Source: Candidatus Bathyarchaeota archaeon
GTDB taxonomy: Archaea > Thermoproteota > Bathyarchaeia > Bathyarchaeales > Bathycorpusculaceae
Assembly (NCBI GenBank): GCA_963811105.1
Contig: CAWEPZ010000009.1
Coordinates: 352,001 to 416,000, forward strand
Length of the DNA stretch: 64,000 nt
Direction: 5' to 3'
This document shows positions 1-64,000 of the stretch, one piece after another; positions within the stretch are counted from its first letter, which is position 1, and every line of letters starts with the position of its first letter. Below the pieces are notes generated by a model, which made no database searches, had not been told where the DNA came from, and saw only the letters and a list, made by a program, of their open reading frames with translations. The translations under genes were made by a program, and so were the position numbers.

Positions 1-42
1 AACAAGTTCAACTGGAAAAATCCGGAAATACGTTCATATATA

Positions 43-538
43 GTGCAAAATAGAGCCAACGGATTGAGCAACGTGAAAAGCCTCGAAAGAACTGAAAACG
101 CAGATAGCTATGAACTGGAAGGCAAGACATTAATTGTCTATGCCTATGTGGCAAAAGAAGGCAAACCTGTTGGTATAAGAGATGTCACTCGCGGAGCCAA
201 TCTAAGCAGTCCTAGCGTTGCGTCTAGGCATCTGCAAAAGCTTGAAGGTCTAGGTCTTGCTAGAGAAAAATGTTTATGGCGACTACATTCTTAAGGAGAA
301 GATTTCTGTTAGCGGAAGCTTCTGGATAGGAAAAAACATGGTTCCACGAATGATACTTTACTCGTTTTTCTTTATGGGAGCTCTAATAGCAGAAGTTGCC
401 GTTATTCTATACATTTTTCTATCTGGGCTTGAAATACAAACAAATTATCTCTTCATTACAGTTTTACTGCTAACTGTTACAGCTATGGTTATTTTCTTGA
501 GCGAAGCAATTGCCTTATCTCACAAACAAAAGAAATAA
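43..538 (+). pseudogene. Winged-HTH protein with two C-terminal TM helices, split by a +1 frameshift near 256-259 (possibly a sequencing error)
   Basis: ORF 43..294 has an HTH (VGIRDVTRGANLSSPSVASRHLQKLEGLGL). It continues naturally into ORF 257..538 (LEKNVYGDY...2 TM) if one base is removed from GGT-CTTG-CTA. Confidence 0.7.
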
Positions 539-543
539 GAAGA

Positions 544-563
544 TTTGACTGCGGTTAGTCAAA
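544..563. repeat. Palindromic site TTTGAC-TGCGGTTA-GTCAAA (copy 1 of TTGAC-N8-GTCAA)
   Basis: Inverted arms around an 8-bp spacer; a related copy is at 3856..3875. Confidence 0.6.
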
Positions 564-1270
564 CTTTCTCTCATGTAAGGAAACGATCCAAGGCCAATCC
601 AAACAGACTTCCGACTACCTTTCTACTTCACCTCAAACACACTTAAATTTCTTCCACCAATGTATTTCAGACAACATTCTCTTATCAACGAACCATGTCG
701 CCTACACCATTGATTGACAATTAGGGAAGAGGGAATTCTAGCAGATGGCCGCATAAGACGTCGCCGTGGACCTTAGCGACAAACCCCATCCGCTGCACCG
801 CAAACATAAACAGGATATCTGGTGTAATGCATCGGATTAAATTTGAAACGGTAATTAGTCTCAAAGACACATCTTTTTATTAATACGCAGCTTGTTCCTG
901 CCATAACCCAGCCGCTTAAGGATCTTGCCTTGAACAGCGTTTAGCGGTAAATACCAAACAGTCATATTTTCATCTAAGAACCCCAAAGTAGCCTCTGTAC
1001 CATCGATACTCCGCTGCGCTATTTGGGTTTATATACTTGAATTTGGACCTGCTGCAGAAATTGGAATTACCAAAAATGATACCGAATAGTATCATTTACG
1101 CATTAACATCATTTTTTAGCCTATGAAATATGCATTTTCTAATTTCTTCGGATTTGGGTAGGAGCATTGCCAACTCTCACATAATTCCCGGTTAATTCGG
1201 ATTTGGAATATGAACTGAAGGTAGCATTAAATCAGATACAGTTCATATCTATCTCGGTAAGGCTTAGGCT

Positions 1271-1969
1271 ATGACCGCGAAGATAGTTGAGGATATAGCT
1301 TATAGAGATCGCGTCTTCGTATTTCACGACAGATTTCAGGCTGGTAAACTTTTAGCTCACAAGCTCCGAGAATACGCAAGTAGACGAAACGTGATAGTCT
1401 TGGCTGTGCCCGCTGGTGGAGTCCCAGTTGGCTACACGATCGCGATGGAACTCGAAGTCTCGATGGATGTAATAGTGGTTAGGAAGATTCAAACTCCATG
1501 GAACACTGAAGCGGGATTCGGCGCATTAACGTGGGATGGAAACATCGTCCTAAACGAATCTCTGGTTGAGCAGCTAGGTCTGACGGAAAAAGAGATTGAA
1601 GAGTCAATCTTGAAGACCAAAAGAAGCATTCAAGAGAGGCTTAGAAAGTTCAGGGGAAAACAATCAATATCGCAGGTAAAAGACAAAATTGTGATCCTCG
1701 TCGATGACGGGCTGGCTTCGGGCTTTACTATGCTTGTTGCCGCAAGATCCATAAAAAAGAGAGCGCCAAAAAAAGTAATCGTCGCTGTGCCCACGGCTTC
1801 TTTAGGAGCTATTGAACTGCTCGCGCCCGAAGTGGATGAGATCGTGTGCCTCAACATAAGAAGCGGTCGGTCATTCGCTGTCGCAGACGCTTACGAGAAC
1901 TGGTACGACCTAACGGATGAGGAAGTCATCAACATACTCAAAAGAGACTCGGAAACGAGGTATTCTTAA
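1271..1969 (+). CDS. Type I phosphoribosyltransferase (COG1926-like)
   Basis: PRPP-binding motif VILVDDGLASG, plus DRFQAGKLLA, AVPAGGVPVG and VRKI...EAGFGA motifs. Confidence 0.9.
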   Translation: MTAKIVEDIAYRDRVFVFHDRFQAGKLLAHKLREYASRRNVIVLAVPAGGVPVGYTIAMELEVSMDVIVVRKIQTPWNTEAGFGALTWDGNIVLNESLVEQLGLTEKEIEESILKTKRSIQERLRKFRGKQSISQVKDKIVILVDDGLASGFTMLVAARSIKKRAPKKVIVAVPTASLGAIELLAPEVDEIVCLNIRSGRSFAVADAYENWYDLTDEEVINILKRDSETRYS

Positions 1970-2090
1970 CCAAGAAAATTCTGGAACAGAAGTTGGAGTC
2001 AGAGTCTCGGAAAAAGAAGCAGACGCCGACGGAATAGCTGTTTCGAGTAAAGATAAATCAACTGATGACCACGCGTTAGGTAAAGATGAG

Positions 2091-3810
2091 TCAGGTTTTT
2101 CTCTTTCTTCTCCAAAGCAGAAATACCGTTAGGGCCGTTAAGGCTGCTATGACGGCAGTCGCTATAATTGCGAGAGCTGAAGTAGTGAGATTTTGAATTG
2201 GTGAGACATCAGCAAATACTATAGTTCCCGTGCCGAAGAAGTCCTGATTAAAACGTGATGTGCACCATACATAATAGTTGCTTGAATCTTGCGTGTAACC
2301 CTGGTCTTTAGCTAATTGGTTGCCAAAGAAAATTTTTGGGGTGCTTCCATAAAGTATTGCACTTTTGGGTATGGTTATGTTGACAAAATCATAGTTTCCT
2401 GTGTCACCTCTCATGAGGAAAGTTACGTTTGTTGAAGCAGGGAGCAGATTAGTTGTCACATTAATTCTGTCACTCGGATATATTGTTAGGTTGCCTATTT
2501 TTGTGAGCACAACTTTTTGGTTATTGTCTTTAGTTGCTTGATAAAACTCTGCTGGTGGAACTTGATCTAAAGTTGGTATTGATTCGTTTGGGTTTGGAAT
2601 AGCATTTGGGTTTGGTGCAGTTAGGACAGGTGCTATGTTTACTGTGCCTAGGATTGATTGATACTTTGAGTCGTGTATTGTTTGGCTAATTGCATCGGTT
2701 TGTCCCCAATAATTGTTGGCTGCGTCTATGTTACTTATTGCACTATAATCTTCGGGGTGGTAACCTTGACGGGGTGGGTAAGAGAGGTAAAGATTGAAGT
2801 TGACGTTGTTGTATATGTTGTTGTTCGTGATTACCGGTCTAGTTAGTACGTATCCTTGGTCGTAGAGGTCAATTCCAGTACCGGCGGTTGTAATAGTGTT
2901 ATTTTCTATTAGTGGGCTTGAACCCTCAATTCTTATTCCAAAAAAAGGGTAGTCTTTGAACTGGTCGTTTGTAGGTGTGTTCTGAATAAAGTTTCGTTGT
3001 ATCAAGGCTGGTCCATCTATGCTTATGCATGCTTCCACATAATTAGAAAAACGGTTATCCGAAATTACTGCTTTTTGAACATTATTATTACTGGATGAAA
3101 ATCCAAAACCGTCTCGCCAAGGGCTACTAGGATAGCCTGTTAATGTGTTGTTTAAGATCAGGAATGAACCGTCAGAAGCATCTATCCCTCCTCCGTTGAA
3201 GGTATTGTTTACAACGAAGGCAGAGCAAGCAAGCTGAATACGACCGTTGAAAAAGTTATTTGTTATTATAGCCTTTCCAGGTCCACGGATAACTGGGGTT
3301 ACACTAATATCTCCAGAATTTGTTGTTGCCGTTTGGTCTTTAAAGTAATTATTGTTTACAGTAATTGAATTGCTACAATGATAATAGGTAAATCCCATTG
3401 TTTCCAAAACAGCATTCTCAATTATGCAGTCGGAACTTTCGTCGCCAAAATTAATGTTGGCACTCGGCTCATGATTACCGTTGATTATTCGGTTGTCAGT
3501 GTGGAAAACTATCTTTTCGCTGCTTGCTTCCTAGTACTTTTAATGTGCCGTTTACCTGAATAACGTTCTTGTGGCAGTTAATTGTTACTCCTGGCTGAAT
3601 TGTTAAGGTTGCTCCTCTACTCACAAACACATTTCCATTAAGCTCTATTGGGCTATCTGCTTTAGTCCAAGTCGTATCTTGATTTATTGTGTCGCCATAA
3701 CTCATTTCATCTGAGTATGCTTTTCCCAGATTGAGACTGGCGGCAAAAGCAGCACAGAACAAAACTATCGTGAAAGCGACCAGTAGCTGTTTTTCCAAGG
3801 CACTCACCAA
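2091..3810 (-). pseudogene. Secreted, membrane-anchored right-handed beta-helix surface protein split by a +1 frameshift near 3526
   Basis: 3496..3810 gives a signal peptide and DTTWTKADSP..NVFV..GATLTIQPGVTI. Removing one A in GGA-AGCA-AGC-AGC-GAA joins it to the Asn-rich repeats (ITNN, IENNTI, DAANNYWG) and the C-terminal TM plus basic tail of 2091..3407. Confidence 0.75.
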
Positions 3811-3855
3811 AACAGCATAAAGTTATTTGCAATAAAAGCGTTCTCATCAACAATT

Positions 3856-3875
3856 CTTGACTGCAGAAGGTCAAG
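3856..3875. repeat. Palindromic site CTTGAC-TGCAGAAG-GTCAAG (copy 2)
   Basis: Same arms and spacer length as 544..563; both spacers begin TGCRG. Confidence 0.6.
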
Positions 3876-4057
3876 GTTTGAGGTTGCCCATACGGCTTTT
3901 CTGGGCAGCTGGAACAGTGAAGTTTTCGCAGCCCTCACAGGCCTAACCGGAATTATAATCGGACTATTTGTGGGGAAAAAACATTGATTCTACCGGGTGG
4001 AACAGAATATCGCGAAAAGCAACCGCTCGAAGTCTGCAGCAGGACCAGAAGAGCTTA

Positions 4058-4354
4058 ATGGCGAAGGGCAAACCTTGGACCGTTGAAGATGAAAGGCAAC
4101 TTCGAAAAGCTGCTTAGCAGAAAAGAAAGTCTATGCGATCTATTGCAATGGTTCTTGGGCAAAACCCTTATTCTGTACGGTTGAAAGCATCTCGCTTAGG
4201 CTTAGAAGATGATGATGGGAGTGAAAAAAACACGCCATCATCATCTACCTTTGATAAGTTAATTTTGCCAATTGAGTCCTGCAGCGAAGGTCTACTTATC
4301 GCACATCCATGCAAGTCCACTGTCCAGGAGATTATGAAGTTACCAATCATTTGA
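4058..4354 (+). pseudogene. Degraded small HTH protein (MAKGKPWTVEDERQLRK...SMRSIAMVLGQNPYSVRLKASRLGL)
   Basis: Myb/GcrA-like WT.EDE..L start, interrupted by an in-frame TAG upstream of ORF 4133..4354. Confidence 0.5.
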
Positions 4355-4776
4355 TATCGATGCTAAATGCCCTGCCTAAGATAGACAAAAGAGTTTTCCC
4401 AACTAGATACTGCGTTATGTACCAATGCCTAGTTAACTACGAAAGAAAACTGGAAACAGTCTTTCAAATCCCGCATTACTGGACATCGATTTTAAATCTT
4501 TAAGGTATTTTGGCGGCTCGATGCTTGCGCATTATAGCAATGGAAACGTATTGCTAGTTCAAAAGATGCTACGGCACAAAAGCGTTCTAAACACAATGAA
4601 GTATATCCACGCGGTTAACAGGCTAAAAGATGATGATTTTGAAGAAACCATTGCTACCACAATTGAAGATATACGGAAACTTGAAAAAGCGCGGGACAAA
4701 ATATGACGAATTGACCATCAACGGAACACAAGTTAACTTTTACAGAAAACCTAAACGTTTCGGAGTTTCCCAGTAA
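4336..4776 (+). pseudogene. C-terminal remnant of a tyrosine recombinase/integrase
   Basis: Across frameshifts it reads NPALLDIDFKSLRYFGGSMLAHYSNGNVLLVQKMLRHKSVLNTMKYIH, matching box II (xxLRH...LGHxxxxxTxxY). The N-terminal part is absent. Confidence 0.75.
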
Positions 4777-4812
4777 TGACAGGCCTTAGTTGTACTAGTT
4801 TTGGGTTTGTAA

Positions 4813-5445
4813 TTGTATGTTTGCAGTCACAAAAGTAAAACTACCAGACAAAACTCTTCTTTACACGTGAAATTCAAAGTATTGCATCAAAACGCAAAGC
4901 TTCTAGATGATTTAATAGATGAGTTCAGAAAAACCAAAAGAGCCAGCTTTGTTCCGCTGAGAAACTTGCAAGAGATGGTTCTAACGATTTTTCCAGACGC
5001 CGTTATGGTTAACTTGGGTTTGCATAAGCTTGTTTTCCGTTTGAGGCATAAGAGCCATGAGTTGGCGTTAAAAATTGGAAAAAGCCAATCTATAGAGTTG
5101 GATCATGAAGTATACATGCAATTACCTTCTAGCCTCAGACATATTTATTTTGCAAGAGTATTTTGGCACACAAAGTATTGCCTTTTGCAGGAGTTCGGTC
5201 TTGAAGTAGAAGTTTCAGCGCAAAAATTGGCGCAGCTTAGAGCGATTGCGAGCAAGTATGACTTACTAGATATAACTTGTGATAACATTAGAAGTGTTAA
5301 TGGAACCTTGAAAATTATTGATGCAAGCATTGCCCCTCGCGGGTTGCTTAGGCTTTGGAAAACTGCCGATGTTATTAAACTCAGGTTACCCGACGCTGTT
5401 AGAAGAGTAATCAGAAAGTCAAGATTGCTTACCTCTGTTAAGTAG
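4813..5445 (+). CDS. Hypothetical protein with a possible minimal protein-kinase-like fold
   Basis: LGLHKLVF, LALKIG, DITCDNI and LKIIDAS occur in kinase motif order. Confidence 0.5.
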   Translation: MYVCSHKSKTTRQNSSLHVKFKVLHQNAKLLDDLIDEFRKTKRASFVPLRNLQEMVLTIFPDAVMVNLGLHKLVFRLRHKSHELALKIGKSQSIELDHEVYMQLPSSLRHIYFARVFWHTKYCLLQEFGLEVEVSAQKLAQLRAIASKYDLLDITCDNIRSVNGTLKIIDASIAPRGLLRLWKTADVIKLRLPDAVRRVIRKSRLLTSVK

Positions 5446-5526
5446 AAATAAGTCCAAAATGCCTTTTTTGCTTCAATCTCTGCAAAAAAGCATATCAAGT
5501 CGATGTAATCATAATGCAAGCATAAT

Positions 5527-6867
5527 ATGACTCTCATCTTAAAACCACCGCAAAATGCTCGAGCTCCAGATAACTGGCTTAAAGATATTTTAAGCAAGAG
5601 TGCCCTTGCTGAGAGCGAGCAAATTGTTGCCCGAAGCCGACAAGACAGCCTATGTGTGCTATGCAAAGGCGCCAGATTCTTGTGTGGTAAAACCCGTTGC
5701 CCAATAATGGTCAAGGTTAACTATTTCCTCAAAAGTGTACCCCTGATGGCAAGCGAAGACATCAATGGCATGTCTCCGCCAAGTGTTTTCATTGGTCGAA
5801 TCGGATACCCTAACGTTTACGCAGGACCGCTTGTGCCACCCGTTTATGAGGATACAAGTGTTTACGATTTGCCTGAAAGGTGGTTTGGGAAATCCATGGA
5901 TGAAATCGTGGGTTTCCGCAGCTTGCTTGTACGTGGGAAGCACAGAGTTAACGTGCAAAAGTTCATGGAGGCAGGCAAAATCCTGGATCAAACGCGGGAG
6001 TTAGCTTTGGCTGATAGCTGTGTTGACATTGAGTTGAACCTTACGAAAAAGCCAAGGGGCTCCATTTTTCTTGATGATGACATACAACCGTTTGGTCCTT
6101 CAGCTCCCATCCGAGACTTGCATGTTGGAAACTCTAGGTATGATGATAAGATCGAGAAAGCGTATTATGATACGGATTTGCGGGCTACAAATGCAGTTGT
6201 GGAGCTTTATAGTCGAGGAGTTATGGTTTCAAAGATTCAAAAAGCCTTCAGCGTCGGCGCTTTTGGAGTAGAAAAAAACAGGCGCTTGGTTCCTACACGC
6301 TGGAGCATAACAGCTGTTGACGATATTATCTCTAAAAACCTTAGAGAAAAAGTGAAAACGTTTCCTGAAATCAACGAGTACCGAGTCTATGAGTCAATTT
6401 ACATGGATAACGTTTTTGAGATTTTAATGATTCCCCAGCAGTGGAGTTATGAGTCGATGGAGGCTTGGTATCCAGGCACAGTGTGGAATCCAAGTGGGAA
6501 AAGCATTGCGATTTTCTCAGATTGGGAAGGAAACAGCGGGCGAACGACTTATGCACAGATAGGCGGATGCTACTATTCTGCACGACTGGCAACTTGCGAG
6601 CTCTTGGCCAAAGAACAACGGCAAGCAACTGTGATTGTGCTCAGAGAAGCAAGGCCGGGTTACATCATGCCCATTGGTGTGTGGCAAGTACGAGAAAACG
6701 TAAGAAATGCAATGCGTCAAAAACCGCTCCTGTTCAAAAGTCTAGCTGAGTCTCTGCAGTTTATCGGAAGCAGGTTCGAGATTCCAATGCACAGGTGGAT
6801 AATGCAGAGTGAACTATTGAAGCGAGCTCTGTTCCAAAAGAAGATATCAGACTTCTTCAGAGATTAA
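5527..6867 (+). CDS. nreA: Nre family archaeal DNA repair protein
   Basis: N-terminal CxxC-x6-CxxxxC, SPPSVFIGRIGYP, RRLVPTRWSITAVD, GGCYYSARL, GVWQVRE, and a C-terminal PIP box QKKISDFF. Confidence 0.9.
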   Translation: MTLILKPPQNARAPDNWLKDILSKSALAESEQIVARSRQDSLCVLCKGARFLCGKTRCPIMVKVNYFLKSVPLMASEDINGMSPPSVFIGRIGYPNVYAGPLVPPVYEDTSVYDLPERWFGKSMDEIVGFRSLLVRGKHRVNVQKFMEAGKILDQTRELALADSCVDIELNLTKKPRGSIFLDDDIQPFGPSAPIRDLHVGNSRYDDKIEKAYYDTDLRATNAVVELYSRGVMVSKIQKAFSVGAFGVEKNRRLVPTRWSITAVDDIISKNLREKVKTFPEINEYRVYESIYMDNVFEILMIPQQWSYESMEAWYPGTVWNPSGKSIAIFSDWEGNSGRTTYAQIGGCYYSARLATCELLAKEQRQATVIVLREARPGYIMPIGVWQVRENVRNAMRQKPLLFKSLAESLQFIGSRFEIPMHRWIMQSELLKRALFQKKISDFFRD

Positions 6868-6950
6868 GCAAAGAATAAGGTGTGTTCAGGAATCTCATTT
6901 CAATAACAAATCTTAAAAAAGCAACGTCTTATACTCTGACCTGAAGCTTA

Positions 6951-8579
6951 ATGTCAAACTCTGCACCCAGACGATTCATTTTACCCTTTTCGCAACAAAA
7001 AAACAGGGACCCATTCAGCAACGAAATTGAACTAGCCACGATATACGCGCTCGCAGAGTTTGAGCGGGTAAAGGGCGGTGGCTTAGTTGTTAAACAGCAA
7101 CAGGAAAAAATGTTTTTTATTGCGAAGGCTGGTTATCCACTCTGGCTTTTTCCAAATAACGAGATAGCGTTCATTTTTGATGGCTTAAATCAATTCATAC
7201 ATTTGATGTCCTATGCTGATTTGCCTACTGCTAAATCCTTCAGCGAGAGCCTAGAGAGCCACTCAAAGACACGAGAGAACTACACAGCTTTTCTTTTAGA
7301 CCATCAAAACTACTTCAAACAGTCAAAAAAGGACAAAGAAATCGCTTTGAAAGGTTTAATCGTTGATTCAGACTTTAAGAAAGAATTTAGTCTCTACCGC
7401 AAAGAAGCAATTGAGATCACTTCGATTGCAAACTGGGCTCTTCTTTCTCCAACTCTTGAAATTTCAGCAGTTGCTTCTACGTTAGCTGAAATAGAAAAGT
7501 TGCAATCCCTGTTCAAGGAAGACACTGAGAAACTTCCAGAATGCCTAAGATCCATAAATAAGATAACCAGCCAATACATAACCGAATTATCTTATGCAGC
7601 TGAAGCCGTAAAAGATGAAGCAAATGCAAAAATTAAAGCTCAAGAAGAAATTATTAACCCTCAAATCGCCAAGCTAAACAGCGATTACAAGCATAAAATA
7701 TACAACCTAAATAGAGACTTTGATGAAGAACTCGAAAGCCTCGACAAATTGAAAACCAAAACTGCAAAATCCATAGAAACAAACGAAGAAAAAATCCGGC
7801 AATACCAACGAGAAGCGCAAATTCAGGCGCGTCAGAACCATTTAATCTATGAAAAGAGATGGAAAGAAAAGAGCGGCATAACCAAAAAAGAAGTTGACGG
7901 ACTTAAAAAAGAGTTAAATCGTTTAGAGAAAAATATTAAGAGTTTAAGGAAACAGAAAATTGAGGAAATATCCAAGTTAGGAGCTAAACTTGATATTGAA
8001 ATAAAGTTAGCGCGCCAGCCTTTGCTTGACCTTGAATCTGGCCGTGACGCTAAAATGCTTGTTTTTAAGCAGGAAACTGAAAAATTGCTTGAACAGGAAA
8101 AACCTGTAATACAGGGGCTTTACGGCGCCATTAAAATGCGGGAGACGTTAGACTCTAAAATTGAAATATTGGGCTTTAGAGACCAACAATTAAAGAGCCC
8201 AACATTATTTTATGTGCCGTTTTATGTTGTCTGCTATCAAGTGGAATTAAGCAGGCGCTATATTTTTCTTGCGCCGTCAATCTCAAGCCCGCTCGGTTTT
8301 TCTGCTAGACTTAAGAGTGCTTTTGGCATGTCAAAAATTAGAGAGGTGTTTGCTCCGCGGTTTAGAGCCATTACTGCGCTGATTGATAAGTGCCAAATTC
8401 TTGTCAAGCAAGACACGTCGTTTGAATGCGAGATTGGAGAACTAGGTGAAAAAAACAATCTCTTAAAAACAGAACTATCTCGTACCGGTATAGCGAAAGG
8501 GTTAGTTTACCTTAACCATGAAGGCTGGCTCTCCGACAGAGAATACGAGGTTCTTAGCAATAGTTTGGCTCATGATTAG
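6951..8579 (+). CDS. Hypothetical protein with a long central coiled coil
   Basis: 542-aa ORF with an E/K-rich heptad region flanked by globular segments. Confidence 0.8.
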   Translation: MSNSAPRRFILPFSQQKNRDPFSNEIELATIYALAEFERVKGGGLVVKQQQEKMFFIAKAGYPLWLFPNNEIAFIFDGLNQFIHLMSYADLPTAKSFSESLESHSKTRENYTAFLLDHQNYFKQSKKDKEIALKGLIVDSDFKKEFSLYRKEAIEITSIANWALLSPTLEISAVASTLAEIEKLQSLFKEDTEKLPECLRSINKITSQYITELSYAAEAVKDEANAKIKAQEEIINPQIAKLNSDYKHKIYNLNRDFDEELESLDKLKTKTAKSIETNEEKIRQYQREAQIQARQNHLIYEKRWKEKSGITKKEVDGLKKELNRLEKNIKSLRKQKIEEISKLGAKLDIEIKLARQPLLDLESGRDAKMLVFKQETEKLLEQEKPVIQGLYGAIKMRETLDSKIEILGFRDQQLKSPTLFYVPFYVVCYQVELSRRYIFLAPSISSPLGFSARLKSAFGMSKIREVFAPRFRAITALIDKCQILVKQDTSFECEIGELGEKNNLLKTELSRTGIAKGLVYLNHEGWLSDREYEVLSNSLAHD

Positions 8580-8662
8580 CAAGCAAGTTTTTATTTGATT
8601 CAAAAAACTTATTGCCCCGTACGATTTGTAAATCACAGATAACATTTTGAGAGAGCAGAAAC

Positions 8663-9076
8663 ATGAAAAAATTCACAGGTAAAACCGCAACCGCCATAAT
8701 ACCGTTTCCAGAGGACAAGATTTTGCTAATTAAGAGAAACACTGTACCCTTTGTTGGCTACTGGGGACTTCCGGGTGGCAGAATGGACCTGGGCGAAATC
8801 TTGGAGCAAACCGTTGTACGAGAATGCAAAGAGGAAACAGGACTTGTTGTTGCGATAGTTCGAAAAATAGGCGAGTACATTGAGAAGGGCGTAAAGGATA
8901 ACGTGGAATACGAGTATTTTCCAACATGTTTTGTAGTGAAAGTGGTTGCAGGAGAAATTAAGCGCCAGAAAAGCGAAATCCAAGACATACAACTCTTCAG
9001 CTTAAAAGCGCTCCCAAATCCACTGGCATTTGAGCATGACAAGATGATTACTGATTATTTGATTACCAAACCTTGA
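8663..9076 (+). CDS. NUDIX hydrolase
   Basis: Nudix box GGRMDLGEILEQTVVRECKEETGL; LAFEH C-terminal motif. Confidence 0.9.
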   Translation: MKKFTGKTATAIIPFPEDKILLIKRNTVPFVGYWGLPGGRMDLGEILEQTVVRECKEETGLVVAIVRKIGEYIEKGVKDNVEYEYFPTCFVVKVVAGEIKRQKSEIQDIQLFSLKALPNPLAFEHDKMITDYLITKP

Positions 9077-9110
9077 CCCCAAATTATTGAACAGGATATA
9101 ACTTTCGTAA

Positions 9111-9520
9111 TTATTGCTTTTCTAGTGTCTTTTTTACTTCGGTAAGAATCTCAGAGAAGTCTGCTTCTTTATCAGGCTTCATGCCTCTTTTGCAAACGTT
9201 CAGGACGGTTTCATAAACTCTTTCAGCTAACTTCTTTTCCATTAGCTTGAAGACTCTGTAGCTTCCGAAAAACTTGTAAGTGCAGAATATGATTACTTTT
9301 TTGCCTTCAACTTATTAGACCTTCAATGAAGGCTAACGTTTCTTTGGCTGAGCTTGAGCCTTCCACAGGAGTGCCTATTATTAGGAGGCCGCAGTTTGCC
9401 AAGTCTGACACCTGGGTTGATGTCAAATCGAAGATATGCGCTTTTACTGTGCCGGCTAATGCTTAATTCAAGATGTCTAGTCTTTCCTGTTCTTGAAAAA
9501 CAAACTACACAAATGTTCAT
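9111..9520 (-). pseudogene. Flavodoxin-like protein, frameshifted twice
   Basis: Three frames give MNICVVCFSRTGKT..., then ALAGTVKAHIFDL...LLIIGTPVEG...KETLAFIEGL, then VEGKKVIIFCTYKFFG...KTLEKQ*. Confidence 0.7.
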
Positions 9521-9604
9521 GTTAAAAGAGTGTATATGCTCGGTTTAAACAACATTCTGCCAATGGATTCTACCAAGTTAAGTTACCTTGAAAAAATAAG
9601 AGGG

Positions 9605-9988
9605 TTATATGTCTTTGATAGATTCGTTTATCTTCTTAAGCTCTTCTTTCTTCATTGCTTCCAAATCTTCCTTTCGCTTTTTATCAGCTAGTTCCTTTGC
9701 TTTCTGTGCAATGCAGGCAGCGTTAGCTTGCTCTAAGTATTTATCCATCCACTTAATGTCATTTTTAAGTCCGCCCATTGTTGACTCAAAATCAAGCGAA
9801 TTATCGGAAACAAATCGGGCATTTGATGGATGGGCTTTGCTTGGTTGATAACTGATAGGTTCTCTAAAACACTGTAGCCATTCCACAGTTGGTTTGGCAC
9901 TTAGCTGAATGTGGACCCATAAATCATCGCCATTTTTGCTAACTACCTCCGCTGAACCCATCCTTCTTATGTTAAAAGTTTCAGACAT
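9605..9988 (-). CDS. Hypothetical protein
   Basis: 127-aa ORF with a GAGGG SD-like sequence and a charged C-terminal helix. Confidence 0.65.
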   Translation of the reverse strand: MSETFNIRRMGSAEVVSKNGDDLWVHIQLSAKPTVEWLQCFREPISYQPSKAHPSNARFVSDNSLDFESTMGGLKNDIKWMDKYLEQANAACIAQKAKELADKKRKEDLEAMKKEELKKINESIKDI

Positions 9989-10122
9989 TTATTGCCCTCT
10001 TTTGAATAATAAACATTGTACGCAATTAAAAATTTATGCTTGAAAAAACATGAGGGCGCTATACGAATTTCGGTGTTAATTTTAATAAGTGCTGCAATGA
10101 GTATTTGTTTTGAGCGAAAACC

Positions 10123-11895
10123 ATGGATTACTTGGTCATAGCAGACGAATACGAAAAAATCGAGGCCACCACTAAACGTTTAGAAATGACCGATTTGTTG
10201 GTCGGCTTACTAAAAAATACGCCGACAGAGGTCATTTCGAAGGTTGTTTATTTAACTCAGGGAAAGCTCTACCCAGACTTCATGGGCATCGAAATGGGTA
10301 TCGCTGAAAAACTTGCAATAAAAGCGCTTGCCCGAGCGTCAGGCCAAAGCGAAAGTGTAATTCAAACTGAACTACAAAAAAGCGGAGACATTGGGCAAAC
10401 GTCAGAAAAACTTTTAGCTAAACGTAAACAATCGACTTTTTTCAGCCGAAAACTAACGGTGGAACATGTTTATGAGACACTGGATAAAATGGCCAAAACC
10501 TCAGGCTCAGGCGCAGTCGACACCAAAATGGCGCTTCTTTGCAGCCTTTTAACCGACGCTTCGCCCAGAGAGGCAAAATGGATAATTCGTACCGTCACAA
10601 GCAATTTGCGCCTAGGCGTTGCAGATATGACGGTGCTTGAAGCGTTGGCTATCGCGTACGGCGGCGGAAAACAATCACGCGAACTCATTGAACGGGCATA
10701 CAACATCTCCTCCGATTTAGGCAGAGTTGCAAACGTAGTTGTCGAGAAAGGCATAGACGGCATCAAGAATTTCAAAGTCATGGTTTTTGAACCTATTAGA
10801 CCCATGCTTGCAGAACGGTTAGCTTCACCCGAGGAGATTTTGGAAAAACTTGGCGGAAAATGCATAGCCGAATACAAATATGATGGAGAAAGAGTACAAG
10901 CGCATAAAAAAGACAACAAAGTCATCTTATTCTCTCGTCGCTTAGAAAACATTTCCAGCCAATACCCTGACGCGGTGGAATTAATTAAAGAAAAAATTGA
11001 TGCAAAAGAAGCCATTCTGGAAGCAGAATGCGTCGCAATGGACTTGGAAACAGGAGATATGCGTCCATTTCAGGAATTGATGCACCGAAGACGCAAATAC
11101 GGAGTTGAAGCAGCCATAGAGCAGTATCCCATTTCGCTCTTCCCATTTGACCTCCTCTATGCAGATGGCAAAGACTTTACCCTTGAGCCTCAACCTCGTA
11201 GACGAAAGGAACTACAACAAATCGTAAAACAAACTGACCGAGTTACACCAGCTATTCAAAAGCTTGTCAATAACTCAAAGGAACTTGAAAACTTCTTTGA
11301 GGAAGCTATCGAGAAAGGCTGTGAAGGCTTAATGTGCAAATCAGTCGCCAAAGACTCATGTTACCAAGCCGGGAGCCGCGGTTGGCTTTGGATAAAATAT
11401 AAGCGCGACTATAAGAGCGAAATGACTGACACTGTGGATCTTGTGGTCGTTGGAGCTTTTCACGGCAGAGGCAAGCGCGTTGGAACCTACGGTGCCCTGC
11501 TTTTAGCAACATACAATAAAGAAAAAGACACATTTGAAACCGTAACAAAATGCGGCACTGGCTTCACAGACAAAGACCTAATACAGCTCAGAGATACGCT
11601 TGCCAAACATGTCATTCCTCGCAAAAACAGCCGCGTTCAATCAATGCTTGAAGCAGATGTGTGGTTTGAACCCAGCGTGGTACTTGAGATTTTAGGAGCA
11701 GAAATCACCCTAAGCCCCATCCACATGTGCGCCATGGATTCAATACGCAAAGGCAGTGGCTTAGCAATCCGTTTTCCGCGTTTCACGGGCAAATACCGAA
11801 CCGACAAAGCTCCGGAGGATGCAACTTCCTCAAATGAGATTCTTGAAATGTACCGAGGCCAACTAAAAAAAATAAGTGACACCACAGGAACATAG
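10123..11895 (+). CDS. lig: ATP-dependent DNA ligase
   Basis: EYKYDGERVQ adenylation motif, EGLMCK, WIKYKRDY, and RFPRF...R.DK. Confidence 0.97.
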   Translation: MDYLVIADEYEKIEATTKRLEMTDLLVGLLKNTPTEVISKVVYLTQGKLYPDFMGIEMGIAEKLAIKALARASGQSESVIQTELQKSGDIGQTSEKLLAKRKQSTFFSRKLTVEHVYETLDKMAKTSGSGAVDTKMALLCSLLTDASPREAKWIIRTVTSNLRLGVADMTVLEALAIAYGGGKQSRELIERAYNISSDLGRVANVVVEKGIDGIKNFKVMVFEPIRPMLAERLASPEEILEKLGGKCIAEYKYDGERVQAHKKDNKVILFSRRLENISSQYPDAVELIKEKIDAKEAILEAECVAMDLETGDMRPFQELMHRRRKYGVEAAIEQYPISLFPFDLLYADGKDFTLEPQPRRRKELQQIVKQTDRVTPAIQKLVNNSKELENFFEEAIEKGCEGLMCKSVAKDSCYQAGSRGWLWIKYKRDYKSEMTDTVDLVVVGAFHGRGKRVGTYGALLLATYNKEKDTFETVTKCGTGFTDKDLIQLRDTLAKHVIPRKNSRVQSMLEADVWFEPSVVLEILGAEITLSPIHMCAMDSIRKGSGLAIRFPRFTGKYRTDKAPEDATSSNEILEMYRGQLKKISDTTGT

Positions 11896-11942
11896 GAAAA
11901 GCTAAAACTGATAAGCAGCAAATCGCTAAATACACAATAGAC

Positions 11943-12560
11943 GTGACTGCTTTGGCTCAAGACACAGAAAAAATGAAATCACTTATAGCATTCAAAAAGC
12001 GCCTAGAGGAACAACTAGAAAAACTAACTGCAGAAACTAAAGAGGTCCAAGCAGCTTTAGAAACGGTTAATGGTATTTTACTTGAAAAAGGCTTCAGACG
12101 CGGAGACATAAAAGAAGTTTCTGAAGCGCCTGTGCCTAAAGAGGTTGTTTTGCCAAAACAAGAGCCGCAAGCACCAAAACCAGTCATTTTGCATGCGGCT
12201 GAGGAGGAAAGCGTTATTCCGTTGAAAACAATGTCTGAAGAGCCACTGGCTTTGATTTGTTTTGATAAGCAAGGAATGCATGTGTTGCCCGATGAAAGCA
12301 AGAATTTTAGTGTCAACACACCGCCCTTCAGCAATTTTCTTGTAGAAAAAGTCTTCGCTAAAATGCAGGAAAAAGACACTGAACTGGTAAGAACAAAACA
12401 GCTAGCAGCAGACAAAATGTTCTCTTACAACATTGTCCGTGAAGGCGAACATATACGAGAAATAGTAATCCGCAACGTCGATGAGGAACGCCTCAAAGAA
12501 CTCAAATCGAGTATCCGTTGGACTTTCGAAAAAATGTACGAAAAAATGAAAAGTTCCTAA
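11943..12560 (+). CDS. Conserved hypothetical protein (N-terminal coiled coil)
   Basis: 205-aa ORF directly downstream of lig with natural composition. Confidence 0.75.
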   Translation: MTALAQDTEKMKSLIAFKKRLEEQLEKLTAETKEVQAALETVNGILLEKGFRRGDIKEVSEAPVPKEVVLPKQEPQAPKPVILHAAEEESVIPLKTMSEEPLALICFDKQGMHVLPDESKNFSVNTPPFSNFLVEKVFAKMQEKDTELVRTKQLAADKMFSYNIVREGEHIREIVIRNVDEERLKELKSSIRWTFEKMYEKMKSS

Positions 12561-12561
12561 G

Positions 12562-12888
12562 CTAAACTGAATGTTTGCTTATAGTGTCAGCTATTCTGTT
12601 TTTTGGGCACAAACCCACAAGCCTATCAGCTTCCACACCATTTTTAAAAACTATCATTGTAGGTATGCTGAAAACTTGGAAGCGCGATGCTGTCGCTGAA
12701 TTCTCATCAACATCCAACTTGCCAATTAGGACTTTACCACTATTCTCTTTGGCTAATTCCTCAATTGTTGGAGCCAAAGCTCTGCAGGGACCACACCAAC
12801 TAGCCCAAAAATCAACAAATACCAACTTGTTCTTCTTAATTGTCTCATCAAAATTAGCGTCTGTTAAATGAAACGGTTGAATACTCAT
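12562..12888 (-). CDS. trxA: Thioredoxin
   Basis: DFWASWCGPC active site and SIPT cis-Pro motif. Confidence 0.95.
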   Translation of the reverse strand: MSIQPFHLTDANFDETIKKNKLVFVDFWASWCGPCRALAPTIEELAKENSGKVLIGKLDVDENSATASRFQVFSIPTMIVFKNGVEADRLVGLCPKNRIADTISKHSV

Positions 12889-13014
12889 TTTTTTAACTCC
12901 TTCTAAACACTTAGTAATTTAATTTACGTTGATATAAACCGTTCGTGAACGTTAAAAGCACCAGCCAAATTATCAGAATTTGGGGCATTGAATTAGTCAA
13001 GGAAGCAACATATG

Positions 13015-14223
13015 CTAGAAACTTACAAAGTTAAACTTGATTATCGAAACTACGCCCCACAAATTAACTAGCAAACTAAGTATTATCAGAGCTTTTTCTG
13101 GCCAACCTATGTTTTCTCTCATGCCTTTGGCCGTCAGCAAAATGAGGAATGGCGTAAAATCAAGGCTGAAGCGATAACCAAACTGGGTAAACCCTACTGT
13201 GCCATGAGTAATTATTGGAGGGAGAATGCAAAGTACTGCTAGGGCTGAATATTTGCTTAGTTTATTCCAAGGACCTTTGAAAATGAAGATGAACGCTGGG
13301 GTGGTTAAGAAAAGGCCTAGTCCCATCCAGTTAGGCTCGATGTACGGGAAATGATTGAGGAAGATTGGGCCTTGCAGGAAAATTGCATATAGGTGTCGTG
13401 GGACGTAGGCGATGTTGAAGATCCCCTGCTGGAAAAATGGGTCCTGCTGTATTCCAGGTATCAGACCATAACCTAAATCCAGAATTGTTCCCCATCTGGC
13501 AACATTGTACATTAAATATAGAGAAACTGGTATCGCTAAGCCTATGAAAAAAATGGCTGCTTGCTTAAGTCTTGGTTTCCAAGCGTTATTTCGCTCGTAT
13601 ATCAGAAAAAGAAAAAATGGAAAAGCTAAAGCGGTAGGCAGCCGAGCCAACGTAGAAAAACCAAGCAATAAACCGACTAAAACATAACTTTTCTTATACA
13701 AAGCTACCAAAATGGCGGATGTTAGGAAAAGAACCGCAACGACTTCAGCTATATACCATGATGTACCAACTGACGCAATAAACCAGAAACAAGTGCCGAA
13801 GCCTAAAAGAAAGGACAGCCACAATGCTTTGTTTCCGTTTGAACCTGTTTTCTTAAGCATCAGCCAAGTTAGAGAAATGCATAAGCTGGCAAGCATTATT
13901 GACATGAGGCTTTCGTCGAAACCTGTTCCAAAAGCTGCGACAAACGGCATGAGAAGGATGGCGGGCATAGGCGGATAGACCACATAAAAGTTGCCGTTGC
14001 GAGGAACCACTTCCTGCAGCGAGATTCCGCCGCCTGAAAGGCCTAGCCTCCCATGGAGAAAAGCGTCAGCTAAATACACGAAATGGTTCTGGCCTGGAGG
14101 TGGCCCTTTGGTGAGCACAAAAATGAAGAATGATATTAGCGCAATTAGAATGAACTTCTGAATAGTGCCCAAAGACGCTATTCTGTCAAATGCACGCTGC
14201 ATAAGTGGCCTAACCTTGTTCAT
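13015..14223 (-). CDS. Polytopic membrane protein, probable GT-C fold glycosyltransferase
   Basis: About 10 TM helices; YLADAFLHG, YVVYPPMPA, and FGYRFSLDF motifs. Confidence 0.7.
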   Translation of the reverse strand: MNKVRPLMQRAFDRIASLGTIQKFILIALISFFIFVLTKGPPPGQNHFVYLADAFLHGRLGLSGGGISLQEVVPRNGNFYVVYPPMPAILLMPFVAAFGTGFDESLMSIMLASLCISLTWLMLKKTGSNGNKALWLSFLLGFGTCFWFIASVGTSWYIAEVVAVLFLTSAILVALYKKSYVLVGLLLGFSTLARLPTALAFPFFLFLIYERNNAWKPRLKQAAIFFIGLAIPVSLYLMYNVARWGTILDLGYGLIPGIQQDPFFQQGIFNIAYVPRHLYAIFLQGPIFLNHFPYIEPNWMGLGLFLTTPAFIFIFKGPWNKLSKYSALAVLCILPPIITHGTVGFTQFGYRFSLDFTPFLILLTAKGMRENIGWPEKALIILSLLVNLWGVVSIIKFNFVSF

Positions 14224-14317
14224 TGGGTGTAACCTAGCAACTGTTTAATTTGGAACACAAGAAATTTAAGTCTTATCAGCCTCGATGGAATTACACAATG
14301 CTTTTACTTAGGAGAAA

Positions 14318-14749
14318 TCATTTGCAGGGCTTCATTTTAGCCAACAAAGCTTTGAATGCACCGTAAGAATCTTTTGGGTCAGATATATCCGCGGCAGCCT
14401 TTTCAAACGGACACACACCAGCCTTGTTTAAATCAAGCACGTTATCTACCATCTGCTGCCACTCGGAGGCGATGTGATATTCCTCGAAAAGCGCTTGAGC
14501 TTTCTTGCTTAAAACCTCAGCATAAACCTCATTCACCCCAGCGTAAACACAGAGCAGCGCTAAAGCTTTTCCAGCGACACGATCCGCTACTGAAGCCCCC
14601 CTTAGTTGGGCGCCCAAAGTGTCTATTGCATGGATAAAACCAGAGATTCGATGGGAATCCGTTTGGAACAGCACTTGACCGTCTTTTGCTATGGCAAGCG
14701 TTAGCTTCTTATCATAGAGGTGGTTTTTGGCTATTTCTAGGTCTTGCAT
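14318..14749 (-). CDS. DUF1893 (TM1506-like) protein
   Basis: GASVADRVAGKALA, YAEVLSKKA and CPFEK motifs. Confidence 0.8.
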   Translation of the reverse strand: MQDLEIAKNHLYDKKLTLAIAKDGQVLFQTDSHRISGFIHAIDTLGAQLRGASVADRVAGKALALLCVYAGVNEVYAEVLSKKAQALFEEYHIASEWQQMVDNVLDLNKAGVCPFEKAAADISDPKDSYGAFKALLAKMKPCK

Positions 14750-14799
14750 GATTCTTCACTGAATTCAACGTTGGGCATCTAAAAACAATATTGGTTTCA

Positions 14800-15237
14800 T
14801 CACTCAAGCTCAATATTGAATAAGTCTTTTCCAGATAATTCGGCGAGTTGCCAAGCGAATGCTTCATCCAGTTTGTCTTGTTTTCGCTTTTGTTCCAGTT
14901 GCTCAATGAACTGTTCAGTAAGCGTTATTTTCACTGCTTTAGAATCTCTTTCTTTTAAAAAGATTGCTTGAATGGTCTGTGAGTTTCTGAATTGGAGTCT
15001 TTGATTTCCGACTGTACAGGTTGTTGACACTTGTATGCCGTCTAACAAACAGGAATATGGCGGATGCACCGGCACATTAATATCTGCTATCAAATGGGTG
15101 AATTCTGCGTCGGGAATATTTAGAGCCTCTTTGGCTGCATTCCCCATTTTTAAGCCTATAACTAAATATGGTCCTACGTGTCCGTGGAGTTTGCGTGCAT
15201 ATTCGATTGCTGCCGTGAGTTCATTTGGTTTTGACAT
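14800..15237 (-). CDS. FmdE family (formylmethanofuran dehydrogenase subunit E-like) metal-binding protein
   Basis: LHGHVGPYLVIGLKMG and SCLLDGIQVSTTCTVGN. Confidence 0.85.
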   Translation of the reverse strand: MSKPNELTAAIEYARKLHGHVGPYLVIGLKMGNAAKEALNIPDAEFTHLIADINVPVHPPYSCLLDGIQVSTTCTVGNQRLQFRNSQTIQAIFLKERDSKAVKITLTEQFIEQLEQKRKQDKLDEAFAWQLAELSGKDLFNIELE

Positions 15238-15332
15238 TTCTCCATCACGTCTGGGTTGTGTTGGCGCTTAATGGAGATTGCGGTGCCTGCTTGAATGGGT
15301 CTAGTTTGTTGTATTGTTTGTATTGCCAGTAG

Positions 15333-16331
15333 CTAGTAAGAAGCCAGCCAAGACGCAATGAAGATTGCTATGATACCGAAACCTATCATTTCAAAATTCA
15401 GTGTATTTAGCCAGTTCCAGAATAGCCCACTAAAGTTTAGTTCGCTTGAGAGCACTTGCAAGAGTTCGATTGTGCCGATTGCCCACGCTACAAGGACGGA
15501 AATTACAGTGACTGTCAAGTTATAGTATATCTTGCGTACGGGGTTTAGGAAGGCCCAGCCGTAAGCTACTCTCATGGCAACGCCATCTGCGGTGTCTACG
15601 GTAACCATACCGCAGGTGAACAGCAGAGGCAAAATCAGCACATAGTACAACGGAATGTTCGTGGAAACTCCGATTCCAACGCTTATGGCAATAAGGGCAA
15701 TTTCGCTTGCAGTATCGAAGCCTAATCCGAAGAGTAAGCCAACAGGGTAGATGTGCCAAGGTTTGCTTATAGCTTTGAAGAGTGGACGGAAGAAGCGGTT
15801 CATGAACCCTCTGTTTTCAAGCAAATTATCAAGCTCAGCCTGATTTAGTTTGCCTTGTTTTAGGGTTTGGAAGATCTTGTAAATGCCAATGACGATGACG
15901 GCATTGATGAATCCGATGATCCAAAGAAAACTTCCTGAGACGAGTGTTCCAATTATTGCGCCTGCGCTTTGTAGGGCAGGTATGTCAGCGGCAACCGTGC
16001 GACTTGCAACTATCAAACCTATGATGAGGGCAACAACTACCGTTGAGTGCCCAAGGGAAAACCACATACCAACAGTAATTGGGCGTTTTCCTTCTTGCAT
16101 AAGTTTTCTTGTAGTGTTATCAATAGCTGCAATATGGTCGGCGTCAACGCCATGGCGTAAACCAAAAACGTATGCTACTATTCCTAGGCCTGCCAGAACT
16201 ACAGCAATTTTTCCAATTATGAATGCTGCAGAGAAGCCAACTGCTGTAATTGCGAGTAGAGTTGTAAAGATTATAGCTATTTTGACTTTTTCATTTCGAC
16301 TAAGGGCGTGAGTAGCGTTTTTTTCTGCCAT
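15333..16331 (-). CDS. HoxN/HupN/NixA (NiCoT) nickel/cobalt permease
   Basis: GLRHGVDADHIAAIDN, FSLGHSTVV and GLGFDTASE motifs. ATG at 16331 lies just after the operator. The true C-terminus probably runs to 15245 (SYWQYKQYNKL...) after a +1 slip near 15338. Confidence 0.92.
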   Translation of the reverse strand: MAEKNATHALSRNEKVKIAIIFTTLLAITAVGFSAAFIIGKIAVVLAGLGIVAYVFGLRHGVDADHIAAIDNTTRKLMQEGKRPITVGMWFSLGHSTVVVALIIGLIVASRTVAADIPALQSAGAIIGTLVSGSFLWIIGFINAVIVIGIYKIFQTLKQGKLNQAELDNLLENRGFMNRFFRPLFKAISKPWHIYPVGLLFGLGFDTASEIALIAISVGIGVSTNIPLYYVLILPLLFTCGMVTVDTADGVAMRVAYGWAFLNPVRKIYYNLTVTVISVLVAWAIGTIELLQVLSSELNFSGLFWNWLNTLNFEMIGFGIIAIFIASWLASY

Positions 16332-16333
16332 GC

Positions 16334-16363
16334 AGTAACACTTTCCTTGCAATTCGTGTTACT
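16334..16363. promoter_or_regulatory. NikR operator AGTAACAC-N14-GTGTTACT (GTAACA-N16-TGTTAC)
   Basis: Perfect inverted repeat with the 6-16-6 geometry of NikR operators. It lies between a minus-strand TATA (16368-16375) and the NiCoT ATG, divergent from nikR. Confidence 0.8.
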
Positions 16364-16415
16364 AATCATATAAAAGCTTTTAGGCACAATAAACAACTTT
16401 CATGCCGTGACATAA

Positions 16416-16823
16416 ATGTCTAAAGTCGCACGAATAGGAGTAACAATTCCGCCTGAACTACTCAAAGACTTTGATGAAATAATATACAAAATGGGTTATG
16501 AAAGCCGCAGCAAAGCTGTGCAAGACGCTATTACTCTGTATGTTTCAGAGCGGAAATGGCTAAAAGAACAAGACGCCGTTCAAACAGGCATCATACTTAT
16601 GGTTTTCGACCATGACGTGAAAGGACTTGAAACTGAACTAACCGAAACACAGCACGAACACTCTTCATTAATTACTTCAACTATGCATATTCATATTAGC
16701 GAACGAGATTGCTTAGAAGCCATAGCGGTTAAAGGCAAAGCTTCAGAAATCCATCACTTAAGCGACGAGCTAACTACAAGAAGAGGAGTAAAAATCCTCA
16801 AAACAACAATTGTAACTGTTTAA
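16416..16823 (+). CDS. nikR: Nickel-responsive regulator NikR
   Basis: RHH domain (RIGVTIPPELLKDFD...GYESRSKAVQDAI) and Ni ligands QH...HIH...CLE. Confidence 0.93.
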   Translation: MSKVARIGVTIPPELLKDFDEIIYKMGYESRSKAVQDAITLYVSERKWLKEQDAVQTGIILMVFDHDVKGLETELTETQHEHSSLITSTMHIHISERDCLEAIAVKGKASEIHHLSDELTTRRGVKILKTTIVTV

Positions 16824-17725
16824 ACCTGAAACATTCGCTCCAAAGAACCGCGTGCCTTCTTTGCAACGGCTTCAGGAACCTTAACTACATGCTTCTCTTC
16901 TTTGAGTGCAGTATATAGCCTATCAAGCGTTGTGAGCTTCATGTTTGGGCATATAGCGCCTTCATAAGCTAAATAAAAATTTTTGTCCGAGTTCTCTTTC
17001 TGGAGACGATGAAGAATACCCTCCTCTGTACCGACAATGAAGTCTTTGGCGTTTGATTCTTTTGCGTAACGACACATTTTGGAGGTACTTCCAATAAAGT
17101 TTGCTACCGCGCGCATTTCAGAGCTACATTCAGGATGAACCATGACTGTGGCGCCTGGATACTTCATCTTCAAGACATTAACATCTTCAGGCTGGAAGAG
17201 CAAATGTGTTGGACAAAAGCCGTTATCAGGAATCGGAATCAAAGTTTTCCCTGTTTTTTCGGAAACGTATTCAGCTAGATTGTGGTCGGGGCCGAACAGA
17301 ATTGTTTCGGCGTCTAAGGATTTTATTACTTCTACTGCGTTGGCGCTTGTGCAGCAAATATCACACTGCGCTTTACATGAAGCCAACGTGTTAACATACA
17401 AAACTACAGGAGCCTTTGGATGTTGAGCTTTAGCGCGTTTTATCTCGTCAACAGTAAGCATCTGCGCCATCGGACATCGCGCACCCAAACAGGGCAAAAG
17501 CACTTTTTTGTCTGGGTTAAGTATGGCAGCTGATTCCGCCATGAAATCCACAGCTGAGAAAACAATCATTTCAGCATCTTTTTCCTCAACCGCCTTGCGA
17601 CTCAACTCAATGCTGTCGCCAACATAGTCAGCTATATCTTGAATTTCTGACCTCTGGTAATTATGAGCTAAGATAACAGCTTTCTTTTCTTTTTTGAGCT
17701 TCAGGATTTTCCCAGTTAAATCCAT
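16820..17725 (-). CDS. nadA: Quinolinate synthase
   Basis: LAHNYQ, GDS, FMAE, CPMA, YVNT, CTSANA, CPTH, HPEC and CPNMK motifs. Confidence 0.96.
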   Translation of the reverse strand: MDLTGKILKLKKEKKAVILAHNYQRSEIQDIADYVGDSIELSRKAVEEKDAEMIVFSAVDFMAESAAILNPDKKVLLPCLGARCPMAQMLTVDEIKRAKAQHPKAPVVLYVNTLASCKAQCDICCTSANAVEVIKSLDAETILFGPDHNLAEYVSEKTGKTLIPIPDNGFCPTHLLFQPEDVNVLKMKYPGATVMVHPECSSEMRAVANFIGSTSKMCRYAKESNAKDFIVGTEEGILHRLQKENSDKNFYLAYEGAICPNMKLTTLDRLYTALKEEKHVVKVPEAVAKKARGSLERMFQV

Positions 17726-18103
17726 ATTTACGCCTATTCACCTTGAAATTGAAAAATAAAGAGGACAAGTTAACAGATATATGCTTTTACCTTCAGGAAG
17801 GATACTTTAATCTTAAATATGTCAAGAAAAATGAAAAAGTAACTTGTGACGCAGCTTTTCTCTTAAGGTTATTGAGCGTTTCCTCGCTTGAAAAAAACCG
17901 AAGTTTAATACAAACTTGCTCAGATAATTCCGCATAACTCGAATGCGATACCCAATTTCTGGACAATCATAAGAGGACTATCTACCCCCATTGGTAAATA
18001 CTTGAACAAGTTGTAGTCAAAATTAACTGTTATTTTATTGCCAGAACATCAAATCCAGAAATGCTAAAATTAGTCATCACATCATTCCTAAGGGTGCTTA
18101 GAT

Positions 18104-19144
18104 ATGCCTTATAACGAACTAAGAAAGGATTACCTACTAAACCGCTGGGTCGTAATTGCAACAGAGCGAAGCCGCAGACCCACCGATTTTGCGAAGCCAA
18201 GAAACGAAAGCGTCAAAGCAGCTGTTTGTCCGTTGTGTGTGGGCAATGAAAACATGACGCCACCAGCCTTACTACTATACTTGAAAGAGCCGAATGAAAT
18301 AACAAAAGCTGAAGACCCAGTGGATGGCGAGCGCCCAAAAAACTGGCTTGTACGAGGCATTCCAAACCTTTTCCCAGCATTCAATCCCCCAAAACAGGCT
18401 GAAGACCAAAAAGAAGTCATCAAAAGCGAAACATTGGCTAACGCAATTGGAGCTCATGAGGTTATTGTAGAATCACCCGACCACGATGAGGACCCAGCTG
18501 ACGCACAGCAACCTCAGTTGGAACTAGTTATCCAAGCATATGTGGATAGGCTTAGGGAGTTAAGCGCAAAATCCTATGTGAAGTATGTTTCAATTTTTAG
18601 AAATTATAGACAGGAAGCAGGCGCGTCACTTACTCATGCTCACAGCCAATTAATTGCAATGCCCATTGTTCCATCATTGATTCAAGAAGAATTTGATGCA
18701 AGCAAAACATATTACGAAAAAAATGGCAAATGCGTTTTCTGTGATATAATTGAGCAAGAAGCGAGGGGTCCAAGGCTTGTTTTGGAAAACTCTGAGTTTA
18801 TAGTTTTCACGCCTTATGCAAGTATTAACCCAATGGAGTTCTGGATTGTTCCAAAGAAGCACTCAGCAAACATCTTGAACCTAGACGATGACGAAATAAG
18901 CATTTTCGCTAAAACTCTCAAAGCCAGCCTTAAAGCCCTAAAAGACCTCGTAAATGACCCTCCATACAACTACGGTTTCCACTTAGCCATAAACAAAGAA
19001 GCCCAAGACCACTATCATTGGCACTTAGAGGTTTATCCCAAGCTGTCAATTTGGGCTGGCTTCGAAATAAGCACAGGAACATACATTAACACAGTAACGC
19101 CTGAAAACGCAGCCGAAAGCCTAAGAAAAACAATTCAGCCCTAA
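18104..19144 (+). CDS. galT: Galactose-1-phosphate uridylyltransferase family protein
   Basis: ERSRRP, CPLCVGNE, NLFPA, GAHEVIVE, GASLTHAHSQ (HxHxQ) and HWHLE motifs. Confidence 0.88.
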   Translation: MPYNELRKDYLLNRWVVIATERSRRPTDFAKPRNESVKAAVCPLCVGNENMTPPALLLYLKEPNEITKAEDPVDGERPKNWLVRGIPNLFPAFNPPKQAEDQKEVIKSETLANAIGAHEVIVESPDHDEDPADAQQPQLELVIQAYVDRLRELSAKSYVKYVSIFRNYRQEAGASLTHAHSQLIAMPIVPSLIQEEFDASKTYYEKNGKCVFCDIIEQEARGPRLVLENSEFIVFTPYASINPMEFWIVPKKHSANILNLDDDEISIFAKTLKASLKALKDLVNDPPYNYGFHLAINKEAQDHYHWHLEVYPKLSIWAGFEISTGTYINTVTPENAAESLRKTIQP

Positions 19145-21282
19145 GGACCCAAAATTTCTTTCTCATATCTCGGCTTAACCAATAGAACATCCTCCACGTA
19201 AGCCCGCAAAGGCTCCCCTACACTCCATGCTTGCGAGATGCATCCTCTTGGTTCGTTAGGAGGACCACAATCGTATATCTCACTGATCGTTCCCAATCCA
19301 CCCTGATGGATCCCACCAGTAAATAAGGGTAAAACAAGATTTTCAAAAGCATTTTTGCGTGATTTAGCATCTTGGCCACTTAATTTCAAGTAAGCCGATA
19401 TGTAAGGACCAAGAAGCCAAGGCCAAATCGTCCCGTTATGATAAGCTGTATCTCTGCTTCGCCTGTTGCCGAAGCATTTGCCGACAAACTTGGGGTCATC
19501 TAGTGCCAATGTCCGCAACCCATAAGGCGTCACAAGTTGCTGATTGACTACATCAACAACTTTTGCGCTTTTGGCTTGGTCGAGAATTTTGAAATCCAAC
19601 GAAACAGCAAATATTTGGTTAGGCCGTAGCGAATCATCAACACTGCTAACATCAATTACATCATATAGGCAGCCTCTCTTCCAATTCCAGTATTTCTCGT
19701 TAAAGCTTTTTCTTGCTTTTTCTGCCATAACATCGTATTTCTCTGCTGAAGCGGGCTCGCCAAACTTGTTAGCCAAAAACTCCATCGTTCGCAAGGCATT
19801 GTACCATAAAGCTTGAATTTCTACAGCCTTTCCAGCCCTCGGCGTAATTCCATTACCTTCAACCGCGGCATCCATCCATGTAAGCCGTGAACCATGCATA
19901 ATCAAGCCATCATCATCCAAACGGATACCAAACAAAGTGCCTCTTTGATGATACTCAACAATCTCCTGCAAACTATCCCACAACTTGTCTCTAACAAACG
20001 AAAGATCGCCAGTGTACTTGAGGTATTGCAGAACAGCGTTGACGTACCAGAACGTTCCATCTACCGTGTTGTAAACGGGTTCACCTGTTTTGTCCGCAAT
20101 AAAGTTGGGAATTAAGCCCGCATGGCAATATTGAATGAAGTTTTGCAGTATCTCTTTTGCTTCGTTGAATCTTCCAGTCACCAGCATAAGTCCTGGAAGG
20201 GAGATGAATGTGTCTCTGCCCCATGGTTCAAACCAATGGTATCCAGCGATGATTGATTTTTCGCCTTCTGTATTTTCTACGATGAATGAATCTGCAGCTA
20301 AAAGAATCCAGTTTAGCCAATCGCTCATTGGAACTTCGGGATGAAGGTGGTAGAAATTAGCGAGCAAATCGCTTTTCTGGTTTAGCTCTTGCTTAAGAGT
20401 TCCTGTGACCTCGTTAGTGGTGCTTCCGATTGAATCTAAAATCGCCTTTGCTGACTCCGCCTCATGGCTGACAGCAGCACTTATAGAAAATTGACTCTCT
20501 AATCCATTGGGAATTTGAACCTCAAAATGTCCAGGCTGGAAACAATCGTCAATGCTGGCTTCGCCTCTTTCCTCTTCATCACGATATCTTAACTGTTCAA
20601 CCCAATTCACTTTCTCATAATACAATCCGTCAGTTATGCGGGAAACAATTGTAGTTTGTGGACGTTGAAAGGTTACTTCAAACTCTTTTACATCACTTTT
20701 TTGGGTAAATTCCAGGGAGATTCTTTTGTAATTAAGAACCTTGTGATAGTAGCGGCATGTCAAAAGTGGATAGACTCTAACTGTAGCATCAGAACCAGAA
20801 CGGTTTGCAATGTTGTAGATTGCCGAAACACCGTTCTTGTTTCTGGACATAAAAATGGTTTTGTCAACTGTAATGTTACTAAAATCGTAGGTGTATTTGG
20901 GATAGGGTGAGATTGAAAATTGCTTTACCAATCTATAGCCTTGAGGATAGATTGTGTCTTGATAATCGTTAGCGCCTAACCTGTAGATTTCATTGCCTAA
21001 AATTACGTCTTCATCAAGCTTTGACAAGCAAACTGTACGTTCACCAGGGGGATGCAGCGCGGCAATAAGAAAACCATGATATTTCCTTGTATTAATTCCT
21101 AAAACTGTGCTTGAAGCATAACCGCCCAGGCCGTTAGTTAAAAGCCACTCTGTCTTTATAAGCTCATCAAAATTTGAAAACGCCTCTTTGGCGAAAGTTA
21201 TGGCGGGCAACCGTATCAAGGCATCAACTTCGCAATGTTCTTGTCGCGAGGCGACTGAAAATAGTTGGCAACTGGAATACAT
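19141..21282 (-). CDS. Amylo-alpha-1,6-glucosidase (glycogen debranching enzyme)
   Basis: EWLLTNGLGGY, AGYHWF..WGRDTFISLPG, TWMDA, RPNQ, YHNGTIWPW and QAWSV motifs. The real start is probably near 21219. Confidence 0.92.
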   Translation of the reverse strand: MYSSCQLFSVASRQEHCEVDALIRLPAITFAKEAFSNFDELIKTEWLLTNGLGGYASSTVLGINTRKYHGFLIAALHPPGERTVCLSKLDEDVILGNEIYRLGANDYQDTIYPQGYRLVKQFSISPYPKYTYDFSNITVDKTIFMSRNKNGVSAIYNIANRSGSDATVRVYPLLTCRYYHKVLNYKRISLEFTQKSDVKEFEVTFQRPQTTIVSRITDGLYYEKVNWVEQLRYRDEEERGEASIDDCFQPGHFEVQIPNGLESQFSISAAVSHEAESAKAILDSIGSTTNEVTGTLKQELNQKSDLLANFYHLHPEVPMSDWLNWILLAADSFIVENTEGEKSIIAGYHWFEPWGRDTFISLPGLMLVTGRFNEAKEILQNFIQYCHAGLIPNFIADKTGEPVYNTVDGTFWYVNAVLQYLKYTGDLSFVRDKLWDSLQEIVEYHQRGTLFGIRLDDDGLIMHGSRLTWMDAAVEGNGITPRAGKAVEIQALWYNALRTMEFLANKFGEPASAEKYDVMAEKARKSFNEKYWNWKRGCLYDVIDVSSVDDSLRPNQIFAVSLDFKILDQAKSAKVVDVVNQQLVTPYGLRTLALDDPKFVGKCFGNRRSRDTAYHNGTIWPWLLGPYISAYLKLSGQDAKSRKNAFENLVLPLFTGGIHQGGLGTISEIYDCGPPNEPRGCISQAWSVGEPLRAYVEDVLLVKPRYEKEILGP

Positions 21283-22097
21283 TTTGTTCTGAACAGAAGC
21301 AAATGAGGCTTAGTCAGCTTGTATTCAGTGAGGGTTTCCGCATAACCCATCCCTTTGGCGAAAACCAGCTTCGCAGCATCATAAACTTTCAAGAATTCCG
21401 CCGAAACCTCTTTTTTCTGTAAGCCAACTGCATCTGTTCCAGTGGTTAATATTTCGTCAGCTATCTTATCTATTCCTGAAACTGCCACATCAGTCAAAGT
21501 AGCGTCGTTAATTACAGGTCCACCTTTGACAACGTATGTTACTTTCAAGCCCATGTTCTTCAACTGCTCCACCAGCAAAGTATCAAAAACGATTTCTCCA
21601 GCATTATCAGCTAGGAATAGGACACTGTTTACTTTTTTTGCCAAAGCGTAGGCCTTGTCAATGTCATCTATAACTAAGTCTTTGGAAGCTTCTCTAAAAC
21701 AACCCGACAAATTATTTAATGTAAAGTTGTGTCCTGGAATATCAAACTCCATAATGTTGCCAACGATAGCGCAGAGACAAGCTTTTTTGAACCGTTCCTG
21801 CTGCGTGTAACCTGCTTCTACAAGTTTTTTTGCAAGAGGCAACATTTTCAACGCTTTCTCATTAGCTAACCTTTTACTTCTCTCGTAGGGATCATTGTTA
21901 TTTGTCAACTGCTTAATTATGCGGTCTCTTTTAGTGCCTAAATCTGCTGCTACAGAAGTCTGTTTGAATTCCCGATTTAGTAGTTTTGTAACTTCAGCTA
22001 TGCATCTGAAACGTAAGGCAGGATTTGTTGTCGCCTGGTAGGTTGCCACCGTTCCTCTAGCAAGTAGACATGATTCGCATTCTGGCTCAACTTTCAA
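21216..22097 (-). CDS. ARMT1-like / DUF89 damage-control phosphatase
   Basis: CxxC N-terminus, DPY, GN, LADNAGEIVFD, INDAT, KGMG and KC motifs. Confidence 0.88.
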   Translation of the reverse strand: MKVEPECESCLLARGTVATYQATTNPALRFRCIAEVTKLLNREFKQTSVAADLGTKRDRIIKQLTNNNDPYERSKRLANEKALKMLPLAKKLVEAGYTQQERFKKACLCAIVGNIMEFDIPGHNFTLNNLSGCFREASKDLVIDDIDKAYALAKKVNSVLFLADNAGEIVFDTLLVEQLKNMGLKVTYVVKGGPVINDATLTDVAVSGIDKIADEILTTGTDAVGLQKKEVSAEFLKVYDAAKLVFAKGMGYAETLTEYKLTKPHLLLFRTKCIPVANYFQSPRDKNIAKLMP

Positions 22098-22115
22098 AGA
22101 TAATCACACGACTTA

Positions 22116-22817
<702 letters not shown>

Positions 22818-22904
22818 TTAACGCATTTTATTAATATCATTTGCCTTTTCAAGAAAAGGTTATTGTTCATAAAAGGCTAAAAAAATAGTCTAATGGACAG
22901 ATGT

Positions 22905-24572
22905 TTATGCTTTCACTGTTGCTTTTTTAGCCATTTCTTCGGTTAGCATACCGACTAGTTGCCCGTTCTTAACTAAAGCTGCTCGCGTCATTCCTTTTTC
23001 TTTCATTAGTGACATAGCTGTCATCATTGATTCGTCAGCTTGAAGAATTAAAAGCGGTGTAAAGTTAAGGTCCTTTGCAAGTGTTTTCTTGAGGTCTCTT
23101 TGCTTCTCAGCTATCTCATTTAGAAGCTCTCGGTCATTGATTACTCCTATAGGCTTATGATTTTCAGTTATGAGAAGTGAAGTAACGCTATTTTGCATTA
23201 GTTTCTCCACAAGCTTAGCTACAGTATCAGTTGTTGAAACCTCAACTGCAGGAAGCTTGGTGCCGGCTCGGTTGCTGATTTCTGAAATGTCTATACCTCT
23301 CTTCCAAATATCATCAAGCATCTCACTTACTCTTTCGATTTGGCTAGGGTCTGTGGAATAGAATGTGTCAACTAAATAAAAGGCAGATTCACTTCCAAAA
23401 TCACTTAATGGAGGCATTTTAAACATGAACAGGTGCTTATTGTCCACAAGCATCATTGTTAGATAACTGATTGGGACATGTTTAACTTCGTAACGTGACA
23501 AAAGTCTTTGAGCTGGTTCAAGGTTGTCCAAATCGATTGATGCCATTACTCTAATTCTTAAGCCTTTTTTGAAGTACTTCAATAGCGGATCATCTTCCGC
23601 AAGACGGTTTATACTTTGGGATGTAGTGATTAACACTATGTCTTTTTTGGCACCTTCAAGAACCTTAGTTACTTTAGTCCACGCTTCCTCAACGCCTTTA
23701 ATAACAATTGTTTCGCCGATGGGTATTCCACTCTTCAACTCATCTATTCGCCTGGAAGCGTCAACGCCAGTTTGCCACATTTGCTCAAAAAAGGCTTTGA
23801 GAACAGAAATAAACATTTTATCGTTAATCCATAAGCCTTCATCTTCTAAATTCAAAACGGAAGCTTCGTTGCCAAAAGGTGCATACAAGATAGCCTCTTC
23901 TTCATCCTTAATTAGAAAGCGAGGGAAAAACTTTGAACTCATAGTGACATGACGAAGTCTAAAGTTCATTTTCCCTTCTGAAACGCTCTCATCTATTCTT
24001 TCAACAACTTTCAGGTTTTCAGGAGAAATGTCGGTTATAACTTGAAATTGGATAGCCCTATTTTCAGAAGCTGTGGCCGCTGAATCAAAAATTCCCGCAA
24101 TATCTTCTTGAACAAAACCCAAAGAAGTTGTTAAAACAATCACTTCCTTTTTCGATTCATCAATCATATTTAACATTTTTGAGTGAATCTTTTTCTTACC
24201 TGTAATAATTGAGAATTTGGCTACTGGATATTCTGATTCCGGAGCGCTTATAGATTGCCAAGCTGTTAAAAGGTCTTGTTTCTGATCGGTTAAGTTTTTA
24301 ACCTCATTCTCTTTTGTATTAATGAAGGAGCCCACTAAGGCTTCAAAAGGAACAATAGTAAAACGTGTGGGCCTTTCGAGGGTTGCTTCAATAAAGCCTT
24401 TTTCTTGAAGTTTCTTGAAAGTCCGATAAGCTTGAACTCGCTCCATCTTAAGCCGTTTAGCCACGAAGCTAGTAGATTGAACACCACTTTTGGCAAGAAA
24501 CATGTAAACTTGAATTTCCCGTTTTGAGAGACCAAGAATTTGTAAGAACTTGGTGACATCTTTCTCGCTCAT
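22905..24572 (-). CDS. TrmB-family transcriptional regulator with two effector domains and a C-terminal CBS pair
   Basis: N-terminal TrmB HTH (LGLSKREIQVY...Y..FKKLQEKGFI); two similar PLD-like segments each ending F/L..MW/IW..G; CBS motifs (PIGVINDRE, LVGMLTE). Confidence 0.85.
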   Translation of the reverse strand: MSEKDVTKFLQILGLSKREIQVYMFLAKSGVQSTSFVAKRLKMERVQAYRTFKKLQEKGFIEATLERPTRFTIVPFEALVGSFINTKENEVKNLTDQKQDLLTAWQSISAPESEYPVAKFSIITGKKKIHSKMLNMIDESKKEVIVLTTSLGFVQEDIAGIFDSAATASENRAIQFQVITDISPENLKVVERIDESVSEGKMNFRLRHVTMSSKFFPRFLIKDEEEAILYAPFGNEASVLNLEDEGLWINDKMFISVLKAFFEQMWQTGVDASRRIDELKSGIPIGETIVIKGVEEAWTKVTKVLEGAKKDIVLITTSQSINRLAEDDPLLKYFKKGLRIRVMASIDLDNLEPAQRLLSRYEVKHVPISYLTMMLVDNKHLFMFKMPPLSDFGSESAFYLVDTFYSTDPSQIERVSEMLDDIWKRGIDISEISNRAGTKLPAVEVSTTDTVAKLVEKLMQNSVTSLLITENHKPIGVINDRELLNEIAEKQRDLKKTLAKDLNFTPLLILQADESMMTAMSLMKEKGMTRAALVKNGQLVGMLTEEMAKKATVKA

Positions 24573-24672
24573 CAGGCAACCGCTCAGTAAAACCCACTGA
24601 TTTATTAATCTTAATCGTTTTCGGCATTTATATGCCTATTTGTATCATTTTGTAACAACATCAGACAACAAC

Positions 24673-25335
24673 TTAAACAAGCTTCATTTGCAGTGTACCA
24701 TGCTCGCTTTTTGCTCTTTTGGCAGGCTTCCAAGATTTCCTGACAAAACTTGGATAGTCGCCATTCTTTTCCAGCAACTTCTTAAGAAAAATCATGGTTT
24801 TGCTATCAGTTAAGTATCCACTGCCAAAGTCACCGTACTCCGATCTTAAACTATCAATTTCCCTGTCACGTTCCACCTTAGCAATGATTGATGCAGCCGA
24901 AACAATTGGGTAGATCCTGTCAGCTTTGTGCCGAGAGACTATTCTGGTCTTGGTTTTAAGGCACTCTCTAATATGGTTTCCAAATCGTTGCTCAACTGTA
25001 TCAGCGGCATCAACGTAGACTTCATTAGGCTTCAAGTCTTCAATCACCTGTGCCATGGTCTGCGCCTCAAGCCTATTTAGCTTGTGCAATCTTCTGGAAC
25101 TTTCAACTACTTTATCAATTTGAGAAGGAAGAACCTTAACAGTTTGATATTTTTGGCTTAAACTTATGATTTCAGGGTACAGAGCTTCTCGCTTCTTGGG
25201 GGAAAGAAGCTTTGAATCTTTTACGCCTAACTCAATTAAAGAAGGCAAATTTTCAGCAGTTACCATGACGCCAGCGACTAATAGTGGACCGATAACACAA
25301 CCCCGTCCAGCTTCGTCAACACCGGCAATCAACAA
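24673..25335 (-). CDS. rnhB: Ribonuclease HII
   Basis: GVDEAGRG, DSK, VSAASIIAKV.RD, GSGY and RKSW motifs. Confidence 0.96.
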   Translation of the reverse strand: MLIAGVDEAGRGCVIGPLLVAGVMVTAENLPSLIELGVKDSKLLSPKKREALYPEIISLSQKYQTVKVLPSQIDKVVESSRRLHKLNRLEAQTMAQVIEDLKPNEVYVDAADTVEQRFGNHIRECLKTKTRIVSRHKADRIYPIVSAASIIAKVERDREIDSLRSEYGDFGSGYLTDSKTMIFLKKLLEKNGDYPSFVRKSWKPAKRAKSEHGTLQMKLV

Positions 25336-25494
25336 TTTTTCTGCACTCCTGATATTAATGGAATGGTTAAGGTTCTAAGCTATAACACTTCTTGTGAAGA
25401 AACAAATTCTATGTTAGAAATCAGAAGAGGAAGATTCTTGTTAAGCTTCAAAGTGCAAAAAAATAACAGCGTTTTCGCAACCAAGCAATATTAT

Positions 25495-26193
25495 TCAAAG
25501 GTGTTGCGCTACAATCATAGCGTGTGCCTTATCATATGGCTCCAAATGCACAATTTCTTTCACATCAAAGCCTCTTTTACGCAATATGCCTGCTTCCTGT
25601 CGATAGACTGCATCTGGATCCATTGTTACATCGATGCTTTGCGATTTCACAGCTATCATAACCCAGCCTTCAGGTTTAAGAAAAACATCTGCATTGTCAG
25701 CTAACAATTTTGCTTGTTCAGGCTGAGCAACATCGCAGTAAATTGTATCTACTTTACCTGAAATGAACATGGCATATCTCTCGGGCATTCGAGCGTCTTC
25801 CAAAAGAGGAGAAATGTTTGGGCGGTATGTGGCAACGTTGTTGACTAAATCTCTGATTGATCGCTGAGCGAATTCAACACAGTAAACATGGCCAGTTTCA
25901 CCAACAATGTCGGAAACATGGCTAGGTGTAGTTCCAGAAGCTGCGCCTAAATAAAGCACTTTGCTAGCTGATTCTATGGGTACAGTTTGAACCCCTTTTA
26001 GAATGACGGCTGCAAGTTTGCTTCTGAACGCATCCCAAATTCGGTACTCTATGCCTTTGAACTTGACAAGACGCTCACCGTAAACGTTTAAGCCAGGCGT
26101 CAAGTTACGGGTAGCTAACCGTTGTGTTCCGTCTTCAAGGGTTGCTTGGTATATTTCTTTGAATTTTAGGTGCGGTTTAACCTTAACGGTCAA
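25495..26193 (-). CDS. flpA: Fibrillarin-like rRNA/tRNA 2'-O-methyltransferase
   Basis: VYGE, RSKLAA, LYLGAASGTT.SH and DVAQPEQ motifs. Confidence 0.96.
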   Translation of the reverse strand: MTVKVKPHLKFKEIYQATLEDGTQRLATRNLTPGLNVYGERLVKFKGIEYRIWDAFRSKLAAVILKGVQTVPIESASKVLYLGAASGTTPSHVSDIVGETGHVYCVEFAQRSIRDLVNNVATYRPNISPLLEDARMPERYAMFISGKVDTIYCDVAQPEQAKLLADNADVFLKPEGWVMIAVKSQSIDVTMDPDAVYRQEAGILRKRGFDVKEIVHLEPYDKAHAMIVAQHL

Positions 26194-27488
26194 CGCCTTT
26201 CTCTTCTCCGATTCCTATCCCTGCGCGGTCCGCCGCGGTCTCTGAAAGGGCGTCCACCGCCTTCATGAGGCCTAAACGATCGCTCTCCGCCATCTTTACG
26301 TTCAAATGTTGGTCTTGGTTTAGATTCTTTTGGTGGAGGCGGCTCCTTGTACTTCTCTCGAATTTCGTCTAAACGTTTGTTAATTGCCTCTTTTAATTGC
26401 TCCCCAATATAGTGGCCTCCGAAAGCATCAGCTCTGGCAGCGATGGCTAGTTTTCCAGCGATCACTCTTGCGATTTTTCCTCTCTGCCATCTCTTAGCAT
26501 CATGCAGGAGTGTGTGTTGGAATATTAAGCCGTGTTTTGGCGGTCTTGCACCTGTTTTCAATGAACGGAACAGGGCTTTTTCTGCGCCTAAAACCTGTAT
26601 GGTGCTTGCTGGCCTCATAGCCAGGTTCTGCAAGCTTCCTGCAATAGCGATTAGGCGTGCTCCAAGCAGTGCTCCTGCAACCGTACGCACATTGGGGGCC
26701 ATTTCCTCCATGGTTCGGTCAACGTAATTCTCCATGTTCTTGCGCAGTTCATAAAAATCAAGTACGTTTTTGGCTAAAGACTGTATTTGTTCTAAGTCTC
26801 GTTCTGCGATGTCAGCACCCATAGATGATTCTGCTGCTTTCGCAACATGTTGGGCTCTTTCTTTAGGAATATTTTCTTTCTCTAAGCCTTCCATAGTATA
26901 GTTTTCTCTGTATCCTAAGTTCATTACAAGCCTAGAGTAGGTTTCATGTTTTTCGATTAAGCGGTCAAGCTCAGGGAAGTACACGCCATACCATTCTCTT
27001 AGTCTGCCCATGAACAAGTTGACTGTACGATCTAGATCATCCAGGGTCTGAATACCCTGTGCAATAATTAGATCTCTTTTTTCTGAGGCGCCTTTGATTC
27101 GCAGTTTGGCAAGTTCCATACTGACATTACGATTCCACAGGCTAAGCTCCTGCTCATCATTAACGAATCCTGATTCAAAAGCAACCTCATTCATGCGGGA
27201 GCGAAGAACTTCGGCATCGGCAGGTTTCGCTACTTCCACATTCACGTCCATTTTCCTTTGAATTTCTTCTGCCAAGTTGGCATTTTCAAAAAGGAAAGCG
27301 TCATAGCCCACATTTTTTAAGAGCGAAATTAATGAGAAAATATCATCGGACATCTTTCCGGCTTCAGCCTTAAGCAAGCTTCTTGCTGCTGCCTGAGGTT
27401 TTTTCGGAAACAATACCTTCTCAACTGACCTGTTTTTGTCGTCGAAGGCTACCACGCCGAAAGGGAACTGAATTATGAATGCTTTCAT
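26190..27488 (-). CDS. nop5: C/D box RNP protein Nop5/Nop56
   Basis: REWYG.YFPEL, PASTIQVLGAEKALF, PPKHG and RGKIAR..AGK motifs; adjacent to fibrillarin. Confidence 0.95.
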   Translation of the reverse strand: MKAFIIQFPFGVVAFDDKNRSVEKVLFPKKPQAAARSLLKAEAGKMSDDIFSLISLLKNVGYDAFLFENANLAEEIQRKMDVNVEVAKPADAEVLRSRMNEVAFESGFVNDEQELSLWNRNVSMELAKLRIKGASEKRDLIIAQGIQTLDDLDRTVNLFMGRLREWYGVYFPELDRLIEKHETYSRLVMNLGYRENYTMEGLEKENIPKERAQHVAKAAESSMGADIAERDLEQIQSLAKNVLDFYELRKNMENYVDRTMEEMAPNVRTVAGALLGARLIAIAGSLQNLAMRPASTIQVLGAEKALFRSLKTGARPPKHGLIFQHTLLHDAKRWQRGKIARVIAGKLAIAARADAFGGHYIGEQLKEAINKRLDEIREKYKEPPPPKESKPRPTFERKDGGERSFRPHEGGGRPFRDRGGPRRDRNRRRERR

Positions 27489-27725
27489 TTTTAGAGCCCC
27501 AATAAACTAACTATTGTCAACCTTTTAACTTAATAAACAGTTTTGTTGCCCTACGCATTAAAAACCGTATTTTCACATTAAGAAATTGAATGTAAGAGTA
27601 TTCAAGGCGCAATTTGATTGCTAATCTTGCACAAAGGTTGACTTGACTTTGACATACGTAAGTTTAAAGTCTGCCGTTAAATTATAGGTAGAGCATCGAT
27701 TTGGGAGCACAGGGGAATAGGGTTT

Positions 27726-29942
27726 ATGGTAAATCAACCACCGCATCGCGCACGCGGCGTAAAAGTACTCAAAGCCGTCTCATCACCACTTAGGTTGCAA
27801 ATCCTTAACCTGCTATTTGACAAAAGCGCTCTCTCTTACACTGAATTAATGAACCAACTCAAAATGAATCCAAGTCGAGATGCAGGTAGATTTGCGTACC
27901 ACCTCAAATTTCTATTGAAGGCAGATTTAATTGAGGCAGACGTTGAAGCAAAAAAATATTATTTAACTGACCTTGGCAAAATGGTTCTTGATGTCGCCGA
28001 CCGCGTGGAGAAGAAAGCGGTTAAACCAAGAGGAATGCTTGTTCGTACATCTCATCTGACACTGGAAGAGTTTGATGCAAACAAAATAGCAAATTCACTG
28101 ATAAAAGAAGCAAAGGTGCCAGTTGAGTTAGCTCAGAAAGCAGCGAAAGAAGCAGAAAAACGTTTAGTTAAATCAAAAACAAAGTATCTTACGGCTTCGT
28201 TAATCAGGGAAGTTGTGAATGGCATTTTGGTTGAAAAGGGCTATGAAGATTACCGTCATAAACTCACACGCGTCGGAATGCCCATTCATGAGGTAACTGC
28301 TTCAATAGAATCAAAAGACACACCTGTTGATTCATCAGCTTTAATTACAAAAGCAGGTCAATCCGTCCTTGGCGAGTACACGTTGCTTAATATTTTCCCA
28401 AGAGACATAGCCGACGCGCACCTCTCAGGCGCCATCCACATTAATGATTTAGGCACATGGATACTAAAACCCAACGAAGTTAGCCACGACCTCCGATTCT
28501 TTTTCAGAAATGGACTCAAACTTGACAATCCCTTCCAAACTTCAATGGATCCACCTGACAACCTTGAATCAGCCTTAGCGATCGCCCTTAACATTATTCT
28601 GCACACCAACAAAGAAACAAACAAAATGCAAACATGTAGCTACTTCAATGTTTTTCTATCTCCATTTGCAAAAGACGTTGACACCTCAAAAATAAAAGAG
28701 AATATGCGTTTGTTCATTTTAAACCTGAACCAACAAGCTGAAGCTACATTAGGACTTGAGCTCACAATTCCGAAATTAATGGCGGAGCAAGAAGCAACCG
28801 GTCCAAAAGGAAAAATTAGCGGTAAATACAGTGACTTTTCCCAAGAGATCCAACTCTTAGCATCTGTCATTCTTGAAGTTTACGCGGAAGAGAATGCCAA
28901 AAAGCCATTGCTTGGCCCGAAATTAGTTATAAGAATTAACAAGGATTCGTTTACAGATGAAAAAGCTAAAATTGCTCTCCTAAAAGCACATGGCTTGGCT
29001 GCGGAAAAAGGAATAATACACTTCGCAAACACCGCAAACAAAGATACAGAAAACGCGGTTTTTTCTGCTTCGGGAGTTAAGCTTGCTCCTGACGTAATTG
29101 GGGACTGGGAAACCGACACCCTACGCACTGGCTGTCTTGGTTGTGTAACTATTAATCTGCCGAGAATCACTCAGGAAAGTGAGAAAGACAAGAACAAATT
29201 TTTTGATCTAGTGAGAGAACGCTTTGAATTATCGGCAAGGGCTTTAGGAATAAAAAGCAACGCGTTAAAACAATTCGGGAAAAACTCCTTGCCCTTTCTA
29301 CTAAAAAACGGTAATGGAGACGTATATTTCAGGCTAGAAAATAGTTCACGCATAATTAATTTAGCTGGGTTTCGAGAAGCTATTGAGGCTTTCACAGAAA
29401 AAAGCATAGATTCTGAGGAAAGCCGCAAGTTTGCCGAAGAAATCGTCCAAAATATTTTGGCATTCAAACAAAAAATTGGCAGAAAACATGGAAAACGACT
29501 CTACGCTGTTATGCTAAGTAACCCGGATGCTTCTGAGCGCCTTGCTCAGTTGGATATTGATAGGTTTGGCATAGCAAAAGTGAAGTATTCTGGAACAAGA
29601 GAAAAACCTTACTATTCAACCGCTAAAAGATTCCAAGTTAAGGCTGGCGAACCCCTCAGCATACCCCCTGAAATAGTGGAGACTGCACAGAAAATGAAGG
29701 GTTTAAACGCGGGCGGCAGTTTCTGTATCCTTGATTTGGGAGATACCCAATTTAAGCCTGAACCTCTGATGGAGTTAACCCGACACCTAATTGAGAACCC
29801 AATCTTCGAATTCTTCACTTACAACCGCATAATCAGTTTCTGCGATAACTGCAAAAACAGCTGGTTTGGAACGCTTCATAAATGCCCATCTTGTGGGTCC
29901 ATGAGCAAACTCGCAACGTTTGATCGCTTTGCATCCAACTAA
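27726..29942 (+). CDS. ArsR-HTH + ATP-cone + class III ribonucleotide reductase (NrdD)-like fusion, catalytic motifs missing
   Basis: HTH (SSPLRLQIL..SYTELM...FAYHLKFL), ATP cone (VRTS...EEFDANKIANSL...LIREVVN), NrdD segments (DAHLSGAIHINDL, GDWETDTLRTG, TINLPRI, ERLAQLD) and C-terminal CxxC-CxxC. No MGCR and no RxxGY. Confidence 0.85.
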   Translation: MVNQPPHRARGVKVLKAVSSPLRLQILNLLFDKSALSYTELMNQLKMNPSRDAGRFAYHLKFLLKADLIEADVEAKKYYLTDLGKMVLDVADRVEKKAVKPRGMLVRTSHLTLEEFDANKIANSLIKEAKVPVELAQKAAKEAEKRLVKSKTKYLTASLIREVVNGILVEKGYEDYRHKLTRVGMPIHEVTASIESKDTPVDSSALITKAGQSVLGEYTLLNIFPRDIADAHLSGAIHINDLGTWILKPNEVSHDLRFFFRNGLKLDNPFQTSMDPPDNLESALAIALNIILHTNKETNKMQTCSYFNVFLSPFAKDVDTSKIKENMRLFILNLNQQAEATLGLELTIPKLMAEQEATGPKGKISGKYSDFSQEIQLLASVILEVYAEENAKKPLLGPKLVIRINKDSFTDEKAKIALLKAHGLAAEKGIIHFANTANKDTENAVFSASGVKLAPDVIGDWETDTLRTGCLGCVTINLPRITQESEKDKNKFFDLVRERFELSARALGIKSNALKQFGKNSLPFLLKNGNGDVYFRLENSSRIINLAGFREAIEAFTEKSIDSEESRKFAEEIVQNILAFKQKIGRKHGKRLYAVMLSNPDASERLAQLDIDRFGIAKVKYSGTREKPYYSTAKRFQVKAGEPLSIPPEIVETAQKMKGLNAGGSFCILDLGDTQFKPEPLMELTRHLIENPIFEFFTYNRIISFCDNCKNSWFGTLHKCPSCGSMSKLATFDRFASN

Positions 29943-29946
29943 AAGC

Positions 29947-30972
<1,026 letters not shown>

Positions 30973-31050
30973 TCAGGCGACTGCAGCACACTTTTAATAG
31001 CGAGAATTTCGCAATAATATTTCAAGTCCGAAATTTCAAAAGGTGTTTTT

Positions 31051-31248
31051 ATGGAAGCAGTTTTGGAAAAAATTTCTAGAAGAGAAAAAAACATAGAAAC
31101 TTTTAGTTCTCATGGATATATGCCCAGGATTTATGATGTTCAATCTCCCTGTCAATGGTTGGAACATTGCTATGGCGGAAAATGCCCAGCATTCGTTAAG
31201 CTTAACGGAAACTTTTACTGCTCTCGGGTCAACAAAAGCTTTGGATAG
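31051..31248 (+). CDS. Small Cys-rich hypothetical protein
   Basis: AGGTG SD upstream of ATG; C-x5-C-x4-C-x11-C pattern. Confidence 0.5.
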   Translation: MEAVLEKISRREKNIETFSSHGYMPRIYDVQSPCQWLEHCYGGKCPAFVKLNGNFYCSRVNKSFG

Positions 31249-31589
31249 CAACACCATTTTAACTAAAACTATCCTTTTTTTAGTTTCTAAATTAGCCTTT
31301 CAATGCTACATTTGCTTCAGTTATTTTTCCGTCAAATGCGATAGCAGGCGCAGCTATTATGATATCAAGGGCTTCTCCCTTTGCCTGGTTCTCGTTTGAA
31401 TCAATTAGAACTACATCACTTTTTCATAACGAAGAATATCGAAAGCAGCGGCACTTCCTACTTTACCGCACCAATAACTTTTGTCATATAAAACTATGAT
31501 TTGAAGCTTAGATATAATCTGCTCAACATACAAATAAAAACAAAAGAGTTCGAATTTGAGATTTGATGGTTGATATCTTGCAGTAATTC

Positions 31590-32042
31590 CTATTTTATAA
31601 TAATAACTGGACAAAGCGCTAAATGCGATACTTTTTCACTTATACTACCCATAAAAAACTCCCGCATCCTCCCTGCTCCTTTATGCCCAACTATAATAAC
31701 GTCGAAACTGCCCTCCTTTGCTGTATTAACAATTTCAAGAGCAGGATCGCCTTGTCTAAGAGTAGAAGTAACAGCCAAGTCAGGCTTAACTTCCTTTGCT
31801 CGTGCAACCGCTTTACGCAAGACCTCTTCATGAATTTTGTTGACATCATTCGCAACCGAAGCCAGACTGGCGTTTGAAGAAACAGTCGATTCGGCAGGAT
31901 TAGTACTTAAAGGCAATGGCTCGTAAACATTCAAAATCGTGACAGCCGCACCAAATTTTTCGCTTAACCCTAATGCAAAATCCAAAGCCCTATCTGAATT
32001 TTCGGAACCATCAACCGCCACCAATATGTTCCTAAGTAACAT
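31590..32042 (-). CDS. Universal stress protein (UspA family)
   Basis: ILVAVDGSENS, GDPA..I, and IVGHKG...MGSISEKV...CPVIII. Confidence 0.93.
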   Translation of the reverse strand: MLLRNILVAVDGSENSDRALDFALGLSEKFGAAVTILNVYEPLPLSTNPAESTVSSNASLASVANDVNKIHEEVLRKAVARAKEVKPDLAVTSTLRQGDPALEIVNTAKEGSFDVIIVGHKGAGRMREFFMGSISEKVSHLALCPVIIIK

Positions 32043-32250
32043 AAACCAAAGCTCCTCGAAAAAATAACCGTTTATCTAACCATTAAGCTTTTTCTCAACC
32101 CATAAAAAACCAATCCACTTGTAACCTCTTTGCTTGTTTGAATAAGGTTGCTCCTCACCGATTCCTTTAAACATTATAAAGGTAAAGTCTATTCAATACT
32201 TAAAAGAGGCAAACGGGGGGCCACCAATAAATAAGCATATTCAAACGCTA

Positions 32251-33888
32251 ATGCTCATGCTTATTATTGCAACAATAGTTTTTCCAGCCCTCAATGTTCC
32301 CAGCACTAAAGCAATGGCAGAACAACCTTGGACCACCATGACACCTATGCCAACAGCGCGAGGAGGACTCGGCGTGGCCGTCGCAAACGGAAAGATTTAT
32401 GCAATCGGAGGCTTAAACGGTGACTTACCACTTAATACAAATGAACAGTATGATCCTGCCACAAACCAGTGGACAAGCAAAGCACCTTTGCCAACGGCAA
32501 GAAGCGGTTTTGCCATAGCGTCTTATAATAACGAAATCTATGCCATAGGGGGAACGGTCGGCAACGGATACGTGGGCAACAACGAAGTTTATAATCCTTT
32601 AACTAATTCTTGGGAAACAAAGGCGTCAATGCCTACTCCAAGGGCTGATTTTACAGCCAATGTGGTGAACGATAAAATCTATTTAATCGGTGGCAAAAGA
32701 TATTCAAGCAACAGTCCATATTTCAATGAAACAGACATTAACGAGGTTTATGATCCAGTTACTGATACGTGGACAACTGCCAAATCAATTTCGCACGCAG
32801 TTTATGGTTACGCATCAGCGGTTATAGATGGAAAAATTCAAATCATAGGAGGAGCAAAAAACCCAGTTTCGTTAGGAAGCACGGTTCTTGTAAATTCTAA
32901 CCAAGTGTATGATCCTCAAACTAACAATTGGACAATAGCTGCAAGCGCACCAAACTTAGTTTCCTATGGAGCTGCGTCAGTAACCCAAAATTTTATGGCG
33001 CCTTCACGTCTGTATTTTGTAGGTGGGTTTTCTTCGAACACTTATAGCGGTAATACTCAAGTTTATGACCCAACTAACGACACTTGGACCACTGACGTCT
33101 CTATGCTTACCGCTCGAGCCTACTTGGGCGTTGCTGTCGTAAACGATATTTTGTACGCAATCGGCGGCTTTGACGGCACAAATTGGCTAAGAACTGTGGA
33201 GCAGTATAAGCCTATTGGTTATGGAACAGTTCCGCCGGAAATTCAAATTACGTCTCCTGAAAACGAAACGTATACTGATGTGACTTTATCCTATGATGTT
33301 AACAAGGGGGTCGAATGGATGGGTTACAGTTTAGATGATCAAGCAAACCTAACCATAAAAGGAACTACCGAATTGTTTAACATGTCTCAGGGTGCACATA
33401 ACGTGATAATCTACGCTAACGACAGCATTGGCAACATGGGTCATTCGAACAGAGTTTTCTTTTCAATAGACACGATTGCTCCAAGTATTGTGATAATGCT
33501 TCCTCTAAACCAATCTTATAGTTCTACTGATATCCAATTAACTTTTAAAGTAGATGAGCCAACCAAAGAGTTGGCTTATATTTTAGATAATAACGCAAAG
33601 TTGAGTATAATTGGAAATGTAAGTTTGCCGGCACTAACCAACGGGTCTCATCGTTTAACGATTTACGCTACTGACGAAATCGGGAACGCAGACTCAAAAA
33701 CTGTGTACTTTAGTATACAGACTTTTCCAACTATGTTATGGGTTGCAATCATAGCCATAATAATCATAGTTGTAGCGGCAGGGTACCTGTTTGTGAAACG
33801 CAAAAAAGTAGAAAATAAACAAGAGTTACCGACAGATGCTGACTCGGCATCAGATAAAGAAAACAAAGTCACGGATTTAGAATCTTGA
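32251..33888 (+). CDS. Secreted Kelch-repeat beta-propeller with two Ig-like domains and a C-terminal TM anchor
   Basis: Signal peptide; six PTAR...IYAIGG...YDP.T..W repeats; two H...IYA.D.IGN repeats; TM followed by KRKK. Confidence 0.9.
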   Translation: MLMLIIATIVFPALNVPSTKAMAEQPWTTMTPMPTARGGLGVAVANGKIYAIGGLNGDLPLNTNEQYDPATNQWTSKAPLPTARSGFAIASYNNEIYAIGGTVGNGYVGNNEVYNPLTNSWETKASMPTPRADFTANVVNDKIYLIGGKRYSSNSPYFNETDINEVYDPVTDTWTTAKSISHAVYGYASAVIDGKIQIIGGAKNPVSLGSTVLVNSNQVYDPQTNNWTIAASAPNLVSYGAASVTQNFMAPSRLYFVGGFSSNTYSGNTQVYDPTNDTWTTDVSMLTARAYLGVAVVNDILYAIGGFDGTNWLRTVEQYKPIGYGTVPPEIQITSPENETYTDVTLSYDVNKGVEWMGYSLDDQANLTIKGTTELFNMSQGAHNVIIYANDSIGNMGHSNRVFFSIDTIAPSIVIMLPLNQSYSSTDIQLTFKVDEPTKELAYILDNNAKLSIIGNVSLPALTNGSHRLTIYATDEIGNADSKTVYFSIQTFPTMLWVAIIAIIIIVVAAGYLFVKRKKVENKQELPTDADSASDKENKVTDLES

Positions 33889-33979
33889 GACAATCCAAAC
33901 CGACTATTTGTTGTGCACAAGGTAAGCAAAAAAAGATTTCTTAGACAGAAAACTTAAGTATAGAAAACAACGCTTTTCA

Positions 33980-34249
33980 ATGAAGGTCTACCACCCGATG
34001 GTCTACGAAATCGATTATCACGCAGGTGAAAAAGCAGGTTGCTCAACAAGACTCATAATTGCAGACCGAATGTTTTATGTTAAACTATTTCAGGCCGAAA
34101 CCGCAAGATTTTTTTCAGGAGACCAACAAGGCATTATTCAAAAGGAAATTTCAAAATCTGAATTCGAACTGTGGCTTAACATATTAGCAGATAATGAAGT
34201 AGAGATATCCGAAATTCAAGGTAAGCTTGGTTTAGGAAAAAAATATTAG
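33980..34249 (+). CDS. Hypothetical protein
   Basis: Free-standing 89-aa ORF with ATG start. Confidence 0.6.
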   Translation: MKVYHPMVYEIDYHAGEKAGCSTRLIIADRMFYVKLFQAETARFFSGDQQGIIQKEISKSEFELWLNILADNEVEISEIQGKLGLGKKY

Positions 34250-34424
34250 ACTTTAAACATCTTTCCGTCTTGTCTTTCTTATTGCGACAACTAAGAATTA
34301 CTGTGAGAACCGCCAGCAAAACTATCTAATCAAGAATTACCGAGTAAAAGTGTAAAGGTCATTAAGTATTATTATATTTATATTGAAATGTTAATGCTAG
34401 ATATTCAGTTATGAGGCAAATGAA

Positions 34425-35450
34425 ATGAGCGCATATTTGGTGCCATGGGATACCAAACGCAACTTGTTAGATGAGGCAAATCGCCTCTATGACGAAGCTG
34501 GAACTCTTGATTGCATACAAAGAGATGATATAGTTGCAATAAAGCTGCATGTTGGCGAATTAGGAAATCCGTACTATGTGCAACCATTTTTTGTTCATGA
34601 TATCATTCAAAGAGTTAAGGAAGCAGGCGGCAAACCATTCCTAACCGACTCCAATACACTATATCACGCAGAACGCAGCAACGCCTACGACCATATGTTT
34701 ACTGCGTTAATGAATGGATTTAACATGGCTCCCTTTATTGTGGCTGATGGACTTAAGAGCGAAAACTATCGGATAGTGCAAACCAAGGGCATATTAAAAG
34801 AAATTGAAGTTTCTGGCGCTATCGCGGAGGCTGATGCTATGATTGTTGTGTCACATGATAAGGGTCATGAACTAAGCGGATTCGGCGGAGCAATGAAAAA
34901 CCTAGGCATGGGCTGCACTCCCCGAACCGGCAAGCTTCGCCAACACAGAACAGTTGGCATAGAAATAGACCAATCTAAATGCAAAGGCTGTGGCAAATGT
35001 ACGGCAATATGCGAAATGCATCTGCCTGAAATTATTGAAGGAAAAGCAAGAAATATTTCATCGCTTTGTATGCGGTGTCCAATGTGCAAACATGGTTGTC
35101 CAATGGAAGCCATAAGCTTTGTCAATCAGGATAATATTTGTAGGGCACTTGCTTCAGCTGCATACGGTGTATTGTCCACATTTAAGCCCAACAAAGTGTC
35201 TTATGTTAGCTTTGCCCGAAGCATAACTTCATATTGTGATTGTTTGCCAAGTCCAGGCGACATAATTATGAAGGATGTAGGTATCTTTGCCTCCGACTCA
35301 CCTGTTTCAATTGACGCGGCATTCCTGGAAATGATTGATTATAAATTGCTTAATGAAGCATCAAATGTTGATTGCATGTTGCAGGTTCAAGAAGCTAAAA
35401 GCTTAGGCATCAAAGGCGAACTAAACCCTAAAATAATAAAATTAAGCTAA
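34425..35450 (+). CDS. DUF362 Fe-S protein with a ferredoxin insert
   Basis: KLHVGE, TDSNTLY..R, SH.KGH..SGFGGAMKNLGMGC, CxxCxxCxxxC twice, CDC. Confidence 0.88.
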   Translation: MSAYLVPWDTKRNLLDEANRLYDEAGTLDCIQRDDIVAIKLHVGELGNPYYVQPFFVHDIIQRVKEAGGKPFLTDSNTLYHAERSNAYDHMFTALMNGFNMAPFIVADGLKSENYRIVQTKGILKEIEVSGAIAEADAMIVVSHDKGHELSGFGGAMKNLGMGCTPRTGKLRQHRTVGIEIDQSKCKGCGKCTAICEMHLPEIIEGKARNISSLCMRCPMCKHGCPMEAISFVNQDNICRALASAAYGVLSTFKPNKVSYVSFARSITSYCDCLPSPGDIIMKDVGIFASDSPVSIDAAFLEMIDYKLLNEASNVDCMLQVQEAKSLGIKGELNPKIIKLS

Positions 35451-36240
35451 TTTTGCGTTCTGTTGCATTTACTTTGATATCCGCATTTTTTTTCCATCTT
35501 CTAATTAAGTAAACAGATGTTATGATGATTGCTGCAACGATTGCGGAAAGGATTAGGTAATGTGAGATTCCAGCAACTTCCGACCAGTGATTTCCTAAGA
35601 ACAACCCTAGATAAATCAAGATTGTGTTCCATAATAGGCAGCCTGCAGTGGTGTAAGCGATAAACTTCGGCAGCGGCATTCGAACTGCGCCTGCGGGGAA
35701 TGATACTAGGGTTCTGAATCCAGGTATGAGTCGGCAAAAAAACACCATTATTGCTCCATGTCTGCTAAACCAGTTTGCAGCAATTTCAAGTTGGGCTGCG
35801 GACAAGAGAGCTCGTCCTAAAATGCGGTGTCTCGCAAGAGATTGAACGCCTTTTAATCCGATATAGTAATCAATCAGTGAACCCATTACCCCCGCAACAG
35901 TCGCAACTAAAACCGTTATCCAAATATTCAGCTGACCCGTTGAAGCTAAGAAGCCTGCAAATGGAAGAATTACCTCGCTTGGGATAGGCACAGAGCTCGC
36001 TTCTAGCAGCATCAACATGAAGATGCCGAAGTACCCCCATGATTTCACAGTGTCTTTGACGTTAATCATAATAGAAATTACAGCGCTAATCACTGGCCCA
36101 CCTGTTACAGGACCGCCCTCAATAACTGTGTCTTCTAAAATTGAGATCAGAACATAAGCAACAATTACAATAGCGATGGCTACGATAATCAGTTGCGGAG
36201 CTTTTTTTCGAATTCGTTGAAGGCTGTGATATGTCACCAA
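35428..36240 (-). CDS. DedA family membrane protein
   Basis: LE...PIPSEVILPFAGF, GS..Y..G and RLIPGFRTLVSFPAG motifs. Confidence 0.92.
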   Translation of the reverse strand: MVTYHSLQRIRKKAPQLIIVAIAIVIVAYVLISILEDTVIEGGPVTGGPVISAVISIMINVKDTVKSWGYFGIFMLMLLEASSVPIPSEVILPFAGFLASTGQLNIWITVLVATVAGVMGSLIDYYIGLKGVQSLARHRILGRALLSAAQLEIAANWFSRHGAIMVFFCRLIPGFRTLVSFPAGAVRMPLPKFIAYTTAGCLLWNTILIYLGLFLGNHWSEVAGISHYLILSAIVAAIIITSVYLIRRWKKNADIKVNATERKISLILLF

Positions 36241-36280
36241 GATAATCGCTTAACCCGTAATTTTCATCTTGAATATATTT

Positions 36281-36553
36281 TAGGTTATTCCTTTTATCAC
36301 ATCCACCCTAACACCAACCGTACCACCAACATCAAGCCCAACGCCCACCCTTCGCCGAACCCACACCGACCTCAGTACCGAAACCGCCTCAATCAACAAC
36401 CGTAACTCCGACAGAGACTGCCATCCCAAAACCCAACTCATCGGAAGCCCAAACTCGACTCCAAGTCTAAATCCGTCGCCAACAATCCAAGAGCTTCCAG
36501 TGGCAACAGTTATTGAATTAGCTCTTATCGCAACATCTTCCAAGATTCTTTAA
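36281..36553 (+). pseudogene. Decayed Pro/Thr/Ser-rich linker and sorting-signal-like tail of a surface protein
   Basis: A plus-strand frame reads TSTLTPTVPPTSSPTPT...SPNSTPSLNPSPTIQELPVATVIELALIA; no start codon. Confidence 0.4.
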
Positions 36554-36637
36554 ATACTAAAACGTACCTCTAAAAAAATATTAACTATAATTAAGTTTTA
36601 TGGTTAATGAGTTTTGTAAGATTGTGGTATAGTTTCA

Positions 36638-37141
36638 TTACCTTCTTAACAAATAGACTATGCCCCTAGCAATCAATGATGCACCTACGAATAACAATAA
36701 TGCTGCCCAGAACTGGAACCAACCAGTAAGAGTGCCAGTCAACAAGAAAATATTTGCAGAAATAGCGGCGCCAAACCAGAATACCAAGTTACCCACCGCT
36801 TCAGCTGTCCGTCTATCTGAAGAATGCACATATAATCTAAGAGCAAGTATTATGATTTGCAGTATCCCAATGCCCAAACAAAAAATCATTACGGCTGAAA
36901 AAAATGCAACGTGAACTTCCGGGTGGGCTGGTGCAGGCAAATACACCGTTGAGCTTGAGCTGTTAAGAGGATACTGAATCGTTGTTATGTCATTAAAGAA
37001 TGCGGTCACTTTCTCCCAAGCGCCTGGAGTAAGCCCAAATACAGATCCAAGTAGTATTAAGAATCCTCCAAAAGATAAGGCTGTAATCAAGCCTTCTTCA
37101 AAAAAATAGCTGTGGCGCTGTGGACTTAAGTTTTGGCTCAT
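36638..37141 (-). CDS. Hypothetical 4-TM membrane protein
   Basis: GAGGAG SD before ATG 37141; four hydrophobic segments. Confidence 0.75.
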   Translation of the reverse strand: MSQNLSPQRHSYFFEEGLITALSFGGFLILLGSVFGLTPGAWEKVTAFFNDITTIQYPLNSSSSTVYLPAPAHPEVHVAFFSAVMIFCLGIGILQIIILALRLYVHSSDRRTAEAVGNLVFWFGAAISANIFLLTGTLTGWFQFWAALLLFVGASLIARGIVYLLRR

Positions 37142-37223
37142 GTTACTAGCTCCTCTTTGCAATCAAGATATTCAATAGATTGCAATATAACATTTTTCAC
37201 AACTTCTTTCCAATAAAATAATT

Positions 37224-37256
37224 TGGTGCTCGATTGGATTTGAACCGATGATCCTC
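37224..37256 (-). repeat. Degenerate tRNA 3'-end fragment (possible att scar)
   Basis: Minus strand reads AGGATC-ATCGG-TTCAAAT-CCAAT-CGAGC-ACCA, a T-arm plus CCA with no 5' half. Same orientation as, and similar to, the tRNA-Trp 3' end. Confidence 0.55.
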
Positions 37257-37275
37257 ATGCTGGTTTGTGGGACAA

Positions 37276-38136
37276 TTAGGTGAATTCTTTTCTTTCGAAC
37301 AGTACCAGGCCTAAGATTACTGTGACGACGAAGTAAATAGCCATGATTCCGAGCCCTTCAGGAATTGTTGCGTTAAATATGGTAATGGTTATGCCTCCTC
37401 CTGGACCTAAACTGTTGGTGAGCATATGTGGCGGGTAAGGCGTCGTTAACACGTTGCCGATGATTGTGGACCCGTAGGTTAAGATGAACCAAGGTTCAAT
37501 TTGGACAAGCGCTGAAACGAGCGTTTGAACTAGCGAGAACACAAATAAGAAAAGAATCGCTGTTAAAAGTATTGACATGGAGCTGCTCTTGAACAGCGAG
37601 CTGAAGAAGAAGGTGAATCCGAGAACAGCAACCAGGTAAATCAAAGCAAATATGAGTGACTCAACGAATTGGTAGGGCACGCCCGAGAAATAGTATACTC
37701 CGTTGCTTACAGTGATAACTGTGAAAATGCCTAACATAACAAGCGATGCAATGAAAGCGGCTATCCACTTTCCAATGTATATTGATGAACGCCTAATTGG
37801 GTTTGGAACCCCGAAGTAGCCTGTTTTATTTTGGAACTCTCCTGAAATTGCGTCGCCACCGAAGAAAATCGCTGAAAGTATGACAACGAAGGTGACAGAG
37901 TTCCCCCACCAACTATTATAAAATGATAGCTCATCGGTAAGGAAACTTGCTGGACGGTAGTATCCTACGAGAACTGTTAGTAGTAGGCTTATCAAAACTG
38001 TTATTATAAGCATTATGAAGAATCTTCGAGACCGAAGATAGTCAAGAAGAGTATACTTAGTGACTATGCTCACCTGGGTCATACTCTTCGGGACTGCATT
38101 TTTTGATTCTAAGTTTGTTTGTACCATGTTTATCAC
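37276..38136 (-). CDS. ABC-2 type transporter permease
   Basis: Six TM helices; DAISGEFQNKTG....NPI.R..IY.GK motif. Confidence 0.9.
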   Translation of the reverse strand: MINMVQTNLESKNAVPKSMTQVSIVTKYTLLDYLRSRRFFIMLIITVLISLLLTVLVGYYRPASFLTDELSFYNSWWGNSVTFVVILSAIFFGGDAISGEFQNKTGYFGVPNPIRRSSIYIGKWIAAFIASLVMLGIFTVITVSNGVYYFSGVPYQFVESLIFALIYLVAVLGFTFFFSSLFKSSSMSILLTAILFLFVFSLVQTLVSALVQIEPWFILTYGSTIIGNVLTTPYPPHMLTNSLGPGGGITITIFNATIPEGLGIMAIYFVVTVILGLVLFERKEFT

Positions 38137-39074
38137 AACGTCGCCTTAATGAGTCTAAGATAAACATCTTCAAGTTCTGATGAGGCAGCTTTGTAACTTA
38201 TAACGCCAATATTCATTTTAACAATGTCGGAGAGCAAGCGTTCTTGCACGTCTAAGCCTCCGTTGAAAATTATTCTAAGGTTTTTGTCATCTATTTTGTC
38301 TGTTTTAACTACGGATGGCAAAGCTGCAATGTTCTGGGTTACCATGTTGTTGTCGACTAAGCGGGCTAAACCGACTTCTACAACATTGTTTCCTCCTGAA
38401 AACTTGGCCGTAATATTTGAAAGAGTGTCATAAACGATTAGTTTGCCATGGTCTATCATGGCCACTTCATCGCAAACATCGGAAACCTCGCTTAGAATAT
38501 GAGAGCTCATGAATATGAGCCTATTTTTGCCCTTAAGCGATTTAATTATGTCTCTAACCTCACTCATGCCTCTGGGATCGAGTCCCGTCGTGGGTTCATC
38601 TAAAAGGATAATTGATGGGTTACCAAGCAATGCGGAAGCAATGCAAATTCTCTGCTTCATGCCTTTAGAAAATTTCCCGACTCTTTTGTCAATCCATTCT
38701 TCCATATGCACTTCCGCAACGACCACTTCCACCTGCTTTTTTCTTTCTTCAGCAGGTACCCCTCGAATTTCAGCTATCATAGTTAGTGCTTCTCTGGGGG
38801 TAAGTGATGAGTAAATTTCAGGAGTTTCAATAAGAGTGCCTACCGAAGCTAAGGCTTTTTTCTTTTCGATATGTACGTTTACGCCGTTGATGAGGGCTTG
38901 GCCTTTGGATGGTCTAATGAGGTCGGTAAACATTTTTAGTGTTGTTGTTTTTCCAGAACCGTTTGGCCCTAGGAATCCGACACATTTGGCCCCTTCAATC
39001 TTTAAATTTAGGTCTGAAAGAGCTGTGAATGAGCCATATTGTTTTGTTAAATTTACTGCTTCTATTGATGGCAT
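38133..39074 (-). CDS. ABC transporter ATP-binding protein
   Basis: GPNGSGKTT, FSKGMKQR, LLDEPTTGLDP and SSH motifs. Confidence 0.95.
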   Translation of the reverse strand: MPSIEAVNLTKQYGSFTALSDLNLKIEGAKCVGFLGPNGSGKTTTLKMFTDLIRPSKGQALINGVNVHIEKKKALASVGTLIETPEIYSSLTPREALTMIAEIRGVPAEERKKQVEVVVAEVHMEEWIDKRVGKFSKGMKQRICIASALLGNPSIILLDEPTTGLDPRGMSEVRDIIKSLKGKNRLIFMSSHILSEVSDVCDEVAMIDHGKLIVYDTLSNITAKFSGGNNVVEVGLARLVDNNMVTQNIAALPSVVKTDKIDDKNLRIIFNGGLDVQERLLSDIVKMNIGVISYKAASSELEDVYLRLIKATL

Positions 39075-39385
39075 CGTTATCTTGACAACCGTAACAGAAA
39101 AGCTCCTTAAAAGGCATACTCATTCCAATTGAGTTTACAACATGTTCAATGTTCCAAACGTTGTCTTTACCTGAATTCACTAATTCTGTTAATCCAATGA
39201 ACCAAACAACCTCATATGAACTAGCGGCAAAGATTATTAAGCAAAATAACACTGTTATATTCAAAGAGCCGGAAGCAAATAAAAATACATCACCCATGCC
39301 TATTAGTACGTCGAATAGTCCCATTTTCGATATAATATGGTATTTATCATAGCGTCTTATATCTTAAGTTACCAAATCTATTTAT

Positions 39386-40132
39386 GTGGTAAAACCAATG
39401 TTGCTAAACCAATTCAACAAAGAAGAACAGAAATCAGAGAAGGTGCAAAGGCACAGTAATTTGAACACTCAAATAATCATCGCAGCGCTAAACGAGGAAG
39501 AAGGCATAGGTTTAACCATAACAGAAATGATGGATGAACTTGATAACGCTAAAGTGCTCGTCGTGGATGGTAACAGTACCGATAGAACTATCGAGATAGC
39601 AAAGAACCTTGGAGCAACTGTCGCTTTCCAGGACGGTAAGGGCAAAGGTGATGCTCTCGCAAAAGGCCTTGAGCACTTGGATCCAGAAGCAAAGTTCATT
39701 GTAATCACAGACGCAGACTACACTTATCCCGCTGAGAGCGTTCCAGGAATGATTAAGCTCTTAGAGAAAAACCCGGCGGTCGGCATGGTTTGCGGAAATC
39801 GACTTAACGGCAACGTACAACCAGAAGCTCTACACCGCGTATTCCACATAGGCAATATGCTCATAGCCTTCACGTATAACCTCCTAAGCGGGATTCCACT
39901 AAAAGATCCTCTAACTGGGCTTAGAGTGATCCGTGCTGATATTCTTAGAAGTTGGAAAGTGAAATCCAAAGGTTTTGACATTGAAGTAGAACTAAACCGC
40001 CATGTAGAGAGAAGAGGCTACGATATTGTCGAAGTCCCGATTCAGTATAGAGAAAGATTAGGTGAAAAAAAACTGGGCTTAAAGAACGGCTTTGAAATCT
40101 TTGAACGAATCATGTTGGAAACTCTCTGTTGA
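39386..40132 (+). CDS. GT2 glycosyltransferase (DPM synthase-like)
   Basis: ALNEEEGI, VVDGNSTDRT, GKG, DADYTY, G.R, DPLTGLR and FDIEVE motifs. Confidence 0.9.
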   Translation: MVKPMLLNQFNKEEQKSEKVQRHSNLNTQIIIAALNEEEGIGLTITEMMDELDNAKVLVVDGNSTDRTIEIAKNLGATVAFQDGKGKGDALAKGLEHLDPEAKFIVITDADYTYPAESVPGMIKLLEKNPAVGMVCGNRLNGNVQPEALHRVFHIGNMLIAFTYNLLSGIPLKDPLTGLRVIRADILRSWKVKSKGFDIEVELNRHVERRGYDIVEVPIQYRERLGEKKLGLKNGFEIFERIMLETLC

Positions 40133-40512
40133 TTCCTTTACAATAAAATCTCTAACAGAGAAGTATGCTCTACTTTCTAACGCTACCAACTTTACGCTAA
40201 CTAGGCGTTATTTTGCTTTTATTAGATGCGTTCTTTAGATATATGAACAGGTAAATCTGTATGATTGCATACAGATATCTTTCGTTGTTTTCGCCTTAAC
40301 CTGCATCAAAAGGGGAGATTTCCCGTCTTTCTTAACAGATGGGCTGATGCCACAACGTCGTAGCATCCGCCGGCAGAGACAAATTTCAGCTCACTGTTTC
40401 CATCTTTGATTTATGGAACTTGAATATACCCAACTGACTCGAACTACACGGGTGAATATGTACTCTTAAGCTATGACACTGAGTGACGCAACAAATTGGG
40501 GCTCAGACCGCT

Positions 40513-41382
40513 CTAGGGGATGAAACCTAATAATAGGTCGTCATTTTTGCGTTCTTCTTTAGTTCCCTTAATTAACTCTAAATTTGTGGCTATTTCTCGC
40601 AGTTTTTCTGTGAAGGGATGGCTCGTTTTTTCACATGCAAATAGACATCTTCCAGCGGTGGCAACGTCGCAGGAACAGGATATAACTCCAATTACGGGTA
40701 GATGGTGTGTTCCAATCTTTATTGAATTATTGTTATAGATTTTTAATGAAAGAGATTCCCTTGGTACTCTGTTTATTATGATTCCTATTTTCTTGTCGAA
40801 AAGCTCGTAACATTCACGTATCATCCGTCGAGTTCCTTCAACATCGGATTTGTCTGTAGACGTCACCACCAGTACAATGTCGGCGCAGACTATAGCGTTT
40901 ATGGAGGAATAAATAAGGCCAGGACTGGCATCAAAGAATACATAATCGAAATACATATCGTTTAGGCTACAGGTCTTGAGTGAAAAGAGTTGACCCAAAG
41001 CATCCATTTCCCATGTTCTATTCTTGGATTCCATCTCAAGTATGGCTTCGGTTGAAGGGTTAGCTAAACCAACAAGTAGTTTTCCTTTCCCAGTGTCTTT
41101 TGTGCTGCAATCTGTTAAAACATCTTCTAGATTGCAGGCTTTGTTTAGATAATCGTTCATCCAATATTCCTTACCATTTTTGAAAATCAAGTGGAGGCTT
41201 GGAGCACGAAAGTCCAAATCTAGAAGACAAACGCTTTTGCCCATTGTGGCAAATAAGGTTGCCAGATTTGTTGAGAGGAGCGTCTTTCCTGTTCCGCCCT
41301 TGTACGAGTGAAAGGTTACGATCAATAGTTTTTCCCCATGTTCCTTACAGATTTTTTGAAAACTGAAATGTTTTAGCAACAT
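40513..41382 (-). CDS. MinD/ParA family ATPase
   Basis: Deviant Walker A KGGTGKT, LLDLDFRAPSL, FDASPG and IINRV motifs. Confidence 0.88.
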   Translation of the reverse strand: MLLKHFSFQKICKEHGEKLLIVTFHSYKGGTGKTLLSTNLATLFATMGKSVCLLDLDFRAPSLHLIFKNGKEYWMNDYLNKACNLEDVLTDCSTKDTGKGKLLVGLANPSTEAILEMESKNRTWEMDALGQLFSLKTCSLNDMYFDYVFFDASPGLIYSSINAIVCADIVLVVTSTDKSDVEGTRRMIRECYELFDKKIGIIINRVPRESLSLKIYNNNSIKIGTHHLPVIGVISCSCDVATAGRCLFACEKTSHPFTEKLREIATNLELIKGTKEERKNDDLLLGFIP

Positions 41383-41615
41383 TATTGTTCATCCGTTTCT
41401 TTGTCCACTATGCCCTCAGAAACGGTTTTTGCAATAATACTCTTGCACTTTGAGAGATTATTCCATCTTTGGTTAGAAAATTAACACACTTCCCGATGAA
41501 CATGCTTTAAAGATAACTACCGAGAATCCCACTAATTCGATGATTAGATTCAACAGAATCTAGAAGATGCCTTCAACTGAACCACTGCAATTTTTCATTT
41601 TTTTGATCAAAGCTC

Positions 41616-42005
41616 CTATTTGCTAAGTATTTCTTCTTCTTCCTGAATGAGCAAGGGCAAAGATTCTCCGTGGGTTTTTACAAAATGCGACATTTTTTGG
41701 ATTGAAAAATTGTAAGCAACAACGGCTTTTCCGAATTTTTCTTTTCCTGCCGAAGTTACCCGGTAAACCACTTTACCTTTTTGAAGGGTGGATTTTATTA
41801 ATTTGTCGTCTTCCAAGCAGTGCAGAAGAGGATAGAGCGAACCTGGGCTAAGCAATATACCAAATTCTTTGTGGAGGGTCGCAATTATCTTATATCCGTG
41901 CGTAGACTCGCCAGTTAATATAGCCATAATTACGATATCCAAAAAAGTCTTGAGATGCCTTTCAGCAATCTTATTTTCATACATCACATTTTGAAATGAA
42001 AGCAT
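41616..42005 (-). CDS. PadR family transcriptional regulator
   Basis: THGYKII...LSPGSLYPLLHCLE...YRVTSAGK. Confidence 0.88.
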   Translation of the reverse strand: MLSFQNVMYENKIAERHLKTFLDIVIMAILTGESTHGYKIIATLHKEFGILLSPGSLYPLLHCLEDDKLIKSTLQKGKVVYRVTSAGKEKFGKAVVAYNFSIQKMSHFVKTHGESLPLLIQEEEEILSK

Positions 42006-42053
42006 AATACGACACCTAACAGCAGTAGTTTAATGATACGCAACATATATATG

Positions 42054-42071
42054 CCATGAATTAACTCATGG
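42054..42071. promoter_or_regulatory. Inverted repeat CCATGA-N6-TCATGG upstream of the padR TATA-like box
   Basis: Perfect 6-bp arms adjacent to ATATATAT, about 50 bp upstream of the padR ATG. Confidence 0.4.
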
Positions 42072-42408
42072 AGGAATATTAAGACATAAACATTTATCAT
42101 TGATAAAAAAATTTAAATAAAAATGTACATTTTAAAGGCAAAACATTGATATTGTGAAACATCCTTCTTGGTCTTTATTGACAATACGGCTGTATTAGTT
42201 TTGTATTGTTGAGTAACTTGCTTTGGCGTTACTGAACCCAATGTTAGCGAAAAAACATGAATTCAAATTCAAATAGAGTCAGGGTACTAATAAGTAAATT
42301 AAATTAAGCTAATATTGTTGTAAGTAGCGAATTCTGCCAAAACAATTATGATCGTCCTAACTCCCCTCATCTCCTACAGAACATGATTCGCTAGTTTGAG
42401 GGAGGCAC

Positions 42409-42564
42409 ATGGAGGAAGTCTCAAAAACTATTTCCGAAATGAAACAAAGGATAGCGTCTAAACTTAGAGCGGCGAAAGCTGGTTCAAGAGATAAAGCAGT
42501 TACAACCCAAGAGACTGATTATGACGTACCAGAACAAAAATGGCTGGATTATATTCCTGGATGA
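42409..42564 (+). CDS. Small hypothetical protein (51 aa), below the ORF-track cutoff
   Basis: GGGAGG SD plus ATG; MEEVSKTISEMKQRIASKLRAAKAGSRDKAVTTQETDYDVPEQKWLDYIPG. Confidence 0.5.
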   Translation: MEEVSKTISEMKQRIASKLRAAKAGSRDKAVTTQETDYDVPEQKWLDYIPG

Positions 42565-43064
42565 TTGTTTGCTTTGGTAAAAAAGACACCTGACAAACGA
42601 TATCGTTGCAACTCTTTACTAAATTAGTTCACACAATACCAGATTGCTTGATCTTCTGATTTCCACGAACAGAAGAGATGTAACATATGTGTGATCTCTT
42701 TTAGGGCATCGATCCAGAAAACATTAATGTTAGAGCTAGCGACTAAATCATTAATTTAGCTATGATTGCTTCATTTCTGGTACTAAAGTGCATAGACTTT
42801 CTTTTTCATTCACAGCACATCTGGAAGATATTATCGGGACTCTCTTTTCAAGAAAGTATGACCAGCGAACCGTAAAATCTCTCTACTCGTGCAAAACGAT
42901 GCTACACGGATTATTACTGATCAGAACTTTTTGAAACAGATTTTGGTCAACTTGGTAATGAACTCTTCAAGCTTTAACTTCATGCGAAAAAATGAAGGTT
43001 CATGTTACTGTAACAAAAAACGCCTTTTTTATAATAGTGAAAGATCGTGTAACAACAAACCATT

Positions 43065-43670
43065 TTAAGTTAACTCGACCAAAATCTTTTCTTCAGCTTC
43101 TTTTGTTTTTTCTTCAAGCATTCTCTTCAATTCATAAACGGCTACAGTGTGAAGCAAAGCTACCTCAGTGTTTGAATTATCCTTCTCGATTAAAACTTGA
43201 AGGGGGCTACTCTTTTCTTCCAAGTTTTCGTTCATATCGAAAGATAAACTCTTTATTCTGTCGATAGCTGTCTCGAACAAAACCCTATTTGGCTTTTTCC
43301 TAAACAAGAACAACCTTTGGTTTGTAAGGTAAAGATAACCTGATCTCCAGACACCTGAATTAAACTTGTCTCGGCAATAGTGTGAACCAAATGTCTTTAG
43401 AATAATTTCTTCATTCTCATTTAACGGAGCTTCTTCATTACTTTCCGCTAATACGGATTTTCGAATCTGCTCATCCCATGTTCCCATCATGCCGTAATCA
43501 ACCATCGTTGTCAACCCAGCGATCGCGGCTTTCAAATTGATTCCAATTAAAGGAACTCCAGAAACCGAAATTATGACATCTGCATGAAGAATTACGCCTT
43601 TGACCAAGATTCTGTCAACAAGATCTACAAGAGCTCCATCTCTTGAAGGCAACAAATTAGTCTTCTCCAA
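43065..43670 (-). CDS. gvpM: GvpM-like (GvpA/J/M family) protein fused to a GRAM/PH-like domain
   Basis: LVDRIL.KGVILHADVIISVSGVPLIGINLKAAIAGLTTMVDYG...WD resembles haloarchaeal GvpM. The C-terminal W.SGYLYLTNQRLFLF is a PH/GRAM signature. Confidence 0.75.
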   Translation of the reverse strand: MEKTNLLPSRDGALVDLVDRILVKGVILHADVIISVSGVPLIGINLKAAIAGLTTMVDYGMMGTWDEQIRKSVLAESNEEAPLNENEEIILKTFGSHYCRDKFNSGVWRSGYLYLTNQRLFLFRKKPNRVLFETAIDRIKSLSFDMNENLEEKSSPLQVLIEKDNSNTEVALLHTVAVYELKRMLEEKTKEAEEKILVELT

Positions 43671-45583
43671 AATCAGCTTCTAGCAAAATAACAGTTTCTC
43701 TTAAGTTGCAGAACTCTTCAGTAACGCGTTCATATGGCGCTTCTTCAAGATTTTTTACCGAAGCTTGAAGTTTTTTCTTTTTCTCGTTCGAAAACTTTTC
43801 ACCTAATTTATCTTCCAATGCGGAAAGTAACATCTTTGCTTGACTTACTTTTTTCAACTTTGTACTCAACCCCTCCTTAAGTTCGAGAAGCTTACTACTA
43901 AGCTCTCGGACTGTTTGGAGCTCATGGTCGTTCATTGCCTCATTTAATCGGTTCAGCGCCATTTCAACCTGCCTCCTGTCTTTGTTTGAAATTTTTCCAT
44001 TAGTCTCTTCCAAGAATTTTTGTGTTGCGTAGATTGTAAAAGTTGCTCGATTTTGGTTTTCTATTAATTCCTTTTTTATCTCATCTTCTTCGATAAACTT
44101 GGTTGCTTCCATAATCCTTCTCATGAGTTCTTCCTGAGAAAGACTCTTAGTATCTGCCACTTTGGCAACTTCTAGTTTTCCTGTTTCTAAAATTTCCGCA
44201 GAAACAGTTAAAATACCGTTAGCGTCAATTTCGAACGTCACTTCCACTTTCTGTTCATATTTAGGTGCCTTAGGAATACCCTCAAGCTTAAACAAACCTA
44301 TGGACGTGTTATCCTTAGCCATCTCCCGATCACCTTGTAAAACATTAATCATCATAGATGTCTGGTCATCCTCTTGCGTTGCGAAAGTCATGTTTTCCTC
44401 TGTCGGAATAGTACTGTTTCGTTTGATTAGACGCGTAAATAATCCGCCAGAAGTTTCTACACCCAAAGACAGCGGTGTGACATCTAACAACAACATATCT
44501 CTAATTTCGCCATTCAAAATACTGGCTTGAACGCCAGCACCTGTAGCGACTATACCCATGGGGTCTATACCTATTTCTGGTTCCTTTTTAAAATAACTTC
44601 TAAAATATTCTCTAACACATGGAATTCGGGTGGGTCCACCTACTAAAATTAGATTATCTATATCTTCGAGATCCAAACCGGAGTCTTCTAAGGCTTGCTC
44701 CATGGGACCTTTCAGCCTATCAAGTTGAGGTTTGATTAATTCTTCAAGCTTATCCCGAGTTAAAGTTATGAACAAACTTGTTATGGAGTCGTTTACATTA
44801 ACCTCCGTTTTTGCTGTTGTCCATAATTCAGTTGAAAGTTGAATCTTTGCCATTTCGCCAGCATCTCTTAGTTTGTTCAAGTTCCTACAGTCATTTTCTA
44901 AGCGAACTTTGTACTTTCTTTCAACTTCTTCAATCAAGATAATCTAAAATAGCATCATCCATGTCTTTGCCACCCAGATGAATATCTCCGCTAGTGGACA
45001 TGACTTGGAATAAACCATTTTTCATATGCAGAATAGTCACGTCGAAAGTTCCAGCGCCTAAGTCCAACACAGCCACATTTAGGTTTCTTCCTGCCTTGCC
45101 TAAACCGTAAGCTAGAGAAGCAGCTGTGGGTTCACTGACTACTCTTAAAACTTCAAAACCCGCTATTTCTCCAGCTTCCTTAGTAGCGTTTCTTTGATTA
45201 TTATTAAAGTAGGCGGGCGCAGAGATTACTGCCTTGTCTATTTTCTCTCCTAAATAAGTTTCAGCGTCTCTTTTTATCTTCTTGAGTATCAAAGCCGAGA
45301 TTTGTTGAGGACTATAAACCGTGCCATCAATATTTTCAACATGATCTGTACCAATTTTTCTTTTGATCCACCTTATCGCTCGCTCAGGGTGCTCATACGA
45401 GTAGTTTTTTGCAGGTTTACCAACGAGGATTTCACCATCTTCTTTAAATGCAACAATAGAAGGGAACATTTTTCCGTTAGGAGTTGGATCTTCTGCAGCA
45501 GGGACAAGTCTTATTTTTCCATCTTTCATAACAGCGGCAGCTGAGTTAGACGTCCCAAGATCTATTCCAATGGTTCTAATCAT
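43657..45583 (-). CDS. dnaK: Hsp70/DnaK chaperone inside the gvp operon, split into ORFs 44930..45622 and 43657..44937 by a +1 frameshift (likely a sequencing error)
   Basis: IGIDLGTSNS, PAYFNNNQR, EPTAASLAYG, DLGAGTFDV, HLGG.D.D, LVGGPTRIP, LLLDVTPLSLG and FEIDANGIL motifs. The junction TAT-CTTG-ATT-GAA restores DYLIEE with one base removed. Confidence 0.9.
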
Positions 45584-45599
45584 AATGATCCCTTGAAGA

Positions 45600-46583
45600 T
45601 TATTTAGCCGCCTTTTCTTCAATTACTATATTTTCTTCGACATCTGTTTTCGTAATTGAGCAAAGGTAATGTTCACAGTATTTAGTCAGCAGAGCTTGTG
45701 CTTCCCTTATTTTCTTGAACATCTTTTCGCAGGATGGGTCATCTGGGTGAAGGTCAGGATGGTATCGACGTGCTAGACTGTTGTATGCCATGTTAATTTC
45801 AGAAATACTTACTTCTTGACTTAGACCCATGGTTTTTCTCGCTTCCTCCAATGAATCAAAATTTATCTTTTTTACACCTATTTTTGCAAAATTGTATGCC
45901 GGCAAGGGACCGACGGAAATAAACTTCAGGTAATTAACGTGTTTTTTCTCTAACTCATTCAGTTTATCATAAAAATCCTGTTCTCGACTTTTATCAATAA
46001 GGAAAGCAGCATCCAAGAGTGTTTCTTGATCAATTATTTTGTTTTCTTCTGAATCTACTGATAAGCTCTTCAGAGTGCGTGCAATACCTTCCAAGTATTC
46101 AATTTTTCTTTGATCCAGTTCAGCCTTGACTCTTTTCCCTAGCTCAATTTTGTGTGACTGATTAGCGTTTTCTTTGTTTTCGTTGACTAGTTTTCGGATT
46201 TCTGCATTTTGGTTTAAAATGTTTAAGAGCATACCTTTATCCCATGAAATTTTGACGTTAATTTGTAATTTGTGGTCGACCTTTTCCATAGTTTTTTTAA
46301 GCTTCATTCGACCATGTTTGAGAATGTTCCTTATCTCTTCATCGTCTTTGGCTATAGCTCCAAATCTCATTGGAATAACTGTATGAGGTTCCATGATTTT
46401 CCGTAAAACATCATCATGAATTCTCGCCTCTGCTCTCCCAATACAACAATTCTCGCCGATGTCGCTGACTATAACACCCATGTCTTCAAATTGAACACTG
46501 TATATTTCCCCATTATCCATTCCAATTCTGCCGAAGCTTTTTTGGCAATCAGAGTTGATGATTCCGTAAATGTATTTGGGCAT
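45600..46583 (-). CDS. GvpF/L family protein fused to a C-terminal J domain
   Basis: YIYGII, H..VL...M..TVIPMRFG and GPLPAYNF (GvpF/L), then LGL-like helix...AY..LARRYHPD..P...F..I..A (J domain with HPD). Confidence 0.85.
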   Translation of the reverse strand: MPKYIYGIINSDCQKSFGRIGMDNGEIYSVQFEDMGVIVSDIGENCCIGRAEARIHDDVLRKIMEPHTVIPMRFGAIAKDDEEIRNILKHGRMKLKKTMEKVDHKLQINVKISWDKGMLLNILNQNAEIRKLVNENKENANQSHKIELGKRVKAELDQRKIEYLEGIARTLKSLSVDSEENKIIDQETLLDAAFLIDKSREQDFYDKLNELEKKHVNYLKFISVGPLPAYNFAKIGVKKINFDSLEEARKTMGLSQEVSISEINMAYNSLARRYHPDLHPDDPSCEKMFKKIREAQALLTKYCEHYLCSITKTDVEENIVIEEKAAK

Positions 46584-46589
46584 TCATTC

Positions 46590-47399
46590 TCACCGGGTTC
46601 CTTTTATTTTTGATTCGCTTAACTGGCCTGCAAAAGAATATGGTGGCCAAGGTCCAGTGAACCTAACGACAAATCCTTCATTCTTCAAATGTCCTAGCGT
46701 ATTTCCTAAGCTCTTAATTTTTTCTTGTTGTGCAAGACAAGTTACGTTAAGAACCATTTGTTTGCCTTGCCATTTCCCATGAACTTCCCGGTTTATTGAA
46801 CCAAGTTTTATTTCCTCAACAAGCTTCTCGATTTGAGCGTACAAATTTCTTGCATGTCTATCTATGAAAAGCTGTTTTTCAAGTTGTATTTCTTTTTCTA
46901 ACTTTTTCTCAATCAGATAAGCAGCGCCCCTACTTGTGCTCTCTATTTTCTTTTTTAAACTCTGGATTTCTAACTTGTTATTTAGAGTTTCATCAATCAG
47001 GCCGTTTTCGAGGAAAATCTGAACACCATACTCGGCTTTTCCCTTAAGTTTCATTAGCAAAGTTTTGAGCTGAAAGTATTCTTTGCTGAGCCACTCTTTG
47101 AGCGTTTCGTCGTCTCCTTTGAAAATCGTGTCAAAAGTTAGAGGAATAACAGTTCCATATTCCTCAGTAGCCAGGTCAATCACAAATTGATGCGCCAAAA
47201 TCCATTCTCCGGCTTTCTCTTTTGATGTCGTTACATAAGGCTTTGTCTCACACGAATGGATGACTACTCCTATATCTTGGAAAGTTACAACACTAACATA
47301 GCTATCTTCAACGCCGACTTGTCCAAAATTCTTCTTATTTGCACTATTGATTATACAGTATAGGTATCTTCCTTCTCTGCACCTATTTTCTTGAATCAT
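46590..47399 (-). CDS. gvpL: Gas vesicle protein GvpL
   Basis: EGRYLYCII, W..AHQ.VID.A...GT.IP..FDT, EYGVQI, G.AYLIEKK and FTGPWPPYSFA motifs. Confidence 0.85.
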   Translation of the reverse strand: MIQENRCREGRYLYCIINSANKKNFGQVGVEDSYVSVVTFQDIGVVIHSCETKPYVTTSKEKAGEWILAHQFVIDLATEEYGTVIPLTFDTIFKGDDETLKEWLSKEYFQLKTLLMKLKGKAEYGVQIFLENGLIDETLNNKLEIQSLKKKIESTSRGAAYLIEKKLEKEIQLEKQLFIDRHARNLYAQIEKLVEEIKLGSINREVHGKWQGKQMVLNVTCLAQQEKIKSLGNTLGHLKNEGFVVRFTGPWPPYSFAGQLSESKIKGTR

Positions 47400-47718
47400 T
47401 CAAGTCACCGTTATTGTTTATATTTTCAGGATTAGTCATGACTTCAACTGTGTCTTCAACTAGTCTGTCAAGGTCAGTTCGTAAAGATTTAACAATAGAT
47501 TGGAGGCCATTTTCATCTATTATATGTTTGAGGGCTCCATCAAGCTCTCTTAGGCCATTTCCTAATCTTTCAATCTCCTCGTCGCTCAGTTTACCAGACT
47601 CCATTCTCCGCACAGCTTCTTTTTCAAGAACCTCTTGAATAATTTCAACTAAAGCAACAATTACTCCGATGAGACCCGATTTTAGGTCACTTTCATTAAT
47701 TTCTATAGGCATTGTCAT
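47383..47718 (-). CDS. gvpK: Gas vesicle protein GvpK
   Basis: GL..VIVALVEII...LEKEAVRRMESGKLSDEEIERLG..L. Confidence 0.92.
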   Translation of the reverse strand: MTMPIEINESDLKSGLIGVIVALVEIIQEVLEKEAVRRMESGKLSDEEIERLGNGLRELDGALKHIIDENGLQSIVKSLRTDLDRLVEDTVEVMTNPENINNNGDLNDSRK

Positions 47719-48238
47719 TTCCTCTTTTGATTAATTTTACTTCTAAAACACCGTTGTTGATTGTTTTGCTAATTTTCTCTTCAACAAGGCAAGGGAGAGG
47801 GACTTCTTTGTAGTATTCTTGCCCCGATATTATTAGATGAGAATCTGCTATTGTTACTTGGATGGTTTCTTCTTTTGAAGGCAACATCGTTACAACTCTT
47901 AAGAGGATTTTTTCATCTATTACATCTACCAACTCATCGTTATGAGTTATACCTACCAACTCTTCGTCTGCCCACCAACTAAATAAAATTTTTTTGCCAT
48001 TAGAAGAATCGATTTTTGATCGTTGGAAAGTGGCAATGGGTTTTCCAATGACTTCTTGCGCTTTTGGGTTTATGATTTCCCTAATTTTAATAAGCACTTC
48101 CATATCCGAAGAGGCGCAAATCAGGTTTGTTAATTGCTTTATCCCTGCATGACGCTCTTTTATAAGATATATTGTTATATGCCTGCTTTTCTCGTCTAAA
48201 GTGTTAAGGAGCAGATCAAGTTTGTTCAGCGTACTCAA
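47696..48238 (-). CDS. wHTH-like domain plus Hsp20/alpha-crystallin domain (GvpH-like)
   Basis: C-terminal VDV..E...VV..LP...LIISG..Y.KEVPLP...NNGVLEVKL; N-terminal LDEKSR.I..YL...HAGIKQL. Confidence 0.7.
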   Translation of the reverse strand: MSTLNKLDLLLNTLDEKSRHITIYLIKERHAGIKQLTNLICASSDMEVLIKIREIINPKAQEVIGKPIATFQRSKIDSSNGKKILFSWWADEELVGITHNDELVDVIDEKILLRVVTMLPSKEETIQVTIADSHLIISGQEYYKEVPLPCLVEEKISKTINNGVLEVKLIKRGNDNAYRN

Positions 48239-48630
48239 CTGCGAACACCCACCTTAGATGCAACTTTTAATCCTTTTTGTTTCTTAGCTCTTGCGCTCTC
48301 CCATCCGCACCAAGGGCAAGCAAAATCCAACAATTCTTGCCTGTTAACCTGTTTGGAACATTGAGGGCAATCTTCTTTTTGTATTGAAGCGTCTTTCCAA
48401 GCAGCTGTTTCCAAATTGGTTCCTAATGGAAATTCTAGCCCGTATTTCGCAGCGGTTTCAAAAGAGGCAAGTGCAGCTCTGATTTTTATTCCTAGCAGCT
48501 CAACTCCAGCAACGCTAATAACTATGTCTGCGTTGATTACTAGTCCTTTATCTAGGATTCTATCTATAGCGTCCGCCAATCCTGAATGTTCTTTTTCGGG
48601 AGTTAAAGTAATGCTATCCAAGTTTTTCAT
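48235..48630 (-). CDS. gvpJ: Gas vesicle protein GvpJ with a C-terminal Zn ribbon
   Basis: LAD.IDRILDKGLVINADI.ISV..VELLGI.IRAALASFETAAKYGLEFP.GT (haloarchaeal GvpJ type); CPQC...CPWC. Confidence 0.9.
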   Translation of the reverse strand: MKNLDSITLTPEKEHSGLADAIDRILDKGLVINADIVISVAGVELLGIKIRAALASFETAAKYGLEFPLGTNLETAAWKDASIQKEDCPQCSKQVNRQELLDFACPWCGWESARAKKQKGLKVASKVGVRS

Positions 48631-48950
48631 TCCTTATTTTGTCCATATATCCAACCACACCAAGGGCACTCGCTTTTGAATTCTTCTTGAGTGGATTCTC
48701 GGTCGCAAATTGGACAAGCGTGCTTTGCGGCTAAAATTCTCCATGATGCTGTGTTCAAATTAGTGTTTTCAGGAAATTTCAAACCTATTTGCTTAGCCGT
48801 TTTAAATGATGAAAGGACGATACGTGATTTAGTGTCCAAAAGATCAATGTTGCTAAAACGAATCCTCGCATTTGAGTCAACTGTAACGCCCTTATCCATT
48901 ATTACGTCTAATACGCTGTTCAGAGTAGCATTTCGGGTTCTATTTGTCAT
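48627..48950 (-). CDS. Divergent second GvpJ-like protein with a Zn ribbon
   Basis: GGAGG SD before ATG 48950; L..VLD.IMDKGV.V...LSSFKTAKQIGLKFP..T; CPIC...CPWC. Confidence 0.75.
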   Translation of the reverse strand: MTNRTRNATLNSVLDVIMDKGVTVDSNARIRFSNIDLLDTKSRIVLSSFKTAKQIGLKFPENTNLNTASWRILAAKHACPICDRESTQEEFKSECPWCGWIYGQNKE

Positions 48951-49105
48951 CAATGAGAGATGCCTCCTTGAGATTGATTGATGCCCCATTCATTTGAAAA
49001 TGTAGTTAAGGCTGTCAATTTAGTCGCCTCGCGAAAACATTTTAAGACTTGTTGATAAGAGTGCCTTTTTCTGTTTATCTTTCATTACATTTTGCTCCTT
49101 TAAAT

Positions 49106-49396
49106 TCAACCTAATATGTTCATCCTCTGGCTGGGGCCCACTGTAAATAATCGTTTGTTCATCAATCGTTGATGGCAAAGCGTTTTGTCGCGCGTTTCGT
49201 ATTCTTCTTTTGTTATTTCGCCCAGTTCAAAGAGTAGTCTGTTTTCTCTTAATCCATCGTTAATTCTCTTCTGATTTTCCTTAAATCTTCCCTCATCAGC
49301 GTAATCCATGATTGTTTCCATAAGCCAGATCATATCAAATGGAGGAAAGGAAAGACCAATCATTTCTAAAAAAAGGTCGTCTACAAAAAATGGCAT
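49106..49396 (-). CDS. gvpG: Gas vesicle protein GvpG
   Basis: FFVDDLF...I.D.LRENRLLFELGEITKEEYE; directly follows gvpF. Confidence 0.85.
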   Translation of the reverse strand: MPFFVDDLFLEMIGLSFPPFDMIWLMETIMDYADEGRFKENQKRINDGLRENRLLFELGEITKEEYETRDKTLCHQRLMNKRLFTVGPSQRMNILG

Positions 49397-50061
49397 TAGA
49401 TTGCACCATTTCTTTTCTTAACTTCTACACCATCTGTGCCAATTCTAATGTACACAAAGTTATGGGGCGCCCAAGGTCCGCTATAGAGGAACTTTAAAGT
49501 TTGATACTTGTTTTTAAGTCTAACAACCTCATTCGAAAATGATTCTATTTGTTCTTTGCCGACTAAGAAGGAGGCATTCAAAATGAGTCTTCCACTAAAT
49601 AAGTCGCATGCAACTGCTTGTTTTGCTTTGGCTTTCAATGATTCTAAGATTTCTGAGGCGTACTCCTTTTTCTCGTAGGTATTGGCAAAAAGGTTTTTTT
49701 CAATTTGAACAACCTTTACTCCGAGTTCAACTGTGTTTTCAACAAGCTTTAGCGACTCCACTGTGGAATTATAGGCTTTTTTGAGCAAACGTTTTAGGAT
49801 TATTTCGTTTTTTATTGTTGTTCCGAATTCGGTTGGAACAACAGAGTACTTTTTCATGATTTCTTGCATGACGTTCTCATGTTTCGTTGTATTGTCTTCA
49901 GTTAACTCGTAATCTTTCATTGGAGAATCACTAACTACTGCTGCAATGTCTCGGCATAAAATGGTGTAGACTTCGTTATTTTCCAAGCCTACCCTACCGA
50001 AATTCTTTTTTTCACTACAATTTATTGCACAATAGAAGTATTTTCCGTCTTCTGTTTTCAT
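49396..50061 (-). CDS. gvpF: Gas vesicle protein GvpF
   Basis: GKYFYC, IAAVVSD, HE.V...VVP..FG, ELGVKV and SGPWAPHNFV motifs. Confidence 0.85.
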   Translation of the reverse strand: MKTEDGKYFYCAINCSEKKNFGRVGLENNEVYTILCRDIAAVVSDSPMKDYELTEDNTTKHENVMQEIMKKYSVVPTEFGTTIKNEIILKRLLKKAYNSTVESLKLVENTVELGVKVVQIEKNLFANTYEKKEYASEILESLKAKAKQAVACDLFSGRLILNASFLVGKEQIESFSNEVVRLKNKYQTLKFLYSGPWAPHNFVYIRIGTDGVEVKKRNGAI

Positions 50062-50079
50062 TTGTTTACCCTCTAAATG

Positions 50080-50907
50080 CTAAATTTCCAGTTGTAAGTA
50101 GTGGTTTAGAGCTTTGTGAGCTTGAATATGCTCGTAAACCATGCTTCTTATTCTCGGTTTAGCGTCTTCTACTGGACCGTAGACTATTTCCTTGCCTGAT
50201 TTCGTGATTTTCAATAGTCCTTTTTGTTTCAAAGAATGAAGAAGCGGGTATATAGTTCCTGGACTAAGTAAAACGTTGAACCTCAAATGAATGGTTCCTA
50301 TTATTTCGGTGCCGCACATCATTTGTTTTTGTAGAATAGACAAAATTAGATTTTCCAAGTTATCTTTCACTATTTTTTCAACGGATTTACCCGATACCCT
50401 CGAGTCATCGAAGAAATCTCCAGATAATATTGTCAGGTCATTTGTTGTTAGGCGAAGTTGATTGTGATATAAGGCTAATTGTTTAATTTTTTCAAAACTG
50501 AATCGTGATAGGTCGTAGGTACATAGACAGTTTATAGAGCGTTTTTTGCTCAATTCGTTCAGATAGTTTTCTCTTTTCTCGATTTCAGCTTCTTCTTGAT
50601 TGTCTAACGATCCTGCATCTACAATAAGTTGCAGATCATTACTTTCCTTTTCGAAACTGTAAATATCACGTGGATTGACAATTTCTAGTTGAATGTTTGG
50701 GTGATTGAATTCTTGTGCCAGGGATGAGCTATCGACATTGGTAACGTAGATTATTTTTTGATTTTGTCGAGTTGCTGGTATTAAGAACGCGTTTTGAATC
50801 GTGTATTTATCAACATTTGGAGCATACAGGTGGAGTGTATGGTTTGAGGTTCTTTTGTCCATGCTCGAAAATTGCTTGGAAGAATTGAAAAGGGAAGCTG
50901 TTTCCAT
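50080..50907 (-). CDS. MEDS-like sensory domain plus PadR wHTH regulator (GvpE-like)
   Basis: N-terminal H.LHLY...E.RE..LN....CLCTYD.......L..H (MEDS); C-terminal LE.LIL..L....CG..II...F.VLLSPGTIYPLLH.L. Confidence 0.75.
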   Translation of the reverse strand: METASLFNSSKQFSSMDKRTSNHTLHLYAPNVDKYTIQNAFLIPATRQNQKIIYVTNVDSSSLAQEFNHPNIQLEIVNPRDIYSFEKESNDLQLIVDAGSLDNQEEAEIEKRENYLNELSKKRSINCLCTYDLSRFSFEKIKQLALYHNQLRLTTNDLTILSGDFFDDSRVSGKSVEKIVKDNLENLILSILQKQMMCGTEIIGTIHLRFNVLLSPGTIYPLLHSLKQKGLLKITKSGKEIVYGPVEDAKPRIRSMVYEHIQAHKALNHYLQLEI

Positions 50908-50935
50908 AGTTGTTTCCTTCGTAGTTAGTGCATTT

Positions 50936-51217
50936 TTATTCCTCTGTTGCTTCAGAGGTAATTAGATCGCCGCGTTTTCTGATCATTTTTTGTGTCCATC
51001 CGATTAACTCCGCGTCTTTGCTTATTCTAAATAAATACCTGCCTAGCAGGTCTTGAGTATCCGGTATTGCTTTTCTTTGCAGCACTTCCAATGTCACTGC
51101 CCATTCGCCATTTTTTTCTTTGATGTCAACTATAATCTCGGGATTTTTAGAAATGAACCTCTTTGCGGCGTCAAACGCTACCTCAGTAATTTTTGATAAA
51201 GAATTATTCTCGTTCAT
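50936..51217 (-). CDS. gvpO: Gas vesicle protein GvpO
   Basis: W.VTLEVL.RKAIPDTQDLLGRY......RG; follows gvpN. Confidence 0.88.
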   Translation of the reverse strand: MNENNSLSKITEVAFDAAKRFISKNPEIIVDIKEKNGEWAVTLEVLQRKAIPDTQDLLGRYLFRISKDAELIGWTQKMIRKRGDLITSEATEE

Positions 51218-51231
51218 TTTTTTTATCCCCT

Positions 51232-52305
51232 TTAGATAGATTCTTGAGTTTGGCAGACGTTGACTTCTGGAATTATTAAATCGATGCCGTTCTTCTGAAT
51301 TTTCGAGTGAGTATCGTTTAGAATTTCTCTTATGACGTCTGTTTTGTTAAGAGTCTCAATTTGGTTACCGATTTTACTTGCGAGAACATCTATGCAAATT
51401 TGTAAAAATTCCTCTCTTGAATAATTGCCCATCGCTTTAAGACCTTTAGAAATCATTATTTCGGCTCGCGTACCTGGTTTGTGTTGTTCGGGCAGTTTTT
51501 CTCTTAGTGTACGAACAATTTTGACAATGTTTTTTGCCTCAAGGGGTGATATATTAGAATGCGCTACAACAATCTTTACTTCTGTGTCAAAGTCATAATA
51601 GTCCATGTGGAGATCTATCATTCTGTCTAGTAAAGCATCTTGAGGTCTATGTACACCAGCATATTCGATAGAGTTGCTTGTGAATATTACCTTAAAATCA
51701 GGATGAACTTGTACGTATCTTTCTTCTCCAAACATAGTCGGAAGTTCTAATATGTGTTCTTCGAGTACTGATAGAAGAACGTTGTTAGCCTCGGGTTTTG
51801 ATCTTGAGAACTCGTTATAAATTAATGTGTAACCGTATTTGCAAGCGAGCGTTAACGGATTGTCAATCCAGCTATATTTTGTCTTATTCTTGGTTAATCT
51901 GACGTTATGAATATATTTGTCCACTAGACTTTCGGCCTCCATTTCTGAGTATCCTCCGATTAAGTCTGACGTTGTTATCTGATCATCACCGTTTATCCAC
52001 ACTGTTGGTCTGCCCAATTCTTTTGCTACTTGCATCGCCATTGTTGTTTTTCCACAACCTGTTGGCCCAACGATGTGGGGGTGGCATGCAGCTTTAAGCC
52101 AGAGTCTAATTCTGTTCTTTAGTTTTCTAACCTGTTCGGTTTCAATAAAACTTTCAATCGTAGGGATTAAGAACTCTGTTTCTGCTTTATTTATTGTGAT
52201 TTCTAAGGGTGTTATTTTCTCGGAAATTTTGATTTTCCTTTCTTTTGATGTTTCATGAACTCTTTTTCCGCGAACAACTCTTGGATGAGTTGGATAATAT
52301 TTCAT
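51232..52305 (-). CDS. gvpN: Gas vesicle AAA+ ATPase GvpN
   Basis: H..GPTGCGKTT, DLIGGY, WIDNPLTLAC..G.TL.YNEFSRSKPEANNVLLSVLEE, and TSN..EYAGVH..QDALLDR. Confidence 0.94.
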   Translation of the reverse strand: MKYYPTHPRVVRGKRVHETSKERKIKISEKITPLEITINKAETEFLIPTIESFIETEQVRKLKNRIRLWLKAACHPHIVGPTGCGKTTMAMQVAKELGRPTVWINGDDQITTSDLIGGYSEMEAESLVDKYIHNVRLTKNKTKYSWIDNPLTLACKYGYTLIYNEFSRSKPEANNVLLSVLEEHILELPTMFGEERYVQVHPDFKVIFTSNSIEYAGVHRPQDALLDRMIDLHMDYYDFDTEVKIVVAHSNISPLEAKNIVKIVRTLREKLPEQHKPGTRAEIMISKGLKAMGNYSREEFLQICIDVLASKIGNQIETLNKTDVIREILNDTHSKIQKNGIDLIIPEVNVCQTQESI

Positions 52306-52523
52306 GTTTTTAAGTCCTCGGTATTTTTCTTATATACACGAATGTTGCGACAATCCTTTTAAGGTGTATTCAGATACGTGTTACGAAAACTGTGTCAAAA
52401 ATCGAAAGTCGACTCAAAAACTATTTTAATTCGATTTCAGAATAATTTTGTAAACAATTTCAATCAAAAATTTTCCTTGAATAATAATAAATTGGAATTG
52501 GGAAAAGAGGGTTCCTCAAACTC

Positions 52524-52685
52524 TCAAGTTTTTTCCTTTTTGAGGGCGTTTACCCATAACATACGTACTCTCTGTGGACGCGGAACTACCGAACAATATT
52601 GTACCATTTCTCTATGTTTTCTTAACCACTTTATTTTCTTATCCCTTTCTTGTGCGTTAACAGCGCTTTTTGGCATTTTTGACAC
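52524..52685 (-). CDS. Small basic hypothetical protein between gvpC-like and gvpN
   Basis: GGGGGTG SD; MPKSAVNAQERDKKIKWLRKHREMVQYCSVVPRPQRVRMLW; co-oriented with the operon. Confidence 0.45.
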   Translation of the reverse strand: MSKMPKSAVNAQERDKKIKWLRKHREMVQYCSVVPRPQRVRMLWVNALKKEKT

Positions 52686-52790
52686 CAATTCACCCCCTAG
52701 TTGGATCACTTTCCCGATTGATTATTCTCAATTAATACTGAAAAAAAGAAATATGGACAAGAAACAGTTTATTCTACAGATGAGGCGCAC

Positions 52791-53162
52791 TCATCCGTAG
52801 AATTGTTTCGTGTATTCTTGGTGTTGTTTTACTTGATCAGCTATACTGACTTGCATGGCAGCAATACCTGAAACCATTTCAGCGACACCAGATTGCAGAT
52901 TTCGTGTACCATCAGCGTGCATTTTTTTGGCGGCTTCTTGGAAGTTTATAGCGGTTTGATGGATACTTTTCTGCATCTCACAAACTCCTGTTAACAGATT
53001 GTTGATTCCTTCGATACGCATTTCATTGGCAGCTTCTTGGAAGTTTATAGCGGTTTGATGATAAAGTTTTCTTTTGCCATTAACGGTATTTGTATTTGTT
53101 GCTGGTGTTTTGGTTGGTTCAGTTACTGGGCCTGTTTGATTTTTCGTTTTATGTTTAGACAT
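52791..53162 (-). CDS. gvpC: GvpC-like repeat protein
   Basis: Lies between gvpA and gvpN; two 33-aa repeats (HQTAINFQEAA..M...G..NL..GV.EM); ends Y...FYG. Confidence 0.6.
   Translation of the reverse strand: MSKHKTKNQTGPVTEPTKTPATNTNTVNGKRKLYHQTAINFQEAANEMRIEGINNLLTGVCEMQKSIHQTAINFQEAAKKMHADGTRNLQSGVAEMVSGIAAMQVSIADQVKQHQEYTKQFYG
52933..53060. repeat. Exact 29-bp direct repeat with a 99-bp period within the gvpC-like gene
   Basis: GCTTCTTGGAAGTTTATAGCGGTTTGATG at 52933..52961 and 53032..53060. Confidence 0.95.
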
Positions 53163-53213
53163 TTATTTTTCAACTCAAACTTGTTTATTCTTTAAACTAT
53201 TTTTTTCCTAGAT

Positions 53214-53441
53214 TTAGGCTGCTGGAACAGGAGCAGCGATTGCTGCTTGCTCGACCTTTGTGATTTCTTCTGCGTAATGGAGGAATGTATCGACTGAGGC
53301 GACTACCACTCTGGCTTCGATTGTGAGAATTTCGATTCCAACCAATGAAGCCCTTGCCCAAGCATCGACGACTATGCCTTTGTCGAGTACGCGATCGAGT
53401 ACTTCTGCCAAACTACCTGAATCTGGACTTTGTTGCACCAT
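53214..53441 (-). CDS. gvpA: Major gas vesicle structural protein GvpA
   Basis: GAGGTG SD; [55 protein letters not shown], close to haloarchaeal/methanosarcinal GvpA. Confidence 0.97.
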
Positions 53442-53536
53442 TTTTAATTCACCTCTCAAGACATGGATTTGTTTTCTGTATCTTGAGTATGATATATTGC
53501 TATTTAAGCAGTATTCAGCAATAAAGAACAAGGATC

Positions 53537-53553
53537 GTATCGAGAATCGATAC
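53537..53553. promoter_or_regulatory. Perfect inverted repeat GTATCGA-GAA-TCGATAC upstream of the gvpA TATA box
   Basis: 7-3-7 palindrome about 30 bp upstream of minus-strand TTAAATA (53500-53506). Confidence 0.5.
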
Positions 53554-53722
53554 TTGAAATATTACAATTTGCACAACAATCCCATAACTAAAGTAAGACC
53601 TAAATTATCTCACACACAATTAAAACTTAAAAAGTGACCAGAATTAAGTGCTTTAATAAAGAACATTTGGAAAATAGATTTAACCATCTAAAATTTGATA
53701 CAATAATAGAAAGTGAATAATT

Positions 53723-54289
53723 GTGTGGCTAATATGTCGGGTAGCATTCAATAGGGGCAAAACCAAATTGCTAGTCCGGGGTACCCAAGATGCAGAATGG
53801 GTTTTTTGCCCAAGGACAAAAAGCATAAAAAACGACAAAGTAACCATCCAATGTTGCGACGAATGTGCCCATTTTGTTCGTCTTGAACACTTCTCTCTCC
53901 CGCAAACACAGGCTTGGAAACGCAGCATCATGCCAAAACATCCCAACTACCTACATTTTAGAAAACCGCCGATCAATCGCTGGAGTTCTAAACGACAAAC
54001 AATATTGGCACCATCCCATTCAATGTTAAGCTTTAGAGTCGAAAAGCAACCACTATTAGACGTCTTTGAAGAGGATGACTGTGTAGTAGTTTTAGCAGAA
54101 TTGCCGGGTATGGAAGAAAAAGATGTAAATATCGAAGCCGACGAAACTACTGTGACAATTACTGCGAAAAACTCAGTTAGGACCTATCTAAAGAAGATAA
54201 AACTTCCAACGCCAATTCTAAGTAGTGAGGTGGAGATCATTTATAGGAACAACATTTTGCAGGCAAAGTTAAAAAAACTTAAAGATTAA
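53723..54289 (+). CDS. Hsp20/alpha-crystallin protein with an N-terminal Cys cluster
   Basis: PLLDVFEE....VLAELPG.E..DV...Y.K.I.LP...YRNNIL; N-terminal CPR...CCDEC.HF. Start codon uncertain. Confidence 0.8.
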   Translation: MWLICRVAFNRGKTKLLVRGTQDAEWVFCPRTKSIKNDKVTIQCCDECAHFVRLEHFSLPQTQAWKRSIMPKHPNYLHFRKPPINRWSSKRQTILAPSHSMLSFRVEKQPLLDVFEEDDCVVVLAELPGMEEKDVNIEADETTVTITAKNSVRTYLKKIKLPTPILSSEVEIIYRNNILQAKLKKLKD

Positions 54290-54337
54290 CCCCAAAAGTT
54301 GCTTTTTAGGCTCTCCCAAAAATGTAAACGTCGTGAG

Positions 54338-54949
54338 CTATTCCTTACGTGTCGGTTGTAGTTCTCTTGAAAGTTGATTTACGACTTCAATGAGTTTATG
54401 TAAACCTGATTCTATATCTCCTTTTGATACATGTAATATGATTTGTGATGTTTCTTTCCTTAGCATCGCCATTTGATGGCATATTTCGCAGCTCTTTTTT
54501 CCTTTTTCGAAGTCTGTGCATGCCAAAAGTAAATCAACTGCTTCAATTAGTTCTCGTGCTTTGTTTGCTTTGGTCACTATGTCTAAGGCTTGATTTATTT
54601 GTTCATTGAGCTGCTTAATTGTTTGTTCTATTTTGACATACGTAGGGCAAATCGTTATCTGGGGTTGTTTGTTGACCTTAAAACCTCTTGGATCTATAGC
54701 TACTTCTATACCCACAGTATGGCAGATTCTGTAGTATTTTCTTGCCGCACCAATAGGGCTTTTTTTCTTGAAACTTTCTATAAGACCAGCTTCTTCGAGT
54801 ATGCTGAGGTTTTTAAGGATGGCTGGCTGCGTGATCTCCAATCTTTTGGCTATTTCAGATATGTAGCGTGGCTCTTGAGAGAGTAAGGTAAGTATTTTTC
54901 GGCGAGTTTCGTTTCCGACAATTTGGAGAATTTTGCCTGCAGGTTCCAT
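54338..54949 (-). CDS. ArsR-family regulator of the Phr/HSR1 (archaeal heat-shock repressor) type
   Basis: GNETRRKIL.LL...P.YISE..L...Q.AIL..L.ILEEAGLIES......G..RKYY.I, followed by a coiled coil; divergent from cdc48. Confidence 0.75.
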   Translation of the reverse strand: MEPAGKILQIVGNETRRKILTLLSQEPRYISEIAKRLEITQPAILKNLSILEEAGLIESFKKKSPIGAARKYYRICHTVGIEVAIDPRGFKVNKQPQITICPTYVKIEQTIKQLNEQINQALDIVTKANKARELIEAVDLLLACTDFEKGKKSCEICHQMAMLRKETSQIILHVSKGDIESGLHKLIEVVNQLSRELQPTRKE

Positions 54950-55000
54950 GAATGACCTTCTTCCTTCTTCACTGGGAATGTAACAAAACGTATATATACA

Positions 55001-55022
55001 TTTAGTTAATAACTAAAAGTTA
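55001..55022. promoter_or_regulatory. Candidate heat-shock operator: TTTAGTTA-A-TAACTAAA palindrome overlapping TAAC-N5-GTTA
   Basis: Lies between the TATATATA box and the cdc48 start; the core matches the HSR1-type CTAAC-N5-GTTAG element. Confidence 0.6.
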
Positions 55023-55053
55023 AGCATACTAAAATGAGCAAAGGTAAGCATTC

Positions 55054-57243
55054 GTGTCAGAATCTGCTCCAACCTCAAATTCGATAACACTGCGCGTTTC
55101 TGAAGCCTCACTAAGAGACTTCGGTCGAGGAATAGCAAGAATAGATCCCCAAGCAATGAAGGAAATTCAAGCTCAAACAGGCGACATCATCCAAATCACC
55201 GGAAAAAAAAGAACCGCCGTAAAAGTTATGCCCTCTTACCCAGAAAACCGGGGAAAAAACGTTGCTCAAATCGATGGAATAATACGTAATAATGCTTTAA
55301 TTGGAATCGGCGACACGGTCTGTGTAGAAAAAATTAAGGCTGAAACTGCAGAAAAAATAACGCTTGCACCACTCGAGCACGACCAGTCATGGCGAGGAGG
55401 AGACAAACCCTTAGAACATGTACGTAATCTTCTAGATGGCTTAGCGGTGGTTGAAGGAGATCAGGTCCGACTAAGCCTTTTAGGGTCAAACGCCTCCTTT
55501 GTTGTAGCCAGAATCAAACCAAACTGTCCAGTAGCTATACTTCACTCTACAACGGAGATAGTTATACTTGAAAAACCAGCACAAAACGGAAGAAAAATTG
55601 GCGCCACATATGATGATATCGGGGGGTTATCTGAGCAGATTCAGCGGACGAGAGAAATGATTGAACTTCCTCTTCGGCATCCAGAAGTGTTTGATCGCCT
55701 TGGAATAGAACCGCCAAAAGGGGTCTTACTACATGGCCCTCCAGGCACAGGAAAAACTCTTATTGCAAAAGCTGTAGCAAACGAAACTTTCGCTACTTTC
55801 ATCAGCATCAGCGGTGGAGAAATACATGGAAAGTACTACGGTGAATCTGAAGCCCGCTTAAGAGAGATATTTACCGAGGCATCTCAGAACAAACCTTGTA
55901 TCATATTTATTGATGAGATCGACGCAATAGCCCCAAAAAGAGAAGAAGTCACAGGTGAAGTCGAAAAAAGAGTAGTGTCCCAATTGTTATCGTTGATGGA
56001 CGGGCTAGAACCACGCGGACAAGTAGTGGTTATTGGGGCAACAAATAGACCCAACGCAATTGACCCTGCTCTGCGGAGAGGCGGACGGTTTGACCGAGAA
56101 ATAGAGATAGGTATGCCAACAAGAGAAGGGCGGTTTGATATTTTCCAGATTCATACTCGAGGCATGCCGCTTACTTCTGACGTAGATTTAACGAATCTGT
56201 CTTCATTAACACACGGCTTTACAGGTGCAGACATTACAGAGCTCTGTAAAGAAGCAGCCATGAAGTCTCTAAGACGAGTTTTGCCGGAAATAAACTTTGA
56301 AGCTGAATTTATTGCCACAGACATCCTTAACAAACTGGTAGTAACGATGGATGATTTTCAGGACGCATTGCGGTTTGTTGAACCCTCAGCTTTACGAGAG
56401 GTTTTAATTGAAACACCTAATGTCACATGGGAGAACATAGGTGGACTCCATGAACTAAAACAAGAACTTATCGAAGCTATTGAATGGCCTCTAAAATACG
56501 CTGACATTTTTAAAGAAGCTGGAGCAAAACCGCCCAAGGGAATAGTTCTTTGTGGACCTCCAGGCACAGGGAAGACTCTTTTAGCGAAAGCGGTTGCCAA
56601 AGTAAGTCAAGCAAACTTTATCCACGTCAAAGGTCCAGCGCTTATGAATAAATTTGTTGGTGAATCAGAGAAGGGTGTAAGAGAAATATTTCGGAAAGCT
56701 AAACAAACAGCGCCATGTATCATTTTCTTCGATGAAATAGATGCCTTGGTTCCTAAGCGAGGAAGCGGATTAACTGATGCTCACACCTCGGAAAGGGTCA
56801 TAAGTCAATTTCTTACAGAATTGGATGGGCTAGAGGAACTTCGCGGCGTTATGGTTCTAGCAGCGACAAATCGTATTGACATAATTGATCCTGCTTTACT
56901 GAGACCTGGACGGTTCGACCTTATTCTACAAGTTCCGCCCCCAGATGCTGATGCAAGGCTCGAAATTTTCAAGATACATAGCGCAAAGAATCCTCTAGCA
57001 AATGATATCTCCTTTGAGAAATTGGCTGAAGAAACAAAAAGCTGTACCGGAGCTGACATAGACGCAATCTGCCGAGAAGCTACTATGTTTGCTATCAGAC
57101 GTTTTCTTAACAAAAATACGACAGATTTAACCAACTTAAAACCGACTAAACTTGAAGTAACAATGGAAGATATGATAATAGCAATCAAACAGATGAACAA
57201 TCGTAAAAAATTGATTGAACGCTCAGGAGCAGAAGCTGACTGA
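55054..57243 (+). CDS. cdc48: CDC48/VAT family AAA+ ATPase
   Basis: N domain (D.GRGIARID), two GPPGTGKT Walker A motifs, FIDEID/FFDEID, and ALRR.GRFD / LLRPGRFD. Confidence 0.95.
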
Positions 57244-58217
57244 TGAAAAAATCGTTTTTATTAGAAACTGAAGATGCAAGCAGCCAAAATAACCTCTCTA
57301 AATCAATGCAAGAGCGGATTAATCAAGTCCTCGGAGATGTCCATTTGAGAATGGTTGAGTTGTTCAATGTTGATTTCACTTTTTTTAAAAGCTTTAAATT
57401 GTTGAGGCGTCAAGAATTTCAAAATCAATTGGCCCAACGGATACAAGACGATCTAAAAGAAAGTGGTATAGAAAGCAGCGGTACTCAATTGGGACAAATT
57501 ACTCAAGTTCTTGCGCGAGATCAAGCGGCTGGCGTATCTGAACATTTTGCTTTTTATAATCTCAAAAATGATAACCTGTATTTAAACGAAGACATGGCCA
57601 TAAATTACCCGGAAAAAGTGGTTTCGGTGTGTGCCCACGAACTTGCCGAAAAACTTCTTTCAACTTGCATATCCTTGCCGCCAAATTCGTCAATGCGATC
57701 TGCTGTGAAGCTATATCTCGAAGTAAAGAACATTAGTGATCCCGAAAGGCTTCAGCAGATTTTAGATATATATTTTGAGACTATTTTCAAGGCTGTCTTT
57801 AAAGAGGGTGCTTGTGAGGCAATAGCAGTTCACGTTATGCGTAACATGAATTATGCGACTGAAGCAGCTATTTTAGAAGAAGAATTGAAGGAAGGTTATA
57901 CAAAATGTTCAGGGCTCTTATCACGTATTGAAAATATAAGAAAAACCGTGATGACATCGAAGGTTATCCAACTGGACAGTAAAGTGTTGGATGAACAAGT
58001 AATAGTTGAGGAAGTTCTGAAGAACTCGCAGATAATTAAAGGTGTTTCGTACTATTTGGGCTATCCGCTTGCAAGAGTAGTTCTAGAAAAATATGGACTT
58101 TATGGTATGCGTTTTATCGTAGAGAACGCTTTGCCGCTCAAAGCGGAATATTTCTCAAATCCAGAATCCTACCTTGTCACATTAGATAAGATACTTTCTA
58201 AACAAATGGAGAAATAA
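57243..58217 (+). CDS. Hypothetical protein with a degenerate zincin-like motif
   Basis: AFY....LYLN...CAHELAE...FKEGACE...YYLGY; translationally coupled to cdc48. Confidence 0.6.
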   Translation: MKKSFLLETEDASSQNNLSKSMQERINQVLGDVHLRMVELFNVDFTFFKSFKLLRRQEFQNQLAQRIQDDLKESGIESSGTQLGQITQVLARDQAAGVSEHFAFYNLKNDNLYLNEDMAINYPEKVVSVCAHELAEKLLSTCISLPPNSSMRSAVKLYLEVKNISDPERLQQILDIYFETIFKAVFKEGACEAIAVHVMRNMNYATEAAILEEELKEGYTKCSGLLSRIENIRKTVMTSKVIQLDSKVLDEQVIVEEVLKNSQIIKGVSYYLGYPLARVVLEKYGLYGMRFIVENALPLKAEYFSNPESYLVTLDKILSKQMEK

Positions 58218-58222
58218 AACAG

Positions 58223-58972
58223 ATGGTTAAAAAAGAAAAAAACGGAAATACTTCAGGAGAAAAAACCATTGGAGCGTTAAAAAAGGAAGTCGCAAAGAAA
58301 GGAAAAGAAATTGAGGAGCTACAAAAATCCGTAGCCGAGATGCGAACTCAAATTCAGAAAAAAGATAAAATTGTGGACCCTCCTGAACCAGATAAAATGG
58401 TCGACGGGCTCATGAACGTCGGTTTTGGGTTACTTGGCTCGTCAAATGCTGCAAATGGTCAAAAGGCCAAAGGTTTGCTGGGTTTAGTCGACGAGTTAGG
58501 TAAGTTGGCGGAGAAAACCCAGATGACTCAGACAACGCAGAAGAGAATTAATTTTGGAAAAGGAGGCGTAGTTGACTTTCGAGTAAGTTCCCGACCAATA
58601 AAAGGTGGTTCCTCACTTCAACCTGCGAGTCGATCGAAAATCGGAACACTTATCAAACAATCCTCAAGCACATATGCCCCCATGCCACTTGCAGCAGGAA
58701 CCATAAAAGAAAGAGAACTTATCGTTGACATCTTTGAAGAAGAAGATTGCCTCCATGTAATGGTGGAACTGCCTAATGTCAAAGAAAACGAAATATCCCT
58801 AGACGTAGAAGGCAATACTCTAACAATAAAAGCTGGCACTCAGAATAAAGAATACTTCAAGAAAGTTGAGCTCCCTGCTACTGTCGAAAAAAAAATAGTT
58901 GAATCAAGTTGCCGCAATGGAATCCTTGAAGTTAGGCTAAAAAAGAAAACCATTGCCAATCAGACCAAGTAG
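58223..58972 (+). CDS. Coiled-coil plus Hsp20/alpha-crystallin protein
   Basis: RELIVDIFEE...VMVELPNV..I...Y.K.VELP...NGILEVRL. Confidence 0.85.
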   Translation: MVKKEKNGNTSGEKTIGALKKEVAKKGKEIEELQKSVAEMRTQIQKKDKIVDPPEPDKMVDGLMNVGFGLLGSSNAANGQKAKGLLGLVDELGKLAEKTQMTQTTQKRINFGKGGVVDFRVSSRPIKGGSSLQPASRSKIGTLIKQSSSTYAPMPLAAGTIKERELIVDIFEEEDCLHVMVELPNVKENEISLDVEGNTLTIKAGTQNKEYFKKVELPATVEKKIVESSCRNGILEVRLKKKTIANQTK

Positions 58973-59108
58973 TCATCTAAGATAACTTGGTGGGACTGCC
59001 CGTCCCTGAACATAAGTGGGAAACGAGGATTCTGAAAGTGCGGCCTAAATTTTCATAACATAACAAAATTAAATATATTTATGGTTTAGATAGGTTGTCA
59101 ATTGGTGC

Positions 59109-59708
59109 TTGATTATGGGTCTGGATTGGAAAACATGGACAAAGAACGACGTGATCTTTGGAATAATTCTTCCTATAGTAGCTGTTTTTGTCATCGTATT
59201 AATCTCAAAACTTCCCTCGCTGTTTGGTGGAGGTTTTGGAATTGTTACTGGATTAACTATGGAAATATTAGAACTTGTCATCATAGTTGGTGTTCCCTTA
59301 GCACTTGGTTTACTATGGAATCAATGGGCAGGCGGATCTTCAGGCTTCTTAATGGGTACCTTCTATTCCCTGTATTGGGCATCCAGTTTTCACGGGATAG
59401 CAGGTTCTGGTACAGTTTTGTTGGCGTACATACTTAGCCCAATGTTAATCGGCTACATGGCTGGAGCTTTAAATAAGCGGTCAGACAACTTCAGAAGATT
59501 ATTGATTTCTGGCATTGTCGCTTCTACAGTTGGCGGCTTAGTACTGTTTAGTATATTCCAAATGTCTCCTGCGAACGTAGTCACAGGAATAACTGGATTT
59601 GCACTCACTGTCTTGACACGTATTTTAGCGGCTGTACTGACCGCTGTTGTGGTCAAAGTTTTCTTCTGGTATGGCATGGGAGCTCAAAAACACCCAAATA
59701 TTTCCTAA
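59109..59708 (+). CDS. Hypothetical 6-TM membrane protein (ECF S-component-like)
   Basis: Gly-rich TM helices; P..LGL.W..WAGG..GF and GY.AG.L motifs. Confidence 0.7.
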   Translation: MIMGLDWKTWTKNDVIFGIILPIVAVFVIVLISKLPSLFGGGFGIVTGLTMEILELVIIVGVPLALGLLWNQWAGGSSGFLMGTFYSLYWASSFHGIAGSGTVLLAYILSPMLIGYMAGALNKRSDNFRRLLISGIVASTVGGLVLFSIFQMSPANVVTGITGFALTVLTRILAAVLTAVVVKVFFWYGMGAQKHPNIS

Positions 59709-59903
59709 CCCTTTCTTATTTTTGAAGGAAACTCTTTGGGCAAAATCTCTTGTGACAAGAGAAATTGCCTAAACTGGAAGGAAGGGTACTGTTTCTTTTC
59801 CAATCCAGAAAAGGCTGGTGATGCTTCTCTTGATTTTGAGGATGCATTGGATTTTCTTAGGATAAAGGTCGATGCGGTAAAAGGAACACTTGGCTAAATT
59901 TTG

Positions 59904-60242
59904 TTAGGTTGTCCAAAAAGAAAATACTTCCAAGTTGTCCTTTTCAAATTGCTTTTTTAAGATAGCTTTGACTTCATCCTCGTCTAGGTTCCACAGGTTG
60001 TTTTTGCCTTTGCGCAAAGGGATTCCTGTTTCTCTCAGGAATTGACCTTTAGGAAAGTCAAGGAAGATATAGTAACGCGCCTCGTGCATCAGTATTATTC
60101 TTAAAGTTGTAAGTTCTTTGTTCGGTGAAAGAGCATTTTGTTCAAGTATAAAAACAATCGATTTTGGCTTTTTTTCGCGAACTAAACGCTTGAATTCTTC
60201 CCAATCTCTAATTCTAACATGACCCTCACTCATTTTCTTCAA
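59904..60242 (-). CDS. Conserved hypothetical protein
   Basis: 112-aa ORF coupled to arsC. Confidence 0.7.
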   Translation of the reverse strand: MKKMSEGHVRIRDWEEFKRLVREKKPKSIVFILEQNALSPNKELTTLRIILMHEARYYIFLDFPKGQFLRETGIPLRKGKNNLWNLDEDEVKAILKKQFEKDNLEVFSFWTT

Positions 60243-60621
60243 TTAACCTTTGGACTTTGTAATCTATTTCATCTCTGATTTCTCGAACTTTTTCTATTGG
60301 CTTTCCTTTTGGATCCTCAAGTTTCCACTCGATTGTTGGTTTAAAGAAGGGTCCAGGACATATTCCTTGATCGTTGCAGCCCATTGTGACTATTAGGTCT
60401 GAATCCTGAGCCATCTGGAAAGTAAGCAATTTCGGCTTATTTGCAGATATATCAATGCCTTTTTCTTTCATGACTTTTACACCATCAGGGTTAACTGTTT
60501 CCGCAGGCTTGTTGCCAGCGCTAAGTATGACAAACTTATCTTTTCCGTACTTGTTGGCAAAAGCCTCGGCCATTTGACTTCTTCCAGCGTTCTCGACACA
60601 GACAAATAGAATCTTCTTCAA
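60226..60621 (-). CDS. arsC: Arsenate reductase, LMW-PTP family
   Basis: ILFVCVENAGRSQMAEA, TMGC...CP and W.LEDP...VR.IRD motifs. Confidence 0.9.
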   Translation of the reverse strand: MKKILFVCVENAGRSQMAEAFANKYGKDKFVILSAGNKPAETVNPDGVKVMKEKGIDISANKPKLLTFQMAQDSDLIVTMGCNDQGICPGPFFKPTIEWKLEDPKGKPIEKVREIRDEIDYKVQRLIEENE

Positions 60622-60962
60622 TGGTGATTTCCACCTATTTTAGCTCTTTTTTCGCTCTTTACGCTATACGTGTTTCTTAATTCCTTAACTATTTCATGAG
60701 TCTCCTTTTTGGATTGATGCTTAATAGCTCCGACTGGACATATTCCGTCGCATCCCGTGCATAATACTACACAAGAATTTGGGTTCCTAACAACTGACGT
60801 CTTTTTGCCGTCATGTTCTTCCAGTTCGTACACACCGAGCTTGCAGTAGTCCTCGCATTTTCCACAGCTGATGCACTTTTGGTAGTCTATCGTAGGGTAC
60901 CAAGGTATTTTATTTCGGGGGATTCCGTGCCAAGTTTCTTCCGGCATTCTCATCTCTTCCAT
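60618..60962 (-). CDS. 4Fe-4S ferredoxin family protein
   Basis: WHGIPR..IPWYPTID; CISCGKCEDYC and CVVLCTGCDGICP. Confidence 0.88.
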   Translation of the reverse strand: MEEMRMPEETWHGIPRNKIPWYPTIDYQKCISCGKCEDYCKLGVYELEEHDGKKTSVVRNPNSCVVLCTGCDGICPVGAIKHQSKKETHEIVKELRNTYSVKSEKRAKIGGNHH

Positions 60963-61020
60963 TTGTTCATTCCATTACTTTATAGCAACTTTTAAATATT
61001 GTTATTGATTATAAACAAAC

Positions 61021-61350
61021 ATGCCTAATAATCCGGAAAACAGAAATCGATTTAAATCGACAATTTTCCACGCCCTTGCCGATCCAATAAGGCTTGAAAT
61101 AATAGTCTATTTGAAAGATGGAGAAAAATGCGTATGTGAGATAGTTCCACATCTTAACCTTATTCAACCACTTGTTTCACGTCACCTGAAAATTCTAAAG
61201 GATGTAGGAATAGTCAGATGCCGAAAAGACGGAACAAAAAGAATGTATTCCATTGTAAACGGCGATATCTACCATGTGGTTAATGCATTGACCTCTGATC
61301 TTGTTAACGCCCTAACAAAAGAGGTATTTGAAAACGTAACATGTCCTTGA
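61021..61350 (+). CDS. arsR: ArsR/SmtB metalloregulator
   Basis: FHALADPIRL.I...EKCVCEI...Q..VSRHL..L. Confidence 0.88.
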   Translation: MPNNPENRNRFKSTIFHALADPIRLEIIVYLKDGEKCVCEIVPHLNLIQPLVSRHLKILKDVGIVRCRKDGTKRMYSIVNGDIYHVVNALTSDLVNALTKEVFENVTCP

Positions 61351-61391
61351 GGGATAAACCGTAAAAGTACCATATAAAAAGATTGAATGAT

Positions 61392-61553
61392 TTGATAGAA
61401 AAAGAAGTTAAGAAAGTCGTTCGGAAAGCATATTCCAAAATAGCCAGCAACTTGCCTGTGCTTATTCTTCTGAAATCGCACGTCTATTGCCTATATTGCA
61501 CTACCAAGAACACAGACAATTTAGTTCAGCATAGGTATTTTAGCTGGCGCTAA
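61392..61553 (+). pseudogene. Possible 5' remnant of arsenite methyltransferase (arsM)
   Basis: EKEVKKVVRKAYSKIA resembles the ArsM N-terminal helix; similarity is lost after about 19 codons. Confidence 0.4.
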
Positions 61554-61673
61554 TTTCTACGGGCTTTTGAAAAGGCGTAGATTAAACCAGAATTTTATTT
61601 TATACAATAGCTTGTTGAAAACGGCGCTATCAGCTAAAGCTGAACATAGAGAATTTAATTATTTGTGTTAATT

Positions 61674-61846
61674 TGGTGGGGCCGGCCGGATTTGAACCGA
61701 CGACCTTTACCCAAGAACCGCGCGAGGCAGTTCTTTACGGGTTTCTCTAGACACGCTCCAGAACTTCGTCATTCCTCTGGGCGAGGTCAGCAAACCCGTT
61801 GCTTGCTTCTGGAGCCCGTCGTCATACCTGTCTAGACTACGACCCC
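61674..61846 (-). tRNA. tRNA-Trp(CCA) with two introns (61743..61808 at 37/38; 61707..61736 at 43/44) and encoded CCA
   Basis: Acceptor GGGGTCG/CGGCCCC-ACCA, anticodon arm ACGGG-CT-CCA-GA-CCCGT and T arm GTCGG-TTCAAAT-CCGGC. Removing the 66- and 30-nt introns gives a 77-nt cloverleaf; both introns have BHB-like junctions. Confidence 0.92.
61743..61808 (-). ncRNA. Intron-encoded C/D box guide RNA acting on its own pre-tRNA-Trp
   Basis: ACGGGTTTG-CTGA guide plus D' box (N+5 rule gives C39), ATGACGA C' box, and TCTGGAGC complementary to the anticodon loop. Terminal C and D boxes are unclear. Confidence 0.65.
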
Positions 61847-61913
61847 ACGGGGCTGAAGCAAATAAGTGAATTTGCAAACATAAAAATATATTCGTTTTTC
61901 AAGGTAACTTGCT

Positions 61914-63047
61914 TTAAGAGTTTGCGTCGTCTGGAACAAACCGCCTTAGCTTCTGCAGAGAGCGTAGTTTTTCTTTTTCCCCAATTTTGGCTTGCTGGAC
62001 CGATTGCCTAAGGATTTGGATGGATTGATCCATTGCTTTGCGGTCAACGGGATAGGGTACGCCGTCTTTACCGCCAAATGCAAAACTGAATTTTACAGGG
62101 TCTTCCCAACTGGGTTTTTCACCATAAACGAGTTCCGCCACAAGAGCTAAACCCCTTACTGTAGCTGGTCCGACGCCTTTGACACTTAAGAGTTCCTCGT
62201 AGTTGTTGGGCTGGAATTCGTAGACTCGACTAAGCGTATCCCAGTTTATATTACGCGGCATGTTGAGGATATTTTGGGTTTGCCTTAATAGATCATTAGT
62301 TTTTGGGAGCCAATCTTGCAGGGATTTCTGGTTGAGTGGTTTTGCCGTGGATTGGATTAGGCTCATTAGTTTGCGTGTGGGTTCTTTTGCAAGGTCTACT
62401 GATGCTTTTCTTGTGCCTTCGCTGGTTTTTGCAACCATGTTTAGGGCTGTTTCACGTTTCATGTTTCCGACGATGGCGTTGTGGGGTTCAACAACAAAGT
62501 CCGTCACGTTTTCGGAGAGCCAGTGATAGCGTCTTGCTGTGCGATCTTCGCTGCTCATACCTTGCTGGATTACTGCCCATTTTTCATCCTTGGTTACTAG
62601 GAAGGCGTGATGGTAAAGTTGGTATCCTGCTTGAATCGCTGTGTTGTCAACTTTGGCCGCCATTTTGCTTTTGTAGGTTAGTGTCTTAATGGTTTCTTCT
62701 GAAAATCCGAATTTCTCTCCTGCCATAGCTATGTCGCTTGGGGTTTTCTTTGATGTTTTGCCTTTCCCCCCGCATACAGCGATGCCGTGATCTTCTGGTG
62801 AGATTGCGCCTTTGAGGATGCCTGTGACGACTGTTGTTACTCCGCTGCTGTGCCAGTCGTAGGCTAAGACGCATCCGAATGCTTGAAACCAGTACGGGTC
62901 AGATAAGCGTTGAATAAATGTGGTTGTGCCCTGCTCTTCAATCATGATGTTTGCTATTTCTTTTGCTAACTTACGCATACGTACAGTAAGCCATAGGGGT
63001 GCTTTGCCGCCGTGAAGGGGCAGGTTTGCAAAACCGGTTCTATACAT
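61914..63047 (-). CDS. DUF763 family protein
   Basis: LPLHGGKAP.WL, DWHSSG.TT, GGKG, YHH, QQGM, ARRYHW and FAFGGKDG.PYPV motifs. Confidence 0.92.
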   Translation of the reverse strand: MYRTGFANLPLHGGKAPLWLTVRMRKLAKEIANIMIEEQGTTTFIQRLSDPYWFQAFGCVLAYDWHSSGVTTVVTGILKGAISPEDHGIAVCGGKGKTSKKTPSDIAMAGEKFGFSEETIKTLTYKSKMAAKVDNTAIQAGYQLYHHAFLVTKDEKWAVIQQGMSSEDRTARRYHWLSENVTDFVVEPHNAIVGNMKRETALNMVAKTSEGTRKASVDLAKEPTRKLMSLIQSTAKPLNQKSLQDWLPKTNDLLRQTQNILNMPRNINWDTLSRVYEFQPNNYEELLSVKGVGPATVRGLALVAELVYGEKPSWEDPVKFSFAFGGKDGVPYPVDRKAMDQSIQILRQSVQQAKIGEKEKLRSLQKLRRFVPDDANS

Positions 63048-63599
63048 TATTAACTCACTGACGATGTTTTCAGATATGTGATTTATTTCTTGCTTGAAGG
63101 TATTTAGCTATTAGTGCTGTAAACGGCGCAATTTCTTTCTTTGTGTTTTGGGGTGCTTTTTTTTAAAATTAAGCTTAAATTATTTGCTGGTTGCGTATGA
63201 ATTCGTTGATTCGGCTAGATTTGTGCAGTTTCGTAAAGTTTCAGTTAAAAAGGTACGGAAAAGGTTGAAAAAGGAGGTTAGTTTTGCCGTTAACTCAAAG
63301 CGTTTCATTCAAAGTGCAGTTGCATAATCAGAATCCCTTTCATGGTACCAAAAGTGGTTCGATTACATTACAAGCTTGAGGCTACTCAACTGTTGAAAGT
63401 TACTTTAGAAATATTTGATTTAGTTTTTAACGAAAGTTTTGGCAAAAGTGTTTCTGGATGGTCTCACAACTGTTCCCAGGTGGGTTGGTGACCCGCTGAA
63501 ACAAAAAATGCCGACCTTAAGGCTTACTTCTTTTAGGTAACGCCTGAACCATATGATTATTTGCGACACGCCAAAAAAAGATTGCCTTCTTTGTCTTCT

Positions 63600-64000
63600 T
63601 CACGAAAGCAGCAAAGTTCCGGCTACCCTAAGTTTCGCGCCTTCTAAATACATTAGTACTGCTTTATCGTTTGGGCGGTAGACAAGTGGTTTATCCAACG
63701 CTAAAGTTAAAGTGGGTTTTTTAGGGTCATCGGTTTCAGAAACAGCGTCTACTTTCGCAGTTATGAATTGTGTCCAATGACCAATATGCATAACCATGCC
63801 GGGTTTTATCGGCGTCTGCCAATATTTAATCAATGAAGCTTGAGTTTCCAGTTTAGATGATGTCTTAATTGATGGATCATTTGTTAAAACTGCTCCACGA
63901 TCTAAATCTTCAACCTCTATATTCTTTAATGCAAGCCCCACCCGGTCGCCTACACCAGCAACGTCAAATTCGTCATCGTGTTTTTGGATTGAGCGAACCT
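63600..64000 (-). CDS. EF-Tu/SelB-like translation-factor homolog, C-terminal part (5' end outside window)
   Basis: VRSIQKHDDEFDVAGVGDRVGLALKNIEVEDLDRG (domain II) plus a domain III-like tail. Confidence 0.75.
   Translation of the reverse strand, partial: VRSIQKHDDEFDVAGVGDRVGLALKNIEVEDLDRGAVLTNDPSIKTSSKLETQASLIKYWQTPIKPGMVMHIGHWTQFITAKVDAVSETDDPKKPTLTLALDKPLVYRPNDKAVLMYLEGAKLRVAGTLLLS

Follow-up and report, generated by a model that had tools for sequence, protein, structure and literature searches.

A family of archaeal winged-helix proteins derived from class III ribonucleotide reductase as probable nucleotide-sensing regulators

Relatives of P0001, the protein encoded at the locus studied here, are named 'anaerobic ribonucleoside-triphosphate reductase' by NCBI and JGI, in Bathyarchaeia, in ammonia oxidisers and in Asgard archaea alike. 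The gene lies in a 64,000-nucleotide stretch of a Candidatus Bathyarchaeota genome (the window) and joins an ArsR-type winged helix (wHTH) to an ATP-cone and to the body of a class III ribonucleotide reductase (RNR, NrdD), which raises the question of whether the product is the enzyme of its name or something built from one. The original prediction, made from the sequence alone, read it as an intact pseudo-enzyme repurposed as a nucleotide-sensing transcription factor, functionally analogous to NrdR. The features of the locus are collected in Table 1.

Table 1 Features of the P0001 locus, in coordinates of the window
Feature	Position	Strand	Basis
P0001 gene (wHTH / ATP-cone / dead NrdD / Zn ribbon)	27726..29942	+	Open reading frame and translation, 738 aa
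ArsR/SmtB-type wHTH	27744..28019	+	Residues 7-98; HTH_5 and DUF7347 matches
ATP-cone, 'VRTS' subtype	28032..28265	+	Residues 103-180; beta-hairpin and four helices; PF03477
NrdD-like ten-stranded barrel core without catalytic residues	28311..29825	+	Residues 196-700
Cys4 Zn ribbon	29841..29894	+	C706, C709, C720, C723
Glycyl-radical loop remnant, shortened	29895..29942	+	GSMSKLATFDRFASN and stop; S737 at radical-Gly column
pyrB, aspartate carbamoyltransferase, convergent conserved neighbour	29947..30885	-	TIGR00670, 386 bits (cut-off 237)
Conserved core promoter and leader	27655..27725	+	Conserved across orthologous upstream regions
Promoter block AAGTTTAAAGTCTGCC	27660-27675	+	TTTAAA TATA-like box at 27663-27668
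Promoter block AATTATAGGTAGAGCA	27680-27695	+	Followed by a purine-rich stretch ahead of the ATG
TTGAC x3 repeat TTGACTTGACTTTGAC	27638..27653	+	Exact match

The proposed order of domains in a single 738-residue frame (wHTH, ATP-cone, NrdD barrel, Zn ribbon) was recovered both by Pfam profiles and by an AF2 model. HTH_5 (PF01022) matched residues 20-70 with 27.5 bits (gathering score 22), DUF7347 residues 14-88 with 31 (gathering score 27.6), the ATP-cone profile (PF03477) residues 105-177 with 30.1 bits (cut-off 25.8) and NRDD residues 207-733 with 221.8 bits, covering positions 13-537 of the 562 in that profile. The equivalog model TIGR02487 gave 227.4 bits, below its cut-off of 326.35, compared with 520.5 bits for the catalytic NrdD that neighbours the gene of a relative (L024). 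Profile searches of P0001 returned no TIGR00244 or Zn_ribbon_NrdR match and, in Pfam at E values up to 1, no barrel family beyond NRDD, and so no match to the GlyXL/DUF711 family. The AF2 model (pLDDT 89.6, pTM 0.80) superposed on class III RNR structures with Z-scores of about 30-32 at 13-20% identity, among them those of T. maritima (4u3e_B; Z 31.6, 3.3 Å over 519 residues) and T4 (1h78; Z 30.0, 2.5 Å over 464 residues), and it displays the ten-stranded barrel fold and the C-terminal Cys4 Zn ribbon that characterise a class III RNR. NrdD is a dimer with effector sites at the interface (PMC11226230), and by homology the core of P0001 would dimerise too.

In the same model the wHTH is composed of five helices (7-17, 21-33, 38-44, 49-65 and 82-98) and a beta-hairpin wing (69-72 and 77-80), a predicted alpha1-alpha5 plus wing arrangement of the HTH_5 type that is characteristic of ArsR/SmtB proteins, and the recognition helix at about 49-65 carries DAGRFAYHLK. 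Its nearest solved sequences were HlyU, PagR and ArsR, with a marginal best E value of 0.0012. P0001 has in common with these regulators the HTH_5 match, the alpha1-alpha5 helices with wing and the ...xHLxxL... signature of the recognition helix, but a four-residue insertion precedes that helix and the effector part is an RNR fossil rather than a metal site.

The modelled cone consists of a hairpin (strands 105-107 and 113-115) and of helices spanning 118-179. Its hairpin reads V106-R107-T108-S109, with an invariant R107 and without the K-R pair of the canonical VxKRDG, and the same VRTS type is found in the neighbouring catalytic sister NrdDs. Residues V106, R107, I121, L125, E128, R161, L168 and R182 are invariant across 74 sequences, the mean column identity among 11 diverse cones is 71%, and PF03477 was assigned in 120 of the 120 close homologs listed. 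The cone of P0001 exceeds the Pfam cut-off by a narrow margin only, which counts against reading the protein as a regulator, and the cone region alone found no ATP-cone match by sequence among solved structures.

The three strings on which the proposed loss of catalysis was based are all present, KPNEVSHDLR at residues 248-257, FSASGVK at 446-452 and TFDRFASN directly before the stop, and three independent alignments (HMMER, BLASTP and MAFFT) agreed on the losses. HMMER paired N250/E251 of P0001 with N78/C79 of T4 NrdD, which puts E251 at the position of the top-face Cys; H238-I-N240-D241 with H64-V-H66-D67, so that the second His of HxHD is N240; and C706/C709 with the Zn-ribbon residues C543/C546. 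BLASTP against the NrdD of the same genome set SMCCRL opposite SASGVK, and MAFFT alignments placed S449 at the thiyl Cys (T4 C290) and S737 at the radical Gly. S737-N738, in the Gly-Tyr columns, are the final residues of the protein, and its last Gly is G724. The T4, own-NrdD and family alignments thus confirmed the loss of the radical Gly, of the thiyl Cys and of the NC-motif Cys. The alignment also shows a deletion of the NxN flap and degraded substrate-binding motifs in the barrel; in NrdD the flap contacts the substrate and HxHD binds its triphosphate (PMC11226230). Retained in the barrel are A231-H232..G235..H238, D255, N477-L-P, G548/E551, D610, Y630 and G663-G664. P0001 has S204, I207, T208 and Q212 at the E/H/K/D columns (alignment positions 359-367) that 13 of the 14 catalytic NrdDs conserve, which weighs against the regulator reading; if these columns belong to the effector site, P0001 has lost it.

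The missing loop is not supplied from nearby or in trans. The TAA stop of P0001 (29940-29942) and the convergent pyrB stop (29947-29949) leave no room for a glycyl-radical domain, as had been argued, with 4 nt between them and not the 5 bp first given. A trans-acting glycyl domain would have spoken against a dead enzyme, and neither a stand-alone glycyl tail nor a PF01228 domain was detected anywhere in the genome. The predicted absence of nrdG from the window likewise held, the sole NrdG-like match on contig C9 (E = 0.17) lying outside it.

These losses extend to the relatives. A set of 14 catalytic NrdDs defines about 85 near-invariant columns, which we compared with the same columns of 69 HTH-bearing members. 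The latter lose the top Cys, the thiyl Cys, Gly-Tyr, the PAE Glu, the YYxN Asn, the NxN flap (its columns are gaps in 69/69 and 66/69 members) and the second His of HxHD. Still present in them are the cone core, AHxxGxIH, NLP, GG and the Zn-ribbon Cys4, which is invariant in 69 of 69. Across the family, the thiyl-Cys position is occupied by T, L or D and the top-face-Cys position by T, E or S. The radical-Gly column holds a gap in 22 of the 69, Ala in 12, Gly in 11 and other residues in the remainder, and no member combines Gly with the Cys pair. The glycyl tail itself is variable, since distant members are longer but Gly-less and some close ones stop even earlier. Retention of RxxGY and MGCR by orthologs had been named as a refutation of the pseudo-enzyme reading; the relatives, like P0001, were found without the Cys/Gly set.

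In an alignment of 98 sequences of 600-800 aa, 76 were HTH-bearing and non-catalytic, 8 HTH-less and catalytic, 14 HTH-less and non-catalytic and none HTH-bearing and catalytic; with 0 of 76 HTH-bearing sequences catalytic, the HTH and catalysis are mutually exclusive. All 69 HTH members fell into one clade of the tree together with one HTH-less row, and after trimming of the HTH the clade also took in a second HTH-less dead row, with a support of 99 in FastTree and an SH-aLRT of 99 in IQ-TREE. The clade is nested among catalytic VRTS-cone NrdDs, and these phylogenies indicate that the HTH fusion has a single origin.

The median dN/dS (NG86) over 41 ortholog pairs was 0.096 overall, 0.119 for the barrel and 0.080 for the Zn ribbon and tail; the corresponding NG86 values were 0.032 for the wHTH and 0.044 for the cone. 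Purifying selection is strongest on these last two domains, which are also the most conserved parts of the family (HTH 90% and cone 86% in mean identity to P0001, the barrel being lowest at 63%). Constraint on the barrel is not required of a pure scaffold and counts against the regulator reading. The suggested survey of the fusion and of its dN/dS in relatives therefore revealed one conserved clade, and the wHTH, whose lack of conservation would have undermined the prediction, proved to be conserved.

The survey of the phylum sampled 251 genomes and recovered the family in 167, those of aerobic Nitrosopumilaceae included; it is also present in Asgard archaea, and about 99 of the 151 genomes of the class hold a copy scoring at least 686 bits. 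The pattern [DE][AS]G[KR]F[AGV]YHL[RK] occurs in at least 597 stretches of species-representative genomes, 596 of them confirmed, and relatives bear NCBI names such as Nitrosotenuis, Nitrosopumilus, Jordarchaeia, Promethearchaeota and Helarchaeota. Five 99%-complete genomes of ammonia oxidisers contain no other NRDD match, so no catalytic NrdD partner.

The surroundings of the gene point to nucleotide metabolism. Convergent pyrB lies directly downstream in 76 of 80 close relatives, and among 27 phylum-level loci, 7 have pyrH, pyrI or pyrB beside the family gene; 11 of the 27 showed no gene of nucleotide metabolism on either side, which counts against a regulatory role. A catalytic NrdD follows immediately on the same strand in all six Bathyarchaeia loci examined, and of 20 loci compared across the class, 10 have the start of an RNR gene within the 1.5 kb downstream (seven NrdD, of two types, and three NrdJ). 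Class II NrdJ lies downstream in six loci of family f11, directly so in three, and in 24 of 25 loci of Nitrosopumilaceae. The family gene is linked to RNR genes regardless of their class.

The check for a separate intact RNR gave a positive answer: the genome of the window has its own nrdR-nrdD-nrdG operon, in which the only nrdG of the genome follows the intact nrdD (contig C11), with a true NrdR at L001 701-1147. NrdR was found in 20 of the 151 class genomes, 16 of them being the 16 of the window's own taxonomic family and the other four among the 27 of f18, which makes another RNR regulator plausible in the class. The rarity of this operon elsewhere in the class suggests that the window's family may have acquired it later. 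In that same taxonomic family the neighbouring sister NrdD is gone and the P0001-type gene was kept beside pyrB. P0001 is accordingly not the only candidate RNR regulator there, and its retention under strong constraint beside pyrB suggests that it probably has targets beyond a single RNR operon.

P0001 resembles NrdR in uniting a DNA-binding module with an ATP-cone, and NrdR is likewise encoded beside RNR genes, nrdR-nrdJ and nrdR-nrdD operons being common. The cone of NrdR, when loaded with ATP or dATP, switches oligomeric state and DNA binding (PMC9110341). The DNA-binding parts are however not homologous, being an N-terminal Zn ribbon in NrdR and an ArsR wHTH in P0001, and P0001 is five times larger than the NrdR of about 150 aa, with a whole RNR core and a VRTS cone. 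The proposed analogy has to be reconciled with the true nrdR-nrdD-nrdG operon of the same genome, whose presence weighs against the regulator reading. With the catalytic NrdDs of known structure (T4, T. maritima, P. copri and S. thermophilus) P0001 has in common the fold (Z about 30-32), the ATP-cone, the Cys4 Zn ribbon, AHxxGxIH, NLP and GG, and the closest sequence relatives of its family among NrdDs are archaeal and carry the same cone type. It differs from them in the absence of Gly-Tyr, both Cys, NxN, the second His, the PAE Glu and the YYxN Asn, in its extra N-terminal wHTH and in its score below the NCBIfam equivalog cut-off.

That P0001 is an intact pseudo-enzyme under selection, as originally proposed, is upheld by the single clade, by the lack of any catalytic sequence among the 76, by dN/dS and by the RNR and pyr synteny; from the same comparisons we infer the regulatory role. 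A transcription regulator derived from class III RNR is in our judgement a fairly likely identity for P0001, and instead of the annotated enzyme the family probably represents regulators of genes that sense nucleotides, with dNTP and pyrimidine supply as the best reading of what it would regulate. Trees and synteny suggest a tandem duplication of an archaeal nrdD that had a VRTS-type cone, after which the upstream copy would have acquired an ArsR-type winged-helix domain and dropped what radical chemistry requires (glycyl loop, the two Cys, NxN flap, full HxHD), with fold, cone and Zn ribbon kept. The ArsR domain is predicted to bind promoter DNA, and the cone may read the adenine or deoxyadenine nucleotide status, possibly with the remains of the dimer-interface effector site. 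Loading of the cone might then shift the conformation or the oligomeric state of the RNR-like scaffold and alter DNA binding, as cones do in NrdR and in active RNRs. Judging from the neighbourhood, candidate targets of P0001 would be the promoter of its own gene, the RNR gene located behind it in the ancestral arrangement and, probably, pyrBI and pyrH of the pyrimidine pathway; the window's taxonomic family would have lost the adjoining RNR gene and kept P0001 beside pyrB.

Enzyme folds, fossil or active, serve as ligand sensors fused to an HTH in regulators such as B. subtilis PurR and MocR/GabR, the general logic proposed here for P0001, and none of these is known to derive from an RNR. Neither an HTH-NrdD fusion nor DUF7347 was found described in the main texts of the openly accessible articles searched, papers on RNR phylogeny included. 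If the regulator reading is true, a whole allosteric enzyme was retained as a sensor after its chemistry was lost.

Could the old barrel instead host a new, non-radical chemistry, the HTH merely autoregulating the gene of a bifunctional enzyme-repressor? The constraint on the barrel (0.119) and its conserved polar and glycine residues (H232, H238, D255, N477, E551, D610, Y630, G663-G664) would suit such an enzyme, and a precedent exists in GlyXL, a distant, DUF711-type relative of NrdD without the catalytic residues that functions aerobically in glycine synthesis (bioRxiv 10.1101/2024.10.14.618325). GlyXL resembles P0001 in having an NrdD-related barrel without radical residues, and it works without oxygen sensitivity, but it belongs to a different family, has neither HTH nor cone, pairs with an ACT-domain protein and is an enzyme. 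The barrel is nevertheless the least conserved part of P0001, the substrate-contacting flap is deleted and HxHD broken, no Pfam barrel family but NRDD matches at E values up to 1, and the neighbours are RNR and pyr genes and not those of a new pathway. We regard this alternative as unlikely.

Pseudo-subunits pair with the catalytic enzyme in some class I systems, and P0001 could similarly act outside transcription, as a subunit that regulates or scaffolds RNR and whose HTH serves another contact. Its origin as a tandem paralog of nrdD, often still adjoining, agrees with this proposal, as do the interface effector sites of NrdD dimers (PMC11226230). A subunit of NrdD would however hardly be linked equally to class II NrdJ or persist in genomes without any catalytic NrdD; the window's taxonomic family moreover lost the sister NrdD and retained the gene, and the ArsR domain, recognition helix included, is among the most conserved parts. 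A subunit role thus appears improbable.

Searches for an operator bear on a further alternative. The original prediction had pointed to a triple TTGAC repeat as a possible autoregulatory site; the repeat exists but is not conserved, occurring in 2 of 31 upstream regions, those of the window and of a 96%-identical relative (L029), and a genome scan with up to 2 mismatches gave 4 matches versus 4 for the reversed control, so it was rejected as an operator. The conserved promoter blocks, which we infer to be TATA and initiator elements, are unique in the genome and were rejected as a regulon motif, and the leader yielded 0 predicted pairs of conserved RNA structure in 20 sequences. The k-mers common to the promoter of the gene and to the pre-RNR spacer included nothing recurrent. 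Enriched 6-mers in Bathyarchaeia upstream regions were TATA-like words, a clade-specific TAGGTA block and ACACTA, the last a weak lead found in 11 of 27 diverse, partly related regions; GATC was not enriched there. Upstream comparisons and genome scans yielded no definable operator for the window's clade, which weighs against the regulator reading. The density of GATC-core units (AACTGATCYAAAA-like) in Nitrosopumilaceae is 19.6 per kb ahead of the gene and 13.4 per kb ahead of nrdJ, compared with 4.6 per kb in the CDS. The spacings of these units lie near multiples of 10.5 bp in 31 of 84 adjacent pairs against a null of 8.7 +/- 2.8, a test set post hoc on related loci. These arrays are a lead to a candidate operator in Nitrosopumilaceae.

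The alternative in question is a DNA binder that is not gene-specific, for instance a sensor of dNTP status at replication origins or on chromatin. Weak matches to Sso10a-family chromatin-protein and other wHTH models, together with the failure to find a regulon-type motif in the window's genome, would fit such a protein, and phased GATC arrays could suit one that coats DNA as a multimer. In the loci examined, however, the arrays occupy the promoter of the gene and that of nrdJ, not other sites, and the RNR and pyr synteny is that expected of a local regulator; we consider non-specific binding improbable as well. The regulator reading may be carried further, as a tentative proposal in which we place less than even confidence: the family might be the missing archaeal counterpart of NrdR in TACK and Asgard archaea, a fossil class III RNR sensor (the cone, perhaps with the specificity site) that would read the balance of ATP, dATP and dNTPs and set the transcription of pyrimidine genes and of the RNR in use, whatever its class, in Nitrosopumilaceae via the phased GATC-core repeats at its own gene and at nrdJ.

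A working anaerobic reductase, which the NRDD match and the database names would suggest, is already contradicted by the missing radical Gly, both Cys and NxN flap, by the broken HxHD, by the TIGR02487 score (227 bits, below 326, against 520 for a true NrdD), by the lack of a trans glycyl domain in the genome and by the occurrence of the family in ammonia oxidisers of the Nitrosopumilaceae, which are obligate aerobes. A decaying pseudogene or an assembly artefact, to which the truncated C-terminal tail and three stops in the copy of one relative (G095) might point, is equally contradicted by the intact frame, by a dN/dS of about 0.1 and by hundreds of full-length orthologs across phyla. We hold the chance of either to be negligible.

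The family cannot perform glycyl-radical chemistry, so that inferring anaerobic dNTP synthesis from its label puts an error into the metabolic reconstruction of these genomes, and it constitutes a concrete candidate RNR regulator with strong comparative support. An ortholog exists in cultured Nitrosopumilus, for example N. adriaticus, which brings DNA binding, nucleotide binding and the regulon within reach of ordinary experiments.

The loss of catalytic equipment from P0001, the window's 738-aa protein, was the same in three independent alignments (HMMER, BLASTP and MAFFT), and comparison with T4 NrdD and with the genome's own intact NrdD bore out the original prediction of a catalytically dead NrdD that lacks the Gly and Cys of the enzyme. 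With HMMER, N78-C79 of T4 NrdD corresponded to N250-E251 of P0001, H64-V-H66-D67 to H238-I-N240-D241, and the Zn ligands C543/C546 to C706/C709. BLASTP aligned P0001 with the intact NrdD at 24% identity over 675 residues, with SMCCRL of the enzyme opposite SASGVK and ...SRVVGYLRP opposite the terminal ...DRFASN, and in the MAFFT alignment the thiyl Cys column was occupied by S449 and the radical Gly column by S737. The motif strings quoted in that prediction were all found in P0001. Its NRDD match ended at profile position 537 of 562, right before the glycyl-radical loop, and the NCBIfam NrdD equivalog scored 227 bits, short of its 326-bit cut-off (520 bits for the true NrdD of a related genome). 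Because the stop codon of the gene (29940-29942) lies 4 nt from that of the convergent aspartate carbamoyltransferase gene, no C-terminal domain is hidden downstream.

Positions of the P0001 gene, its Pfam domains and associated genes
Feature	Position	Strand or orientation	Remark
P0001 ORF	27726-29942	+	738 residues
DUF7347 in P0001	residues 14-88		Pfam, above gathering score
HTH_5 (ArsR family) in P0001	residues 20-70		Pfam, above gathering score
ATP-cone in P0001	residues 105-177		Pfam, above gathering score
NRDD in P0001	residues 207-733		Pfam, above gathering score
Aspartate carbamoyltransferase gene (pyrB)	29947-30885	convergent to P0001 gene
nrdR-nrdD-nrdG operon, bacterial-style (locus L001)	contig C11 of the window's genome (G000), 581393-586120		outside window

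About 85 columns were near-invariant among 14 catalytic NrdDs; of these residues, the 69 relatives with an HTH had lost both Cys, the Gly-Tyr, the PAE Glu, the YYxN Asn, a barrel His and the second His of HxHD, and the NxN flap was deleted (columns gapped in 69/69 and 66/69). Kept were the cone core, AHxxGxIH, D255, N477-L-P, G548/E551, D610, Y630, G663-G664 and the four Zn cysteines. For P. copri NrdD, NxN is described as a motif that contacts the substrate by hydrogen bonds and ranks among the best-conserved in NrdDs, and HxHD as the one that binds the triphosphate (PMC11226230). An AF2 model of P0001 built from a 74-sequence alignment was confident (pLDDT 89.6, pTM 0.80; low confidence confined to residues 1-4 and linker 99-102), comprising an ArsR-like wHTH of five helices plus wing, a cone formed by a beta-hairpin and four helices, and a barrel that matched class III RNRs at Z 30-32, about 10 Z units above class I RNRs and pyruvate-formate-lyase-type enzymes.

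Surveys of relatives showed that the HTH-cone-NRDD fusion is a large archaeal family rather than a one-off. The best 120 relatives (90% clustering) had a length of about 738 aa and 73-96% identity, and 118 of them carried an HTH family besides cone and NRDD; 1700 relatives were found at 50% clustering (E up to 1e-3). The alignment comprised P0001, P0002 and 96 of the 150 listed matches, 98 sequences of 600-800 aa in all; when HTH presence was scored with an HMM built on the first 100 residues, 76 had the HTH without the Cys/Cys/Gly set, eight had the set without the HTH, 14 had neither and none combined the two. HTH-less proteins without the set formed clades apart from the HTH family (P0193, P0206, P0238, P0261, P0270, P0250; P0227, P0236, P0237, P0262; P0245; P0210) and may be independent pseudo-NrdDs. 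A profile of 74 members matched 144 of the 151 sampled class genomes (E up to 1e-20), and among the matches listed 99 of these genomes had a copy scoring 686 bits or more; weaker matches were catalytic NrdDs. Searched on its own, the recognition-helix pattern gave at least 597 stretches in species-representative genomes (596 confirmed). Of 251 phylum genomes sampled, 167 had a match to the N-terminal 200 residues, covering roughly residues 13-196 and lying in open frames some 540-860 aa in length. Relatives were named as Bathyarchaeia, Nitrosotenuis, Nitrosopumilus (including a cultured N. adriaticus entry) and the Asgard groups Jordarchaeia/Freyarchaeota, Promethearchaeota and Helarchaeota; as a lead only, a language-model atlas held NRDD plus DUF7347 clusters with Nanobdellota as the commonest phylum.

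All 69 HTH members fell into one clade with one HTH-less row, and with the HTH trimmed the clade, including a second HTH-less dead row, had support of 99 (FastTree) and SH-aLRT 99 (thinned IQ-TREE). It was placed among catalytic archaeal NrdDs, the unusual VRTS-type cone being common to both. Very long catalytic relatives of 1000-1700 aa (P0177, P0183, P0188, P0195, P0203 and others) matched in 2-4 separate stretches, as expected of intein-containing NrdDs. One genome (G085) had two full-length copies (contigs C13 and C11), and another P0001-type gene, broken by three stop codons (G095:C3:909620-911816), is probably a pseudogene.

The window's genome (96.65% complete) contained exactly two NrdD-like genes. 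The second, an intact NrdD with MCCR and RVVGY motifs, lies in the C11 operon with an NrdR bearing Zn ribbon and cone and a radical-SAM activase, and thus accounts for dNTP synthesis without the P0001 gene; an ACACTAT... stretch resembling an NrdR box precedes nrdR. Neither a class I/II RNR barrel nor a PF01228 glycyl-radical domain or stand-alone NrdD tail was found in the genome, which speaks against rescue of P0001 by a glycyl domain in trans. NrdR occurred in only 20 of 151 class genomes, namely 16/16 of the window's family and 4/27 of one other (4/135 outside the window's family), which suggests that the window's family acquired the operon.

Genomic context is the strongest functional evidence on the family. 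At 6/6 fetched loci from other Bathyarchaeia families the HTH-dead NrdD gene was followed by a catalytic NrdD (...SRITGYYQ...), with convergent pyrB and divergent pyrI next. Among the best 20 class-level loci, ten had a same-strand RNR gene starting no more than 1.5 kb downstream (seven NrdD of two different types, three class II NrdJ), pyrB was convergent in six, including the window, and nothing was recognised in four. NrdJ lay downstream in family f11, adjacent in three loci and beyond one opposite-strand gene in three. A cone-bearing NrdJ (TIGR02504, 728 bits vs 400) followed in 24/25 Nitrosopumilaceae loci, and five 99%-complete genomes of that group had no other NRDD match, i.e. no catalytic NrdD. 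At phylum level, archaeal UMP kinase plus PyrI, or PyrB/PyrI, flanked the gene in 7/27 loci and ornithine carbamoyltransferase a shorter form in 3/27, and no reference genes were found in the flanks of 11/27. The HTH-cone-barrel forms at L130, L148 and L154 (about 540-620 aa) lay divergently beside ornithine carbamoyltransferase, in place of pyrB or RNR genes. Among the window's 80 closest relatives, pyrB was directly next in 76, and NrdD, NrdR and NrdG were absent from the flanks; at the locus of one close relative (L060) the pyrB and dead-NrdD genes were partly present a second time in inverted orientation, perhaps through a local inverted duplication or an error of assembly.

That the family is linked to two RNR classes, and persists where there is no NrdD at all, speaks against a subunit dedicated to NrdD and favours a DNA-binding regulator, putatively of dNTP and pyrimidine supply. 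Selection was estimated from 49 of 81 close orthologs (52 parsed by a start-codon rule, 49 past a length filter) as NG86 medians over 41 pairs with 0.15 < dS < 1.2. Median dN/dS was 0.096 for the whole protein, 0.032 for the HTH, 0.044 for the cone, 0.119 for the barrel and 0.080 for the Zn ribbon plus tail, and P0001 differed from its closest relative by dN 0.021 and dS 0.169. Every part is thus under constraint, which is strongest in the DNA-binding and cone regions, and the anticipated HTH conservation holds; a 44-residue stretch around the recognition helix was identical in 23/25 Nitrosopumilaceae loci. Since the cone is the best-conserved segment and common to the catalytic sister enzymes, it is the most plausible sensor, by analogy with RNRs and NrdR, in which binding of ATP or dATP to the cone is described as coupled to changes of conformation or oligomeric state (PMC11226230, PMC9110341), with the caveat that its hairpin has VRTS where VxKRDG is canonical. 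The barrel's substrate-binding motifs are degraded, which makes the old active site an unlikely sensor.

A neo-functional enzyme is possible, given a barrel under constraint and the precedent of GlyXL, an NrdD-related barrel described as working without radicals (bioRxiv 10.1101/2024.10.14.618325), but the barrel is the least conserved part of P0001 and the neighbourhoods indicate regulation. It is improbable that P0001 regulates RNR through protein-protein contacts, and a DNA role away from promoters seems about equally doubtful. For practical purposes, P0001 is neither a working RNR nor the product of a pseudogene.

The TTGAC repeat proposed as operator was not upheld, occurring only in the window and a 96% relative, with no genome-wide excess. 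Conserved upstream blocks, AAGTTTAAA... and ATAGGTAGAGCA, were each unique in the window's genome and look like core promoter and initiator; neither these nor the repeat defined an operator for the window's clade. A better lead, for Nitrosopumilaceae only, may be the AACTGATCYAAAA-like GATC-core repeats, apparently helically phased, found ahead of the HTH-dead-NrdD gene as well as in the pre-nrdJ spacer (L159-L178, L127, L134, L150-L152). Core density was 19.6 per kb over the gene's 200-nt upstream region and 13.4 in that spacer, against 4.6 in CDS and 5.3 in other intergenic DNA. Of 84 spacings between neighbouring units at 17 de-replicated loci, 31 were 10-11, 20-22 or 31-32 bp (8.7 +/- 2.8 under random placement; 31 reached in 0/2000 trials), a phasing that counts as hypothesis and not result because the spacing set was picked post hoc from the data and the loci are related.

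With P0001 read as a DNA-binding regulator, the ancestral order would have been regulator, then RNR gene. The window's family would have lost the adjoining RNR gene, with the nrdR-nrdD-nrdG operon, only rarely present elsewhere in the class, assuming RNR supply and perhaps control, and the dead-NrdD gene would have been retained beside pyrB under strong constraint. The C-terminal remnant of P0001 may have been shortened back to the former Gly position; C-terminal tails vary even inside one family, which fits a dispensable glycyl domain.

Full-text literature searches and RNR-family phylogeny papers yielded no mention of an HTH-NrdD fusion or DUF7347, and databases name family members anaerobic RNR, ArsR-family regulator, HTH protein or hypothetical protein. 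The general kind, an enzyme-derived sensor with HTH or a cone-based RNR regulator, is already known; a regulator made from a whole ribonucleotide reductase and wide in archaea appears undescribed within the searchable literature. Three genes upstream of the P0001 gene, beyond RNase HII, fibrillarin and Nop5/56, the window encodes another ligand-sensing archaeal regulator, a 555-aa TrmB-family protein with CBS domains (22905-24572, minus strand), and at 32251-33888 (plus strand) a 545-aa Kelch-repeat beta-propeller protein with a C-terminal Big_13 (Ig-like) match.

Follow-up and report, generated by a model that had tools for sequence, protein, structure and literature searches.

The window analysed here, a stretch of 64,000 nt from a Candidatus Bathyarchaeota archaeon, contains a cluster of gas vesicle (gvp) genes in which a gene for a GvpF/L protein fused to a J domain, referred to below as FLJ, is followed directly by a gene for DnaK. 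The features of the cluster and its surroundings, in window positions, are as follows.

43065..43655, minus strand: GvpM-like protein with a C-terminal extension of ~130 aa, directly after dnaK (Pfam Gas_vesicle, E 9.7e-13; NCBIfam haloarchaeal GvpM, 88.6 bits)
43657..44934, minus strand: gvp-linked dnaK, C-terminal part, comprising the rest of the nucleotide-binding domain (NBD), the linker, the substrate-binding domain (SBD), the lid and a clade-specific tail (ORF, Pfam, alignment)
44935..44937, minus strand: frame break, one base more than in any close relative (frame comparison, near-strain contigs)
44930..45583, minus strand: gvp-linked dnaK, N-terminal part, from ATG 45583 to a premature TGA at 44930-44932 (ORF, Pfam, alignment)
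45600..46583, minus strand: FLJ, GvpF/L and J-domain fusion, 327 aa (Pfam GvpL_GvpF and DnaJ, AF2 model, Foldseek)
45684..45833, minus strand: J domain of FLJ, Pfam residues 251-300, model helices 242-305 (Pfam, AF2 model)
45885..46577, minus strand: GvpF-fold domain of FLJ, residues 3-233, the presumed client binder (Pfam, Foldseek)
46590..47399, minus strand: GvpL, next gene upstream of FLJ (above the NCBIfam GvpL equivalog cut-off of 200 with 220.9 bits)
47383..52305, minus strand: remaining co-oriented gvp operon, with GvpN, GvpO, a MEDS/PadR regulator, GvpF, GvpG, two GvpJ/M-like proteins, an Hsp20-like protein of 180 aa and GvpK (ORFs, Pfam, NCBIfam)
53214..53441, minus strand: GvpA, 76 aa counted from M31 of the ORF, the likely client
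55054..58972, plus strand: divergent CDC48-type AAA+ ATPase, a protein of 324 aa that belongs to no known family, and an Hsp20-domain protein

FLJ comes third among the GvpF/L paralogues in the cluster, preceded by those at 49396-50061 and 46590-47399. Its residues 3-233 match Pfam GvpL_GvpF (PF06386; E 1.9e-50, 172.6 bits against a cut-off of 23.6) and residues 251-300 match Pfam DnaJ (E 7.9e-12, 45.5 bits against a cut-off of 27.8), with the HPD motif at residues 275-277, codons 45753-45761, within ARRYHPDLHPDD. An AF2 model of the protein (pLDDT 92.5, pTM 0.82) consists of a GvpF fold and a J domain in which the four-helix J fold is present, and Foldseek searches with this model matched the GvpF structures 4qsg and 6l5d (E 7e-16, TMt 0.75-0.80) as well as J domains, among them 5nro_B (TMt 0.83, rmsd 1.9 over 58 columns). 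A preliminary description of the locus, made from its letters, had reported a third GvpF/L paralogue ending in a J domain with an intact HPD, which Pfam, the model and the codon positions all confirm. When scored against NCBIfam, FLJ is closer to GvpF (83 bits, cut-off 350) than to GvpL (47.5 bits, cut-off 200), yet it is below both equivalog cut-offs and so is neither GvpF nor GvpL proper; judged by its sequence it is a third paralogue type of GvpL/GvpF. In a set of 43 diverse fusions H275 and D277 never vary and at least 90% retain P276; of the 150 best clusters at 50% identity, 138 have a fused representative, and 134 of these contain HPD.

The dnaK of the window is laid out as two ORFs in different frames, 44930-45622 and 43657-44937, with the Pfam HSP70 profile split between them (up to 234 in the former, 235-591 in the latter); taken together the two give a full-length profile match. 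The DnaK of ~640 aa that had been described earlier is thus spread over two frames in the window, split by one extra base. At the junction '...gat tat ctt gat tga' stands against 'ttg att gaa gaa', one base being surplus at ~44935-44937, and on solved DnaKs the two pieces abut exactly with nothing else lost (residues 14-229 of the N-terminal piece on 1-212 of M. tuberculosis DnaK, residues 1-366 of the C-terminal piece on 240-603 of E. coli DnaK). The likely ATG at 45583 is 16 nt past the FLJ stop, which corrects the previous figure of 17 bp, and the reported overlap of the dnaK stop (43657-43659) with the gvpM-like start holds only if the latter is TTG 43670; alignment of orthologues makes TTG 43655, 1 nt past the dnaK stop, the more likely start. 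The GvpM-like gene directly follows DnaK in 5/6 relatives. The window DnaK contains IGIDLGTSNS, PAK, SEPTAA, DLGAGTFD and DMLLLDVTPLSLG, the ATPase motifs thus being kept; residues of these Hsp70 motifs have catalytic roles. The interdomain linker DVTPLSLG is also kept in gvp-linked DnaKs, and their C-terminal tail differs from the canonical one and is conserved within the clade.

The adjacency of fusion and DnaK is a general feature of close relatives. The sample of the class comprised 401 genomes, seven of which have any GvpL/F gene, and these are the same seven that carry the fusion; neighbourhoods were fetched for the six besides the window. In all six, which belong to two families, the fusion is directly upstream of an intact DnaK of 630-645 aa, and the same holds for 16/16 close metagenome loci that extend 300 nt or more downstream, which were found by a scan with a 10-row alignment of fusions (630-652 aa over both sets). 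Within the class sample every gvp-type DnaK that was found lies beside the fusion, in each of the seven gvp-bearing genomes, the window copy being interrupted. GvpF/L-J fusions are also common at greater distance, bacteria included, but there a DnaK is adjacent in only 1 of the 51 loci with room downstream and present anywhere in 2 of 59, so a private Hsp70 is no general requirement of the fusion. The co-occurrence of fusion and dnaK that had been put forward as a check is thus seen in close clusters and mostly fails in distant ones. The DnaKs of the two distant loci, L084 and L112, are of the ordinary type and sit beside HPDR fusions, and are therefore separate recruitments outside the gvp-linked clade. 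A scan of genome contigs with FLJ alone gave only two bacterial loci (L008 and L009), which match the J domain only, and a search for longer proteins joining the J-fusion to DnaK found none at E <= 0.001 among 5514 candidates, which counts as weak evidence by the tool's own account. The 19 sequencing runs that match the locus are all DNA, with a word share of at most 0.22.

The gvp-linked DnaK is distinct from the housekeeping protein. In the window's genome a housekeeping grpE-dnaK-dnaJ locus lies ~337 kb away on the same contig, its dnaK intact (638 aa) and its product 46% identical to the gvp-linked DnaK, whereas neither grpE nor dnaJ is adjacent to the gvp-linked gene. The earlier statement that this is not the housekeeping locus is therefore upheld, and the case raised with it, that this might be the only dnaK of the genome, does not apply. 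A tree, which had been suggested together with the search for a second dnaK, places 22 gvp-type apart from 33 housekeeping DnaKs of the phylum with a separating branch of 100/100; it is unrooted and without bacterial outgroup, and 15 of the 22 gvp-type rows were taken in as sequence matches, without individual checks of their gene neighbourhoods. Eighteen group-specific positions set the gvp-type DnaKs apart, the NBD and the substrate pocket being among the places affected. RIINEPTAA (33/33 housekeeping) becomes RIVSEPTAA (22/22 gvp-type), the changed position being N170, which lies on the J-contact surface; DLGGGT becomes DLGAGT in 21/22, a clade-wide change of G to A, and V436 of the substrate pocket becomes M in 21/22 (numbered by alignment to E. 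coli DnaK). The NCBIfam DnaK equivalogs were scored on the intact orthologue from G187, which passes PRK00290 (656.8 against 648) but is below the cut-off of TIGR02350 (647 against 822.55), whilst the housekeeping copy passes both.

The residue that follows HPD is hydrophobic in 20/20 close fusions (L in 17, M, V and F in one each) and K or R in 42/59 distant ones. Covariation of this residue with the change in DnaK holds in the close family, but as a uniform rule it was rejected because of the second family (HPDE, HPDD, HPDK). The cues that have been cited for co-evolution are the S replacing N in RIINEPTAA and the hydrophobic residue after HPD in close fusions.

Hsp70 is patchy in the phylum, being present in 54 of 121 sampled genomes. 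The gvp-linked DnaK co-exists with a housekeeping DnaK in G000, G187, G355 and G162; in G008, which is 100% complete at 1.6 Mb, the gvp-linked pair provides the only Hsp70 and the only J domain found, and there is consequently no other possible Hsp70 partner for the fusion in that genome. GrpE was looked for in G008 and none was found, and in the other genomes GrpE is at the housekeeping locus; the gvp-linked pair apparently works without a dedicated GrpE. The private pairing of fusion and Hsp70 that was originally proposed is thus supported by comparison, through the adjacency in 6/6 genomes and 16/16 loci, the separate clade and the sole Hsp70 of G008.

It seems probable that FLJ and its DnaK are a dedicated J-protein/Hsp70 pair which serves Gvp clients and co-chaperones gas vesicle formation; the client, the direction (assembly) and the stimulation of the ATPase are what we infer. 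FLJ would be a specialised Hsp70 co-chaperone that uses its GvpF-fold domain to bind a hydrophobic Gvp protein of the shell type, most likely GvpA and possibly GvpJ/GvpM-like proteins; its C-terminal J domain would pass this client to the DnaK whose gene starts 16 nt downstream and would trigger ATP hydrolysis, the client being held or remodelled until its insertion into the growing shell. The gvp-linked Hsp70 clade, by travelling with the cluster, may make it self-sufficient in archaea, where Hsp70 is patchy. In haloarchaea GvpF has been described as the only partner of GvpA, which it binds early in assembly, at the N-terminal half of the free protein (abstract of PMC7688916), and GvpF has been proposed as a chaperone of GvpA2, without a mechanism (passages of PMC11445434). 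The suggestion to model the complex with GvpA was followed with FLJ residues 1-240: the score of 0.42 is above the best of three controls (0.02) but weak by the tool's calibration, in which the mark was reached by 116/157 solved complexes and 2/215 mismatched pairs, with only 18 of those 157, plus both passing mismatches, at or below 0.60. The runs had a contact agreement of at least 89% and a partner pLDDT of at least 59.

The frame break bears on whether the window copy of dnaK is still in use. It could be a genuine recent pseudogene, with the fusion using the housekeeping DnaK or with the whole gas vesicle system in decay, which we regard as possible though doubtful. The break is present in the assembly, and a scan of 56 other ORFs of the window found no further split gene, which suggests that the assembly is not riddled with indel errors. 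Furthermore the window copy has a longer end branch in the DnaK tree (0.22) than its sister P0121 (0.089), which would fit some relaxed constraint, a housekeeping DnaK is available, which FLJ could still use if the break is real, and the distant fusions mostly lack a DnaK of their own. Yet a single extra base with no other loss is also what an isolated base error would look like, every other gvp gene of the window is intact, and the differences to strains ~95% identical are mostly synonymous (26/40 of those listed; 22 against 10 in dnaK). P0121, the closest intact orthologue, reads ...DYLIRDVEDKY across the site, and 5/5 bridging contigs from four runs lack one base at 44935/44936; these contigs come from related strains, ~5% different, none of them the window's own. 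The verification of the junction in reads that had been called for is in this way achieved for near strains, and since the sampled runs hold only such strains they cannot tell whether the extra base is an error; it arose either as an error of the assembly or through a mutation that is very recent and specific to this strain. As to the decaying pseudogene feared at the outset, the gene is interrupted in this assembly whilst its frame is intact in 6/6 relatives and 16/16 close loci. A break with a function of its own, as a programmed +1 frameshift or a deliberately split DnaK, has in its favour that the TTG start of the second ORF overlaps the stop of the first, but the split falls inside the NBD, neither a zero-frame stop nor a known slippery context lies at the shift site, and dnaK is continuous in 6/6 genomes, 16/16 close loci and 5/5 near-strain contigs; it is so improbable that we reject it.

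A private pair could also act at the other end of the process, on assembled or misassembled material, extracting or disaggregating GvpA-type proteins from collapsed vesicles or aggregates, perhaps with a CDC48-type unfoldase and Hsp20. The genes for the CDC48-type AAA+ ATPase, the 324-aa protein and the Hsp20-domain protein form a module that stands beside the cluster in the window and likewise in G187 and G225, and they may be part of the same proteostasis set. CDC48 is present in 21/59 distant fusion loci and is the gene immediately upstream in 9 of the 26 with room, and the order of domains in FLJ, a lattice-binding domain and then a C-terminal J domain, recalls auxilin. Nothing in this separates disassembly from assembly, however; the pair sits among assembly genes by gene order, and what the abstract of PMC7688916 reports is GvpF on free GvpA, early in assembly. 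A role in disassembly seems unlikely. Less likely still is that the gvp-linked DnaK is a general-purpose Hsp70 which merely rides in the gvp cluster, for instance as the sole general chaperone of the cell. That it is the only Hsp70 found in G008, in a phylum where 54/121 genomes have one, would agree with this; its restriction to sites beside the fusion in 7/7 gvp-bearing genomes of the class sample, the housekeeping DnaK alongside it in four genomes, the fact that the only J domain of G008 is the one fused to a GvpF fold and the changed substrate pocket all argue against it. The dedicated pair acting in gas vesicle formation is the reading we prefer.

A wider proposal can be put forward more tentatively, and we would not expect it to hold in full. 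GvpF/L-fold proteins in general may be Hsp70 client adaptors for the amyloid-like shell protein, with many bacterial and archaeal clusters coupling GvpA insertion to Hsp70 ATP hydrolysis via a fused J domain, and clusters of the Bathyarchaeia type may add an orthogonal Hsp70 that needs no GrpE and has co-evolved with the fusion in its J-contact surface and substrate pocket. If true, it would be the first case in prokaryotes of an Hsp70 machine given over to the construction of a protein-shelled organelle.

FLJ bears on the question of how some ten accessory Gvp proteins assemble a gas vesicle, as a J-domain protein of GvpF fold beside its own Hsp70 would offer a concrete mechanism for the chaperoning of the very hydrophobic GvpA by GvpF. 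It also suggests that archaea, often without an Hsp70, can acquire one as part of an accessory gene cluster. In heterologous hosts the use of gas vesicles as acoustic reporters is held back by proteotoxic stress and by chaperone capacity, according to passages of PMC12848028, and the pair may help expression there. A search by titles and abstracts, with subscription journals and supplementary files outside its scope, found no paper describing a gvp-linked DnaK or J domain. The window was also scanned for a tRNA gene as a possible island border and none was found.

Among the known systems closest to FLJ are the accessory proteins GvpF and GvpL from Halobacterium, Bacillus megaterium and cyanobacteria, which share its Pfam family and fold; unlike FLJ, the studied proteins have not been described with a J domain, and PMC11445434 has 0 mentions of Hsp70 or DnaK. 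With the canonical DnaK-DnaJ-GrpE system the pair shares the ATPase motifs, the linker, the SBD architecture and a J domain with HPD. It differs in that the gvp-linked DnaKs are a separate clade, fail TIGR02350, have their 18 group-specific residues and carry a C-terminal tail of their own, and in that FLJ is without the G/F, zinc-finger and C-terminal domains of DnaJ (Pfam).

TopJ, a J-domain protein, is likewise dedicated to the construction of one cellular structure, the Mycoplasma terminal organelle, and is among the weak NCBIfam matches of FLJ (22 bits); only the J domain is alike, and TopJ uses the housekeeping DnaK. In auxilin/GAK a C-terminal J domain, placed after a coat-binding domain, brings Hsp70 to a protein shell, and the likeness to auxilin and Hsc70 that was noted from the start stands as an analogy of architecture, from a lattice- or coat-binding domain to the J domain at the C-terminus. 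Auxilin is eukaryotic, works with the general Hsc70 and serves disassembly, whereas the partner of FLJ would be a private Hsp70 paralogue, and there is no homology outside the J domain. HscB/HscA (Jac1 and Ssq1 in mitochondria) would appear to be the nearer, prokaryotic analogue. Each has a specialised Hsp70 paralogue, separate from the housekeeping copy, whose gene lies next to that of a J-protein, and the part of the J-protein outside the J domain binds a single client family, as is presumed for FLJ. HscA-HscB are reported to work without GrpE; in G008 none was found. The differences are that the client-binding domain of FLJ has a GvpF fold and its J domain is C-terminal, that the gvp-linked Hsp70 scores nearer to DnaK (656.8 bits) than to HscA (488 bits) in NCBIfam, and that the presumed client is a gas vesicle shell protein rather than IscU.

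The compact gas-vesicle operon lies on the minus strand from ~52305 to 43065 and encodes, in order, GvpN and GvpO, a MEDS/PadR regulator, GvpF and GvpG, two GvpJ/M-like proteins, an Hsp20-like 180-aa protein, GvpK, GvpL, a 327-aa GvpF/L-J-domain fusion, an Hsp70 gene (the gvp-linked dnaK) and a GvpM-like protein. Archaeal genes surround it (Nre, fibrillarin, Nop5, TrmB, CDC48) and the nearest named homologues are those of Candidatus Bathyarchaeia or Bathyarchaeota. Features considered alongside the fusion are:

43657-44937, minus strand, another frame: dnaK C-terminal ORF, HSP70 profile positions 235-591
44930-45622, minus strand: dnaK N-terminal ORF, HSP70 profile up to position 234
in the operon before the fusion, minus strand: GvpL, NCBIfam equivalog, 220.9 bits against a cut-off of 200
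53214-53441, just upstream of the operon: GvpA
55054-58972, plus strand, divergent from gvpA: CDC48-type AAA+ ATPase, 324-aa protein and Hsp20-domain protein

The GvpM-like protein (43065-43670, minus strand) has a ~130-aa C-terminal extension with a weak, below cut-off Pfam match to the Vps36 GLUE (PH-like) domain (E 0.0076); four of six relatives have the long form and two an 80-aa form. The two adjoining GvpJ/M-like proteins (48235-48989, minus strand) have Cys-rich C termini (CPxC ... CPWCGW) resembling zinc ribbons, and one of them weakly matches HypA. Within the operon the MEDS plus PadR-type regulator (50080-50907, minus strand) separates gvpO from gvpF, a small PadR gene (41616-42005, minus strand) flanks the cluster, and both are conserved in relatives. 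No tRNA gene was found in the window. G+C is 0.36-0.39 across the gvp region (42001-54000) versus 0.40-0.44 in the flanks, which, with the presence of the cluster in only one of 40 other genomes of the genus, fits an accessory, possibly transferred island.

The fusion (45600-46583, minus strand) had been described as a GvpF/L paralogue with a C-terminal J domain and an HPD tripeptide, and on this profiles and structure agree. Residues 3-233 match Pfam GvpL_GvpF (E 1.9e-50), residues 251-300 match DnaJ (45.5 bits, cut-off 27.8) and the HPD occupies residues 275-277. An AlphaFold2 model built from 149 relatives (pLDDT 92.5, pTM 0.82) retrieved with Foldseek the GvpF crystal structures 4qsg and 6l5d (E 7e-16, TMt 0.75-0.80), and its C-terminal part retrieved J domains, including the DnaK-bound J domain of DnaJ, 5nro_B (TMt 0.83). 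In an alignment of 43 diverse fusions every sequence has H275 and D277, P276 is present in at least 90%, and a short conserved tail, YCxxxxCSFxxxDV, follows the J domain. The non-J part is closer to GvpF than to GvpL by NCBIfam, and since it falls below both cut-offs it is a third GvpF/L paralogue type.

The gene after the fusion had been presented as a DnaK of ~640 aa, 17 bp downstream; it is indeed directly downstream, although it is here two ORFs in different frames, and translation most probably begins at the ATG at 45583, 16 nt past the fusion stop. The two pieces meet exactly when aligned on solved DnaKs, the break falls where the closest intact orthologue has ...DYLIRDVEDKY, and discounting one surplus base at the junction ('...gat tat ctt gat tga' versus 'ttg att gaa gaa') gives a product of 641 aa. 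The extra base is either an assembly error or a very recent mutation. Four public runs from two studies were compared over 43600-46600, and their contigs, ~5% different from the window, represent related strains rather than the window's own. One base is missing at 44935/44936 in all five contigs that bridge the break, the only indel reported in 3001 bases, and an additional X3 contig, ending at 44937, is likewise one base shorter. Among 40 listed differences to these strains (200 more lie beyond them) 26 are synonymous and 14 are not, and those in dnaK divide 22 to 10, so that dnaK has been under purifying selection for most of this divergence. No other split gene was visible among 56 further ORFs scanned in the window. 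In the maximum-likelihood tree the end branch of the window's copy exceeds that of its sister (0.22 versus 0.089), so that the extra base may be a very recent mutation. Elsewhere, P0159 is a gvp-type DnaK gene call of 470 aa on a contig of 72 kb; its first residues, MLDLGAGTFDV, already lie within the NBD, which may reflect a further interrupted gene or a wrongly called start.

The gvp-linked DnaK is the second Hsp70 of its genome, since an ordinary grpE-dnaK-dnaJ locus with an intact 638-aa DnaK lies on the same contig, in keeping with the earlier statement that the gvp gene is not the housekeeping one; the two DnaKs are 46% identical, and the genome has one further J protein. The fusion occurs in seven of 401 sampled genomes of the class, this one included, and any GvpL/GvpF gene occurs in the identical set of seven; among 40 other genomes of the genus a single one carries the fusion. 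In the other six, which come from two families, the fusion shares 30-61% identity with the one in the window and the genes stand in the same order, with an intact DnaK (630-645 aa) directly after the fusion in all six and then, in five, the GvpM-like gene. Among the six, G187, G355 and G162 also carry housekeeping DnaKs. The distribution of Hsp70 across the phylum is patchy, with one found in 54 of 121 genomes sampled, and in the related genome G008 (marker completeness 100%) no Hsp70 or J domain was detected outside the gvp pair and GrpE was not found. Because there is no other Hsp70 in G008, the J domain of its fusion can work only with the neighbouring DnaK.

The gvp-type DnaKs also form a group of their own. 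In an unrooted maximum-likelihood tree without bacterial outgroup, seven gvp-linked DnaKs and 15 full-length matches (every eighth, picked by sequence) are separated by a branch with 100/100 support from 33 housekeeping DnaKs sampled across the phylum, among them the genome's own copy, and 18 positions are fixed differently between the two sets (n=22 and n=33). RIINEPTAA has become RIVSEPTAA (22/22 versus 33/33), the changed residue being N170 of the J-contact surface. DLGGGT has become DLGAGT in 21 of 22, residues around the catalytic lysine are changed, and the pocket residue V436 is M in 21 of 22 (E. coli DnaK alignment numbering); the window's copy also has T437M and A429Q. A conserved ...KLKEMxxLLEADxGE tail replaces the disordered G/P/Q-rich tail of ordinary DnaKs, and the ATPase motifs and DVTPLSLG linker are intact. 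The G187 orthologue narrowly passes one NCBIfam DnaK cut-off and fails the other, whereas the housekeeping copy passes both. At the phosphate-2 motif, usually DLGGGT, the housekeeping DnaK of the window's genome (locus L001) and eight others of the 33 read SFGGGT.

The fusion is not rare. There are 246 close homologues, with both domains in all 120 listed, and 138 of the best 150 representatives at 50% identity have both parts, 134 of them with HPD; one is named from a Methanocellales archaeon, and the ESM Atlas holds 13 clusters of 'DnaJ/GvpL_GvpF' proteins from Bacteria (Pseudomonadota, Chloroflexota, Actinomycetota). Eighty metagenome loci were divided by the identity between their fusion and the window's, irrespective of content. 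In the 21 close loci (51-63% identical; whole fusion in 20) a DnaK adjoins the fusion in all 16 with at least 300 nt downstream. In the 59 distant loci (27-36%) the fusion always lies inside gvp clusters, with an adjacent DnaK in one of 51 with room downstream and a DnaK anywhere in two of the 59; because both are of ordinary type, alongside HPDR fusions, they are separate recruitments. The residue after HPD is hydrophobic in 20/20 close fusions, K or R in 42/59 distant ones, and E, D or K in the second Bathyarchaeia family, a hint, not a rule, that it may have co-evolved with the altered DnaK. Residues 35-127 of the GvpF/L domain are matched 14 times, by separate stretches, in the protein P0340 (3494 aa), a giant repeat protein made from part of the GvpF fold.

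Distant clusters often contain other proteostasis genes, Hsp20 proteins among them: a CDC48-type AAA+ ATPase in 21 of 59 loci (in 9 of the 26 with room it immediately precedes the fusion) and ArsA/Get3-like ATPases in 12. The CDC48 / 324-aa / Hsp20 module, whose 324-aa protein matches no Pfam or NCBIfam family, also adjoins the clusters of G187 and G225. It stands beside gvp clusters of two families (L022, 1204-5047; L017, 19020-19901), and CDC48 plus Hsp20 lie directly upstream of the J fusion in distant clusters, for example among L089, L109 and L141.

J domains that carry HPD dock on ATP-bound Hsp70 and trigger hydrolysis, upon which the Hsp70 traps the client delivered by the J-protein's other domain. 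In haloarchaea GvpA is reported to have no direct partner but GvpF (PMC7688916), and for the B. megaterium system GvpF has been proposed to chaperone GvpA2 transiently (PMC11445434); neither Hsp70 nor DnaK is named in the latter paper. Taken with the action of J domains on Hsp70, these studies suggest that the fusion would be an adaptor bringing GvpA, or GvpA-like J/M proteins, to the adjoining Hsp70. The pair may act either in insertion or in extraction. The complex prediction proposed earlier gave, for fusion residues 1-240 with GvpA, a score of 0.42 against 0.02 for the best of three controls, with runs agreeing in at least 89% of contacts and partner pLDDT of at least 59. Of 157 solved complexes 116 reach the mark used, as do 2 of 215 mismatches, and scores of 0.60 or below include only 18 of the solved complexes and both passing mismatches, so that the model weakly suggests that this part may bind GvpA.

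A full-text literature search, judged by titles and abstracts, found no description of a gvp-linked DnaK or a J-domain Gvp protein, and the GvpF/L-J architecture is already named automatically in databases. The pair would be of a known kind, a dedicated Hsp70 with its J-protein, here for a gas-filled protein organelle. The preliminary description drew a likeness to auxilin and Hsc70, but the nearest working analogue of the proposed pair is HscB/HscA, in which a private Hsp70 paralogue and a client-specific J-protein share one operon, apparently without need for GrpE; the gas-vesicle pair differs in that its Hsp70 is DnaK-like rather than HscA-like by sequence and in that the presumed client domain of its J-protein is a GvpF fold.
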